Shown piece by piece: positions 1 through 64,000 of a DNA stretch of 64,000 nt. Location: assembly GCA_047495785.1 (NCBI GenBank), contig JBLDXI010000018.1:496001-560000 (forward strand). The letters are read 5' to 3'. Below the pieces are notes generated by a model, which saw only the letters and a program-made list of their open reading frames with translations, was not told the DNA's origin and did not search any database. The position numbers were made by a program, and so were the translations under genes. Position 1 is the first letter of the stretch. Every line of letters begins with the position of its first letter. The stretch is from Lepidodermella squamata. Lineage: Eukaryota; Animalia; Gastrotricha.

Positions 1-1353
1 CGACCCGATAAGCCCCTTCCGCTGAAGCCGCGTGATGGCTCGCGCCGCCCCCCGACCGGGGCACGGGCACGAAGTTTTCAACTGCGGCCGTTTGGCGCGA
101 TGCCGGAAATCGCGCAACCGGGCATCCACGAAAAGCTGGCCTACGCATTCGCCGCCCTCAACCCGCCTGATGTCAGCCGCGTTATCGGTGTCGGCTCCGC
201 AGCCATGTTGACTGCTGCGTTGGCTGGGGACGACGTGTTGGGATGCATCAGGCTGGTCAACACACTCAACGAGCTGTTCGGCCTGAGTCAAGTTGCAGCA
301 GCGCCAGCCGCAGCCGCGCCTGCCGCGGCAGTGCCTGCGCAACCACAAGATCAGCCGCCGCCGCCACCCCCGCCGCCGGCCGCGCCTGCTCCTCCTGCCG
401 CTGCTCAAGGCCCCGTCGTCTTTGCCGCCGCCGCTGCTGCTGCTGCCGCTGCTCCTTCTGCATCTGCGGCGTCGTCTCAAGCCGGTCCTAGCCATCAACA
501 GCTAGGACCATCGAACGCAACTGGTTTGTCGGCCCGTCAGCAGCCACCCAAGCGTACTGCAGGTGGTGAGCCTAAAAAACAACCGGCAAAGCGCGGTAGG
601 AAACCTGCAACAAGCACAACCACAGCAGCACCGGCACCACCGACATCTCAAGCCGCCGCTCAACAACCGTCAACATCTTCGCAGATGCCGCCGCTGCCAC
701 CGTCGACCAGTGCTGCCGCCACTACTGTTGCTGCCGCTGCCGATGCACCTTCGACCAGTGCTGACGACGGCGGAGCTGCTATTGCTGCTGCTGCTGCTAT
801 CGCTTCAAACACAGTGTTGATTGCTCCTGGTTCCTGCGACTTCACCCTGCCGGCATTCGCCAACTTCCTGAAAGCCAATGGCCGCATTACCGCGCTCCGT
901 CTCACAGACAAGGAACAATTCCTATTCAATCAGGTAATTTAACTGTTTTTATTTTACCTTCGCAAATAGTCGTCGATTGTTGATATAGTGTCATTTAACA
1001 TTGTTGTTTTAATGAACATTTTCAGGAAGTGATCTGTCGAGCTGCTCTTTTGGTCACGCGCGAGCGACTGGCTTATAACGTGCCAAACATCATGGGTGCG
1101 ATCGCGGTCTGCGCAGAGGCCGAGCATGGCGTCGCCTTCAGAGACGCCATTCGCAAAAAACTCGAATCCTATAAGCCGGCGGTCGTTAATACCGACAAAG
1201 TTCCGCAGCACGAAGGTGCGACTTTGCGCAAGGTAATTTTGTCGATTTTAAAACATCCCATTTTATTCTAAGCAATGTCTGTTTTTCTAGATCTACGAGG
1301 CCCACCTAAAATCGTTAACCCTTCCGCCCAAAAAATTGAACTTACCAAAGTAA
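1..1353 (+). CDS. RPA70-like OB-fold protein, copy A (5'-truncated by window edge); exons <1-933, 1026-1232, 1291-1353
   Basis: Near-identical to 22857-24212. GT/AG sites give phase-0 joins FLFNQ|EVICR and TLRK|IYEAH...LPK*. AATAAA at 1758-1763. Confidence 0.75.
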
Positions 1354-1837
1354 CTTCTTACTTCTTACTTCTTACTAAATTTTATTCCCTTCCTCACGTC
1401 TTCACGTCTTCCCTTCCTCTTTTCTGTTGTTTCCCGTTATCTCATGTAAATATAGCTCATATCATCTTTGGCCGTTTTGCGCCGTAGTATTAACATAATC
1501 ACAATTACTTCAATCCATCCATTCATCCATCCATACATCCTTCAATCCTTCAATCAACCACAATCACAACTCAATTCCTTTTTATATTGCGCCAAATGCA
1601 TCTTCTGTTCTTCGGATAGCTTTGTATTATTGCTTGAATTATGGTGTATATACTTATATCAATCCTTCTTTACACTGAAATTTTTCTTGATGAAAACACG
1701 TGTGGTACCTATGCGTACGGTATGTGGTATATGATGATGCAATAACTGTTGTAGTACAATAAATAATAATCGCATTTTTCCTAATAATTGTCGTATAATT
1801 TATTCCGTTATTTAGAAATTAAAAGGCTGAGTTTATA

Positions 1838-4416
1838 ATGAGCAATATTGATATAGAGGAAAATACTATCGGTTAGTTTTCGGTTGCTTTACATAGAAAA
1901 CAAATTTGTAATTAATCTTGGAACTTTTTAGAGCCCGTAGCTGCTGCTTCATCTGTTGATTCGCACGAGGCATTTATGAAATGGCTGAAAGGTGACTATT
2001 TGTTTGCATACATATTTTATGACGTCTTATAATATGGTGTTGTCGTTAAATCAGAACCGATGGACGCGGAAGAGATGTCTGAAACAGAGGATATGATCCA
2101 GGCAGCACTCAACTGGCTGTACAGTAAGTTGAACATATTTCTGTTTTCATTTTCAGATAATTATTTTTCCGAAAAGCGCCCGCTGAAGATGTCTCAAAAG
2201 ATGAGCACCTGTTCGAAAATGCTTCGAAAGCTTCAGAAATAGCGCTAATCGCTATCAAACAATACCAATCAGCTGCTCAAGGTAAGAAGTTTCAAGAAAA
2301 TGATGGCATTTTTTGATTGCTTGTTATGATTGTTGTGAAAATAATAATAATAATAATAATAGTATTTAAAATTCGATTTGCGCCATTTCATTCAGGGTCG
2401 TCGACAAACGCCGCCGCTGCCACTGTATCACCATACATCGCGAAGTTGCGGTGGAACACGACGAAGCTGCCGGACGGCAGTCGCGCGTACCTGATCAGCG
2501 TCTTCGGCCTGCGCAACATGCTCGAAGCCGTGCGGCTGCGCCGAACATTGCCGGCTACTTGCGAACGCCTCGTCTGCGTGCCATCGGCGTACCCTCTTCA
2601 GCCGTGCCGGGCAGTGATCGTCATGCGTGACGAACAAGCAGCACGCGCCATGCTCGACCGCGGTGTTCTACTCGTGCCGCCCAGCAACCGCCCGGTCAAT
2701 GTTATGCGGATGACGCCGCTGTCAAGCGACCACCAAGGCCTCTACAACATCTCGTCGCAGGCTTTCGTCGACAAGCTGCTGCCGGCGCAAATAAACCTCG
2801 CCACTGACTTGTTGCCGCTGCGCGAGTTGGCGGAAATGGCTGTCACCGGCCTCGACGCCGTCTCCATCCGCGCGAGCCCGCAGTACCGCTACGCCATCGA
2901 CCGCGCCAAGCGCACCGTGCTGCTGACGAACGTGCCGCTCGGCAAAACCGCCGACGATGTGCGCCAGTACGTGTTGCAGACGGCACCGGCATTATTTCTG
3001 CCGACCGACATCGAGAGCGTTCGCCTGCACAAGAACCAGCGCTCAACTGCGTGCGCCGCCGTCGTCCGCTTGCGCAACGAGGCAATTGCGGGCGAATTCG
3101 TCGATCGGCTCGGCAACGACCGTGTCGCCTTCGGCACGCAGCTGTTCGTCGACCGTGCCGGTGCTGATCGCCAGCTGCAGTCGGCCGATGAAAGGGAGCG
3201 ATGTGCAGTCGACTATGAATCGGCCGTCGACTACACGTTGGCCTATGTGCTCAAGGTTGACCGCCGCGTTACTCGTGCGCAGCTGCAAGCCGCCTACGCC
3301 TTGAGACTAAAACGCTTTAGTCTCAAAGCCTACGCCCAACATCAGGCGCACGATGTGCACGTCGTCCAGCCGCCCGAGGCGCGCTACGCCTTCGTCGCCG
3401 TTCGGTTCGCCACTCGCCAACAGCGCGACGCGTTCTGCCGCGCTCGGCCTCTATCGTACGGCCGCATGGTGGTGGCCGCGTCGTCTTTTCACGAAGCGCG
3501 TCAACAACACGACTTCCACCGCGTGCTGGAGCCGAGCGGCCAGGCGTGGCGGCACCTCGACCCGCGCTCGCCCGTACGTTACGCCGCTCACCTGCAAACC
3601 GGCAGCGACCTGGCGGCTTGGTTCAGCTGCTTTTTCGACGACGGCGAGCAGCCGACTGCTGAAGCGCTCGAAAGGCTACTCGAGATAAATTACACCGGCG
3701 CATTTCGTTCCTCGGCAGAAGCGTACATCAAAGCGCGCTTCACAAATGGCGCCGCTGCGCTGCAACACCTCAGCGCGCAAAGGACAGCTCGTCGCCAGCA
3801 CCCAATTTATAAGAAATTTTTTTGTCCCTTCAGCGTCGATATCATGTCTGTTCGTCACATTCTTAGTTTTCTCGACCCGAATTCACGTGAGCACGGTGAT
3901 CTCATGTTCTGCATTAGGCAAACAGTCCCCGCCAGCAATCGATTCGCTTTCGTCAAGGACCAACTGGCAATAATAGCCAACAATCAACATCTCATGACCC
4001 AGGTTTTTCATCATCGACTCACGGCGTGCTCAACCAACTGCCGCCTGTGTCACGTGCTCACTCCTGATTTCGATTATTTTGTTTCCGACCTCATGACCGT
4101 GCTTGGTTTACAAAAAAATCACTGTCTAGCTCCTAGCACTTACGTAGTTACCGATCTGATCGGCTCTGACCTCCTATATTTAGGCAAGACTAACCGTCCA
4201 CTGAAGCGGCCCATTGATCACATCGGTGACGTAGAACGCCTCGAGCTCAGCCGCACCATCCCTCACTTTTGCTACAAGCACGGTTTTCGCCACCCTCAAT
4301 ACCCTTTCCAAATGAACCTGATAGCTGTTAGCCCCAACGCACACTTTGTCGAACAGACTCTTATCGACGTTTGTTGGGAATTTACCTCGAATTTATCGAG
4401 ATCTGACTGGCGTTAG
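1838..4416 (+). CDS. 3xRRM + Cys-linker + GIY-YIG endonuclease fusion, copy A (~762 aa); exons 1838-1871, 1932-1991, 2055-2123, 2177-2281, 2396-4416
   Basis: All four introns are GT-AG, phase 1 and frame-compatible. RRM-like RNP2/RNP1 segments: VLLTNVP...CAAVVRL, AYVLKVD...RYAFVAVRF, and a weaker YIAKLRWNTT...RAVIVMRDEQAA. C-terminus CSTNCRLC...HC..STYVV...YLGKTNRPLKR..DH...EQTLI...SN matches the GIY-YIG motif order. Confidence 0.8.
3301..3327. mobile_element. 27-bp TIR micro-insertion or excision footprint with 9-bp TSD, in frame
   Basis: TTGAGACTAAA-acgc-TTTAGTCTCAA-a is flanked by GCCTACGCC at 3292-3300 and 3328-3336. It is absent from copy B, which has a single GCCTACGCC. Confidence 0.85.
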
Positions 4417-6357
4417 TTTTTTCTGCTCACGCTAGTCATCGATAAAAATTCTGGTAAATTTTCCATTATTGAAAAATTTAGTAGTTTTCAAAATTCAATT
4501 AAAGTTCGAGCTTTCTTTTGACTCTGACTTGCTTTTGGCTTTTGACTCTGTTTGCGTGTCTTGCAGTAGATTTTATTTCGAAAATTACTGTTATCGTTTG
4601 ATTTTGCCTCGTAATGATTTTGTTCATTTTTTATTGTGTTTGTATATCCTGCAATGTTATTACCATCGAAATTGCTTCATTTTAACAAGAAAATGACTAG
4701 ATAATGTCTCACTGCTTCATTTCCCCTCTCGGTGAACTCCAGATTATTTATCGGGCATCATGTCTCGGGCGTCGTTTGTTATGCGGTCTGAGAAGAAGAA
4801 GAAGAAGAAGAAGTCGTAAAAGCTTGCTATTAATGCAGCCGATGGTAACCGTGTCAGATGGTAAAGTACTCTGTATCATAAATATTGGTAACCATGGTCT
4901 TGAGATAGCAGTACCGGAGGCGTTTCCCAAAACTTTAAACATTGACTTGGTGACCTGAGAGTAGCAAGTTGGAAATAGCGCTTAACCAAAAAATGGCCTA
5001 GGTGCTCGTAATGAAACAAGCCAACGTTGATTGAATCATTTTGTTGATTTTATTTGTTTGATTGATCCGTCAAAACAAAGTAATAAATAGCAATAATAAT
5101 ATTTTTCTTGATTTTCAGCATGAAAATGCGAACTATAGAACATCATATCAAACATCATCGACAGCAGCAGCAGCAGACAAAAAATTAAAAATCTGTATAA
5201 TTGAGTTGATGTACCTATAGTCGAAAGTGTCGATTTCGCGATAATAATCACGTGAATAAGAGAAATTATCATGTACAACGAAACGAAAAAGAAAATCAGC
5301 AGCGCTATAGACTAATCAGAGGACAACAACAAAAACAAATTATTTTTGTTTGATTTTTCGATCCATTATAATTCGATCCATTATAATTCATAAATAACAG
5401 CCGATTGAAGCCATTTAAATGCTAAAAACTATAGTCTTTATAGCCAAATTTCTCAACTTCAGTATTGCACTCTCAACTTCATAATTAAGTGTATAAATGT
5501 CTTAATAAAAGGTAAATTGCTATTTATGAAGTTGGCAGTTCAAAAATAGCGCGGTAAATTGTTTTTTCTCGAGGTTGTTTGTTAATGAGGCGGCTATTAT
5601 TATCCTGGCACTTAGTCATCTCACGCGCACCTGTAAAAAAGATAGGTAGAGCGGTAGAGAGCAGCCAGCACACGAGCAGTAGTTTGAGGCGTCTGCTCTT
5701 CATATTATTCTTCGTGTTATTATTAGTGAGAGAACTTTGACAATAGGCTGTCAAGTTTCTTGCTTCTTGCTGCTGCTGCTTATAATTAAGCGAAGACGCA
5801 GCACGAGTGGTGTAGAGTCGAAAGTCGCGAGTGAACTTCACGTCGTTGGCAAGGTGACGATCGTCGTCGGCATTGCCGTGATTTCGCAGCAGCTTTTGCT
5901 TACAAGCCCCAACCAGGAAGACAGTACAACGACGTCATTATGGCGGGCGGCAATTATTCACCCGCAAGAAATAGGCTGATAATAATGCTACACTAACTAC
6001 AACTAACTCATCAACAAAATGGCTAATACGTTACTTATACACTCGTATTCAAATATATGTCAAAATTAACTGGTCTCCTCTACGTGTTGGCGTGTTATTT
6101 TTGAACATCCATTCGAGACGCGTAGGCTCGGGCAAGAATTTCACACGTAAAGACTTTGTTCACGTCGCGGAAACGAGTATACACCAATAATTTCCTCTCA
6201 TTTCATATCCGTTCTGCTCGGCTTGGCAATGATATACATTTAATTAATCTGTTAGATAATTAAGCAAAGCAAAAATGTGTGAAAATGCGACTACTCAACT
6301 GCTGTTAGTGTGCTGATGATGATGCTGCAGCCTAGCAGCGGCTGATGGCCGGCTCGA

Positions 6358-9300
6358 TTGATAATCATCGGCGCAACCATCACTGCGATCAATTCACCCG
6401 AGATGTCTTATTTTATGATAGAACAGCTCGGCCGCTGCGTTTGGGTCGACAGCGGCCAACTGTCCGACTTTTACGAGGACGGCGGCGAGTACGAGACCCT
6501 GCTGCAGCAGCAGCAACGCTATGATGAGCAGCTCACGGCTGCGGCCAATGACTCCACTGTTACCGTACCATCGACGACAATCGACGCCTACGACATGTTA
6601 GTCGAACACTTAATATACTATAGATGAAACTATTGTAGCTTTGCCCTAATTATAAGGCTTGATTGGAATCTATTAGGAAATGTGATTTGCAGTCTATCGG
6701 AACCTTATCCAGCTTTCAACAGAATTCCGAAGGCTAGAGGGCTTGGAAAGCTATTTTAATCGACCTTCGCTTCAGAGGTTGCCATGAAAATAAAAATGGT
6801 TCTCACTTTTCATTTGTCATAAATTTGGAACCTTTTATTTCCCGTAGACCAACGTTTGACCAACTATTGACCTTTTTTCTTGGGTTCATGTGATCGTTAT
6901 AATTAAATATAGTAAATTTGACAAGGATCGCAATTGGAACCTGCTGGCCAATATTTTGAACGGTCCATTAGCTTCCGACATGCTAAGCCTATCCTATTTA
7001 TGAATGTATTGCCTCAATGGCTATCTTTAGAAGAGGATTCCCTCTCTCCAGGCGCAGCCTCACATTAAGAACCGCTTTCGACCTTAGAAGTTTCCGATTT
7101 CCATGATTCCAAGCTCAAGTTTATTAATGGTCATCATCGGAATTTTCTGTCCAGTCTCCAGTCGCCTTCTGAAAGCTTACGCTTCATTTTTGAAGATTCC
7201 ACGAGCTTAGATTTCTCCGAAAATAGCTTGGGTGCTTTTTAGTAGAAGACTGGACTATTACAGGTTGACGAGCAATCTTCAAAATTCATCCTTATTGGCT
7301 TATTGATCTTTTATTTCCGCTTTATTTCCGCCTATTAACGAACGCTTTTTCAATCGATATAGGATCGTTGAAACTGCGCGGCTTCGATTCGTCGGCTTTC
7401 TCGAGAATGAAGGCATCGGCATGAGCGATGTGGCTCGCAAATTTACCGCAACGTGCCACGAATTCTATCAACAGGTTGTTTTTAACTTGCCCATAAAGTG
7501 TCATAATTGTTTTATACAAAAAACTGGACAGTGCCTATTCGCGGATGCTCAAGTGTGCATGCGAGACGAAATCGCGTCGTGGCGCACCTTTGTGATATAC
7601 GCGCCGTTCGCGCTGCTGCTGATCCTGGTCGCGCTCGTGCTCAACTCGCTGTCGGCGTACTTTGTATCGCGCAACCGTAACAAGTACCCGCGGCACACCA
7701 TCCTGCAGAACCTCGCCCTCAGCGACTCGCTGCTGAGCATCCTCACGCTGATGAAGCGAGGCGTCGACTTTCTGCCCGCGTCGCTAGGCGGGCCGTCGCA
7801 ACTGCCGTGGCTGGCCTTCAACGCCGTTTGGCAGGCGTGCTGGATCGTGTCGGCGCTCGAGGTGCTGTTGCTCAGCCTCGACTGCTTCGTGGCGACACAG
7901 CTGCCGTATTTCTACCGCAGTGCGGGCGCGAGGCGCGGCATCAAAATTGCGATGGCGGTCATATGGCTGGTGGCGATCGGGCTGACGGCGCTGCTGGCGT
8001 ACCTCGGCCTCGCGTACCTCGCCGACGTGCAGTACATTGTTTGCTCACTCATGGTAGTCATTCTCATTGTTGTCGTCGTTGAATGTTTCTACGTATTCAT
8101 GCTCGCTGAGTAAGCCATTAATTTATATAGCTATTATTGGCTCTAAATTGTATTTGAATTCAATTATTATAGGCGAGTTCGACGCCAGCAGCAGCGCTAC
8201 TTCTACGACAACCGAACGCAGATTCGAAAGTTGTCGAAAAACCGCAAGCGAAGCTTTGCGACAATCGCCATGGTCATGGCTTGGTAAATTTTTTAAACAC
8301 TCTACTTACTTGCAGAGTTTAACTAATTTTTCATTCAGCACTTTCATTTGCTGGCTGCCACTGCTGATATATTTTCTATTGCCGGAAGAAATTCACGCGA
8401 ATAACCTTCAAGTCTCACACCAGCTGTAAGTTATTGAACCAACTCTTTTAATTCGAGGCCGGGATTTTTTGCGGAATGAATCGGCTCAGTCGCACTCCCA
8501 GCTATTTTTAGCTCCAATAATGATGCGCAACGCGGACAAACATGAGAGACCATCATGTAAAATAGGTTGATTAATTTTAAGTTCTAATTTTAAGGTTCGT
8601 TCATAATAAGAAGCTACAGAGTTGGTATCCAACAGATTTGTTTTAGCGAACAATGTATTTATTTTGAAAAGTTGAATATTAGACTCCGGCCCCAGGTGGG
8701 CTTATATGGCGCATCAAACACATGTAAATTGTTGTTATGCGTCTTCATTTTCAAGTCTCCGCACATGTTTTTCCAGAACTTTCCCATCTCCAACATAAGA
8801 TATATGCATTCCTGGTTTTTTTAGATAACTCGTATGAATTTATTCATAGCCGTCAGACGTATGCAGCCGGCGTATTTATAGAACTCACGTGAAAACTTAT
8901 TATAATGCTGAGTCTTTTTTAAACAATAACAAAAAAACACGCCTCGTCTCGCACGCGCGCGAGCTACGAAATAAACATCTTTTTTATTAATTACTTCAGG
9001 TGTTTTCTTAAAACCAGTTGGTAAAAAGTAGCCCCGGAGATGAACTGCATTCAACTAATAGCTTTTTGGGCAAAGGAATGCTTATCAGCGATGCGTAGAA
9101 TCTCGCTGTTAAAAAGTGTAACAATTAAATTTAAATGATATTTTCGGACATGGTTTATATTATATTTATACCCCTGTAGTTGAGAATTGTAATAGGGAAG
9201 TTGAGAAATCTTTGGCCAAAAACCCATACTGCCACCGAAATGCCACCTAGGGCCACCGGGGTCCTATGGCTAGGACCTCGGCAGACTCCTTTGGCAGCAT

Positions 9301-10793
9301 TTCGGGGCAGAGCTATCAGCCGAAACTGATGAATTAATGCAAAAATTAGCTTAGTGTGGGTAAAATGATGATGCGCATAATAAAAATTAAGCTCATTTGC
9401 ATATTCATATTTTTGAATATTGCATTTTTTTACCATGCGAGCGGAACGAGCATGTGGCGGTGACTAAGTACTTTGTCCGGCTTTGGTTGTTAGCTCCACA
9501 GCATCAGCCAATTACACCCATTATAATGTCAAAAATAACCATTTCTAGTCTATTTCAACCAAATTTCTCAACTTCCGTATTACAAATTCTCAACTTCCCT
9601 ATTACATTCTCAACTTCCCATTTAAGTGTAGAATCTTGAAATTCAATTCCGATGATTATTTTGTTGTCCGGTCGTCAATCTACTTGAGACTGTTTGATGA
9701 ACATTTTGCTCAAATGAAGATATGAAGGTGATGGGCTAGACAGTTAACTCTTAAGACTTCCGCTTTCCATCACCTGCGATTGTCTCCTAACTCAAAAATA
9801 TTCGCATGAAATTTCAGAAATGATGCGTTCTGAAATGGGGAAATTAAGATGCGAATCTTGGTTGCTTCAAAACGTTCCCATCAACTTATTTGAAGTGTGC
9901 GGTTTTCGTCTGATCGTTTTAATTGATATTGTTGTTTTCATAGGCTTGCGGTGTGCCTAATATGCTTTCACCTGAACGGCGTCATCAACCCGGTGGTGTA
10001 CTCGTTCCGGTTCCGCGACGTGCGCGTGCCGATGCAGCGCAACTTCTCGGCCGCGACGCGCCTCTCGTTCGTGCTGCGGCCCATCGGCTCGCTGCTGCAA
10101 CGCTCCGGCACGTCGTCGACAATCGCCTCGCTCGGCCTCAACGCCGACATCCACAACTACCTGGCGGCGACGGCGCGCTACCGCCACAGCGACCCGGCCG
10201 CCGCTGCGTACAGCTCGAGCGGCTCGTCATCGAGGCGCCATTCCGGCACTCATCGCCGCAATTCTGGCCTCATGCCGGAGTCGCGACTTCCAGCCGCCCC
10301 TCGCCGCCCGTCGTACACCTTCGACGGCTTCAACGGCGTGGCGCCGATGATGGGCATCAACAACCGGCATAATAGACATTGGCCGCCGCAGCGCAAGCTA
10401 TCGATGCCCACGCCGGCTGCTTTGTCGTCGCTGATGCAGTTCAGCCACCAGTTGAGCGAAGCTGCGTCGTCGTCGTTCGACATCGACTCGACGCTGAGCG
10501 GGTCGTCCAGCGCCGTCATGGAACTGCCGCCGTTCATGCGCAAGAAGCACAGTTTGACGATCGCGTCCATGGGCGGGCTCTACGAGCATGACGACAACGA
10601 CGCAGAACGTGCTAGTAACAACGATGAGCAGCAGGAAAGGGAGCCAGAACGAGAAGAAGGAGACGCCGCCGACGACGACGACGACGACGAAGATGCGGCT
10701 ATTCGGCGCCGGTTACTCGTCAACGGCGACGGCGACGTCCTCCAAGAACGGCAGGCTCCTATTGCAGATTCCGAAGATGAATCGCCGGTGTAA
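6358..10793 (+). CDS. Class A (rhodopsin-like) GPCR with a long multi-exon N-terminus and a long Ser-rich C-tail; start codon uncertain
   Basis: TM2 NLALSD, TM3 end SLDCF (DRY position), TM4 W, TM6 FICWLP (~8340-8425), TM7 NPVVY (~9985). Open small exons in 6690-7420. Confidence 0.85.
9165..9635. mobile_element. MITE-like element in a GPCR intron, with TCTCAACTTC subterminal repeats; related end at ~5400-5500
   Basis: GTTGAGAATTGTAATAGGGAAGTTGAGAA (9179-9207) is the near reverse complement of TTCTCAACTTCCCTATTACATTCTCAAC (~9587-9614). The same repeat array occurs at 5444-5498. No TSD identified. Confidence 0.5.
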
Positions 10794-13755
10794 TGGTTTC
10801 GTCATGTTTTTGCTACTATGCAGCCTTCAATTTTCATATTATTATTTTCTTACTCAAATAAATTGATTTTATGCTACTGATTTTGGGAGTTTTTGATACA
10901 AAATCGAAATAATTTGGGACACGATTACGTGCCGCACTTGGCCAGACATTTGTCACCCGATCAGGAACTTATTTTCAGCTACATTGCGTGGTTTACTTCG
11001 TATGCTATTCGTGATGTCTGCTATCCTCGGAAATGAAGAATCGCAAAAGCTCAGGAAAGAAAAGCAGTGACATATTCTGTGTTCCGCGGGCTCAAATTAC
11101 ATCAAATAATAATGGGAATTAGATACATTTCTCAATACAGAGAAATATTAATGCATTAAATATTGGACAAATTGTTCCTTCAAGTCAGAACCTCGGAACT
11201 ATACATGGCTACTGTGACCATGTCTTTGGGTGAAAAATTCGAAGCATTTTCGAAGTAAAAAAAACACAGCGCAGAAACACAGTCGCCCGAAAATACTTGG
11301 AAATATTCACAGTGTCCCATTTACGAATAGGTAGGTATATTTCCGTTTATTCCGTTTACATTGCTTTTCTCTAACTGCGTTGGAAATATTATCAACTGTC
11401 GAAAAGTAAAAGTGATTGATTAGACGGCTGTTATTACCGCGCCTTCTACGTCATATTGTGCCACACATGGCTGATGATGGTAATTATTTCTATCATGCCG
11501 CATTTGTCATTTTTCTTTCCGCTCTGGTGTGTTATTCTTCATTTTCGATCATCACGACCGTTCTCAACACATAAAAGGAATGAAAAATAAAAGGGAAGTA
11601 AGGAAGGGTTGGAAGAACTGGATGAAGAAGGGAAGAAGCGTGGAAGAAAAAGAGAGGGAAGAAGGGAAGAGGAAGAAACTTATTACTTGAAAGCATTTCG
11701 CCGTATAAGTGTCAGCCGAATTATGACAAATTAAGTATACTTCTCGGAATGGCAATTTACGAAATGCGACAGTAGTTTGTCTGCTAAAAATAGCCGCGTG
11801 TCTTTGAGTCTGTTGGGCGCGGCGCGTGCTTTTACGATTTTTATTTCGCGGAGATATATACGTGGGCACACCATCGTGTCCCTAACCTACATGCACAATT
11901 GTCATTGCAATCGTAATTACGATTCTACCTGAGAACATGAAAATCATGATGATGATGTTGAAAAAACTGAGCGATGCAATTTGATCGCACACACTTGGGG
12001 TGAATTCTGTCGCAAGTATATAAGAGAGCATCATCATCAGCTTCAGGTAAGTAAGTAAGCAGGTGAGTAATAATAATTTGATGATTAGTCTCTGGCATGA
12101 TGGCATGGGGCAGCGTACCTTGTTCAGCCTGTAATACTGTTTTGCGACAAAATTTATTGCGGTACGTTTGCTATTATAATCACAACAGGATATTAATAAC
12201 GTCTCATGATCGCAGTGCGATGCCCACCACCTGATAATTATTAATAATTGTTGGTAAGCTATGCTACTTTTACAAAATCGGCAATAATTTATTGCGACAA
12301 ATCGGGATGCGCGCCCCTCTGCTCTCTGCTCACTCATCGTGTCTTCTTCGCTTCATCTGCGAAGGCGCGAGGAAACAAAATCTTAATTTTGCTGCTGCGC
12401 CCCCAATAATTTGATATGCCATATATTTATAGTAGGAAAGAATTATTGCCTCTATACATATTTATTACAAGTTTAGGAAAGAATGAAAGAAAATTAATAT
12501 CCTTTGCGTCTTGTCGCGCGACTTGTCGGCGACGCGATGATCACAAACCGAGACGATTTATCAAGCAGATTTTGCGTTCATCGTTTTATTTACCTGCAAC
12601 GAACGCAAAGACTTTTCTAGTTTTATATCTGCTGCTGCTGCTGTTGCTCATCTCACTTGTTTTATATATTGCAGCACATGACAGTTACAAGTTATTGTTA
12701 CATAGGCGGCGCGGTCTACGGTTGACAGTGCATGTGGCTATTTTCAGCAACGCGCATCCAATTGGTTATGGTACTATTAGGTACTCTATACGGATGGTAC
12801 TAATTACACAAACATAATTATTAATAAGGTAGGTGGGTATTATTAACTCAGCATTGAAACAATAAAAGTACCGACTTTTTGCTGTATCAAATCGTATATA
12901 TATACATAAGGTAGTTTCGCTTTGTCTTTGTCATTATTAGCCAATGATCATTATCTATCTATTGCGATGGGCTATTTGATGCCGCTTATAAACATGGGTA
13001 TTTATAAGAGCGAGAGCGAGAGAGAGAGAGAGAGAGCTTGGGCGTATTAAGCGCCGAACGAGACGACGACGACGCGGCGGCAAACAATGGCGGTGATTTT
13101 TCGACCATTTGATATTTGCGTTCATGTTGTAACCATTTGTAGCTGTCACACGGATCTATGCAAGTTCCAACTATGCGCGCGCGAGTATCTATTATTAGGT
13201 AATAATTAGCAACAACTGATGCAGCGGCTACTTCAGCAATCAGGAGCACATCTACGAGGCGGGTATAAGGCGGGTGGGTAATAATGCGACAGGGCGCTCG
13301 CGCGCGCGCGCGCATCCGTTTGTTTCTGCGCGCATCGCGCATCTTATCTCCACCCATCCATCCATCCACCTATCTCTAGTTGGATCTATCCATCCATCAT
13401 GCTGCTGCAATAATAATAAAAAGTGTAACAACCTGCTGTATCCAAATGCGGCGATACCTAATAGGTTTGTATTATTCGCCTATTGTCATTGTCAACCAGC
13501 CTATCGTCATTCGCAAATACAATAATCGCTTTGACATAATCGCCATAATCAGCAGCTTGTTATGTTTTAAATGCCAATGCGCATCACCATGTACACCATC
13601 ATCATCATCAGAGTCTCACCGCGGTCTTTCAACCCCACCTAACCTCACCGCAGCGGCAGTTTAACCGCGCGCCCGCAACGCCTGTTGATACACACAATTA
13701 AATGTCTAAATTTTAGGGTTGTTGCTTCTCTTGATTGTGAAACTTGTGAAACTGT

Positions 13756-16401
13756 ATGGCGGCTACGACTACGGCAGCCGAGTCGGTTTCGCGATCGCCG
13801 CCCTCCGCCGCCTCGTCGTCCTGCGTGTCGCCAACCGCAAGTGCCAACGGAGGCAGCGGGACCCTCCTCAAGAAGCCACTCGCGTTGAACGCGCCGTCGT
13901 CTGGTCTGCTAGATAGCAGCAGCCTGTTGATGCACGCGGCGGCGTCGATGCCTGGCGTCGAGCCGTTCGGCGGCATCGGCGATTTGGGCCCGCAGCAAAT
14001 GCTACTGCAACTGCAGCTTCAACAGCTGCTTCAACAGCAGCAGCAACAGCAACAGCATCAGAACAACCACCACCAGCAAATGTTTCTGAACCAGTTCCTG
14101 CTAGGCAACGCCATGGCCAGCCCGGCTCAGTTGCTGGCAGCAGCCGTTGCGGCGTCTTCGTCGGCGGCAGCTTCGGCGCTTCCGAACCGGTCGAGCATGA
14201 CCATGGGTGGCGGCGGCGGCAAATCGTCGGAATCTCGCCTGCTGATGCCGTCGTCATTGGGCCTGGGCAGCGGCGGCGGCGGCAACAACAACAGCAGCAG
14301 TGGCGGCATCGTGGCGCCGGGCGGCACCGGCGTGGCGCTCAAGTGCCGGCTGGCGGACTACAAGGGCAAGAAAATCGCCGCCTTCGACATCGAGGGCGCG
14401 TGCTACCTGTGCCTGCCGCAGGCCTACGAGGTGTTCCTGCGCGACTACGTCGGCGGCCTGCACACCGTCTACACGAAGCTGAAGCGTCTCGGCATCACGC
14501 CGCTCGTCTGCACTGTCGAACACGTAAGCAGCATCACCCAAGTTTCACTATACTTTTCTAGGGCTAAACTTCTGTTTGTTTGAGACACTTTCTAGTTGAG
14601 AAATTCTAACGTTGAACTCTAGAACGGTTCGAAAATCACCTTATCGATTTTTTTAGTGATTGATTATCGATTATCGATTTTATGCAAACTTTTCCGATTG
14701 GGTTTTCTTTGAAAAAATGTCACGCGAAATAAAACCCATTTTGTTATATTAGGTTCGTCTGCTGCGCGGCCTTGGAGCCATTCAGCCGGGCGTCAATCGC
14801 TGCAAGTTGCTGGCAACTCACGATTTCGACGTGCTCTACGACGACTGCACCCGAACAAAGTAACGCAACTTTTTAAATCCAAGTTCTTTCTTCTAAATTT
14901 CGAATTCGTATTATTTTTAACAGCGCTCGCCCTGGCCGTCCACCGAAGCGTATTGGCGGCGGGTACGGCGGCTTCGGTACCGGAACCGGGTCCGGCTACG
15001 GCGACGACGACGATGAAGGCGCGAGTGACGATGGCGACCTCGATGACAGCCATCATCATCAGCACCACCACCGCCGGTTTTCGCTGGGCCCGGACGGCGA
15101 CGACCAGTTGCCGCTGCCGCCGGTGCCGTCATCGCTGGAGCAGGCGATGCAGCACAGCGAGCGGCTGAACAGTCTGTTGGCACTGAGCCAACTGCAGCAG
15201 CAGCAGCACAAAACGCCTATCGCGGGCGGCGCCGCCTTCGACCACTTGATTGCCATGAACCAACAGCAGCACCGGCTGTTCCAACACCAGCAGCAGCAGC
15301 AGCAGATGCCGCCGCCGACGGCGCCACGGCCGGTTGAGCCGACGTCGTCTCTTCTCGCCTCGCTGGCTGCACTTGCCCAGCAGCAGCAGCAGCAGCAACA
15401 AACGCCTTCATCGCTAGACAACAGCAGTCTGCTGCAGCTTGATCATCACAATCATCACCAACATTTCAGCAAGGACCTGCGCCGGCCTTCGCAAGACAAC
15501 GCGTTTTTAGACGCAGCTAGTAATGGCCATGATTTGCTGGGCTTCGCGACTCAGCAACTTTTGGCCGCCAGTCGAAATGCGGCCAAGTTGCAGCAACAGC
15601 CACCGCCTTCAGCAACAGCAGCAGCCATGATGACTGCTCACCAGCAGCAGCAGCAGCAGTCTGTAATTGCGAACAGCCATCGCAACAGCTCGAATTCGAC
15701 GTCATCGTCGTCGTCGGCTGCCCTGATGACAGCGGCCAAGTTGATGCTGCAGCAGTTGCAGAACCAGCAGCAGCAGCAGCACGGACAGCCGGACGCGTCG
15801 CTAGCTGGGCTGGTCGCGAGGCTGGAAGCTGCTCGAAACTCTTCCCTTAGCAGTAGCAACAACACTACGAGTAATAAACACGCGTTGAAGCGAACTTCGA
15901 CTGCCGCGTCGTCGTCGTCATCGTCGCCCGAGTCCAGAGCGCAGTCGCCTGGCAACAACAACAACAACAACCGAAGTTCGCCTCTGCAGCAGCAGCAGCG
16001 TGGTGATGAAACTGAGCCGTTATCTGAGCAGAAACGCCAAAGGTGAGTGTGTGACATGCGACAAAAAATTACAATTCAATTTTAATATTTCGAATATTCA
16101 GTTTTTTCAATTAAAACTGAAAATTAAAATCGAACTTATTCCAAGTCTTAAATGTACGCTGTGTTGCAGACTTAGTAGTGATCCGGCGCTGGATTTGACG
16201 TTGGAAACGCCGAAGCCGTGCCTGTTGGGCCATGACGCGGCTATCAAAGCGCGCCTCGTCGAGCTGGAAGCGCAACGCCTGCGGCTGGAACGCGAGCTCG
16301 AACAACTGAGTAATGTCAGCAGCAACAACAATGGCAACAACGGCAACAATGGATTGCATGCTGGTGTCGACAACGCGACGCCTATTGATGCTGCCGATTA
16401 G
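13756..16401 (+). CDS. dac: Dachshund (Ski/Sno/Dac domain transcription cofactor); exons 13756-14523, 14753-14859, 14924-16042, 16170-16401
   Basis: DACH box-N: YKGKKIAAF...LCLPQAYEVFL...GGLHTVYTKLKRLGITPLVCTVEH|VRLLRGLGAIQPGVNRCKLL...RPGRPPKR. Short C-terminal coiled coil. AATAAA at 16555-16560. Confidence 0.95.
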
Positions 16402-16598
16402 AAGAGAAAAGTCAATCAAAAATATACCGATCAATCGACAATCGATATTAAAAGTGTTATTTGTGTCTTGTTAATTTATATCGTGCGTATGTCAACGATG
16501 ACATATTGTTTTTAATATAATGTAGCTATCGTCTTTATCGTTGCTACTTATTGAAATAAACCCTACCGATGTGTAACAAGTGTACGTCGGTGTCAATT

Positions 16599-16930
16599 GT
16601 CAAGTTTGCCAAACAACCAGCGCTGTTGATGAGTATTTAACGACGGATAATCGTCTGTTAATCGCCGATTATTTACAGCAAGACCCGGAGTCAGCCGTAC
16701 TCGAGTCGCCCATCGTAACTCACCCACATCCTATCTCGTTTCCTTGATTGTGTATACCAGAGTGTGCAACCAACGGGATTTGGTGACCGATGAATTGGCA
16801 AACACGAACAACGCACGCAAGTTGACCATTGTCGCACATTGTTGTCAGATTTGACCTGGTATAGTGGCTCTGAATGCGTGCACCGCGCATTCCCGCTTTT
16901 TTCCTGCTCGATAACCGCGGCACGCAAGCT
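16599..16930 (+). ncRNA. Candidate structured ncRNA / conserved non-coding repeat, copy 1 (strand inferred)
   Basis: Long identical blocks shared with 29072-29374, separated by non-triplet indels. Helices: CATCG(16711)/CGATG(16788), TCACC/GGTGA, ATCTCGTT/AACGGGAT, ATAATCG/CGATTAT, ACGG/CCGT. Confidence 0.55.
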
Positions 16931-17196
16931 CTTTCTTTCTTTCGTCTTTCGTGGACGCCGTCGGAGCGAGCGCGGAAACGTTGCTTTAGAAGCGGAATTA
17001 CGATTTAATTTATATACCAGAATTTTTATTTTGCTTTTCCGCGTCAGAAAAAATTTAATTATGTGTTGCGGAATTTTTTCCAAATTTGGCGCGTGCGCGG
17101 GGCCCCGCCAATGGCGCGCGTGCATTGCGTACACTTCGTTTTTTGCTCATCTTATCACCCGTCGTCGTCCTTGCCGGTTCGAGGCGTGTGGTCCTT

Positions 17197-17237
17197 CTGG
17201 CACGGCCATGCTCGCTTCGCTCGCATGCCCGTGCCAG
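17197..17237. repeat. GC-rich hairpin with TCGCTTCGCTC loop (copy 1)
   Basis: CTGGCACGGcCATGC-TCGCTTCGCTC-GCATGcCCGTGCCAG: 15-position stem with one mismatch. A partial repeat lies at ~17281-17295. Confidence 0.8.
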
Positions 17238-17414
17238 TAGTTGTTATTATTATTAATCATTATACGATGAATGCATGCAAGCTCGCTTCGCTCGCTCACA
17301 TTTTTCTACGTAAACTACTTACTTGTTAACGATTTCTGGTGATCCAACTTAGGGTTGCTGCAGGTCATATGTTTTAGATTTCAATTGTTACTTTATCACA
17401 AGTTAGTATCTCAT

Positions 17415-20376
17415 TTAGCCGACTGACACCTGAGATGGTTGTGTTCTCGGCCGGCGTAACTGATGCGCAACAGCGTCGACAGGGCGGCAAACAGCAAAAC
17501 CACAACTTTCAACTACCTGAAACAATTTGCTTCTTGGTTTTTCACTGAATTCACTGAGAGTCAATGCAAACATAGCACTGTTCTTGGCAAGTCTACCCTT
17601 CAAGGTATGTTTCTTCAATAGTTTCTTCAACTCGTAACTCGTAAGCTAGGTTGGCTAGGTAATGAAAATAAGTATTTTAAATAGCGACAATTTACATCGA
17701 TTACTTAATTTTTATCTAGCACTCATTGACTTTGTAAACAGTTGTAGCTTCAAGAGTTTTTAAATATTGATGCTGGAAAACAAAGCCGTATTACAAGCAG
17801 CCGAAAACTGCAGATAATGTTACTAGACTGGATATGTTTGATGTGTGATAGAGAGCGCGAGATTTACTTCTTCAAAGAGATCTTCGAATTCACATTGTGG
17901 CATCATTGGGGTCCAATTTCCCAACCATCACAACTCTTGCATGGTCGCAGCTTCTGCGTTTGTTACACTACGAATTAGCTAGTTGCACACATGAACAACC
18001 TCGAGTAAATTGAGATTTGGCAACAGGCGCTTCTTAAAATATAATGAGCTAGATGAACTAGTGCTGGGCCCACGTTACGCGCTTCAAACGCTTCAAGCGA
18101 AAACGACGGGATTTTGTGCCAAGTAATAGTCAGGTAGTCTACAACATCGTACTATGTGACGACGCGACGCGGTACAAGTACTTCCATTGAGTCGCGCAAT
18201 GGACAGTTTCGACCGACGCGATTTATCCTGTTATCCAAATCGGCGCATCCGTCGGCATCCGATACCTGAGTGTTGTAAAGGGTATCCTTGTATAATTCCT
18301 CTAGACTGCTACTGATATGAAATTCGACGACGAGTTAGTGTCGGGCCTACATTACGCAGCCTCAAAGACGACGGGATTTTGTGCCAAGTGTATATTAAAT
18401 TTTCGGAAACTTGAACGGCCAGGCGAGACCACATTTGTTCTAGAGCTATCACTTGTTGAAATCGATGTCTGATTTGTTATCGCTCTTTTCAATTTGTTTT
18501 ACATCAGCTTTGAGATGTTAGGTTTTGATGTTGCGTAATCGAAAGCGGTGGACATGCTCGAGTCCCAGAATCGCTTATCAGCTTTAAATTTCCAATTTCT
18601 TCCGTCTTACAATCATAAATCACTAAGGCTAAAAGTGGTGTTACTCGAGCCAACAGTGTTACAAACAGTGGTTAAGGCAGCCGTTATTAATAATCTATTA
18701 GATTCTTGTTAAAGTTTGTAGCAGGATGGGAATGTGCTGTGCAAAGTCAGAGCCATCATGTTAAAAACGCCCATCTCAAAATAAGGACGATTTTGAGCAG
18801 CAGGCTACCAGTAAAGCAGGCTCCGTGAAAGTAGGACTTGCGTAAGTGAGAACTGTATCGCTTATCGTGAGCTTGTGTTCTTGAAGTTGACGACGACAGT
18901 TATTAGATCTTTGCGAGGTTCCATTGATTTCATCTGATATATGTCTACTCTGATAAATGACATGTTTTTCATCTGTTTGCTAGTTTTCTTTACTGCCAAC
19001 ATTAGCAGCGAATTTCCGTTTTGTAGCGGCGATAATGGCAAGCTTTTCAGCACCATTCAGGTCTAAATCAAAGTTGTTTCCGGAATGAACTGTTATATTT
19101 CATCGCAGCTGTTTTGTTGTTGTCTTGCTGTATTTTGAGAATTTTCACTGGAATGAACTAGACAACGCAAACATATAGCTTATCACCCTCACATTTTAAC
19201 TGAAGCTTTACGCTTTTTGTTTGGCAGCTGCAGTTAACGAATTGGCGGATATAAAATTGGCGTTTGAGATAGATGCGTAAATAGTTAGTTATTAGGCCAT
19301 ATACCAGTGGTTACCGTAATTGTATGCTTTGTAATTATTAAAAGTGTTCAATTCTTTTTAGACTCAAACCCACTGTGACGACGCTTTGAGGAAAGCAATG
19401 CGCCCGCTCCTTCACAACTCGCCTCTACTTGATCTACACCAGCAGCAGCAGCAGCAACAGCGGTAGTACTAGATGCCGGTCAACGGGCTCAACGACAAGC
19501 CAACGCTATTCTGGTTCACGAGGAAAAATTGGAGGTTCAACCCGAAGAAGAAGAAGCATTTTCATTGCGTGAAGTGTCATCTCACGCCTTCAGCTGGCCT
19601 TTTTCACAAGTGTTGCAACGGTGCTAGTTGTCCCGAGAAGCAAATTTGAAAAAAACATGCAAATTGTGCAATTCTCTGTTTCAAATTGTCACTGTTTCAC
19701 GCGCGCCTTTGATTGCCTTGTTACTTCTCCAGATTATTTTATGTTTTGATTACATCATAAAGTCGGAACGGTTCTTCTGTGTTGAGCCGCGGATTCGTGT
19801 TATTCTCTCATAATAAAAACCGTGTGAACTTTTAAAAGTGGCGCCTGTTGTTTTTGAGTTGTTCTTGCACATTTGGTTATTATAGCGCGAGTTCGGATGT
19901 GCTGGTGACGAAGGAGCATCAGGTTGTTGCTGAAATCACCCACACAGCTGATAATTTATCTTATGCTAAACTCGCACGGTTCAACAACTTCATCAACTTT
20001 TCAACTAGCCGACGCCGCAGGTGACAGCTTTTTTTCATTTCTTCATTCTGTTTTTCACATAATTTATTGTGCAAAAAGTGATTTGAAATACATACAAGAG
20101 TGACCTATTTTACCGAAGCCGATACTATTGTTTGACCTGAAAGAGATGCGACAGGTGGGCAGTAAAATTGTCGATGGCCGCAATAAATCAATGTGAAATG
20201 CGAGAAAGGTCGGATGGTGGCAAGGTGGATAACTACGCCTTTGGCAAGATGTTGACCTAATGAGCACTAATTGCTGTTGTACCACGCTCAAGACATATAC
20301 ACTTCGGGTCAGTTGGGTCATGGTGATTGTTGATGATTTCGAAGCCACTCAGGGTTATGATAGTTGTTGCAAGCAT
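17415..20376 (-). pseudogene. Probable decayed, distant paralog of the OB-fold gene on the minus strand
   Basis: Stop-riddled segments in collinear order: IITLSGFEII (~20360; cf. VITINNFFI), SLLMLAVKKTSK (~19000; cf. ALLKRAVEDTVK), LAKNSAMFALTLSE (~17570; cf. LKANGRITALRLTD). Similarity is weak. Confidence 0.4.
18052..18760 (+). pseudogene. Three decayed fragments of the 5' end of the OB-fold gene (~18052-18265, ~18298-18435, ~18722-18760)
   Basis: CTCTAGACTGCTACTGATATGAAATTCGACGA matches 21491-21522. VYNIVLCDDA and WTVSTDAIYPVIQIG match 21509 ff. QDGNVLCKVRAI resembles EEGEILCQVRGI. Frameshifts and stops are present. Confidence 0.85.
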
Positions 20377-21508
20377 GGTTACTGCTGATTGCGATAATTT
20401 TCAATTTTCTTGTTTTATTCAAATTGATTGCGATAATACGGCAGCAGATAATGGCGAAAACACGGCCGTTGTCACTTCGGCACTTTTATGGCGGTAACGA
20501 TTTTTGATCTGTGCCATGCGCCACCGGTCGTGTATAGCAGTAACTTGCGACTTGCGCGCAGTCGATTTTGCCGCGACCGAACGCTGCTTCACCTCGCGCG
20601 CAACATAGCGTCATTAGCGGCGCGTCAAAAGCGCCCCGAAAACCGCGCCTCGAGACCGCGATCCTCCTCCTTGTCGTCGCCGGCGCCTCATCTGCTGCTG
20701 CTATTATAACATGTTAACATTCCCTGAAACGTTTCAGACAATCCATTTTTATCAGCTACGCGTTGCTGATCTCGCTCAATTTTTATTAGGTACTCGTTAC
20801 TTTTCAATTCTTCTAGACCCTCTTACTTTTGCAGCTACCTCGTATATTCTAGACGCGCGGAGACGAAAACTTGCCTCTAAACCTATAGATTTATATTATA
20901 ACCGTGCCTTATGAATTTTATCAATTTTGAACAGTGGTTCAGACCCATATTTTCCGGCCGGTCGAATTCGGCGGCTGGAAGAGATATACCTGTCTTTTGC
21001 CTTACGTGCGGCCGAACGAAGGCTCTTTCGAAGGCAATACTTCAGGATTTTTCATAGTTTTTGCTAATTTCCAGCAAAATTTGCTTCAATCGGAATAATA
21101 AATAGTCAATAATAAATATAGTCGGTGTTTATATTTTCATATTTTTGAAATAATAAAGCCAACAGCTATGTCTTGATTTTTTTCTAAATGGCAGGCATTA
21201 AATTGTCTTTCCATTACCGAGGAAGGTACTCTCATACATAAATTTAAAACCAATCTATCACTTATAAGCGCACTCAATAACTTGAACTCCTTCAGAGGCG
21301 TGCGGCCGTCATCAGCCGTGGCCTTTAAACTAGTATGAGAATCACTTATTTAGAGCACTTAGCACTCGACCCGTCTTGGAATGTGAATTTTGATTAAGGC
21401 AGCCGTAACTCATTCGCATTCAGTTTTTCAAATGCCTTTTAATTTTTTTCATCGAATTGCGTAGAATTCTACTGTCATTGCGTGAATTTTCTCTAGACTG
21501 CTGCTAAT

Positions 21509-23276
21509 ATGAAATTTGACGAATTGAAGCCGGGCCGATATTACGCCTTCGAAGAAGGCGAGATCTTGTGCCAAGTTAGAGGCATATCAGATTTTAGGAA
21601 ACTCGAACGGCCGGGCGACCACACGCACGTCTATAACATCGTGCTGTGTGACGACGCGGCGCGGGCCGAGTGCTGCCTTCCAGCCGAGCGCTGGACAGTT
21701 GCCACCGACGCAGTATACCCAGTAATTCAAATCGGCGACATGGTGTGTATCCGATGCTTCGCTGTCAATGGGAGCGTAATCCGCACTTACGTGCTGGAGC
21801 CCTTCCTCCCGGACGTGCCGTCAATGACAATGGTGGCTGGTGGCCTGAGCGACCCCGAGAGTCGGATGTCACTGGAGCTCAAGACTGCCAATTCGCTTCA
21901 ATGGAGAAGCAGCCTCGAGAGGGCAATTCATCTGCAGCCGCTTGATTTCGCGCGCTATGCCGATGTTTACGGCTTTCGCTGGGTGTCGGAGGGCGAGTTG
22001 GAGGTGAACGTGAACATCCTCGGCCAGGTGACTCGCTTCACCGAGATAGGCGCCCACAAGTTCACAAATTGCCTCGGCAAGGAGCGTGTTGTTGAACAAG
22101 CCGATCTTGTCGTTAGGTTCGGTGGCTTCGAACGTGCCCGTATGTTCAACTTGCCATTTTAATCAAGGAAATAGAATATGCTTTTATTATTTAAAATACC
22201 CGATTATTTAGATTTCCATCTTCAATCTCTATATTCACTGTAAGGCCTCACTTTACAGGCTACGCGCGCGTTCCCATTGGCCGGCTTTTTTCGCGCATAC
22301 TGGAGAAGCGCGCGCTAATAACAGCCAAGTTGATGTTTCCCGAAAAAATTTGCGCATTTCTATTTTTTTTGCAATCTTTTGCAAAATTGGAGCGAGTGAC
22401 CTCACGCGAACACGCCACATCATGTAATCATGCGCGTGCCATGACACAGGCTCACTTCATTTTGGTGTAAACTTCGGCGTAAAATTCCTAGCTTGAGTTT
22501 TGTTTTCAGTAAAAATGAAACTGCAAATGTCCTAATTTTTGGCGAGGTGTTGCTAATTAAGAACTTGTGAGGGCTGAAATTGTAAAATAGAATAGGATAA
22601 GAACAAACGCGGTAACATCAATTAATTCCATGTTTATTTTTCAGCAATGCGCATATACGGCGACAAGGAGTGTGCCCTGCTCAAGCGGGCAGTTGAGGAT
22701 ACCGTCAAGATGGGCCTGCCGCTGTGGGTTTACATCGCCCAAGCGCTCGTTCGGCAAGACCTGAGCTTATCGACTTGTGGCCGCACTATGTTCGCGTTCA
22801 GCAACTCGCGATTGGGACATCTTGTCGCTGGTTTCGACGACAACTTCCAGTTCCGCCGACCCGATAAGCCCGTTCCGCTGAAGCCGCGTGATGGCTCGCG
22901 CCGCCCCCCGACCGGGGCACGGGCGCCTAGTTTTCAGCTGAAGCCGTTTGGCGCGATGCCGGAAATCGCGCAACCGGGCATCCACGAAAAGCTGGCCTTC
23001 GCATTCGCCGCCCTCAACCCGCCTGATGTCAGCCGCGTTATCGGTGTCGGCTCCGCGGCCATGTTGACTGCTGCGTTGTCTGGGGACGACGTGATTGGAT
23101 GCGTCAGGCTGGTCAACACACTCAACGAGCTGTTCGGCCTGAGTCAAGTTGCAGCAGTAGCAACAGCACAGCCAGCCGCGGCAGTGCCTGCGCAACCACA
23201 AGATCAGCCGCCGCCGCCACCCCCGCCGCCGGCCGCGCCTGCTCCTCCTGCCGCTGCTCAAGGCCCCGTCGTCTTT

Positions 23277-23311
<35 letters not shown>

Positions 23312-24212
23312 TACTGCTGCTGCTGCTGCTGCCGCTGCTCCTTCTGCATCTGCGGCGTCGTCTCAAGCCGGCCCTAGCCATCAACAGCCAGGACCATCGA
23401 ACGCAACTATTCAGCAGCCACAGAAGCGTACTGCAGGTGGTGAGCCTAAAAAACAAGCGGCAAAGCGCGGTAGGAAACCTGCAACAAGCACAACCACAGC
23501 AGCATCGGCACCACCGACATCTCAAGCCGCAGCTCAACAACCGTCAACATCATCACAGATGCCGCCGCTGCCACCGTCGACCAGTGCTGCCGCCGCTGCC
23601 GATGCACCTTCGACCAGTGCTGACGACGGCGGAGCTGCTATTGCTGCTGCTGCTGCTATCGCTTCAAACACAGTGTTGATTGCTCCCGGCTCTTGTGATT
23701 TTAGCCTGCCGGCATTCGCCAACTTCCTGAAAGCCAATGGCCGCATTACCGCGCTCCGTCTCACAGACAAGGAACAATTCCTATTCAATCAGGTAATTTA
23801 ACTGTTTTTATTTTACCTTCGCAAATAGTCGTCGATTGTTGATATAGTGTCATTTAACATTGTTGTTTTAATGAACATTTTCAGGAAGTGATCTGTCGAG
23901 CTGCTCTTTTGGTCACGCGCGAGCGACTGGCTTATAACGTGCCAAACATCATGGGTGCGATCGCGGTCTGCGCAGAGGCCGAGCATGGCGTCGCCTTCAG
24001 AGACGCCATTCGCAAAAAACTCGAATCTTATAAGCCGGCGGTCGTTAATACCGACAAAGTTCCGCAGCACGAAGGTGCGACTTTGCGCAAGGTAATTTTG
24101 TCGATTTGAAAACATCCCATTTTATTCTAAGCAATGTCTGTTTTTCTAGATCTACGAGGCCCACCTAAAATCGTTAACCCTTCCGCCCAAAAAATTGAAC
24201 TTGCCAAAGTAA
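21509..24212 (+). CDS. RPA70-like tandem OB-fold protein with Ala/Pro linker and C-terminal domain, copy B (~682 aa); exons 21509-22139, 22645-23792, 23885-24091, 24150-24212
   Basis: CQVRGISDFRKL...VYNIVLCDD...VYPVIQIGDMVCI resembles RPA70 DBD-A. VNILGQVTRF...ADLVV...|PMRIYGDKE...LSLSTCGRT resembles DBD-B. Splice phases are compatible. Upstream non-coding exons are possible. Confidence 0.7.
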
Positions 24213-27200
24213 CTTCTTACTTCTTACTTCTTACTAAATTTTCTTCCCTTCCTCACGTCTTCACGTCTTCCCTTCCGCTTTTCTGTTGTTTCCCGTTATC
24301 TCATGTAAATATAGCTCATATCATCTTTGGCCGTTTTGCGCCGTAATATTAACACAATCACAATTCCTTCAATCCACCCATCCATCCATCCATACATCCT
24401 TCAATCCTTCAATCACAACTCAATTCCTTTTTATATTGCGCCAAATACATCTTCTGTTCTTCGGATAGCTTTGTATTATTGCTCGAATTATGCTGTATAT
24501 ACTTATATCAATCCTTCTTTACACTAAAATTGTTCTTGATGAAAACGCGTGTGGTACCTATGCGGTCGGTATGTGGCATGATGATGCAATAACTGTTGTA
24601 GTACAATAAATAATAATCGCATTTTTCCTAATAATTGTCGTATAATTTCCATTATTTAGAAATTAATAGGCTGAGTTTATAATGAGCAATATTGATATAG
24701 AGGAAGATACTATCGGTTAGTTTTCGGTTAACTCTACATAGAAAACAATTTTGTAATTAATCTTGGAACTTTTTAGAGCCCGTAGCTGCTGCTTCATCTG
24801 TTGATTCGCACGAGGCATTTATGAAATGGCTGAAAGGTGACGATTTGTTTGCATACATATTTTATGACGTCTTATAATATGGTATGTTGTCGTTAAATCA
24901 GAACCGATGGACGCGGAAGAGATGTCTGAAACAGAGGATATGATCCAGGCAGCACTCAACTGGCTGTACAGTAAGTTCAACATATTTCTGTTTTCATTTT
25001 CAGATAATTATTTTTCCGAAAAGTGCCCGCTGAAGATGTCTCAAAAGATGAGCACCTGTTCGAAAATGCTTCGAAAGCTTCAGAAATAGCGCTAATCGCT
25101 ATCAAACAATACCAATCAGCTGCTCAAGGTAAGAAGTTTCAAAAAAATGATGGCATTTTTTGATTGCTTGTTATGATTGTTGTGAATATAATAATAATAA
25201 TAATAGTATTTAAAATTCGATTTGCGCCATTTCATTCAGGGTCGTCGACAAGCGCCGCCGCTGCCACTGTATCACCATACATCGCGAAGTTGCGGTGGAA
25301 CACGACGAAGCTGCCGGACGGCAGTCGCGCGTACCTGATCAGCGTCTTCGGCCTGCGCAACATGCTCGAAGCCGTGCGGCTGCGCCGAACATTGCCGGCT
25401 ACTTGCGAACGCCTCGTCTGTGTGCCATCGGCGTACCCTCTTCAGCCGTGCCGGGCGGTGATCGTCATGCGTGACGAACAAGCAGCACGCGCCATGCTCG
25501 ACCGCGGTGTTCTACTCGTGCCGCCCAGCAACCGCCCGGTCAATGTTATGCGGATGACGCCGCTGTCAAGCGACCACCAAGGCCTCTACAACATCTCGTC
25601 GCAGGCTTTCGTCGACAAGCTGCTGCCGGCGCAAATAAACCTCGCCACTGACTTGTTGCCGCTGCGCGAGTTGGCGGAAATGGCTGTCACCGGCCTCGAC
25701 GCCGTCTCCATCCGCGCGAGCCCGCAGTACCGCTACGCCATCGACCGCGCCAAGCGCACCGTGCTGCTGACGAACGTGCCGCTCGGCAAAACCGCCGACG
25801 ATGTGCGCCAGTACGTGTTGCAGACGGCACCGGCATTATTTCTGCCGACCGACATCGAGAGCGTTCGCCTGCACAAGAACCAGCGCTCAACTGCGTGCGC
25901 CGCCGTCGTCCGCTTGCGCAACGAGGCAATTGCGGGCGAATTCGTCGATCGGCTCGGCAACGACCGTGTCGCCTTCGGCACGCAGCTGTTCGTCGACCGT
26001 GCCGGTGCTGATCGCCAGCTGCAGTCGGCCGATGAAAGGGAACGATGTGCAGTCGACTATGAATCGGCCGTCGACTACACGTTGGCCTATGTGCTGAAGG
26101 TCGACCGCCGCGTTACTCGTGCGCAGCTGCAAGCCGCCTACGCCCAACATCAGGCGCACGATGTGCACGTCGTCCAGCCGCCCGAGGCGCGCTACGCCTT
26201 CGTCGCCGTTCGGTTCGCCACTCACCAACAGCGCGACGCGTTCTGCCGCGCTCGCCCTCTATCATACGGCCGCATGGTGGTGGCCGCGTCGTCTTTCCAC
26301 GAAGCGCGTCAACAACACGACTTCCACCGCGTGCTGGAGCCGAGCGGCCAGGCGTGGCGTCACCTCGACCCGCGCTCGCCCGTTCGTTACGCCGCTCACC
26401 TGCAAACCGGCAGCGACCTGGCGGCTTGGTTCAGCTGCTTTTTCGACGACGGCGAGCAACCGACTGCAGAAGCGCTCGAGAGGCTACTCGAGATAAATTA
26501 CACCGGCGCATTTCGTTCCTCAGCAGAAGCGTACATCAAAGCGCGCTTCACGAACGGCGCCGCTGCGCTGCAACACCTCAGCGCGCAAAGGACAGCTCGT
26601 CGCCAGCACCCAATTTATAAGAAATTTTTTTGTCCCTTCAGCGTCGATATCATGTCTGTTCGTCACATTCTTAGTTTTCTCGACCCGAATTCACGTGAGC
26701 ACGGTGATCTCATGTTCTGCATTAGGCAAACAGTCCCCGCCAGCAATCGCTTCGCTTTCGTCAAGGACCAACTAGCAATAATGGCCAACAATCAACATCT
26801 CATGAGCCAGGTTTATCATCATCGACTCACGGCGTGCTCAACCAACTGCCGCCTGTGCCACGTGCTCACTCCTGATTTCGATTATTTTGTTTCCGACCTC
26901 ATGACCGTGCTTGGTTTACAAAAAAATCACTGTCTAGCTCCTAGCACTTACGTAGTTACCGATCTGATCGGCTCTGACCTCCTATATTTAGGCAAGACTA
27001 ACCGTCCACTGAAGCGCCCCACTGATCACATTGGTGACGTAGAGCGCCTCGACCTCAGCCGCACCATCCCTCACTTTTGCTACAAGCACGGTTTTCGCCA
27101 CCCTCAATACCCTTTCCAAATGAACCTGTTAGCTGTTAGCCCCAACGCACACTTCGTCGAACAGACTCTTATCGACGTTTGTTGGGAATTTACCTCGAAT

Positions 27201-27367
27201 TTATCGAGATATGACTGGCGTTAGTTATTCCTGCTCACGCTACTTGATATAAAAATTCTGGTAAAATTTTGCATTCAAAATTATTTTTTCAAAACTCAAT
27301 TAAGTAATTAGACGAGCTGTCTTTTGACTCTGGCTTTTGACTCTTACGTGTCTGTGTGCCTTGCAGT
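22857..27367 (+). repeat. Copy B of the duplicated cassette (left boundary not definable in this window)
   Basis: Direct alignment with 1-4567. Confidence 0.95.
24682..27224 (+). CDS. 3xRRM + Cys-linker + GIY-YIG endonuclease fusion, copy B (~750 aa); exons 24682-24715, 24777-24836, 24902-24970, 25024-25128, 25240-27224
   Basis: Same exon structure and motifs as copy A. ORF is open and the differences are mostly synonymous. Confidence 0.8.
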
Positions 27368-29071
27368 TGATCTCGGTGATCTCCTGATTACTCATCGTTA
27401 ATCAAGTCTGAAAATCGCCGTTTATTGTTCTGCGGTCTGGCTAGGCTATATACCCATAGAATTTCTTTTAATTTATGTGCCAAAATGAATTAATTGAGCG
27501 ATGCTGAGAAATTTTATCAGAATTTTATTATACCTAAGATGGATGTTATGATTTTCTGAATAATTGTTAATCTTAAATATTTCTGAAACATATGGAAAAA
27601 TCATCTCGATCGTGGTTAATTTGAAGTTAATATCTGAAATAAGCTGACTTTCGCTTTGGCTGACTATCTTTTCTAAGCCTCTCCTCTCAAATATCGTGAA
27701 TTGGATGACAAATGTAATCGAGTTGCCTCCTGTATTAACCTTCCGGCTAAATATTTGTGTGTAAATTTATACCATCAAGCCATTTAAACTATATCGCTCG
27801 GTTGATATATACATGATATATACATGTATTGGTTTGCGATTCCATTTTACATTTCCGCTTCAATTGCTAGTGGCAGGATTCAAGAATGACAACGATGTAA
27901 CAACAACGAATTATGAATTTATGAATGTCTAAAGCACCATATTCATCGGTGTGTGCTGGCCTCGTAACAAGCCGAGAATTATCACCGTTTCTAGATTCGA
28001 AAAATATTTATAACATCATTTTCACGATTATTCTATTCTGTCATCGTTGCAATAAATCTTACACGGAGAGTGTTTTCAATCCTTCAATTTTTTGTCAAGT
28101 CGCGGATAATCGATAATCACATTATTTTTTCGTAAAGAAATGGCGTTACATGTGACTGGTTGCTCATTGAGTCGCGCTGATTTCGGTTGATTGATTAGAT
28201 TCAATATGAAGTAGGATAAGAAATATTGAAAATGATAGCGTGATCCATTTTACACTTGATCCATTGATTTTTAATATTGCCTTCGACTTGAAACACACAG
28301 GACAGGCGAGAAAAGTAATTGACCATGACCGCTATAAATCAATCTGAAAACATTCATTCAATGTAAAAATCTGACCTTCCGGACTCAGAGGTAAGTGAGA
28401 ACTTGTCCGTGTTAGGTTTCGACTAAATTTAATCGGCCTTGAATAAAATAGTAGGTACTTATACCGACCGCAATGTGTAATCCGCGCACTCGTCCACTCG
28501 CCTTTTGACGCGAAAGGCCTCATTTGAAAAAAAAACAGCCAATGTAAAATCGCCCCGTTTTATTTCAATTTTGCTACTGAGGTGTCACAGGATTATCGCA
28601 TTTCGAGCTTACAAGGAATTGAGTGTCACGTCGCTGAACTGGGCCACGTGGACCGTCACAACACCCTTTTCTCTACATCATAGCTTAGTTTGAGCAACCT
28701 TTTGTTTAGGGTGTGGTGTCATGTAATTAGATGTGCAACCGATGCGAACGTCAAATTGATTGATACCTACTTATTTAAAAAATATTTACTTCCCACGGGC
28801 CCACCAGCGGGGCGCCCATTTGTGAAGGGCAGCGGTTGCGCAACACGGGCGGCTTTGTTAGCAGGTGCCCGGGTGCGTACTCATTTATTTAAACCTTGGA
28901 GGAGTAGTTTAAACTGGGGGGCCGTATTCTATTCAAGGATTAGAAACCATTACTCCAAGATTTGACTGTAATGCGTTAAACATTCGTAAGTAGTAAGTTA
29001 CATGTTTATTTTATACCATTTACTATACAACTCATCTTTATTATCTTTCATCAGCTTGCTCCAGGTATACT

Positions 29072-29374
29072 CAACAGCGCATTTGATGCGTATTCAACGA
29101 CGGATAATCGACCTTAATCGCCGATTATTCACGATACTTACAGAAGAGTCAGCCGTACTCGAGTGACCCATCGTAACTCACCCACATCTCGTTTCCATAA
29201 CATACTACATACCCACCAATAAGGTATTGTGTGGCAGCCAACGGGATTTGGTGACCGATGAATTGGCAAACACACAAGTAGACCATTGTCGCACATAGTT
29301 GTCAGAATTGACGTGGCACGGTGTACGAGATGTATTATATACCTACCGAACAACTACGATAACCGACGCAAGCT
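29072..29374 (+). ncRNA. Candidate structured ncRNA / conserved non-coding repeat, copy 2
   Basis: Shares AACGACGGATAATCG, TTAATCGCCGATTATT, GAGTCAGCCGTACTCGAGT, CCCATCGTAACTCACCCACATC, CCAACGGGATTTGGTGACCGATGAATTGGCAAACAC and GACCATTGTCGCACAT with copy 1. Confidence 0.55.
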
Positions 29375-29529
29375 ATCGTACCCTGGGCGACGCCTGTTCA
29401 CGCGCGTATAGCACCGGCATTCCGCATTTCGATAATTGCTTGTACACTACACAACAAATACATACCTGAAACCAATCACACGCACGTGCGGCTATTTTTT
29501 CTACCTACTAGACAGCGTTTTATAACATC

Positions 29530-30386
29530 ATGATATTCCAACTGGGTTCGCTGCTATTGCTTATTCGTAAGCATTTACATCGCCATTTTTCTACTCCGTA
29601 TTTTTACGTTTAATTAATTGATTCAGGCTCAAGTGTGGCGATTCGGTGCTACTATTGCCAAACCCATGACATCGCTACCTGTGAACGCCTCGCCACCATC
29701 GTCACGTGTCCTGTTGGCTTCAATCGCTGCTACGTTCGTTTTTATTCGTTTTTATCAGCACCATTCTCTTGCAATCGTGCTTCTTTTATCCTATTTTTAT
29801 AGTATTCGTACTCGATGTGGAAACCGATGCCCAAGTCTACGACGACTACAACAACAACAACGACCACTACTACGCCAATGACTTCAACCCTGCTACAGGT
29901 GTTAGTATCTGCGAATGGCACGCTGCTCAGTGCGAGCAATGTCACCGATGAACTCGCGGCGCCGGCTGCCGTGATGATGGAAGAACGCCGGGCCGAGGAG
30001 ATTTTCCTCCAGGCGTCCGCCAATTTCGACGAGCCGTCGCGCGAAATCATCGACCGGCCAAACGGCGAAGATTGGGAGAAAATCGCACAGGGTTGCGCGC
30101 GAGCTGGCGATTTTCCGTGCAGCGGGTCCGAGGGGCGGGGCTCGAGGCCAGATCAGGTGCGACAAAAGCGAAACAAATATTAAATTTTCTTCAACTAATT
30201 TTGATCCGTTTTTATTAGGACTTTTGTTTCGGCGACCTGTCCTACGGCAACTGCATCGGTATCCAGTGCAATAACCCAGGTGTGACGCTCATCTACGCCA
30301 ACCATGCGACGCCTTCGAAGCAGAGTTCTCACCTGTCTACTCTCCTGCTATTAGCCAGTTTGCGTTCGCTATCTCAGCTGCTTTGA
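29530..30386 (+). CDS. Ly6/uPAR (three-finger) GPI-type protein with a Thr-rich insertion (~221 aa); exons 29530-29566, 29627-29733, 29803-30156, 30219-30386
   Basis: Signal peptide MIFQLGSLLLLIRSSVA, then IRCYYC...C...TC...RCY. Ten Cys in total, ending C-IGIQ-CN. Hydrophobic C-tail. Splice phases fit. Confidence 0.8.
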
Positions 30387-31119
30387 ATCCGCAACAACAT
30401 ATTATGAGATCGTTGAACGCTCGCTTTTTATTTCTTTGTAAATACTCAGGTTTTGTTATACCATTTTCCGATGTAAAAAAATTACTATTCAACTTGAGAT
30501 AAATATAGAATTGTCGCCAAAAATATAGGTCGAGTCGCTATGACAATTCGATATTTTACGGTATAACATTCGTAAATCGTTCATATCTGAACTCGCCGCA
30601 CTCGATTTACTCATCGCAACTCGCCTCCGGCTCGTCACGACTCGTAAATCTCGGGCGGCTCCGTACAGATATAAACGTTTTACTCATGTCATACCATACA
30701 AATATAAAGCAGGCATTTCGCGAGGTGTTTTTGAAAAATAAAATTTACAACAATGAAAAATACGATAAGTTTTTCCTTTTTTCACAAAGTGATGCAAAGT
30801 AAAAATAAATATGAAATTTGCATATTCAAATAACTTCATCAGGCCAGAATAAAGCGGTTGTGAATCTTCGCACCTAGCTATAAAACTTCGCAGAGAAAAT
30901 AAGGTCATTAAATAAATTTCATTATAATAAAAATCAACAAAATTTTTTTCTCGAATGCCATTAAAATATTCACGATATTAAATAGGTAGATTTAGAGAGG
31001 AATGCATCAATACACGCAAAAATAGTCCTGGTCAGCTCGTTTTACAGTCGAAAAATAGGTAGGTATACGTAAATATTTGCAGAGATTTCGTGACCGAATT
31101 GATAAAGGGGTTCGAGAAA

Positions 31120-32783
31120 TCAATACTTCCGTGATGACCACTTGTGCTCGAAGGCTGTCGACGCCCGCATCAGCGAATCACGATATTGGCGCAAGTAGTT
31201 GTTGTGCGATACGTCATCCCATGGCGCGCGTATTTTATCGTTATTCTTTGCCGCCTCGTACCAAAAATTCGAATTTCTCAACTCGTACCATTTGTGCTGA
31301 GGTCCACGTAGACGCTCTATCTCAGCAAGTCGCCGCATTTCCAGAAGAGCCTCTTCCTCCAAATGCAGTTTCTCGGCCTTAAGACGAAGCATTTCGAGCT
31401 GAAACGTAGCCGGATCGTACTCCGAGCGTTCGGCCATGTCTACGACATCTGCGACATCGCCGCCGCGAATCGAACTGCGAAGGGCCCTTGGTGAAGTTGA
31501 GGCATACCTAAAAATTGAACTTATTAGCCACAAGAAAGCTATTAGTAAGATGTTTTAACCTTGACGGATCGTAAGATGACCGCACTGGTGAATGCTTCCA
31601 TGTAGATGCCGAACTTGGCCTCGGTCTGTATGCTTGTTCCGGCGAAAAGGTCTGATATTGAAATGTTGCCGTGGCTGGGAAATATTCATGAACAAGCGGA
31701 TCCTTCATATCCAACAAATCGTCTGTTGCTGAGTTGAACCTAAAATTCATTGGTGTGATAGAAAAAACTTGACAAAATAATTCGAACCGATGTTCCGGTT
31801 TTGTAAACCAGTTTTGAGGCTGGCCCCGCAGGTCACCGGCAGAACCCGTGCGCCTGGACGAAAAGCAATTAACAAAATTCAATAATACACTGAAACATCC
31901 AGGACAAACCTTAGCGAGCTTCTGAAATTAGCCGAATCGTCGACGAGTTTGCGCATCTCATTGGCAACCTCGTCACCCTCGTCGTTTTCATTGCGGCTGC
32001 TGTATAGATTGTGACGCTTTGCCGGCATCGTTGTGGTCGCTGAGAACGGGCGGCTGTTGAAAATTGCTCTCGGAGAGTAAGCTTCCCGATGGGCAAGTTT
32101 TCTAGGCCTGTCTTCTTCGTATCTATAACGCTATTCAAATTAATCACAGAGAAGCTCAAATCGCACTAGTAACCTGGCTAAATTCATCTGACTGCGTAAA
32201 ACATTTAGCTTGTCCATGATTTGGCGCAATTTGCGATGTGAAACTCTGCCAATCGATTCGTTCAGTTCGGCAGTCACTAAATCAAGTTGACGAGCAAGAA
32301 AGTCCAGCCGACTGTTTCCAGTATCCGAATATTTCAGGCCTTGCCTGCGTTGCTTTTGAGAAATCGCAGGCACCAAGCCATAAGGCTCGACTCTGGTTCC
32401 CATATCTTTCTTCACGACATACTCTAGCTCACTGTTTGTCAGATAATTCGTTCGCCGTAAGCTATGAAAGAAGTATAGAATGTAGCAAGTGTGGTGAATT
32501 CATTGGGCGTTCATCAATTTAGGTATAAGTAGGTAGGTATTAGCCGCGCAACAAATGACACCAGTCTATCTAGTCATCTTATCATCTGAAAGAAAACGGC
32601 TGACGCATCATCATTAGAGCGCAACGCCCTGTTTAAAATGACTGAAGATAAAGACATGGCCGAAATCCCTTGGCATGTACGAAATAGATTGATGGCAGCA
32701 AGAAATTTCACAAACCTCATCGGAGACTTGTTGCCATTGAGCGCCCACATGGCATCAACTGTTTTCCTTTTGCCAACTGCCAT
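31120..32783 (-). CDS. Uncharacterised multi-exon coiled-coil protein; 5' end uncertain
   Basis: Chain of minus-strand ORFs joined by ~50-nt GT-AG introns (e.g. exons 31739-31560 and 31507-31120). C-terminal EIERLRGPQHKWYELR...YEAAKNN. Confidence 0.6.
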
Positions 32784-33709
32784 TTTTGATATGATAAATG
32801 TCCTAATAAAATGAAAATGCTTCGTTTTAACCCGCAGGTAACTGAATTACAATAGGCTCAAATCAGGAACTTAATAAAATCAGGAATTCCTTCTTTCAGT
32901 GACAGTATCAGTAATCAGTAGATTGGGCGCGCGTCGGACAGAAGGCTTGCTGAGAGCTTCGGAGTACTAACATCATATTAAACAATGGCCCTTGTCAACT
33001 GGTCCTATTGAAACCTCTTCACTTTTGCTTGTCGTCGTTGGCAATATGACAGCAGAAAATTCAAAATAGAGAAACATCATATTCGCCGGCGGGCGAAGTT
33101 TCCGCAATAAGTGAAGTGGATCATGCCGACTATTTTTGCCATTATGTGATGCCGTAAGCCGTAACTAAGAGTTGGTAGTACTTTTTCAAGCTCTATCAGA
33201 CAGACCTCTGCCATTGAATGTTACATTTCTTTAGAGCGAAGGTAGAAGATGCATTATCTTTAAAACGCGTTGGCGCTACGCTGCTGTTGGACACACCTTG
33301 AAAGGACTGCATGCAACGTTACTAAAGAAGCCAAATTCAAAATAAAAGAGTATTTTATATCATTATTACTTAAAAATTGTTAAAGACCCACTTTTCATAT
33401 ATAATTTAATTTCGGCAATGACCAAATGATTAATTGCCGCCAATTTTCTCGAAATTTTTCTGTGCTCTGAAGTTTTCATGCTGTAATCTCACCGGTTGTC
33501 TGCGGGGGAAGTATCTTGCTAAGCGTTTCACGTTCTTATTCTTACTACATTGCGTCTTCTTATCTCCAATTGATATCTCACTGGTTAGCAGTGCCCACTG
33601 AGAGGGAAAAGACTGAAGGAATTAAGCGTGCTCTGTCACCGGTTTTACTCTTTAACCTTCCAAAACTTCTAGATTTGCCGAACTCCCTACCTAAACCTTA
33701 AACAGTGCA

Positions 33710-35023
33710 ATGACAGATAAGTCGAGCCGTTCCATTTTTGGTGAGAGATGAAGACTTTGATTGATGAAACTAAATTTTACTCAATTTTGCTTTCTTGTTC
33801 AGTCGGAAACATTCCTTACGAAGCGACGGAGGAACAGCTGCGTGATATCTTTGTTCAAGCTGGCCCGATTATCGCATTCAGACTGGTGTACGACAGAGAA
33901 ACTGGTAAACCCAAAGGCTACGGTTTCTGCGAATATCAAGGTATTCCTGCTCGTATGTTTCTTGGCGATCTTTATCTACTGATATGTTATAGATGCTGAA
34001 ACTGCTCAGAGTGCTATTCGTAATTTGTCGAACGTTGAAATCAACGGTCGCAATCTGCGCATTGGTTTCGCTTCGGGTGAACAGACACACCAAGCTATCG
34101 ATTCATTTCAAGGTTACATCCAGCCTGACACTGAACGAATTCATGGCGACCCTGTTGAGCCGGAACGAGCCCCTGAAGCTATCAGCCGAGCCGTTGCATC
34201 CCTCCCTCCAGAGCAGATGTATGAACTGATGAAGCAAATGAAAGTTTGCATTCAGAACAATCCAAACGAGGCGCGTAACATGCTGCTGCAAAACCCCCAG
34301 CTGGCCTACGCGTTACTACAAGCTCAAATAATTATGAAAATCGTCGACCCTCAAGTTGCAATGAGTTTGCTGCACCGTCCTCGCGATACCCCGGTTGTGC
34401 CGTTGCAGCCACCGGCCGCTCCTCCTGGAGCCGCTGGAATGAACCCGTACGCACCGGCTCCACAGGCCATGGTCCCGCAACAGCCGATGGGCATTCCGCC
34501 TCAAGTCATTCCCCCACCGATGCCGGTTCAGACTAATGGCATCGTGCCCCAACAGCCACCCGTGCAGCCACCGCCGGCACCGGTCGTCGCACCAGTGCCA
34601 GCAGCGCCTCAATCTGCTCAACCGCCTCGTCTGGTCGACCCGCGCATGATGCGCAACCAGTCGCAGTCGGGCGCCCCGCCACCGCCCGTCGCACCAGCTC
34701 CGATGCCAGCTGCACCGGCTCCTCAGGCCGCGCCTGTTTTACCATCCCTGGGTGCAATGGGCGCCAGCGGTGGAGGCGCTGCTGCTGACCAGGAGCGAAA
34801 TCAGCTCATTATGCAGGTGAGTAAAGCAGTGATATAATTGCGAAAAGTTTTTAAAAGTAGAATTCATAATGAAATTGATCGGCGTAATAGAATGTTAAAA
34901 CGTGTGTTTCTTTCGTTTTAGGTGTTGAGTTTGCGCCCGGAACAAATCGAAATGCTGCCGCCGGACCAGCGCCAGTCGATTCTGTTGCTCAAGGAACAAA
35001 TCAGCAAAAACATGGCTTTCTGA
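33710..35023 (+). CDS. CSTF2: Cleavage stimulation factor 64 kDa subunit; exons 33710-33740, 33803-33940, 33993-34816, 34922-35023
   Basis: [20 protein letters not shown]...[14 protein letters not shown], hinge [26 protein letters not shown]-terminal [31 protein letters not shown]. Confidence 0.97.
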
Positions 35024-35180
35024 AACTCTGTTGATCTGCCTACGTGCTGTTTTTTTGTCATTAAAACCTTGGAAGATTTTTTTGCTACCTGTTTCTGAGA
35101 ATTGTTTTATTTAAATTGATTGTAGGACTTGTTGTTTATTTATTAATTGATTAATTAGCTGATTGCTTGATTGCTGAGGT

Positions 35181-35693
35181 ATGGCAGCTTCGGCGACTGC
35201 GGCGACGAACACGGCGAACCTGAGCCAGACGCGGCTGCCGGTGAAGAAGCAGGCGACGGAGGACGCGTACGCGGCACCGGCCAACTTCCTGGAGATCGAC
35301 GTGCTGGCGCCGGAGACGCACGGCATCGGCAACAAGCGGTACACGGACTACGAGGTGCGCATGCGCACGAACCTGCCCATCTTCCGCCAGAAGGAGGTGT
35401 CGGTGCGGCGGCGCTACTCGGACTTTGTGTGGCTGAAGGCGGAGCTGGAGCGCGACTCGAAGATCATCGTGCCGGCCCTGCCGCCGAAATCGATCATGCG
35501 CCTGCTGCCGTTCCGCAACGACGAGGGCATCTTCGACGAGGCGTTCATCGAGGAGCGGCGCAAGGGCCTCGAGGCGTTCATCAACAAGGTGGCCGGGCAC
35601 CCGCTGGCGCAGAACGAGCGCTGCCTGCACCTGTTCCTGCAGGACCCCGTCATCGACAAGAACTACGTTCCCGGCAAGGTGCGCACCAACTGA
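35181..35693 (+). CDS. SNX3: Sorting nexin 3/12 (PX-only), single coding exon
   Basis: DAYAAPANFLEIDV...YTDYEVRMRTNLPIF...RRRYSDF...AGHPLAQNERCLHLFLQ. Confidence 0.95.
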   Translation: MAASATAATNTANLSQTRLPVKKQATEDAYAAPANFLEIDVLAPETHGIGNKRYTDYEVRMRTNLPIFRQKEVSVRRRYSDFVWLKAELERDSKIIVPALPPKSIMRLLPFRNDEGIFDEAFIEERRKGLEAFINKVAGHPLAQNERCLHLFLQDPVIDKNYVPGKVRTN

Positions 35694-36828
35694 GAACACG
35701 TATTCATCCAGCCATTCATTCATCCATATGCGATATACCTACTACTAATAATTTTAGTATACCTAGACGAAAATATGATAATACTTACTACAACAACAAC
35801 ATGATGTGCAAAATGTCCTATCATCATCATTGTTGGTTTCAATCAGAGCATTTTTTGAATTCATGAAACCTGAGATGAGAATTTATGAATTGCGAATGTG
35901 ATTTGACGGGCGGGCGGACAGGCGCTGCTTATATACGTTCATATCTATCTAATTTTCTTGTTATACCTGTTATATTATATTGTAATTATTATTCGAAATC
36001 GCTCCGATGCAAGTATTATTAACATTTTCAATAAAACACACGAAACCTTGCTGGTTACCTGTTTTGAGTCCGTGTAGTCAGTCAGTCGCACATGTCAGTC
36101 TGATGATTGAAAACATGTTCATCGCCAGTCAGTTATTCGACCTGCCGCCGTAGTAATTTGTATTCACCAATGAAAAATGATAAATGTATATCAGCCATCA
36201 TGTCATTCACGTTCGTATTCCAATCATCCAATGTCACTGAAGTGTATTATGCTTTTAGCTCTCCAGCTTCAATCGTCGACGAATTTGAAGCTTTCGACAC
36301 ATTCTTGTGGCGCGCACTGCGTGCTAATAATAATGCTATTTTGTCTTCTTTTACTATTATTATTACTATTTCTGTGGCAAATGCTTTTTCTAAATATAAT
36401 AGAACAACTGCAACAATTATTGCCGGTTACAAATCGCGAAATTATTTATACTATTCTAAATTTGAAAAAAATAATCAATGTGAGGTCGTGTCTACTCGTC
36501 TAACGATTACTCCTAATAATATCTAAACAATAATGTCTCCCTTCACCTTCTCTCGTTTAGCTCATGTGCACGCAGCAATATACATGCGATGATTGCGGTG
36601 AATGGAAAATGAATTTATGGGTTGTAACGCTTTTTCGGTGTTTGGATGATGAAATTTATCCGCTGCAGGCTTCACCTTTATTATTATATTATTAAATGTT
36701 GACACGAAACAATTTTATTGTACCTGGAAACCGCGCGACCATTTTGCATAAAATAAACGAGAATAAAATAACACGTCAGTAACATTGCGCTGTTTAAAAC
36801 GATTATTTTAAGGAAGATTGACGTTGGC

Positions 36829-37040
36829 CCTCTTTATTCTTGCAAGGTTCATCTTTCTCTTTCCTACTATCTTTCCGTCTTTCAGGCCCTGCTGCTCGCA
36901 AGTCGCGTCACGTGATTTATTTTGCAAAATTTGGAATTACATGTAAAATTAAATTTAGTATTTAATTAAAATAATTTGCTCAATTGGGGTAAAAAATTTG
37001 ATTTAAAATTTAGCGGCACGCGTGGCGCGGAGCAACTTTT
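36829..37040 (+). promoter_or_regulatory. Duplicated E-box / AT-spacer / E-box-like module, copy 1
   Basis: TTTCAGGCCCT..GCTGCTCGCAA.TCGCGTCACGTGAT, 97-nt AT-rich spacer, GCGGCACGCGTGG. Homologous to 47911-48136. Confidence 0.55.
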
Positions 37041-37681
37041 GCCGTTCGTAGTTCCGTCATGTTGAACTTCCTTACTAAGGATAGTGGTTCGCGTGCCTTA
37101 GTAAGCATGCCTTAGCAAGCATATGCTTACTAAGGAGTGCCTTGCTAAGGATGGCTAGTAAGCATTCTGAGCGTGGCGTTCCCTTATCCTTACTAAGCAG
37201 TCCTTACTAAGGGTTGTCTTAGTAGACATGCTTAGTAAGGTTTTCACGCGAAATCAGCTGCTCTCCTAAATAAGGATACCGCACCGCTTAAATACCGCGT
37301 GTCGTCAAGTCAAAGGTCAAGTTCATGTAGTGATGTCGGTTTTTAGGCCAAAATATAGATCGAATATAGATCGAATATGGGATTCACGCCTGAAAAAATC
37401 AACAGTTAAAAAGTTTACGGCCTTAGATTGCGCACATTGATTGAACACGCGCGCGAATGACAGCACTTCACTCTCCTCATCCTTACTAAGCTATCCCTAG
37501 TAAGGGTCTCCTTAGTAAGCGTTCCTTAGTAAGCCTACGGCGGCCCAGTATGGTCAATCCTTACTAAGCTACCTTACTAAGGACGTTCTTAGTAGAGACA
37601 TGCTTAGCAAGGGTGAACGTCCCGATTGCTTACTAAGGCATCCTTAGTAAGGAAGTTCAACATGACGGAATTACGAACGGC
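37041..37681. mobile_element. 641-bp MITE (non-autonomous TIR transposon) with 8-bp TSD
   Basis: 42-bp TIRs GCCGTTCGTA(g/a)TTCCGTCATGTTGAACTTCCTTACTAAGGAT with one mismatch. TSD CAACTTTT at 37033-37040 and 37682-37689. About 20 subterminal CCTTA(C/G)TAAGG-like motifs. Confidence 0.95.
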
Positions 37682-37895
37682 CAACTTTTGGGTCTAGCCA
37701 AGATTTTGTTGGCAGCCGTGTATAGCGAGCTCTGCTGCTGCTGCTGCTGCTGCTACAGCTGTGGTCCAAAGTACAAAGTTCATCGTACATCACCATGTTA
37801 AACGTTGCTAAGGCATCAGTAGACAGTCTAGGCTTGCATCCAACTTAACGTAAATAAATATCGACTGCATCGCATTAGATATTTGATCATTTACA

Positions 37896-37928
37896 GGCGG
37901 ACATGCTCGCTTCGCTCGCATGCCCGCC
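37896..37928. repeat. GC-rich hairpin with TCGCTTCGCTC loop (copy 2)
   Basis: GGCGGaCATGC-TCGCTTCGCTC-GCATGcCCGCC. Same loop and same mismatch position as 17197-17237. Confidence 0.8.
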
Positions 37929-38626
37929 CACCCAGCACCTATGAACTGCTCAAGAACCTATACTCAAGTTATACTGTCGTTTTTCATGCTCACAAGCTGG
38001 TCTTATGTGTCTTTGTAGATTAATTACTCCATACTCTATACATAGAGCTTTACTATCGCATCGTCAATCTTTATCATTCTAGACGACGTTTAACAATCAG
38101 CTAATTAATTAATCAATTAACAAACAAGTGTACTTGTTTTAAACTGTTTTCCGCTCGCATGTGCGTCTAGTATGATTACCTGACATACGCCAACTTTAAA
38201 TTTGCGATATATTCCGATTTATTATATACTTATGCATAATTGCTTTTCTCAATTACACATAGATATTTTGCTGTTGTACAGCAACAACATTATTTTCGGC
38301 TAATCTATTGCTGATTACCAGCTGATTTCCTGCGATCACTGCAATCTGCTCTAATATCTACATATTTTCCTGCCAATACCGCTGCCGTTGCTGTCTTGAA
38401 CCGGTGGCAGTTGTTAACAGGAGCTACACTAGCAGTCGCACGCTACACGACAATTATCCCACTTTTTCCTTCCTGTTCTTATTCATTTTTTTGCGACCAA
38501 TACCAGCCAATTTTGATTTTATTTTTACTCAAAGTCGCATCTCTTGTTTTTCTTGTTTCTTCTTGTTCTTGCTCTTTGTGCCATCTTTCCCCCTAACAAA
38601 ATTTACCAAATTGTTTCGAGTGAATA

Positions 38627-39651
38627 ATGGCAAGTGGCTCAGGTGCGTATTGGCTTGGCGATGGCAATGGTGAGGAGCAAGTAGCTAGGGCTCTTGAATT
38701 GGGGGTTGGGCTAGTTGAGGAAGGGACGGCAGGGAATCAGGAAAATCGGGGTGGGGCGAGCAACTCTAAGCGGGGTGGTGGTGCTAGTGGTGGTGGTCGT
38801 GGTGGTCGTAAGAAAACTAGCAGTAGTTTCGTGCCTGCAAGGGCATTTCTACCCACCTTGCCTAGCCAACAGTCGATCCACTTGTTGACGGCTAGTGATG
38901 CTCGCGCTGCGTCGGCGACGGCTCCTTCTGCCAGTGACGTCGAGTTTGTCGACTACGACTTTGATGATGATGTCGTCATGGTGGAGGGGCCTAGTAGCCA
39001 GACCAGGTCCGAAAATAACATCGCGGACGACGACCTGCCCAACGACGATATGATTGATGGCGACGTCGACGCCGGGTTGTACTCGAGGCTGTCCGACCTC
39101 GCTAGCACTAGTACACCCGACGTCACGTTAAAGAAGCCATGTCGGGCAGTCGTCCGGGGCATCACTAGCGACTGCCGTGACCTGCGGATGATGAAGAAAC
39201 GCGGGCGTCATACCCACGTCTATAATGTCACCCTCTGTGACAATCTGGATGACCCTGCGAGTTCTCTTCTCCCAGGTCAGCGATGGACTTGGCTGGTGTC
39301 TGATCGCGTATTCAAAAACCTTAAAATTGGAACTGAAGTAATTACTATCAACAATTTCTTCATTTTCAATGAAATCCCCGCCCAGAATGAGCGCTTCTTT
39401 CCGGATGTGCGCTCTGCTTGCGTCCCCTCGACGTCTCCTGCGAAATCGTACCGCCGCACAATCGGCGCATGCTAGATTTCAAGGAGGCGTCGTCGATCGC
39501 GATCGTCGCACAGCCGAAGGATGCGCTCAGTTTGCCTTCGCCATCGCCATTCCGGTATTCGGACGATTATCATCGCTTCGTTCGGCCGTTGGATGGCGAC
39601 GGTGAGGTGAACTTGTCACTAGCTGGTGCCGTTGTCGGTTTCGAGCCGTGA
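38627..39651 (+). pseudogene. Diverged paralog of the RPA70-like OB gene with an acidic/Gly-rich N-extension; frameshift near 39410-39420
   Basis: VRGI...HTHVYNVTLCD...RWT...FPDV (first frame), then LDFKEASS...RYSDDY...EVNLSLAGAVVGF (second frame), align to 21509-22139. Confidence 0.75.
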
Positions 39652-41283
39652 GCTTTAACGTGGGCCAGAGAGCACTGAGCAATGTCGGGTCGATCCGATC
39701 CGAATTGCGACGACGTGCGTCTCCTAAACGTTTTTTTGTAAATTTGCCGGCGACATTATGTTCAAAGAATCGAATGAGATATCCAGTCTCGAGTTGCACT
39801 TAGCGTTGGCGATAAATAATTACGTCTCATCTCTCTATTTATCTCTCTCTCTCTCTCTGTCTGTCTGTCTCTCACCATCCATCCCTTCGTATTTTTTTCA
39901 TTCAAAGCTTGCTTGCCATGTTTTCTATCAGTCACACGGATGTTCAAAGACGACCCCTGGAGGGCTCATCAAGGCCTAAAAAGAAAAGGCCCATCAAAAA
40001 TTAAATATCATTTTTTCTTAATTTTTGAAAAAATTCCTTTTGTATAGATAATTACTGAAAGTTTAATAACAACCATGGGACCTGGACTTGGACCTGCTGC
40101 TTGTTAGAATGCCCGGCCACGTCATATTAGGAGAATTAGAAGAGGAGGCGACGTTAACATAATAGCATGGTAAGTTTAATTATTTTTATAAAACCCAAAA
40201 GATTTTCCATAATATCCTGATTATTTCCATTTCGTGGCACGAACGTGGCATGCATGGAAAAAACTGGAAAAGTTAGAAAAGGGTTATGCGACTTTCAGTT
40301 TGAGGCTCGGCTAGCACTTTGAGAAGGAGGATTTTATCGATAGAAAAGTGACACTTGAAAATAATTAGCCAGCAGCTAATTGCGTTAACTCGTCACATTA
40401 AAAAGTAACCCTTATTATTATTATTATACAGCGCCGCATTATAAAGGGAATTGCGAGGACAATGCGGCGGTTGTTTGGTTTGGGCCGAAAGAACAGCAGT
40501 GGACCCAATGTTATGCAAATGTACATTTCGACAGTTTCATCTTCGACAACGGCCGCATGGGCCAACCGAAACTGCTTAACTCGGACTACGACGGTGAATT
40601 TCTGGCCAACCCATCTGCAGTTAACCAGGCTACACAGGATAACAAAACTTTGAACCTTGTCATAACTTACGTGATAAATTTTACACTTGGAAACTCAATG
40701 AGTGTTGAAAAAAGTTGAGTGAGTAAAAAATCGGAAAATGGAAAAATTGCAGTTAATTGAAAATAAGAACAGCTGTTATTTCGCCACGATAATAGATGGA
40801 AGAAATGTTGATTATGTTGATCATCACAATAGTGAGTATGGAATGTAAAAACTACTATCTGCCCAGCCAGTTGCTCGTTCTTGCTGTTCAGCTCCGCATG
40901 TTCGGATATAGTCTGGCAGGCTGTTTTTACAAAGGCCATGATCTATAATTTGGGTGTTCAGGAGGATCTAGAATTTGATGTACCTAGAACTCGGCAGCTC
41001 GGCACATTCAAGAAAAACCAACAGCGAATGAGCAAAACTTATTTCAAAATTTTATTTTGTCATTTTTAGCGAGAAAAGAGACTAGAGATGATGCGACAAT
41101 TCGATGCACACTTCGATGAAGCACTTTCATAATATTTTTGAAGATAGGTATCGTCATCAACAGGTCATCATTCTTTTAAGCACAGCGGCGATCACATTGA
41201 TTGAGAATATCGATGTTAGGTAAATAAATATGACAACAGAATATCAAATACTTAATCAGAGTAAAACAGCAGTCGGATGGATG

Positions 41284-42792
41284 TCAGAAGCAATTCGGCG
41301 GCTTCACCTCACGCTCGTACGTGTCCGGGTACCAGTACTGCATGATGGCCGAGTCGGGCGCCGGCAGGTTGTGCACGCTGCCCACCGACACCTGCCGCTG
41401 GTTGAGATTGGCGATGAGCGACGACGGGAAGCTGTCCGTCAGGTCGACGCCGGCGACGCGGGACAGCGCGCGGCCGACCGTGTCGGGCGACAGCCGCCGG
41501 AAGAACACGATTTCGCCCATCGCCTTGTTCAGGTACACGTTGTAGATGTTCTGGTTCGCGTCGTACAACACGTACAGCTCCGGTAGCTTCTCCTTCACCT
41601 GTCGAAATCGCATAATTAAGGCCATCTTCAATGCCATCGTCATAATTTCAATCAAATTAGCTAGGTATAAACCAATTCAAAAGACCTCACTACCTGAAAC
41701 AGGAATAACCAACTTTCCCCCTATGATTATTGTGTTAAAATGAGCGTGGTTTAAATGGGAAAATGAAGCCATCTTAGTAGGAAATCAGGATCAGCGAAAA
41801 ACGCAGCTCACAAGACACCGAACCCTTCTTCAAATCGATTCAGCTCAGTCACGTAACTAAGACAACAGTCCGAGGCTAGCTCGAAGACGTGAAGAAATTC
41901 AAATGATCGATCGATCAATCTAATTCGTTTGACTTTGGGGTCAAAAGCAGTGGCAATGCTGTTTCCTTGAATACCTTGAATACCCTTGAAAATTACTGTA
42001 GGTTTCTAAAATCAAAAACCCAAAAATAAATTTCCTGGCTGGTTCATGTCCTATTTTATTTTCGGAATTGAAAAGGAACTCGAAGGAATTTGATCAGAAT
42101 TGTTCAATTCCAGTGCTGTTTGATAGCTCTTCTAGCTCCCGCTAGAAAATCACGTGCTCGAATAAAATTGGCATGGCCGAAGTTTGCCTTACGGAAGTGA
42201 CAGGGTTATTCCGAAATCATCCTTGCATGACCGTGACCCGTAACCTCGCTTAGAATTGCCCTCACTTGCGAATCTAAGCTAAAGCCAAACCCCAACCCTA
42301 TCCCTAACCCAAACCCTGAACCTAACCCTTAGCTTAAAAACCCCTCGCTTGCCGCACAAGCTCTTACCTATAGGTATTAGCATGATAATAGCAATAATAA
42401 GTTTGAAAAGTGACCTGTGCGATGAGTTCGTGCTGCTGCAGGGACGACTTTTCGAGCTCGTCGTCGTAGACAACGCACAGGTCGACGTCGCGGTCGAAGG
42501 GCAGCAGCTTCGAGTAGCGGATGGCGCCCCAAAGCGTGCCGTAGCAGATGAAGTAGTTGACCTTGAGGTCGCTGAACAGCGCGCTCAGCTTCGCCAGCAG
42601 CATGTACATGTCGCCCTCGATGTCTTCCGGGTGGCTGCACGGCGCCGCGCCCTTCCACCACGCATCGGCCGAAGACGACGCGGCCATGCGCGAGCGGCTG
42701 TTCGCCAGCCAACTGAGCCCGCCCAGCAGCAGCACGATGCCGAGCAGCGCGACGAACACGCGTTTGCGCGCAAACAACTTCCAAAATATCAT
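41284..42792 (-). CDS. LicD-family (fukutin/FKRP-like) type II membrane phosphotransferase; exons 42792-42415, 41598-41284
   Basis: N-terminal TM anchor. YFICYGTLWGAIRYSKLLPFDRDVDL is the LicD GTLxGAxR...DxD motif. Phase-0 splice. Confidence 0.88.
42281..42330. repeat. Degenerate (CCCTAA)n-like tract in the LicD intron
   Basis: ccaaaccccaaccctatccctaacccaaaccctgaacctaaccctt. Confidence 0.5.
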
Positions 42793-43865
42793 TATTTGAA
42801 CCTCTCTAAAACAGTCAAAACATGAAACCTGTTATAGTCACAATAGTCATCTGTAAACGTGAATCGATTTGCGATGTCTTGCTAGCTTTGTGATAACCCT
42901 TGCGAAACAAGAAAAAGAAGACGCAGTATGGCTGATCAGTCTCGTTTTGTTTTATTCAAAAAAGACATCGTCATCATGGCCATCATAAATTTTAGTTTTT
43001 TTTGAAACATTAGTGACAATGCGCATCACAAATCTACGTAATAGCTTTCGAATTTCCGACTGCAGAATGCACACAACCGCCGGTATACACGCACAATTGT
43101 TGTGTTTTATATAATAGGTACTTATAAAATCCTTTCATTCGATTCGGTTTTCTTCTTCAGCTGCTGCTGCTGCTGTTGCCATCATTTTCCGAAGATGGCG
43201 GCGGACGAAGATGGGCAGAAAAAAGCAGTCATCAAATTGCAGTCATCATCGCATCGACACAGTTCGACTGGAGTTGCGTGGAATAAAACAAGAAACGAAA
43301 ATAAGAAGAACGAGTATGATGTTTAAAACACGGCAAATACACATGATGGAATGGGTTCCGACATTCACATTGCAGGAAATCAGATATAAGTTAAACTGAA
43401 CTACTTACTAGTCTTATAACACCCCCACCGCCATGTTTCCAAGCATGTTCAAAATAAGGCGAGGACAACGCGAGACAAGACGAGAAAGAACGCGTGTTGT
43501 GTTTTTTGTTGCTGAAATTCTTCACAGAAACAGAACCAAGACGATAAAATGACCGGATGACATTATCGCGCACAGCAATATACTTATATAAAAAAGTTGA
43601 AATTAGCCAGCTGGGCTGATTTTATTAGCAAAAAAGAAGAAGCTCGACTGCGAGAGAGATTGTTGACACGTGTTTTTGTAAGAAACGTTCAAACACATTG
43701 CAAATCGTAACAGAGAGAGAGAGAGATTAAGGCGATGATAGATGGTTGACACATTTATGCAGAAACAAGATCATACGCAAACATGGCAAGTTGCAGAATC
43801 TAGAATATTTAGTAGTATTAAAAGCAGATAATATGAAGAATGCTAGTCCGTTTATTAGATGTGTT

Positions 43866-46800
43866 TCACTCTTGAACCATGTACGAGAACTGGGCGTTGC
43901 GGCGGCGCTGGTACAGGTAGACGCCGAAGAGGGCGGCCATGGCGCCGACGATGAGCATGGCGAAGGCGAGGCCGGCCATGGCGCCGCCCGTGTGCCCGCT
44001 CACCACCGTCGTGTTGTTGATGACGTACGTCGTCGATCCGTTCACCACGATCGAGTCGCCGGCGAGGCGGAGGGTTGTCCGCACAGCCGGCACAGCCACT
44101 TTATTCGCAGGTAATCGCAGCGTGACGTTGCCAGCGTCGACGCTCGCGTTCAACGCCGCGACAATCTGCGCGACGGTGGCGAGGAGGGGCGCGTTCGCCA
44201 CGTTGCCCTGCGCCCACGTGCGGTTGCGCTCCAACAACCGGAACGACACGTCGAACACGCCCGTCTCGTTGCTGCCGCTGCTGCCGTTTGCTGCTTGATG
44301 GCAGTCGAGGTGCAGGTCGCCGATGCGGAGGCGCGAGAAGCCGCCGCTCACTGCCAACGCGTCGCCCACCGCCGCCTCGACGTCGCTCGGCGACACAGCG
44401 CCATTGTCCACCTGCGAGCACACAGTCGCCGAACCGGATGCAGATGCCGTGGTGTCGTTGAACGAGAGCACGTAAGTGGGCGTCGAACCGGCGCAGGCGT
44501 GGAAGTCGCCTGCCGCCGACCACACCGGCTGCGTCGCGTCGTCGACTTCGAGCGGCACGATGTTGGCCTTGTAGGCGGCGACTTGCGCCTGCGACGCGCT
44601 GTCGTAAACGAACGCCTGCACGCCCAGCAACAGGCCAGTGCCAGATTTGCTGCCCCCAGCTGCCGTCTGCCACGTGTCGACGGCGACGAGTTCGCTCGAC
44701 GCCACGAACAGCTTCACGATCGTGTACGCGCCTTTCGACGGGTAGTCGCTGCGCCGCGCCGCAAACACCGACGCCGGCAGCAGGCGGAACGTAGACTCGC
44801 CGCTGTACACCTACGACAACAACAACGACAACAACACAATTAGAACAAGTTGTCAGACTGCTTACTGCTTGCTTACAACTAGTTGAATAGTAATGGGGCT
44901 GAGGTGTCTCACGTAAGTAGTAACGCAAACAAAGGAAATACTCGGAAAAGGGATCAGAAACCCACTCTAAAATGACACAGAAAGTCCAGATCTCATGGCA
45001 ACAAAAATCTGAAATGCCATGTCAGAATAATAGTGAAGCATGTCTCTTGTGAATCTCATTGAAAAAACATCCGAAGAAATTCGATGCAAACTGGTAAAAG
45101 CCGAAAGTTACCATCGGGTTGTTGCCAGGGTAAATGGTCAATTTATTTCGTAAAATCGTGAATAAAGGGTGGAAGATTTCACCAGTGGGGGCCCAATTTC
45201 GAAAATTAGTTCAAGTTCTCAATTTTTATCCAAAATTACACATTGAGGCAATGGTTCGACGTAAAACCCGAAGCAGCATCTAGCCTGGAGCTTTCCCTAT
45301 TTCTAAAGTTTACAATAAGTATGTGAGAGAATTTGTTCACTTGGCATTAAACGACGACGGGAGGTGGACACATTCGAGAAAAAAGTGACCGGCCGCTGTT
45401 TTGCAAACCACAGACGCTGTATTCGAATGGCTTGGCTACCTCCTAGTACCTACATGCACTCGTTCATAATCTGCTTCGATCGCTTCGATGAAGCAGATAA
45501 CCAAAAAAGTCGTGAAATGAATATTTTCGTACACACGCTCGCTTCTTTGCATGACTTTTTGAAATCATTTAAACAGTATAACATGAACTCACATAGTCGA
45601 GGGCGCCCCAGTTGAGGATGGAGAGCAGGTCGCGGTCCATGGCGACAGTTTTGCTCGTGGCATTGAGGAGCGTGGCCTCGGGCGAGTCGGCGGGGATCGG
45701 CAGCACGTAGCACTTGTCGAGACTGGGCAACACCAGCCACTCGACGCCCTGCGCGTAGTCGTGCACCACGTGCACCTGCACCGCCTCGCCCGTGTAGCTC
45801 GCCATGAACGCGTCCACGTTCTTGATCAGGTACGAGCCGCGGAACTCCTTGCTCGGCACCACGAACGACCGCCGCACCAGCTTGCGGTCAAAGTCGACTC
45901 GCTCGGCGCGAACAACCACCGCCTTGTCGTTGTCGACCGACTCCTCGAGCGTGAAGTGCAACTGGCCGCTCGAGGCCGGCAGCGTGAGATTGCGGCCCGG
46001 CTCGCCGTTCACCGCGAACGGGCAGTAGACGTTGAGCGGCAGGATCATGTCCGTCAGCGACTGGTTCTTCACCGGCACCGCCGCCGCCTGGCTTTGGTAC
46101 GAGATGCGGTACGTCAGTGTCACGTTCACCAGCTTCGCGTTCGGCTTGTTGTCCGCAAACGCGCCCTGGTCGACGTTGCTCAGCGTCAACCGCATCATGT
46201 ACGGCTTGTCCGAATTCGCGAATCGGTTCGTCGAGTTCGTCACAACGAACAACTCGACGAGGCCGGTCGTGTTGAGTGGCGCCGGCAGGGCCATGCACGT
46301 CGTGTACACTTGCGCGCGTTCGACCCCGAAATCGAACAGCCATGACTGCTCCGAGATGTTCAGCGACGCGACACTCGCCGACTGGTTCTTGAGCGTAGCC
46401 AGCAGTTGCTTGAAGCCACTCACCACAACGCCGCCGCCGCCTGTGCTGCTTGTCGGCGTGATGAAACCGCCGACGAGCACGTTGATCGAGTAATTCGACG
46501 ACACGTCGTAGCCGTTGCAAACCGTGTCTGCAATGTTACAAATAAACATTATGAAGGGTAGGTAGCTAGTTACATCAGCTCATGAAACAACAGTGGTCGT
46601 CAATACCTATCACAGCAAACATTATACCACAATACCACTACTAACAATTTCGATCAACTATTGGAGAAGATGAGCGTCTTTTCGAAGCATCATCACACTC
46701 AATTTAGGGTATTTCGATTGCAGCTTCTGTCCCAGTCTTCATGAGGAACCATTTTGGGAGGCGCGCAAACTCATCGAAATGCTATGGAAGAGCTGATTTA

Positions 46801-47664
46801 ACATGAGGGCGGACTCGATCAGGGCCAACTCAACAAACTTGAAACTGCCACCAATGGATGGGTGGCTGAGCCTACTACCGTATATACCGATTTAGAAGGC
46901 TCTGCCTTGTAATTTGATCAATCACCCCGCGGCGATTTAGATTTCTACAATATATATCATAAGCTCAGCGATTTCGAAAACAAATCAACTATGGGTAACT
47001 TGCTCGAGCACGTCCCCATGGACATCAACAAAGGTCTTTATGATCAAGTTTCAACTTTCTTCAAATTACGTATTAGAAGAACGCAGCCCCGTCAAAATTG
47101 GGCATCAAGTTACATAGAGGCCCTCTAGTCTGTGTGTTCCTGCTGTGCGCCTCTTGTTCCTCTATATTTATCTGACTGCGAAATTCTGCAGTTGTAACTT
47201 CTCGTACGACCAAGTTCCACAGTATCGAAAGAGAAACACGAAAACGATTGCGAACATTCAAAAATAAAGATACAAAAATGACATACTGTTTTCGACGTTG
47301 GTGAGCCATTTTCTGTCGTTGTTGAAGATCCACCGCTTCGTACAACCGCTCGCATAGTTGCGGCATTCGACGTCAACCAGCTTGCCATCACTCGTGGCTC
47401 GTTCAGTAAACGTCATTTGGTCCTGCATGTCTTTACCGCTACCACGCTGTTTGTTATATGTATTTAAGATAAAATTGATTCATAAGTAATATCAAGAAAA
47501 CATACAATCACTGAAGCAACTGATATCGACAGCTCATATGAGTTGCCGAAGTTTTTCGAAAAGTCTGGCAGGGCAACTGTTTCGTTAGACGGTAGCACGC
47601 ACTGAGCGTAGGTAACAGCAGCCAGACAGCAGCCGAACACTATCACTCCAAGTGTTATTGTCAT
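43866..47664 (-). CDS. Type I membrane glycoprotein, possibly with ependymin/LolA-like domains; exons 47664-47506, 47446-47287, 46527-45593, 44810-43866
   Basis: Signal peptide MTITLGVIVFGCCLAAVTYA, many NxS/T sites, VVHDYAQGVEWLVLPSLDKCYVLPI segment, TM GAMAGLAFAMLIVGAMAALFGVYLY and a short Tyr-containing tail. The domain call is tentative. Confidence 0.75.
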
Positions 47665-47910
47665 TATAATAATAGTACTAGAGCATCAAAAAGAAATATA
47701 TCCAATCTACTGTTTCACATAGTGTTGATCTTTCTTTTTGCAGCAACATCTTTCTCTTCCGTGACGACTGCTACTAGCAGGTAGGGGTAGGGGTTGGCTC
47801 GGACCTTTAAAGGAATATGGCCACACACTTAAGCGTTAGGTGGTGGCTGCGGGCATAGATTAAAACAACAGCTTGCAAGATTAAGTAAGTAATTACTTGG
47901 ATACTCCAGA

Positions 47911-48136
47911 CTCTCTTTATTCTTTACATTAGTATTCCTATCTTTCCCCCGTCTTTCTCTTTCAGGCCCTAATGCTGCTCGCAACTCGCGTCACGTGATT
48001 TAATGTCCAAAATTTCGAATTTTATGTAAATTAAATTTTTTTTATTAGATTAAATTAATTTGCACAATTTAGGTGAATAATTTATTTTAAAAATTCGCGG
48101 CACACGTGGGTGAGGGAGGTCCAAGCCATATAAAAG
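47911..48136 (+). promoter_or_regulatory. Duplicated E-box / AT-spacer / E-box module, copy 2, followed by a TATA box
   Basis: GTCACGTGA at 47990-47998, 98-nt AT-rich spacer, GCGGCACACGTGG at 48097-48109, TATAAAAG at 48129-48136. Confidence 0.6.
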
Positions 48137-48154
48137 CGCTTTTTGGCTGCTGTG

Positions 48155-48445
48155 GTCAAGTTTGCCAACAGCGCAGTTATTCGAATGTTCTCAAATGGTG
48201 TTCGTTAACATCGACGATGATCACTGCGAACCAGTTCTTCGCGGCCGTAAGTTGTTGATTTGCAATCACCGTTTTCGAGCGTTTTTGCAATCACCCACTA
48301 AATTGTTTGAATAGTAAAGTAAAGAGTTCGGAATTCAAGAGAAGTATAATTCACTTACGCCATGTTATAGCGAGTAGAGTTTAGTGGCCTTCAATCATTC
48401 GTGTTACCTGAATTGGCGTTGGCCCAGCACAATACCGAAGTCAGA
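48155..48445 (+). ncRNA. Candidate structured ncRNA, diverged copy 3
   Basis: Collinear blocks GTCAAGTTTGCCAACAGCGC, TTAA..TCG.CGAT.ATCAC, GCCGTA, TCGAG, TCACCCAC, TGAATTGGC, GCACA..GTCAGA. Starts 26 nt after the first base of the TATA box. Confidence 0.45.
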
Positions 48446-49387
48446 GATAAGTAACTTTGAAATACTAAGACTGAGACTGTGTTCATGCCAATTCGAATAA
48501 AATTTAAAAATAATTCGTGTCTTGTGAACTTGGAATGACGAACCGAGGTTTTTGCAGAAATATTAGCTATTTAACAATCAAATATTATTATCAAGGGAGA
48601 GACAGGAAAGAACGGCTCAACAGGTTTTCATTTGTGTGTATACCACAACTGTCCGACTCAAGCGACTCGTTCGGAAGACCCATGGCCTCGGCCCTCGGCT
48701 CATCCATTTAACGAATGGGACGTCTGAAACATATCAAGGAATTTGTGATTTTTTTACACCACCGCACTGCGACGACGCGCGAAATTATGTTTCACAAGCC
48801 ACTTTGTCAGGTAGTATCAAATAATACATAATATTACATTTTCATGAAAAAAATTCCCGTAATATTTTTATTTGTCTATTCGCGATAATATGCGAGTTTT
48901 TTTCGCGACGCCGCTCATCCCGACGAACGATCAGAAAGAAGAGTAAAGAAATTTGACTTGCGCCGCAGTTCCGACATGGCGCCAGCACATGGCTATCGGG
49001 TCGTTTTCGTATTTGCTGCGTTTTTAAATAACTAAAATTTGAAATATAATATATTGAACAAACAAAATAACATATTTTGATTGGCATGATCGTTGGTTCA
49101 TATTATATGAATGATATTGACTGATGGACAGAAGGTACAGTGAAAGTTTATAGTATGAGAAAATATAATATCAGCATGACTTGAAATGATGAGCTGGGCT
49201 CCAAAATGATAGGTATATCTGAAGAAAATAGAAGAAGAACGGATGCAGATCACAGAAGACACAATGAAGAATCAATATCCTGGAATATATTATGAGCATC
49301 AGCACTGCTTCAAAAAATAGTATCAACTGAAATTGAACGGTGAGTTTTCGAGAACAACTTGCTGGATAGAGGCATCATCCAATGTCA

Positions 49388-49772
49388 TCACTGCATCCTC
49401 GTTTGTTTCCACTGCTGCAGGTGAGGTTGCTGGTTCGCCATCACCAAAGTGCGGGCCATTGGAAGAGGAGAAGCAATTCGCTGCTGCTGTTCGTTTTGCA
49501 GCTTTTTCGCCTGCTTGCGTTGCCGGCGTTCTTCTTTCTTCTGCTGTTTTTTCGTGTCATACTGCTGCCAGGCCTGAAGAGCCTGTCGCCGGCGAAGTTC
49601 GAACAAGTGCGTGCCAGGGTGCGCGTAGCCCGTGTCCAACAGCGGCTGCTGCTGTTGCACTGGCTTCCTCTCATCGGTTCGATCGTCATCGCCAGCATCC
49701 ATCGCTTCGCCGTCATCATCAGCATTATCGTCTTGGCGATTAGCCGGGGCTGCTACTGAAATCGGCTGCTGC

Positions 49773-49812
<40 letters not shown>

Positions 49813-50927
49813 GCATAGGCTGATGATGGCTGCTTGGAGCGTCGCCATCGTGCTCATGGCCGTCATGATCCGAATAGTCGTCGTCTGTGTGACTGCCATT
49901 CGATCCGGTTGCATCCTTTCATAAAAAAAAATGGTTTGAAGTTTGAAAGCAATTATTGTGCGGCAGATGAAAGCGCAATAACCTAGCTTTTAACCCCCCG
50001 GATGAAACCCCCGGAGAAGGGTCGGATTGTATCTGCGGCCGAAGCCGAGGCTTCCCGGCGGCAAAAAATACCGGCGGTAAAAACTTTAGCAGAGAATCGA
50101 GCTAATAATTAGTAATTAATGCGCACGCTGCTTTTTTATTGCTAACATTATATTAACAAGTTGATTTTGCGGCGCGGCGTTTTTTTACGCCTGTGTTAAA
50201 AGGCAGCAACAATTTCGGAAAAACAAACTTAATTCACTTAAAGACATGAAGTGTAAAGAGTAAAGAGGCTAAAGAAATGAAAGAATTACATACCGAGTAC
50301 TCTTCGTCGTCGTCGTCTTCTTCGGCGTCGACTTGCTGGATGCGTTGGCTCTCGACAACGGCGTCCGTGCCAGGCGGCGGCGCAAAGTCGACGACGATGC
50401 GCTGCGCCGCTGCTTGTTGAGGCGCGCCAGGCGCTTCAGCCGGTTGCATTGCGGCCGCCTGCGTCAGCAGCAAGTTTTTACCGCCGTTTGCTGCCGCCAC
50501 AACCGGCGATGCAGCTGATGGCGCTTTGTTAGGTTGATGAACTGATGGCAGCATCGACGGGGTTGTAGGTTTGCCAGCAGATGCCGATTCGTCGTTGTGA
50601 TCGCTCGTATCCGAGTAGTCATCGCCGCCTTCCAGGTCGTCTTCGTCCACGTAGAAAACACGAGTCTGTAAATTGCAAAAGTTGACAGGCGCACTTTTAT
50701 TCGAATGAAAAGGCCAATTTTTAGTAACTGACAAATGTGATGAGCTGTTCTTCGAACGGCGCCTGGGTTGTAGTCGAAGGCCCTGTACCTAACGACAGCC
50801 CGGTTTCAACCCGATGCGCAGCAGTATCAGCAGCAACAGCAGACCGAGCTGGGGCTGGGACTGGGGCACCGGCTGCTAATAAATACGGCTGTCGCTGTTG
50901 GTTACTGCCTGCGGCCATCGGGTTGCC
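49388..50927 (-). CDS. Uncharacterised poly-Q/acidic low-complexity protein (partial model, ~3 exons)
   Basis: GC-rich minus-strand ORFs 50918-50721, 50734-50234 and 49816-49388, separated by AT-rich intron-like DNA. No domain recognised. Confidence 0.5.
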
Positions 50928-52470
50928 TGTAAAACACAGAATTAAAAACAGCTGAAAAAGTCCAAGTCCAAGTATAATACCTACCTAAAACACTGCCGAA
51001 TATAACGGACAGACAGGCTGCTAAACCGATCGTATTCATCGTTTGTATCAAGTACTGCTTGTAATCAATCAGTTTTCGATAAAGTACCTTACGTTAACAA
51101 GTATTTCTGATATAAAACAATATCAACGAGGTTCACCGAGATATTAGAGATTTTTTTCAATTGAACAATTTGAATTTTATTTTGTTCAAGTTGCGATTGA
51201 AACGCGCGCGCCGGCACGCGTCCGCAATCGATCATTCATATATTCTTCATTTTTTTTAAATTTTACGATTTCTCTTCACATCTCATCTTTTTAGTCATCC
51301 TTCATTTGATTGCAGCAGACAAGACGATAAATAGAGCTTGCTCACTCGGCGGCTGGTTGCTGTAAGAAAAATCAGGATGATAATAGAGCAGAAACTTTGA
51401 TGAATCACCTTTATCTGTTTTACTCTGTTTTCATAAAATGTAAAACATTACAGCCGATAGCCATAGATCACAACAATCGATTGATATTTTTAGTCGACAG
51501 AATTTGCGAGATTTTGACGCTCATATTCAGACACAAGAGTCAAGAAAGAATGGTAAAGAAATCCGTGTTATAATTATGATGGTTACTTGTATAGCTTATT
51601 GTGATTCATCGCAATTTGGGCAGCAAGAAAAACAGAAATCTTGAGTTTCTGCGACAAGTGGCCCACCACATTCAGCAATATTCATCGAAGATGTTGTAAA
51701 CACACGTAGTAGGTAGTAAAGATTAGCATAGCTGGAGTAGTTTCCGATACGTCGCCTAGGCTACGGCTTCAATAAGTAGTTGTAATGTAAGTGTAGGGCA
51801 AATGAAGTGGAAAAGACGACCGTTTCCGCTGTCGCCGTATAACGCCAGCAGCAGCAGCAGCAGAGTTGTAGCCTCCGCCTGCGTGTGTGTGTGTGTGTTA
51901 TTTTGCACAGGTCTCCCCTACCTTTATATACATGCAAGTATAGCTGCTGCTGCTGCTGCTGCTGCTTGTATTCCACGTAATTGGTAGGTATATAGGTATG
52001 TATATAAACAGAGCAGACGCAGAGCCCCGCTAATTTTTTTGCGCTAACAGCTGCATAGGTTGGGTGGTTGTAACGTCGCAAAAAACGCGCTGAGTGGCTA
52101 ATGACGAGCGCAAAAAACAGCCATAACGACAATAGCAGCTGATGACAATGCCTCAAGCGATGGTCTTGGTCGATCATCATCATGTGTCGGCGGCGTCTCG
52201 GATGGCCAGCCATGCACACACACACACACACCAGAACACGCATTTGTAGCAGCAGCAATCATAGCAGGTCTTGGACGATACGTATAATTCTTTTCTCATT
52301 ATCGCCATTTCTCATCGCCATATACTTAATCATAGAATACCTAATCGTAATCGTCCAAGTATAGTTATAGCGCGAGCCAACTTATATCGTCCAGTATCAC
52401 TAACATTATAATATGATAAATTCTAGGTTATTGTTTATTACCGAAATAAATCATTGCAAATAAGAAAGCC

Positions 52471-55400
52471 ATGAAGCTGGTGGTGAGGCTGGACGCCGCG
52501 AACCCCGGCACTCGATCGACATCGCCCGTTTCGCCGTCGCCCGGCAGTCTCGTTCCGACGCCACGGCACGGCCGCGCTGGCGCCGGCGGCGGCGGAGGTG
52601 GAGGCGGCGGTGGGCGGAACCGGCGTGCCGTTTCACCAGCCAGCACAACCACGGCAACGGTGACGTCGTTCACAATCACATCGGCGTCGGACGACGAGGC
52701 CGAGCAACAGCATCATCAGGCAAATAACAACAGTGGCTACAATGCGAGACAGCATGTTCAAGACGACGAGGCCGCTGAACGGCAGCGCCGCCAGCAGCAA
52801 CACATTTCGGATGTTCTCGATCGCGACTATGCCGATACGGAAAAGTGAGCTATTTTCACATGTTTATCTCATCACCCTAAGCAATCACCCTTCAAGCAAT
52901 CTCTTGGAAACTGTTAGGGTTAACCGGAGGGATTCATGTCAGTGCAGCTAAATGTTGTCTTTCAAATTTCACATTTTATCAAATACTTCCAATGGCAATA
53001 GGGCAGGTTTCGGGCTGAGTGTCGATGGCCCGGCTGTGGTCATTACGCCGAGTGACAAACGAGCTGTTGCGCTCAATCGCACCAATTCGATTTTGCTGAA
53101 CGAACAAATCCACGGGTAGGTATACCTTGTCACTCTTACCTATTGGGTGGAGTTACTATCCTAATATAATACAATAAAAGGCTGGATGCATCGCTTCGCA
53201 ATCGCATGAAAGCCGCGAGTCACGAACAGCGGTACATCGAAAACGAACTCGTCCGACTCGCGCCTCGACCACCCCGCCACTTGCCATCCCTGCTGACTGC
53301 GACCGCGTACGAAAACGAGCTGGCCCTACAGCAGCGCCTGCTCGGCTTCGTCGCCGGCGAGCAGCATTCACAGCATCAGCAACATCATCAGCAGCAGCAA
53401 CAGCATAGAGGAGGCGCGGGCGACGGTGGACAGCCGGTGTTGGGCGAATTCCTCGAACAACTGCAACAACTAGCCAGTCTCAGGCGTAAGCGCATACCGC
53501 GTAGATAAAGTAACTATCACCTTTATCATTCACGATATACCTATAGAAGCGACGAAATTGGTGCGGCATGAACAACCGGCGTCGATGCCGAGCAATAGTT
53601 ACGCTGGAAACGACGTTGGCGAGGCATTCGACGGCTCGTACCTGCTGACGAACGAACTGGGCGGGCCGACGGCGGCGCACCACCACCCGGGCCCAGCCGA
53701 CGTCAGCTCCGTGCCGAGCGGTTGGCAAATGCCCAGCTGGGTAATACGCTTTTACTTTTGCATGCAATTCTATTGGTCACATTTTTGCTATTGCGGTCGG
53801 ATCAAATCCTTAGCTGGGTGGGCTCTTATTAGGCGTGTTCATCTTGTTGTTTTTGTTTTTGTGGAAACCAGTCTCTTATAATTGGCATGTTATATGCATT
53901 GTTTAGGTGATGAGACAAGGCTTCACGGCGAAGCAGCAGAACGTCCTGCAACAGGCACAGAAGCAATTGACGCCGATCTTGAAGGCCCACGCCACAGCCA
54001 ATAGCAGCAGCAGCAGCAGCAGCAACAGGCAACATGCGAATGCTTTTCATCATGCTACGATGAATGCTCAACAGCCGCAGCAGCAGCAGCATGCACAGTC
54101 GCTGCTAGCGCCCACGCCGCACGTCAACCACGCCGGAATGCTGGCGGCAGCGGCTGCGGCCAAATCGAATAATAGCAACAACTGTGCATCGTCGTCACTC
54201 GCCGGCAGCAACAGCCGGCTCAATCGGAACAGCAAGAAGGTGTCGTGGTCGGAACGCATCGAAGCCATCGCCATTCCAAGGTGAGTTCGCAAATATGCGT
54301 GAAAACACTTCTTTATTTATATGTCGTATCGTATAAGGCAATAGGCAATACCCCCCCAACTGCCGATAGAGATATCACCTCAATGCGCAATCCGAAAGTT
54401 GCTTTTTGCCTGTTGTTTTCATCAGCCTTCAGGTTATTGAATTCAAACTTATCACATATTAAAGAGCCCGAATAGCCCGAATATCGATTGGTCTACTAAT
54501 TGATTAATAACGAGTTAAATTGGACTCGGAAGGCCAGAAGGCAGTTACAGTGAAAATACAAGTTATTAGGGAAAATGATGGGCTCTGCTACATAGGCGAA
54601 GGGCTATTCTGCGATCTTGCTTGGTTTCCAAATTAAAAAAAAATAACTGATTAAAATAACTGAAAATGGCGCTGGGAAAAATTCGGATTGCTCATTGAGA
54701 TACCTCAATCGGCTATTGGGAGAAATTGCCTCATATGATACGACATTTACCTACATAGTCGATATAATCTATATTACCTATTTGTAGTGTGGCGAACGGT
54801 GATCGGCCGCTTCGCAAACCGGGCACCCGTCGCCAGCGATCCGTGTCGCCGTCAGTTCGCCGAGCAGCCGGCGGCGCAGCCTCGTCGCACGCGCCGCCGA
54901 GCCCGAGGCGGCGGTTCCGGGGCGGCGGCGCCTTCGACTACGAATACGACGACGACGACGATGACGACGCGGCACCGCCTCGCTCGCCTCGGCCAGGCTC
55001 GCGCGAGGCCAACGCACTCGAGCGCATCGCCGAAAGCGAGGCGCAACAACTCGCCGCTGCTGCTGGTGGTGGAGGCGGCGCCGACGAGAACGCTGAAAAC
55101 AATGTGTCACAGCAGCAGCACTACCGCCACGCTTCGTCCGTGTCGGCGGGCTCGTCATCGTCGGCGTCGTTACGCTCACCAGCGCCCACCGTCTCGCTTA
55201 CGCTCAGCGGACTGCCCAACACGTGGTCGTCGTCATCCTCTTCCGCAGCCGCTGGTGGCGGCTCGTCGTCGTTGTTCGGCTCGCTGCCGCCGTCGGACGA
55301 CGCCGCTTTGCGGGCGCAACGGACGCTGCTCAAATCGGCACTGCGAGGCATGTCGCAACAGTCCGGCGAGTCGACCATCCGGCGCTGGCGCTCTCTCGAA

Positions 55401-56736
55401 GCGCTCATCACGCGCCGAAGCTTAGCGCCCCACCTCGCACAGGTAATTTGAGCCTTTTAATTCTTTCACGGCCATTAGGAAGATTCGAGGAAATTTCGAA
55501 ATTCGAAATGAATTTGCTAATTCACAGTAATGTCAATTTGAAGATTCTTTTATCGCTCTTCCGAGGAATATGGAATATAACGCTTCGATGTTGGCTATAG
55601 GATTTGAAACAAAAGCATCTTGCATATTTTGATTGAAATGTCGGGGTTTTTTTTAATTTGGAACTGGATCGGTTTCTGTTTGATTTTGAAGCAAACAAAA
55701 ATACTAGAGTACCCGGCGTAGTCTCGCCCCCTATCCGCCCAGACTAGCGCACAAGCGTGATATTCTTGTATTAGAAGCTGAAAAAGCTGGACACTGATGT
55801 CTGAAAACCGATTTAAATTGACTGTAGTCAGTGGTATCAGTGATTGTTAGTGACTTTCATGGTAACAATTTTGAATATTTAATTTTCATTTTTGAAATAA
55901 CGTTATTGTTAATTAAGTTGAATCGGCTAAAATCAGGCGGGCGGATAGGGCGATTTGACAAAGTCTAAGCGATGATAGATAGAAACAACAGAGAATTAAA
56001 GTCGGGATCGGGGCCGTTGACAATTCTGAGAACTGTTATCGAATATTTTCCACGAAAAGGGTTAATTTGATGGAATTATTTCAATGTTTGAACCTGCTTT
56101 CAGGTGCGTCATCGAGCCAAGTTGAACGCCAGCAGCAGCAACAACGGCGGCAATGGTGGCCCAGCTGGGCTGGTTGTGCCGCTGATGCCGAGGCCGAAAG
56201 CTGCCATCAAGCAGTCGCCAATCGCAACGCCTCAACAGCAGCAGCAACAAGGGGCACTGGTGGGTGGGGGTGCGGTCAAGTTGTTCCAACGGCCGAACAG
56301 CCGCGGAAGCAGTGTTGGAGCAGCAGCAGCAGCAGCAGCAGCAGCTGCAGTGACAGGCGACAACAACGGCGCCTCATCGGTTGTCGGTGCGGCGAGCATG
56401 GCAAGTAGCATGCAGCAGCAGCAGCAGCCGGCTGTCAACTTGCTGCGCGTGTCCAAGGCGGCGAACCTGCAAGGCGACCAGGTCGAGTACCACGTGTCGC
56501 TCGGCATCCGCCTGCCCAACGGCCCTGCACCGCCGCCGCCGGTTCCACAGGGCGGCTACCACCAGCACCAGTACCAGCAACATCCGCATCAGCAGCACCA
56601 GTATGGCGGTGGCGGCATCATGCCGACGTCGCTGACGGGCCTGTTCACCGGCGGTTCGAGCCTCGGCTCGGCCGTCCTAGGCTCGTCGCTCGGTTCCGCT
56701 TCCATTCTCACGACAGCCATCAGCGCGAGTCGATGA
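52471..56736 (+). CDS. Uncharacterised multi-exon low-complexity protein (about 7 exons)
   Basis: GC-rich ORFs at 52471, 53206, 53558, 53907, 54789 and 56104, bounded by AG/GT sites. Contains KKVSW. No domain recognised. Confidence 0.6.
55701..55990. mobile_element. Small intronic non-autonomous element (Helitron/HINE-like?)
   Basis: Begins ACTAGAGTACCCGG. Perfect 12-bp inverted repeat CCCTATCCGCCC (55729-55740) / GGGCGGATAGGG (55939-55950), followed by GATAGATAGA. Confidence 0.3.
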
Positions 56737-59700
56737 GGCGCGACGAATTTCTAGTACCATAATAGTTGAAAGAGTATTTTTCCTCGGTTGTCAAAATGAA
56801 TGTACGGTGACTCTACACGAATATCATCGAGTGTTTTATATAGAGAGCTATCTCATTGCGATGATAAATTGATGAATTACATTATAACATAATATTATGA
56901 TTTCTACTAACGATTTTTCTATAACTGACCTGCGATAGAATCAAACGATACCGGTGCATGTTCCTCAACTTTGTTAAATCAATTCATTGTTCGTTATTAT
57001 AGAAATGTAGCTTTTTGAACGTTCACGTAATATAATATGGTATGTGTATTTCTTCAACGAATATTTGATAGTTTTGTTTTATCGTCATTTTCAATTTGTC
57101 TGATAGTTCTTTCGAATAAACTTACGCAATATCGGCCACAATTAATGATTATATACCTAGTCCTGCACACATTTTCTATTGCCTTATCAGCAAATCTCAG
57201 TATGCGGGATTCGTTCGAGTGGCTGGAACGCAGGCAGCTGGAACGCCAGGCAGCCTGCGGAACGCAAAACGAGAATTACAACAATCGTGCAAGAGTGGAA
57301 TCAACTCATTTGAAGCGCTCAGTCAATTCTATAGGCCTTTTGATACCACCCGAAAGAGGGACGAAAATTACACGTGAATAAGAATAGAAGTAATTTCTGT
57401 TAAATAATTGTTACAAGGTAAAAGGGCGAGAAAATCGTAGAACAGCAACATTTCTTGTTTGATGCCATCGGATATTTACATCGACGTTTCCTTACATTGC
57501 TCTTCAACATCGAATTGAATCAAGTTGGCTTGCTTTTTTGCTTTTGTTGCTTTTGAAAAAGCTACATTCGGGACATCAGCGCGCACACTTGAAATATTTT
57601 ATAAGTATACCTACCGGCAAATGTTGCTATTAACGGCTATCGTAATCAACCACAGCTACCTGGACGAAAATTTCGCAACACTTCTTGTGATAAGTACTTG
57701 AGAAGCCACGCAAACATAAACATAAATACGGCGACAGCAACTACTGCGGATTCAAACGGTGGTGAGAAAATTGAAACAACGACAGCCACTTATTGGCAGA
57801 CAAACCTCGCCCTTATATGCTCGACTTGAGGTTTTGAAAACAAAATTAAACGCACAACACACGTGTTGAACACCATTATCGCACTTGTCAATTGGCCGTC
57901 ATTTACTCTGATGGCTGATGGCTAAACAGGCAGATGAGGCCAAACGGCTCACATGTCAAGTCGGTCATGCGCCCTGTGCCCCGTGGCTGACTTTCACTCA
58001 CGTTCGATTTGCCACGGGCATTCACCCACCATTCAGCATTCAGGCATAATTACGAGCCATCCGACACCTAATTTGAACGGCTCTTTGTCATCGGCAGTCA
58101 CGGGCTTTGAGACTGTGCCGCTTTTGCAATTATCGCATCCGCAGCGACGACATTGGCAAACTATCTTGCATGTCAATCGGTGGGTGGCACGGCCGCGCGC
58201 CTTTAATAAACGCGCACTTCATTTGCCGCCCACAAACTTGTATTGCATCATACCTAAAATTGAAGAAACAATAATAATAGAGACGATGATGATTAAAGTG
58301 TGTTCATCATCATCGCCTGGGCGAGTATCTTGTTTCGCAGCGGCCGCGCCTGTGTGTTGAAGTTAAACGTGCGGCTGTTACTTGTTAAAATTGAGGACTA
58401 CGGCGTGTCAAAGGCAATAAATTGAATCGTGAGTGAGTGTCGTAACTTCCTCCGGGCGACTTCTCTTTCGTTCTATGTTTCTTCTTTCGTCGACTGCACG
58501 TGCCACATTGGCCGACAGTGGCCCTGGGCGCAACTTAGCTCGGAGTTTGCCGCTCCCGCTGCGACTGATAGACTGATAGCCCGCTCTCTACGGCGATGAC
58601 ACTGACACCACACGCACACACACACACAGAGAAGGAATAAAAGTAATAATAACATCATAACATGAAAACAATAACGATAGAACCAGGAGCAACAACAACG
58701 ACAAGCCGAGCGTGAATCAATCGTCAAAATTCGATTATGATGCGATTATACTATGATGTTTTCTTATATTGAATCTTCACCTCTGGTGTTCTTAAGGCGA
58801 GCCATGATGTTAGCTAGTGTCTGCGGTTGTGGCTTTAAGTTTACAAGTAGTTAGTCATTGTCGTCTGGTATATGTATAAACATCAGCAGCAGCAGAACCT
58901 CCCACACATGCTCCCATGCTTTTTCCACTCCAGGCATTTAACTCATTGCTGTACGAGAATGTCCCCACTATCGCACACGCACGTTCGAACGATGGGCTGG
59001 GCTGGCTAATCGGTGCATGTTTTCTTCGGCGCATTCATTCATTCGCGTCTTCCTGTGAAGGAGTCGGCGACGAGAAAAGGTGCGAAAGCGAGTTAGTTTT
59101 TTTATTCACCTTGCTTGCAATTGCCACTTTCAGGCCATTCACACCTCTCGCTGATTGCAGTCAACGCAATCTCAATGCCTGCCTGCTATGCGCTGGTAAA
59201 ATAATTTTGTAAATCGTCATAATGATGATGATGATGATGATGATGATGATTATGATTATGATTATGTGCGTGCTGAAAAGGCGCCGATTTTTTGCCGCCT
59301 CGCGTGAAAAGGCGGTCGCGCGCGCGCGCAGGTGGTGGCGGCTGCGGGCGCCGTCGTCGTGAAAGAACCAACAATTTGTATTAACTGTGCCATGCCATCA
59401 ATCGCTGCGCGGCGCTCGATTAGCCGCGCCAATTGCTTTTTCGCGCTTCTCTCATACGCGCAAGTATTTACGCGGCGACAGGCGCACTTGTCGCTTTTTT
59501 TACGCGTCGCTCCTGTTTCTTTTTGTAGTATCAAAGTATTGATGACATACATATGACGGTGGCGGCGCACCGAGAGAGCGCGCGCGTGAAAATCGCAAAA
59601 CAACTTACACGCTAGTTAGTTATCGCGCGTTAAGCGGCGTCAAACGTCGGCTAAAAACTTGTTTCTCACTCGAGGCAGCCAGCATTGAGTTGACGCGAGC

Positions 59701-62700
59701 GCTCGCTTTTTTTCACGCCGCCGCCGCCGCCACCGCCGGACCGCAAAGCTTTTTGGCTTTGAGCGGCGCGAGATTGCAATTTGTTGTCGATTGAGATTAC
59801 GTGTTCGAGCCGCGCTCTCAAAAAAACCGTCAAAGGTGACAAATATACGTCGTCTAATACCGACCGCCGTTGTCGCGCGTAATCAACTCCGATCCCAGGC
59901 AGGCCGCAGTCAGTCAGTGTTGTCGCCGCACAGCCGCGCAACCACCACCACCACCACCGCGCCAGAAGGCAAAAAAGCACCGGAAAAAAGCAGCAAACAC
60001 GCGCGCTCAAGCTCGCGTAATCGCTTAACGCCGCCGCCGCCGCCGTCGTCGCAGAATGAGCGCACAGTCTCAGTTATATTTAGTTAGTAGTTGGTTAGTT
60101 GGTAGAGGTAATCAGCGCAGGCGCGCGCAAAACTGCAGGCGCTCGCTCGCTCGTCGGTTTTCGCAAAAAGCGCTCCACAAACAAACAAGAACTAGCGACA
60201 GAAAAAACAGCAGAAACGCGCGCGCGTCCCAGGTGCACAGGCTCCGTCGACTTGCCTGCCTGCTGCCACAGGTATTCTTCATTTCTTACACCAGTTATTA
60301 GTTATTAGGTCCGGCTATTATTATTATTATTATTGCTGCGTCTACTAAATTGCGTTCTCTCTGATGTTTCACAATCACCAAAGTGTCGCTGATCAATGAT
60401 CACATGGTCACATATAGCTAGCTAGCTTTGGTGCTAGGCACTAGGCTGCTACGTACCAGAGTAACATATACTTACTTATAGGTAGGTATACGATAATCAT
60501 GAGTTGCAGTGGACCAGGCATTTCGCTACTATACTGCTACGACGTGTGTGTTTGCCGAACGTTGACGGCGGCGTGACGGCGGCTTCGGACGCGCACGATC
60601 AAATACGAGTACTACCTATCTGCTACCTATACCTATGCGTTGGTAGCATTGGTGTATAAGAAGTAGGCAGAGCGTGACCTCGGCGTCGTTTTTTACGCCT
60701 GGGGTTTGCTCGCTTTTTTGCAGTTTTGCGCATCGCGGCACGCGCACAGTCAACAAGACAACGGCTCGCTGCGTCGCTGATTTCCACGTCGCCTACCAAC
60801 CACCACCACCACCACCACCACCTAGCTTCTGCTTCTTCTTTTTCGCCATCACCGCCGCGCGCGTACACACTCGTTCGTCGGTTGTACCACGAATGCTGGC
60901 TGCTGCTGCTGGCTGCTGACCGCACAGCCACACAGGGTGTTTGCATGTGCTCATGGCACAAAAAAACGTTCGGTTCTCGCGACACATCATCATCTTCATC
61001 ATCATCATCATAGCTTCTGCTAACCTGCGAGACGAACGTACGTACTTACGTATAGGTATATATCGCCCGCTGGCTGCTGGCCTGAGCACACACGTTGGCT
61101 CACGATCGGCCACATGCACCGCACCGCCATTGCCCCTATAGCGCGATTTTTTGCTCCTCACATTCATCGTCATCGCATCTGCTGGTTGCTCACTTGCTCA
61201 GTTTCTAATCCATTCCCCGGATGTGTATGTTCCCCGAGATTTATCACTCACCTACAATTCAACCCATCATCATCTGCAGTATATCCAGTATACTTATGAG
61301 TAAGTAAGACATTTGTCGTATTTTAGGTGTCGGCTTTACATCGGCCATTCATTCTCGTTGTCATTGTGTTCCAAGTAAGTAATTTACATGCGTTTGGCTT
61401 TTCGCACGTTGGGCGCCTCCGCAATCCGCGTTTTTTCGCCTCAACGTAAGTAACAAGAAATTACTCGAGAGCCTAGGTATAGCCTAGGTAGAGAGGTGTT
61501 GCCAACCTGGCGATGATGTCGTTGCTGGTGGAGCAGAAAGTTCGATGCAGAAGTTGTAGAAAAACCACACATCTACTGCTGCTGCTGCTGTAGAAAAGGC
61601 AAAGACTGCGCCTGTTTCGCTAGCTGGCTTACACGCTAAAGTTGATGACGACGGCGTCGAGTTAGTTATAAAGCCATGTTCACACCACCACAAGCTCCTA
61701 CTGCCAGCCTTACCAACGACAACTACGACAACGATAACTACGACGACGACGACGATTAAAAAACGCGGCGGCGGCGTCACTAATGCCGCACACGTGCAGG
61801 CTATCTAAAAGCCTTCTACATGTATATGATTGTGACTGCGAGAGTGACTCGTTGTTTTCGCATCATTTTTTGCCGCCGCACATGTAACGAGCGCGCCTTA
61901 ATTGCAGTTAGCCGTCAAGTTAGTTTTTGTACGATGTTGCGCCGTGCCGCAGCAGCCCACATTCAATACCACCAACCAGCGAGCGAGCGGGCATGCTTCG
62001 AGCTATATAAGTCCTATAGGTATTATAAGCCAAGTCGAAGGCAACACAAAAAACAGGTGAGCGCGTAACGTTAATTGCGCTACGACAAGGTTAACAAGAA
62101 AATCTCCTGCTCTCATCATCATCATCATCGAGCCGATTAGTAACAGCAGCAGCAGAGCACAGGTGACAAAACATTGACAACACGCATACACACGTAGATA
62201 GATTAATGCGAAAATGATGAGCGTTTTTGCAAGTGTTTGCTCGCTCGCTCGCGGCCGCAAAAAATTGCCGACTCGTGATGCCGAGCGACATCATAACATT
62301 TACTTTACGCATTATTTTTGTTGTTTTTTTGTTTGATGCCACACACTGGCGCGCAATAATTAGCCAATAAACAACAATCAAAAAAAGCAATCCAGATACG
62401 CATCGCTTCCTTCGTTCATGTCCTACCTTTAGAACATGTTTTATTAACCGATCGATCGATCGAAAACCAATAACAAGAGGCAGTCGCACACCCACTTGGC
62501 AACAATCACTGCCATTGTGTGCGAACGTCTTGGCCAATCAACGGCGAGCTCGCACGCTATTGGCTGGGCGCGCCATCCGCCCTCATAGACGATTATGGAT
62601 GATGTGCGTGTCACACACACACACACAAGTTCACACCTCGCGATTAGCGCCTCGCCCCACAAAATTGCTGGCTTGCGGCGACTAATTGTGTCACCCAACG

Positions 62701-62850
62701 CATGTCTCATTTTTTGTCTCATTTTTTTTTTTATAGACACCTTTAAATTTAACTGATTTGGCGGTAGCAAGAGTCGCGCTGCTGTGTCTATCTTGCCTAT
62801 CACCCCCTATTTAATTTGTTAATTAACGATTTTACTTACCGCCGTTGTGA

Positions 62851-62890
62851 ATGTTACAAGCACTGAGTGCCAACCAACGGCGACTTCTTG

Positions 62891-62921
<31 letters not shown>

Positions 62922-63136
62922 CAAGAACAGCAACAACAGCGATGACGAATCGAACGATGACATTGACTTGTCTGACGGCGACGAAGACTTGTCACGGCCG
63001 AGTTCGCTCATGATGGCGAACGGTGGCGGTGGCGGCGGCAAGGCGTTGGTCAAGTCGACGTCGGGCTCGAGTCGCCACCACCACTCGCACCATCAGCAGC
63101 AGCAACAGCAACAGGCCTCGCCAGCGGCCAGTTCAG
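62851..63136 (+). CDS. Probable first coding exon of an unidentified gene continuing past the window
   Basis: ATG-initiated Ser/Asn/Asp/Gln-rich ORF ending at a CAG|GTAA donor. Confidence 0.45.
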
Positions 63137-64000
63137 GTAAAATTCAGTAGAATATTGTTTACTTTTTGACTACTGGCAACATATCACGCGCCTGTGACAA
63201 CGGGCGGGCGGTGTCATCCTCATTCGTTTTACTGCTGGCGATGATGATGAGTCGTTGTTATCACATGTGCAATAATCGGTAAATTTGCTGTTTGTGCCTC
63301 GCGCGTGTTTGTTGTTGCACGCGAGCGAACTTTCAGCAACTTATTCTGCTTCGAACCAACCAACCAACCCTAGTTCATCATCATCATCGTCATGCCTTGT
63401 ACCTAATTGCTGCTGTCGGCGTGTTTGCGCCTGCCTGCTCGTCGTGCGCCGTGGACGTGGCGCGTAAAAGGCGCGTAAAGCCGCCTCGCCGTGTCACCGC
63501 GAGGGCGCATCTCCTTGTCTTTCTTTCTTTCTTTCTGTCTTTAGTTCCTTCGGCTGATATATGCTATTATTAACTAACCGCCCGCCCGTTTTGCTATATA
63601 CTTGTAACCACCAATAAGTAATTGTCGTCGCCTTCTTGTGATCATGAAAGCGCCTCGTCATTCTTTCCTCGGTGTAAAACTCCGATCTATACCTAGAGAG
63701 ACTAATTGCGCTTTCAGGTGTTAGCAGCGCTTCGAAAAGCCGCGCGCGTGCGCCTGCTTTCACGGTCACAGTCAATTAATAATTATTGCCTGAGCAGCAG
63801 CAGCTGCTGCCGGCTGCGTTGATGTTTCGCCTCAACAACAAGAAAGTTGGTTTATTATTTCTTCATTTAGTTTGTTGTCTTTGCTTGCCTTTGTCGCTAC
63901 CTATGCTGTGTTTTGGCAGGCGCACGCGCGTCTGCTGCTGATATATCTACCTATAATAGGTATATCTGTCATAGGTATTTATATTTTCGAACAACAATTT

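Follow-up and report, generated by a model that had tools for sequence, protein, structure and literature searches.

A duplicated orphan gene pair in Lepidodermella squamata, one member of which encodes a putative GIY-YIG-type nuclease domain behind RRM-like segments

We analyzed a 64,000-nt stretch of Lepidodermella squamata DNA (hereafter, the window), in which two spliced genes lie in tandem; all features described here are on the plus strand. Gene 1 (21509..24212; 682 aa) has four exons (21509-22139, 22645-23792, 23885-24091, and 24150-24212) and gene 2 (24682..27224; 750 aa) has five (24682-24715, 24777-24836, 24902-24970, 25024-25128, and 25240-27224). As a preliminary description of this DNA had stated, the genes share a strand and are 469 nt apart: both splice models preserve the reading frame, all introns are GT-AG, and exactly 469 nt separate the gene 1 stop from the gene 2 ATG. 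GC3 of the gene 1 exons was 0.61–0.73, versus a GC of 0.38 in its introns. The same exon range for the cassette is close to that of the neighboring conserved host genes (0.54–0.79), with introns and spacers at 0.35–0.38 GC; the composition of the cassette is host-like.

Self-BLAST revealed a direct duplicate, in which 1-4571 and 22857-27371 were 94% identical including gaps. The left window edge cuts the first block (1..4571), and the left border of the duplicated unit lies outside the window. Copy 1 retains the 3′ part of gene 1 (1-933, 1026-1232, and 1291-1353) and all of gene 2 (1838-1871, 1932-1991, 2055-2123, 2177-2281, and 2396-4416; 762 aa). Individual features were 96–100% identical between copies, and identity dropped to 77% over the last 150 nt, the right border of the block being diffuse and gradually decaying. 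Reading frames are open in both copies and the gene 2 model is intact in each, which bears out the earlier report of a second, open pair at 1-4567. Also as reported, a GPCR and a dachshund gene (7tm_1 and DHD matches) lie unduplicated between the copies, an interval in which self-BLAST found no other duplicated sequence. The term multicopy, previously applied to the pair, should be narrowed: the window holds two copies of one block and no more, and loose contig ends in a DNA run hint at further copies elsewhere. Of the changes separating the two copies of gene 2, 23 are synonymous and 9 non-synonymous (binomial P = 1.8e-8); with a dN/dS of 0.12, gene 2 is under purifying selection. The dN/dS of gene 1 exon 2 was 0.40.

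The gene 1 protein has a globular N-terminal part (~330 aa) and a C-terminal part (~140 aa), joined by a low-complexity stretch that is rich in Ala, Pro, Gln, and Ser and includes a KR-rich patch. Searches of Pfam, PHROGs, NCBIfam, PADLOC, PDB sequences, and protein libraries returned no family or homolog. The preliminary description had regarded this protein as an RPA70-like ssDNA binder with two OB folds. For OB and RPA families, Pfam gave no match even at E ≤ 10, sequence and profile searches of the PDB returned only unrelated chains, the ESM Atlas neighbors were unnamed (0.79), and an internal OB1/OB2 repeat was looked for and not found. With none of these tests in favor, the ssDNA-binder half of the earlier interpretation is unsupported; on reading the sequence, the first 100 residues are reminiscent of the OB strand order. 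RPA70-like OB-fold genes are known as Helitron cargo, and Helitrons end in a 3′ hairpin followed by CTRR. Gene 1 shares only that strand-order pattern with such cargo genes, and it differs from them in having no OB-family, PDB, or language-model match; the cassette has no CTRR end, and neither Rep/Hel in the window ORFs nor a Helitron 3′ hairpin was found.

Relatives of the gene 1 N-terminus occur twice more in the window. Two broken fragments of the first exon and start-codon region (18098..18472; tblastn identity 45–56%) are pseudogene remnants of gene 1: they correspond to DNA repeats D2, D3, and D10, and their ORFs are interrupted by stops and frameshifts. At 38624..39472 lies an intact ORF of 282 aa, whose C-terminal 120 aa are a paralogue of the gene 1 N-terminal domain (37% identical), preceded by a Gly/Arg-rich N-terminus. 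Decayed OB paralogs had been proposed at 17.4–20.4 kb and 38.6–39.7 kb; gene 1-like sequence is indeed present at both places and broken at the first, but the second is intact and the OB identity was not supported.

Gene 2 also lacks detectable relatives. Two protein-library searches, including an exhaustive phmmer run, yielded no homologs, open reading frames of Penelope-like elements (PLEs) included, and Pfam, PHROGs, NCBIfam, PADLOC, and PDB sequences were blank even at E ≤ 10. Both AlphaFold models (pLDDT 35 and 39) were unusable. In the GIY-YIG superfamily, the GIY and YIG motifs stand approximately 10–12 residues apart and make the first two strands, with a catalytic Arg ~10 residues past the YIG Tyr and a Glu and an Asn further downstream. 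In gene 2, a similar series is found at residues 566–656 (26937..27209), namely Y570-V-V, Y582-L-G-K-T, R592, H596, K-H616-G, E640, and N653. The two Tyr are 12 residues apart, compared with 11 in I-TevI (Y6-Y17), and R592 (+10), E640 (+48), and N653 (+13) parallel R27 (+10), E75 (+48), and N90 (+15) of I-TevI, whose positions were read from the T4 sequence. Such spacing arose in 7 of 20000 composition-preserving shuffles, a post hoc test. The ESM Atlas neighbors were GIY-YIG clusters (0.91, 0.90, and 0.90, with just 139 shared features), hhalign against home-made T4 and E. coli GIY-YIG profiles gave P = 0.015–0.03 in the correct register (controls, ≥0.076), and the low-confidence model with pLDDT 39 placed a strand pair exactly at the GIY and YIG positions. 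Conversely, a GIY-YIG family profile (Pfam PF01541 or equivalent) was not matched in Pfam, NCBIfam, PHROGs, or PADLOC at E ≤ 10, and Foldseek of the same model returned meaningless matches, leaving the fold unconfirmed by structure. Because of the motif geometry, the language-model neighbors, and the weak but in-register profile alignments, we consider it plausible that the gene 2 C-terminus is a GIY-YIG-type nuclease domain, as a prediction where the preliminary description had named an endonuclease outright.

These likenesses could also be fortuitous, in which case the cassette would comprise two fast-evolving orphan genes without nuclease or RNA-binding activity. The lack of any match in curated profile libraries or among PDB sequences, the two poor AlphaFold models, the modest GIY-YIG alignment values, and the post hoc nature of the shuffle test are all expected under chance resemblance. 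We nevertheless find it unlikely, as three independent weak lines converge on the same 100 residues, five catalytic positions are spaced almost residue for residue as in I-TevI, and one RRM-like segment reached P = 4.5e-5 with clean controls (see below). Gene 2 shares with T4 I-TevI and Seg nucleases the Tyr, Tyr, Arg, Glu, and Asn spacing, a 'KHG' turn ahead of the third strand, and a modular combination of nuclease domain and separate nucleic-acid-binding part, whereas I-TevI and Seg proteins have the nuclease at the N-terminus and bind DNA through the C-terminus; in gene 2, the nuclease-like domain is C-terminal behind RRM-like domains, and the profile similarity is marginal (P ~0.02). Among animal GIY-YIG nucleases, SLX1 (with RING/PHD partner domains) and ANKLE1/LEM-3 (with ankyrin and LEM) are widely conserved. 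They resemble gene 2 in being host-encoded and intron-containing, with GIY-YIG joined to other domains, but their partner domains differ and gene 2 has no detectable relative.

Three RRMs had been assigned to gene 2 upstream of this domain. For one segment (25719..26027; residues 160–262 of the big-exon protein), hhalign against a CstF-64 RRM profile built from 23 sequences gave P = 4.5e-5 (probability 69%, 77 columns), whereas the other gene 2 segments and reversed controls gave P ≥ 0.03. This second segment has an RNP2-like VLLTNVP, and its RNP1 position, CAAVVRL, is without aromatics. The first putative segment (25275..25565; residues 12–108) was recognized from its sequence pattern and from strand-helix elements in a low-confidence model (hhalign P = 0.67). 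The third (26055..26315; residues 272–358; hhalign P = 0.09) contains an RNP1-like RYAFVAV and a beta-alpha-beta-beta-alpha-beta succession at residues 280–349, the sole stretch of the model to reach pLDDT 50–61. Pfam RRM_1 did not match gene 2, and RRM proteins made up 22 of the 30 Foldseek matches of a low-confidence gene 2 model. We retain segment 2 as a candidate RRM with moderate profile support and treat segments 1 and 3 as weak hints of further RRM-like domains. For gene 2 as a whole, a nucleic-acid enzyme is the most likely product.

A Cys cluster, C532-STN-C536-RL-C539 followed by H540 (26835..26858, from sequence reading), precedes the GIY-like Tyr by 30 residues. In PLE endonucleases, CX2-5CxxC occurs in the linker of several clades, e.g., Neptune/Naiad, and CCHH, with two Cys within the GIY-YIG core, is universal in canonical EN+ PLEs (PMC8557442). 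The linker motif is found in gene 2 as CX3CX2C, but CCHH is not: the interval between Y570 and Y582 (VVTDLIGSDLL) has no Cys. The nuclease domain of gene 2 might derive from a PLE endonuclease that was domesticated and became fused to RNA-binding domains in a host gene, an origin we rate as possible but rather unlikely. Its layout resembles the cd10442 type, having a C-terminal position, upstream CX2-5CxxC, and a GIY...YIG core followed by R, H, E, and N, an arrangement seen in Neptune/Naiad-type and, modified, in Hydra-type endonucleases, and the Hydra and Chlamys enzymes likewise lack CCHH (PMC8557442). Against this origin, the CX2-5CxxC pattern appeared in 2.4% of composition-preserving shuffles, and sequence similarity to PLE ORFs, as to any other protein searched, was undetectable. 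Gene 2 further differs from PLEs in having several introns, RRM-like domains in place of RT, no RT in its ORF or in the window, and no hammerhead or pLTR. Domestication is a statement on origin and is compatible with the pair being host genes, as is the domesticated nuclease that the preliminary description had offered as one of two alternatives.

The surroundings of the cassette bear on whether it moves. Conserved single-copy host genes flank it or sit between the copies (7tm_1, dachshund DHD, and CstF2 hinge), and the best matches of the host CstF-64 group with spiralians. As had been claimed, neither RT nor transposase accompanies the pair: no RT family was found in gene 2, and the 50 longest remaining ORFs of the 64-kb window showed no match to an RT, transposase, or helicase family. 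Rfam models, hammerheads included, gave no match across the window at the gathering score and none within 16–30 kb at E ≤ 1; inverted repeats and hairpins were absent from the right border (27200–27420), and no TIR, poly-A, or terminal repeat was found at the cassette. The genes may still be carried by a mobile or selfish element of an undescribed kind, the self-copying module of the preliminary description, in which nicking would fall to the GIY-YIG protein and binding of the element's own transcript to the RRM-like part. Duplication of the cassette without the genes between its copies, the DNA-run hints of third copies, and the Cys linker plus GIY-YIG layout reminiscent of PLE endonucleases all point in this direction. 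We regard it as improbable, given the absence of polymerase, RT, transposase, and Rep/Hel in 64 kb and of any terminal hallmark, the gradually decaying right border, the nine exons and host-like composition, and the paralogues of gene 1 near 18 kb and 39 kb, neither of which has a gene 2 relative beside it. Rotifer Terminons carry stand-alone GIY-YIG ORFs (PMC8557442, PMC5537684), and the present pair is similar in that its nuclease-like gene is separate from RT, beside a co-oriented ORF, and in an invertebrate genome; it differs in being surrounded by conserved host genes (GPCR, dachshund, and CstF-64) with no RT. Nothing here shows the pair to be mobile or self-copying.

We consider it somewhat probable, on balance, that the two are lineage-restricted orphan host genes that a small dispersed duplication copied as one unit and that are kept intact in both copies. 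Such a duplication would have spanned at least 4.6 kb, probably ~6 kb. Against host genes, copying of the cassette without its neighbors is the pattern of transposition, loose contig ends suggest copies at other places, the left border of the unit falls beyond the window, and no profile library or structure model backs any domain. If the folds and activity that we infer are correct, the RRM-like part and the Cys cluster would place the gene 2 protein on RNA or a single-stranded substrate, where its GIY-YIG domain would cut one strand; gene 1, with its basic patch and long low-complexity linker, may be a nuclear partner or simply a neighbor. We judge it very unlikely that the gene 2 product works on its own as an RNA-binding GIY-YIG nickase, in trans, on retroelement or other RNA–DNA intermediates (e.g., for endonuclease-less Penelope-like elements), or that it forms with gene 1 a new self-copying cassette without its own polymerase. 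Should the C-terminal domain be an active GIY-YIG nuclease, an animal protein would join RRM-type domains to that nuclease, an architecture for which we found no description in the literature searched, and two questions would follow: can RNA steer eukaryotic GIY-YIG nucleases, and have PLE endonucleases been domesticated? At present, we have mainly a duplicated pair of orphan genes that is well defined and under selection, not yet evidence of a new selfish system.

Among the matches listed for a probable RNA run containing the neighboring CstF-64 exon, the cassette did not appear. Nearby 300-nt repeats lie outside the duplicated unit. Finally, when the two copies are aligned, gene 2 of copy 1 carries a 36-nt insertion that preserves the reading frame and falls within RRM-like segment 3 (3292..3336). 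It consists of a 27-nt palindrome (3301-3327) with the 9-bp sequence GCCTACGCC directly duplicated on either side (3292-3300 and 3328-3336), and this pattern is unique in the window and was also found in one contig of the DNA run.

We modeled both genes of the cassette on the forward strand. In copy 2, gene 1 (exons 21509–22139, 22645–23792, 23885–24091, and 24150–24212) encodes 682 aa, with GT-AG introns throughout and an unbroken frame, and gene 2 (exons 24682–24715, 24777–24836, 24902–24970, 25024–25128, and 25240–27224) encodes 750 aa. The gene 2 model is likewise open in copy 1, which is cut by the left edge of the window, with 762 aa. The gap between the gene 1 stop and the gene 2 start is 469 nt, exactly as in the preliminary description; directly 3′ of the gene 1 stop, this spacer is filled with microsatellites, namely (ACTTCTT)x3 at 24212–24235 and (ATCC)n or TCCATCAA-type repeats at 24365–24414. 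Between the two copies, the large exon of gene 2 (25240–27224) differs by 23 synonymous and 9 non-synonymous substitutions (dS 0.050, dN 0.006, ratio 0.12), against a neutral expectation of about 3/4 non-synonymous (binomial P = 1.8e-8); gene 2 is under purifying selection. The ratio for gene 1 exon 2, which is rich in low-complexity sequence, was 0.40 (P = 0.007). Given these ratios, both genes have been kept as coding sequence. The GC3 of the cassette exons (0.61–0.73) resembles that of neighboring conserved genes (0.54–0.79), whereas the GC of introns and spacers is 0.35–0.38. We rejected the possibility that the reading frames are chance products or pseudogenes on dN/dS, this contrast, and the absence of damaged splice sites in either copy.

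Self-BLAST of the window returned one long direct repeat, pairing 1–4571 with 22857–27371 at 94% identity including gaps, and nothing else sizeable was repeated between the cassette copies. An ordinary large segmental duplication that included the neighbors was rejected on this result, and the evidence best supports a lineage-restricted pair of host genes that was duplicated as one unit. The splice models and self-BLAST thus bore out the anatomy originally proposed (gene models, spacing, and a second copy in which only the cassette is repeated), so that this side of the preliminary description was largely right and its domain annotation partly so. Identity between the copies was 96% in gene 1 exon 2, and 98–100% from gene 1 intron 2 to exon 4; the spacer was 97% and gene 2 was 98% identical. 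Over the terminal 150 nt of the block, identity fell to 77% with indels, and homology stopped near 27371/4571, so that the right border is ragged and has no sharp terminus. The patchiness (100% in a 92-nt intron, against 96% in the preceding exon and 77% in the final 150 nt) would be better explained by gene conversion between the copies than by one recent date of duplication. In copy 1, gene 2 also carries an in-frame 36-nt insertion (3292–3336) within the third RRM-like segment, consisting of a 27-nt near-perfect palindrome with core TTGAGACTAAA.CG.TTTAGTCTCAA between 9-bp direct duplications GCCTACGCC. It was found in a public DNA run too, and it resembles either the footprint of an excised transposon or a minimal foldback insertion.

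That run, the sole public one holding the cassette, is genomic DNA; it covers the introns and shows no joints. Its contigs matching copy 2 exactly had a depth of 34–41, and those differing by a few per cent had 57–78, approximately as expected if two copies had collapsed. At 23949 and 25187, two loose contig ends run on into sequence matching neither copy in the window; each gene probably has at least one additional copy elsewhere. Because the duplication is limited to the cassette and there seem to be further copies, a new selfish cassette is a possible, less likely reading; every positive hallmark of such an element is currently missing. We found no terminal inverted or direct repeats bracketing the unit, the left border of copy 1 lying beyond the window, and no terminal inverted repeat, hairpin, poly-A, or informative tandem repeat at the right border. 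Repeats of 300 nt at 16.6, 29.1, and 48.2 kb lie outside the duplicated block, and none is beside copy 1. Short non-coding repeat families with 75–81% identity occur at 16618–16859 and 29075–29316, and also at 36870–37025 and 47952–48109; they are scattered over the window outside the cassette copies and had no Rfam match.

Between the cassette copies lie a rhodopsin-type receptor reading frame (7tm_1, E = 4.6e-5, under the gathering score of Pfam) and a dachshund homology domain (E = 4e-17); farther on is a CstF-64 hinge exon (33983–34834; E = 1.5e-29). In the protein library, the closest relatives of the CstF-64 exon were from molluscs, a brachiopod, nemerteans, annelids, and flatworms at 45–70% identity, so the host animal appears to be allied to the spiralians and to lack a close sequenced relative in that library. 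A probable RNA run from a differently labelled organism held 45% of the words of this exon, and the cassette was not among its listings, which argues weakly against strong cassette expression there. The large exon of gene 2 had no match among 8000 word-sharing candidates from a library of 5.8 billion proteins, nor at E ≤ 0.001 when phmmer was run exhaustively against 1.84 billion representatives, and gene 1 exon 1 had none in a word-indexed search of the 5.8 billion proteins. Nothing relevant was found for whole proteins or domain-sized pieces in Pfam, PHROGs, NCBIfam, and PADLOC at E ≤ 10; PDB sequence and profile searches were equally uninformative; a tblastn search of phage genomes with the gene 2 C-terminus gave only noise; and scans of metagenome and viral contigs returned nothing.

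Gene 1 had been described as carrying two OB folds, a claim that gained no support from family, PDB, language-model, or internal-repeat searches. It had no family match, its PDB sequence and profile matches were unrelated chains, its language-model neighbors were unnamed (0.79), and the two halves of its N-terminus, the supposed OB units, showed no internal repeat above controls. The N-terminal 100 residues define a small family in the window. Two broken fragments that include the start-codon region lie at 18098–18472, and an intact 282-aa reading frame at 38624–39472 has 37% identity to this domain behind a Gly/Arg-rich (RGG-like) N-terminus; therefore, the domain is present in more than one architecture. 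Neither paralog is accompanied by a relative of gene 2, and hence the pairing in the window is confined to one duplicated unit.

Gene 2 probably encodes a GIY-YIG nuclease preceded by an RNA-binding-like part. For the nuclease, three weaker lines converge on residues 566–656 of the 660-aa large-exon protein. First, Y570-V-V, Y582-L-G-K-T, R592, E640, and N653 have successive spacings of 12, 10, 48, and 13, compared with 11, 10, 48, and 15 for Y6, Y17, R27, E75, and N90 of I-TevI (T4 record); a regular expression for this layout matched only here and in 7 of 20000 composition-preserving shuffles, although the test was post hoc. Second, the language-model neighbors of residues 520–660 were GIY-YIG clusters (0.91, 0.90, and 0.90), which share just 139 features and are lead-grade. 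Third, hhalign against profiles that we built from T4 SegA/B/C/F/G, I-TevI, I-TevII, and EndoII and from E. coli UvrC, Cho, and YhbQ gave P = 0.015–0.03 with the GIY, YIG, 'KHG', and Asn positions in register; with the whole protein as query, the top alignment fell on the same stretch, and controls (other segments and reversed sequences) gave P ≥ 0.076. With no alignment to work from, AlphaFold reached a pLDDT of only 35 on the 660 aa and 39 on the C-terminal 141 aa, and Foldseek matches of the latter model in the PDB were meaningless. The GIY-YIG call thus draws on motif spacing, language-model neighbors, and marginal profile alignments, against unusable structure models and the lack of a family-library match, and we regard the domain as quite likely.

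This domain had further been likened to the Cys-linker endonucleases of Penelope-like elements (PLEs), though without a reverse transcriptase (RT). In the account of PLE hallmarks in PMC8557442, canonical EN+ PLEs universally have a CCHH motif with two Cys in the core, a CX2-5CxxC linker precedes the core in several clades, and R, H, E, and N come after it; the Hydra and Chlamys endonucleases are without CCHH. Gene 2 shares a linker-type cluster, C532-x3-C536-x2-C539 (2.4% of shuffles), and the R, H, E, and N, but, unlike canonical PLE endonucleases, has no cysteine between Y570 and Y582. Family scans of reading frames found no RT in gene 2 or elsewhere in the window, as originally stated, and no hammerhead, other Rfam element, or tRNA was found near the cassette. 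Lacking core cysteines, RT, and hammerhead, gene 2 falls outside the canonical PLE endonucleases; remote descent from an endonuclease of the Hydra or Chlamys type is conceivable.

Of the three RRMs assigned to the front end of gene 2, one found profile support. The Pfam RRM model had no match in gene 2, but residues 160–262 aligned with a CstF-64 RRM profile of 23 sequences (hhalign P = 4.5e-5, probability 69%, 77 columns), beginning at the RNP2 strand, whereas all other segments and reversed controls gave P ≥ 0.03, including residues 12–108 (P = 0.67) and 272–358 (P = 0.09). Internal-repeat tests among the three segments did not exceed controls. The sole semi-confident stretch of the poor gene 2 model, residues 280–349 (pLDDT 50–61), has a beta-alpha-beta-beta-alpha-beta order, and in a Foldseek search of Swiss-Prot with this model, RRM proteins made up 22 of the top 30 matches, a share to which common disorder may contribute. 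Support is therefore moderate for one RRM-like domain, with two more possible.

Follow-up and report, generated by a model that had tools for sequence, protein, structure and literature searches.

A gene of the gastrotrich Lepidodermella squamata raises the question of whether a GIY-YIG nuclease can occur in an animal joined to RRM-like modules. To our knowledge, the settings in which animal GIY-YIG nucleases are known are few: SLX1, ANKLE1, organellar homing enzymes and the endonuclease fused to the reverse transcriptase (RT) of Penelope-like elements (PLEs). The original prediction described the gene as three RRMs followed by a Penelope-type GIY-YIG domain with an apparently complete active site. 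The DNA analysed, hereafter the window, is 64,000 nt long, and all features given below lie on its forward (+) strand.

Results

The gene is intact, constrained and present in at least two copies

The open reading frame, its twin, the motif string and a drop in GC content were all located where the original prediction had placed them. Copy B of the gene (24682..27224) is predicted to have five exons (24682-24715, 24777-24836, 24902-24970, 25024-25128 and 25240-27224) and to encode 750 amino acids from an ATG at 24682. Copy A extends over 1838..4416, with an ATG placed by our analysis. The stop-free reading frame runs from 25164 to 27224 in copy B and from 2317 to 4416 in copy A. In both copies, the introns of the model are of the GT..AG type, those of copy B being AT-rich and 53-111 nt long; the splice sites are kept between the copies, the frame is uninterrupted in all five exons, and indels between the copies are confined to non-exonic sequence. 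Among sequencing runs, the one that holds the gene is a DNA run of 2024, and its contigs retain the introns. Copy A alone carries an in-frame insertion of 36 nt (3292..3327), consisting of a 27-nt palindrome and a duplicated GCCTACGCC; in the alignment of the copies it sits within RRM-like module 3 (see below), and its letters recur in a contig from DNA run X1.

The two copies differ by 9 non-synonymous and 23 synonymous changes, corresponding to a dN/dS of 0.12 over 661 codons. This ratio was about 0.04 for the N-terminal 504 codons, and constraint was looser in the nuclease part (omega 0.37 versus 0.04 elsewhere; Fisher p 0.015, with small counts). These observations demonstrate that the gene is real and under selective constraint, that it is intact and coding, and that it exists in at least two copies.

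Both copies belong to a duplicated block, the one at 22857..27371 being equivalent to window positions 1-4571, with 95% identity by self-BLAST. This block comprises the 3' part of an upstream orphan gene, for which Pfam and PDB searches returned no match, and the nuclease-candidate gene. A distance of 22.8 kb separates the copies, and the genes in this interval are unrelated. Only the right boundary of the block is visible, as copy A runs off the edge of the window, and the shared part is thus at least 4.5 kb long. The block is not bounded by terminal inverted or long direct repeats, its right boundary shows neither LTRs nor a poly-A tail, and a transposon bounded by terminal repeats was therefore rejected. 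A tandem duplication of 22.8 kb was also rejected, since just 4.5 kb is shared. No third paralogue was detected in the window by tblastn. There was no RT-sized open reading frame inside or near the block, the open reading frames that were scanned matched no RT or transposase family, and neither a hammerhead ribozyme nor any other Rfam family reached threshold within the window.

Standard searches return no relatives of the protein

Neither an RRM nor a GIY-YIG profile of Pfam matched the protein at E<=10, whether it was searched whole or in pieces, and NCBIfam and PHROGs yielded zero matches. A phmmer search of 1.84 billion representative proteins, two word-based homology searches, one with the entire protein as query and one with the C-terminal domain, tblastn against 50,697 phage records, and scans of metagenome and viral contigs found no relatives either. 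PDB sequence searches with both halves of the protein gave nothing relevant. AlphaFold models of the whole last exon and of the C-terminal 158 amino acids were unreliable, with a pLDDT of about 38 each. The gene, whose five-exon structure is a prediction, is thus lineage-restricted, with no relatives detectable by these searches. Because the standard domain searches were all blank, the nuclease assignment rests on the custom tests described below. The original prediction had tied its GIY-YIG and RRM assignments to a significant profile or structure match; none was obtained, and by that clause the GIY-YIG claim would fall.

The C terminus aligns with GIY-YIG nucleases

Collinear alignment, profile scores and the features of a language-model atlas delimit a putative GIY-YIG core at 26940..27221. 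Both copies carry the strings CSTNCRLC, STYVV, LYLGKTNRPLKRPxDH, VEQTLI and SNL. The tyrosines corresponding to GIY and YIG, Y571 (26949) and Y583 (26985), are 12 residues apart, within the 10-12 residues expected for the superfamily, and the second one is followed by G585. R593 (27015) and H597 (27027) follow the second tyrosine by 10 and 14 residues, as do R27 and H31 in I-TevI. E641 (27159), the putative metal-binding glutamate in the sequence EQTLI, aligns with E75 of the EQxYI consensus and lies 44 residues past the histidine, again as in I-TevI. N654 (27198) is 13 residues past E641, compared with 15 in I-TevI, and a MAFFT alignment places it a few columns ahead of the N90 column.

The core aligned collinearly with 15 I-TevI-like nucleases. 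Among I-TevI-like nucleases Y6, I8, Y17, G19, R27, H31 and E75 are invariant and N90 is nearly so, and all eight have a counterpart in the protein, whose KHG and EQxxI also align with these enzymes. H40, near-invariant in the I-TevI family, is without counterpart. The pattern formed by the invariant columns was found in 5 of 20,000 shuffled versions of the protein; when the window was translated in all six frames, it turned up in the two copies only.

We used the last 125 amino acids as a query against a custom profile built from 14 I-TevI-like phage nucleases. The profile-global score was -7.8, as compared to -39.5 +/- 6.4 for shuffled sequences, and was equalled by 2 of 24,000 shuffles. It was better than that of all 154 real control windows and than that of two of the three genuine T4 family members that were tried, SegF and I-TevII. 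With the same profile, a local HMM search gave 5.6 bits, a score equalled by 2 of 5000 shuffles. These shuffle probabilities, near 1e-4 per window, have to be weighed against the approximately 1000 windows that the six-frame translation contains, because the tested segment had been pre-selected for its motif. BLASTP against I-TevI gave an E value of 0.033, and hhalign a P of just 0.053 over 30 columns. In the atlas, 33 of the top 100 clusters for the C-terminal part were GIY-YIG, the best one scoring 0.91, a range (near 0.9) that is also reached by 4-10% of shuffled proteins. The single-sequence AlphaFold model of the C-terminal part (pLDDT 37.6) matched no structure.

The motifs are thus collinear with those of GIY-YIG nucleases, and the C-terminal 125 residues or so are probably a very divergent domain of this type, which would adopt the GIY-YIG fold and be catalytically active. 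Of the claim that the active site is complete, the residues, present in both copies, and their I-TevI-like arrangement were borne out; the support expected from curated profiles did not materialize.

A cysteine cluster recalls the linker of Penelope-like elements

Upstream of the core, a cysteine cluster of the form C-x3-C-x2-C (C533, C537 and C540; 26835..26858) is immediately followed by a histidine. Its sequence, CSTNCRLC (residues 533-540), is the sole match of the protein to CX2-5CxxC, the linker motif described for Neptune, Nematis and Naiad (PMC8557442), and it lies 31 residues ahead of the GIY tyrosine. A match within a fixed window of 60 amino acids upstream of GIY occurred in 27 of 20,000 shuffles.

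In PLE nucleases, a CCHH motif with cysteines between GIY and YIG is highly conserved, except that the Hydra and Chlamys endonucleases do not have it (PMC8557442). The residues between the two tyrosines of our protein, VVTDLIGSDLL, include no cysteine, and the CCHH motif is therefore absent. No RVT profile matched the open reading frame of the gene. QG and DD dipeptides are present in the protein, 289 residues apart and outside the context of RT motifs. We rejected the idea that the N-terminal part harbours a degenerate RT, because the atlas features there are those of RRM families rather than RT and because dN/dS is about 0.04. The Penelope-type label consequently retains the CX3CX2C linker, in its expected place, and loses the CCHH motif, the RT and the hammerhead ribozyme.

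The N-terminal two thirds contain RRM-like modules

Sequence comparison and modelling suggest that the N-terminal two thirds of the protein are composed of two or three modules resembling RRMs (of ferredoxin-like type) and of a helical spacer. Module 1 (25314..25568, residues 26-110 of the last exon) and module 2 (25740..26012, residues 168-258) are similar to each other, having C[RA]AV[IV]..R[DN]E.A....[LV]DR in common, with a Smith-Waterman score that was reached by 5 of 1000 shuffles. In module 1, the low-confidence AlphaFold model displays a partial alpha-beta-beta-alpha pattern. Module 2 contains VLLTNVP, which is RNP2-like but without the aromatic residue. The aromatic RNP positions are aliphatic in both modules.

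Module 3 (26064..26306, residues 276-356) is the most canonical one, with YAFV at the RNP1 position and a tyrosine in beta1. AlphaFold predicted for it a beta-alpha-beta-beta-alpha-beta arrangement (pLDDT 55-63). Foldseek matched this model to RRMs with a probability of 0.97-1.0, yet with E values of 0.07-0.3, and VIA-align gave Z scores of 7.2-8.3 to RRMs, equalled by the PII, ACT and E2 ferredoxin-like folds. For residues 20-355, the named families displayed by the atlas all belonged to the RRM group or were RRM-associated (0.79-0.84). No Pfam RRM profile reached E<=10, be the query the full protein or parts of it, and phmmer against the PDB was likewise blank. The middle region that follows (26307..26828, residues 357-530) is predicted to be helical and had no match in any search. 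What stands of the proposed triple RRM is therefore the atlas matches (0.82-0.84) and a low-confidence ferredoxin-like model of module 3, with no profile match behind it. If these modules are what they resemble, they would bind nucleic acids.

The GC content indeed falls from 0.62-0.68 (25300-26500) to 0.46-0.52 (26600-27200), which had been taken as consistent with a chimeric origin. This reading was abandoned: GC3 is 0.78 and 0.56 in the two parts, both inside the range of the other genes of the window (0.54-0.87), so that the shift is no evidence for compositional chimerism.

Discussion

We consider it somewhat better than an even bet (about 55%) that the product of this real, lineage-restricted gene combines a divergent GIY-YIG C terminus of the homing-endonuclease/Penelope supercluster, a cysteine cluster resembling the Penelope linker, and an RRM-like N terminus. 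With moderate support, it probably represents a known kind of nuclease in a new architecture.

Among known systems, the I-TevI-type homing endonucleases of phages and organelles match the candidate in how Y, Y-G, R, H and E are spaced and in the C-terminal asparagine. The logic would be shared as well, a nuclease of low specificity being tied to a distinct part that binds nucleic acids. In contrast to these enzymes, the candidate has the reverse domain order, its nuclease being C-terminal, and has no NUMOD or helix-turn-helix modules and no counterpart of H40; the gene is nuclear, intron-containing and from an animal, and the similarity is far below curated thresholds. The endonuclease of PLEs (CDD cd10442: Neptune, Nematis, Naiad) is, like the candidate domain, a C-terminal GIY-YIG preceded by a CX2-5CxxC linker and endowed with R, H, E and N. 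Unlike these elements, the gene has no CCHH motif (a trait that it shares with the Hydra and Chlamys endonucleases), no RT in its open reading frame, no hammerhead and no pLTR. In rotifer Terminons, a GIY-YIG-like endonuclease is also encoded apart from RT; it is reported to have retained CX2-5CxxC as well as CCHH and to reside inside giant telomeric elements (PMC6431247, PMC8557442), whereas the gene described here has an interstitial position, is joined to RRM-like modules and is devoid of CCHH.

The nuclear-encoded animal nucleases SLX1 and ANKLE1/LEM-3 likewise bear accessory domains, a RING finger in SLX1, which has no C-terminal asparagine, and ankyrin repeats and a LEM domain in ANKLE1 (PMC1564403). 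In our protein, Pfam found no RING, ankyrin or LEM domain, and the C-terminal asparagine is present. By way of analogy only, the ORF1 proteins of Jockey-like non-LTR elements also display several non-canonical RRM-like modules followed by a cysteine cluster, although they have no nuclease and their knuckles are of the CCHC type. Ordinary profiles may miss such modules. They are thought to bind the RNA of the element itself (PMC3905857).

If the preferred reading is correct, the nuclease may derive from the endonuclease of a mobile element and may then have been joined to modules binding single-stranded nucleic acids. The RRM-like modules, which would occupy the position where PLEs have their reverse transcriptase, could tether the low-specificity catalytic domain in the manner of I-TevI and PLEs, with nicking of DNA beside RNA or single-stranded DNA to which the protein is bound. 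A more specific proposal, which we hold to be very unlikely, is that the protein serves as a trans-acting integration factor for endonuclease-less Penelope-like elements, the modules binding the RNA of the element and the GIY-YIG domain nicking the chromosome to prime reverse transcription. Were it true, a retroelement endonuclease would be encoded separately from its RT and be tethered by RNA.

We considered the possibility that the C-terminal string is a chance resemblance, picked up by scanning 128,000 translated residues for motifs, in a lineage-specific orphan protein that has no nuclease domain. The blank curated HMM libraries, PDB sequence search and exhaustive phmmer, the hhalign P of 0.053, the uninformative structure prediction, and the ease with which shuffled proteins approach 0.9 in the atlas are all as this would predict. 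It does not readily account for the convergence of several partly independent features in one stretch of 130 amino acids at the C terminus: seven invariant residues aligned at I-TevI spacing, a collinearity of the whole domain that 2 of 24,000 shuffles matched, a profile score exceeding that of genuine family members, a Penelope-type cysteine motif directly upstream, and the return by the atlas of GIY-YIG among the many possible Pfam families. On balance, we judge a coincidence unlikely. Another explanation is that we are dealing with the open reading frame of a dying Penelope-like element, its RT degenerated past recognition, and not with a new architecture. A linker and an endonuclease at the C terminus of an open reading frame of about 750 amino acids would indeed be expected from endonuclease-bearing PLEs (PMC8557442). 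Yet a dN/dS near 0.04 over the N-terminal 504 codons is the opposite of decay, the atlas relates this part to RRM families and not to RT, the distant QG and DD dipeptides do not form RT motifs, and hammerhead ribozyme, pLTR and CCHH motif are absent, all of which makes this explanation scarcely credible.

A doubtful but possible alternative is that the gene and its orphan neighbour form an uncharacterised selfish or mobile cassette, in which the GIY-YIG domain would be the endonuclease of the element and not the product of a host gene. The two genes were duplicated together, over no less than 4.5 kb of DNA, and the duplicates are separated by 22.8 kb and by unrelated genes; a GIY-YIG domain is a typical component of a mobile element (PMC1564403), and stand-alone GIY-YIG endonucleases exist in rotifer Terminons (PMC6431247). 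However, terminal inverted repeats, LTRs and a poly-A tail are all missing from the right boundary, the one that is visible, no Rfam family, hammerhead included, was matched in the window, and neither RT nor transposase was found in or near the block; the two verified copies are explicable by ordinary segmental duplication, and the strong purifying selection fits a host gene equally well. As to the identity of the protein, this alternative agrees with the preferred reading; they differ in whose interest is served.

From a methodological point of view, the candidate domain was missed by Pfam, NCBIfam, PHROGs and exhaustive phmmer, and automatic annotation would therefore label the gene as an uncharacterised orphan. 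A selected, intact, multi-copy gene joining GIY-YIG to RRM-like modules in the absence of RT would be a new architecture. The gene might encode a mobile-element nuclease that has been domesticated, or else be a piece of an unrecognised selfish cassette, and it could inform on how endonuclease-deficient Penelope-like elements integrate away from chromosome ends.

Results

A real gene, present in two copies under constraint

The original prediction of an open reading frame with a second copy was borne out, as stop-free frames were found at 25164-27224 (copy B) and 2317-4416 (copy A) on the forward strand. Copy B was described by a five-exon model (24682-24715, 24777-24836, 24902-24970, 25024-25128 and 25240-27224, plus strand, ATG at 24682) encoding 750 residues, with GT..AG introns of 53-111 nt. 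The splice sites are kept in both copies and, apart from one in-frame insertion described below, indels between the copies are confined to sequence outside exons. Over 661 aligned last-exon codons we counted 23 synonymous and 9 non-synonymous differences (dN/dS 0.12). Constraint was uneven, with a ratio of ~0.04 for codons 1-504 and ~0.37 for the putative nuclease part at codons 505-661 (counts are small; Fisher p 0.015); no difference touched a motif residue. The locus is, with high confidence, a real gene. Only one public run contains this locus; it is of DNA, and the introns are still present in its contigs.

Copy A alone carries a 36-nt insertion (3292-3327) inside the third RRM-like module, which adds 12 residues and leaves the frame intact. 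Of its length, 27 nt form a perfect palindrome (TTGAGACTAAA-ACGC-TTTAGTCTCAA plus A), flanked by GCCTACGCC duplicated over 9 bp, and the whole looks like the insertion or excision footprint of a tiny foldback element.

By self-BLAST, positions 1-4571 of the window matched 22857-27371 at 95% identity. A 22.8-kb tandem repeat was ruled out, as the copies share only a block of at least 4.5 kb. Unrelated genes separate them. The block size is a lower bound, since copy A extends past the window start and places the left edge beyond view. At the right edge we saw neither a poly-A tail nor inverted or long direct repeats, no reverse transcriptase (RT) or transposase turned up among ORFs near the block, and Rfam gave no family at threshold in the whole window, hammerheads included. 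A 68-nt direct repeat (72% identity, 20131-20198 and 28282-28349) flanks copy B outside the block common to copy A and is probably an unrelated dispersed repeat.

The window is animal genome, with GC-rich exons and AT-rich introns. Pfam matches to a rhodopsin-type receptor (7421-8113), a Ski/Dachshund domain (13756-14583) and a CstF2 hinge (34025-34837) mark host exons around the duplicated genes. With such ordinary neighbours, the locus is gene-rich euchromatin and not a transposon graveyard.

Duplicated with the gene is an upstream one (21509-23801; 1-942 in copy A). It has two long ORFs and a low-complexity stretch rich in Ala, Pro and Ser, and gave no match in Pfam or PDB sequence searches. 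Between these ORFs, a contig of run X1 has 38 other letters in place of 22233-22585, indicating that a variant form of this stretch is present in the X1 sample. In the spacer between the two genes, degenerate 8-nt repeats (TCCATCCA / TCCTTCAA) occupy a short stretch (24363-24414) at which the DNA-run contigs break.

Standard searches

Pfam at E<=10 gave no RRM and no GIY-YIG match for the whole protein or six pieces of it. NCBIfam and PHROGs were blank, and PDB sequence searches returned nothing relevant. No relatives were found by word-based searches, by exhaustive phmmer over 1.84 billion representatives, by tblastn against phages, or in metagenome and viral contigs. AlphaFold without an alignment reached a pLDDT of 38 for the whole exon and the C-terminal 158 residues alike, and a structure search with the latter model had no match. 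At the level of standard tools, therefore, the original prediction fails on its own terms, since the RRM and GIY-YIG profile or structure matches that it called for did not materialize.

The N-terminal modules

For residues 20-355 (numbered from the start of the last exon), the only named families in the language-model atlas were RRM_1 (33 matches), PARP14-type RRMs, RRM_2 and NID, at scores of 0.79-0.84 that the tool grades as leads only. In the low-confidence whole-exon model, residues 283-350 (pLDDT 55-63) showed a beta-alpha-beta-beta-alpha-beta order. Foldseek matched this segment to many RRMs with high probability but E of 0.07-0.3, and its VIA-align Z scores to RRMs (7.2-8.3) were equaled by PII, ACT and papillomavirus E2 folds, indicating a generic ferredoxin-like sandwich. 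Modules 1 (26-110) and 2 (168-258) have a beta3-alpha2-like stretch in common (5/1000 shuffles), and aromatic residues at RNP positions occur in module 3 (276-356) only (YAFV). On this suggestive evidence 'RRM-like modules' is a fair description; the stronger claim of three RRMs as such goes beyond it.

The C-terminal domain

We compared this domain with T4 I-TevI and diverse phage relatives (alignment A5, n = 14; local HMM and MAFFT alignment, n = 15). Invariant columns of A5 are Y6, I8, Y17, G19, R27, H31 and E75, and N90 is nearly so. A loosely spaced pattern of these residues occurred in 5/20,000 shuffles of the protein; in six-frame translation it found only the two copies in the window, and only I-TevI in 67 kb of T4. 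MAFFT placed the C-terminal 96 residues collinear with the whole I-TevI-like domain, pairing TYVV with GIY, LYLG with YVG, R593 with R27, H597 with H31, KHG with KHG and EQTLI with EQxYI; the third strand, which is hydrophobic, also lines up, and H40 had no counterpart. The Y-to-R, Y-to-H and H-to-E spacings are exactly those of I-TevI. Atlas features of residues 520-662 best matched GIY-YIG clusters (0.91; 33/100).

We considered the possibility that the protein is an orphan whose motif arose by chance. The local HMM score was low (5.6 bits; 2/5000 shuffles as high), hhalign gave P 0.053 over 30 columns, and the shuffle probabilities are not selection-free, because the segment was pre-selected for its motif, and the six frames contain ~1000 such windows. 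When the whole profile had to be spanned, the score was -7.8 (shuffles -39.5 +/- 6.4; reached by 2/24,000), above all 154 control windows, which were cut from real ORFs (T4 and this window). Of the true family members in T4, SegF and I-TevII scored lower and SegA higher. We consider a chance motif unlikely and put the probability that the domain is GIY-YIG at about 0.7, a reading that the custom profile, collinearity and atlas features support and that curated profiles and structure prediction do not.

Relation to Penelope-like elements

Canonical Penelope-like element (PLE) endonucleases have a highly conserved CCHH with its two Cys between GIY and YIG, and the Neptune, Nematis and Naiad clades have CX2-5CxxC in the upstream linker (Craig et al., PMC8557442). 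The gene shares the linker motif (CSTNCRLC, residues 533-540), improbable by chance at that place (27/20,000 shuffles, fixed 60-residue window). Unlike canonical PLE endonucleases, it has no Cys between the two tyrosines, hence no CCHH, and no RT in the ORF; Hydra and Chlamys endonucleases likewise lack CCHH. Without CCHH, an RT in the ORF or a hammerhead, the domain falls outside the canonical PLE endonucleases, but given those Hydra and Chlamys examples it may be related to them; of the two marks of the proposed Penelope type, only the linker motif was recovered.

The GC drop toward the nuclease part is real. Yet the GC3 of the three parts (0.78, 0.61 and 0.56) lies within the range of other window genes (0.54-0.87), so the drop is uninformative on the chimeric origin once drawn from it.

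Discussion

A literature text search found no description of an RRM-GIY-YIG fusion, and none is listed in the 2006 survey of the superfamily (PMC1564403). The putative nuclease would be tethered to RRM-like modules, much as that of I-TevI is to a DNA-binding domain and that of PLEs to RT. There are precedents for the parts: rotifer Terminons encode GIY-YIG endonucleases that stand alone (PMC6431247), and retrotransposon ORF1 proteins have non-canonical RRMs followed by Cys knuckles (PMC3905857).

Most likely, we are dealing with a lineage-restricted nuclease gene whose catalytic domain descends from a mobile-element GIY-YIG endonuclease and would be tethered to modules binding single-stranded nucleic acid; the gene may either serve the host or form part of a selfish two-gene cassette.
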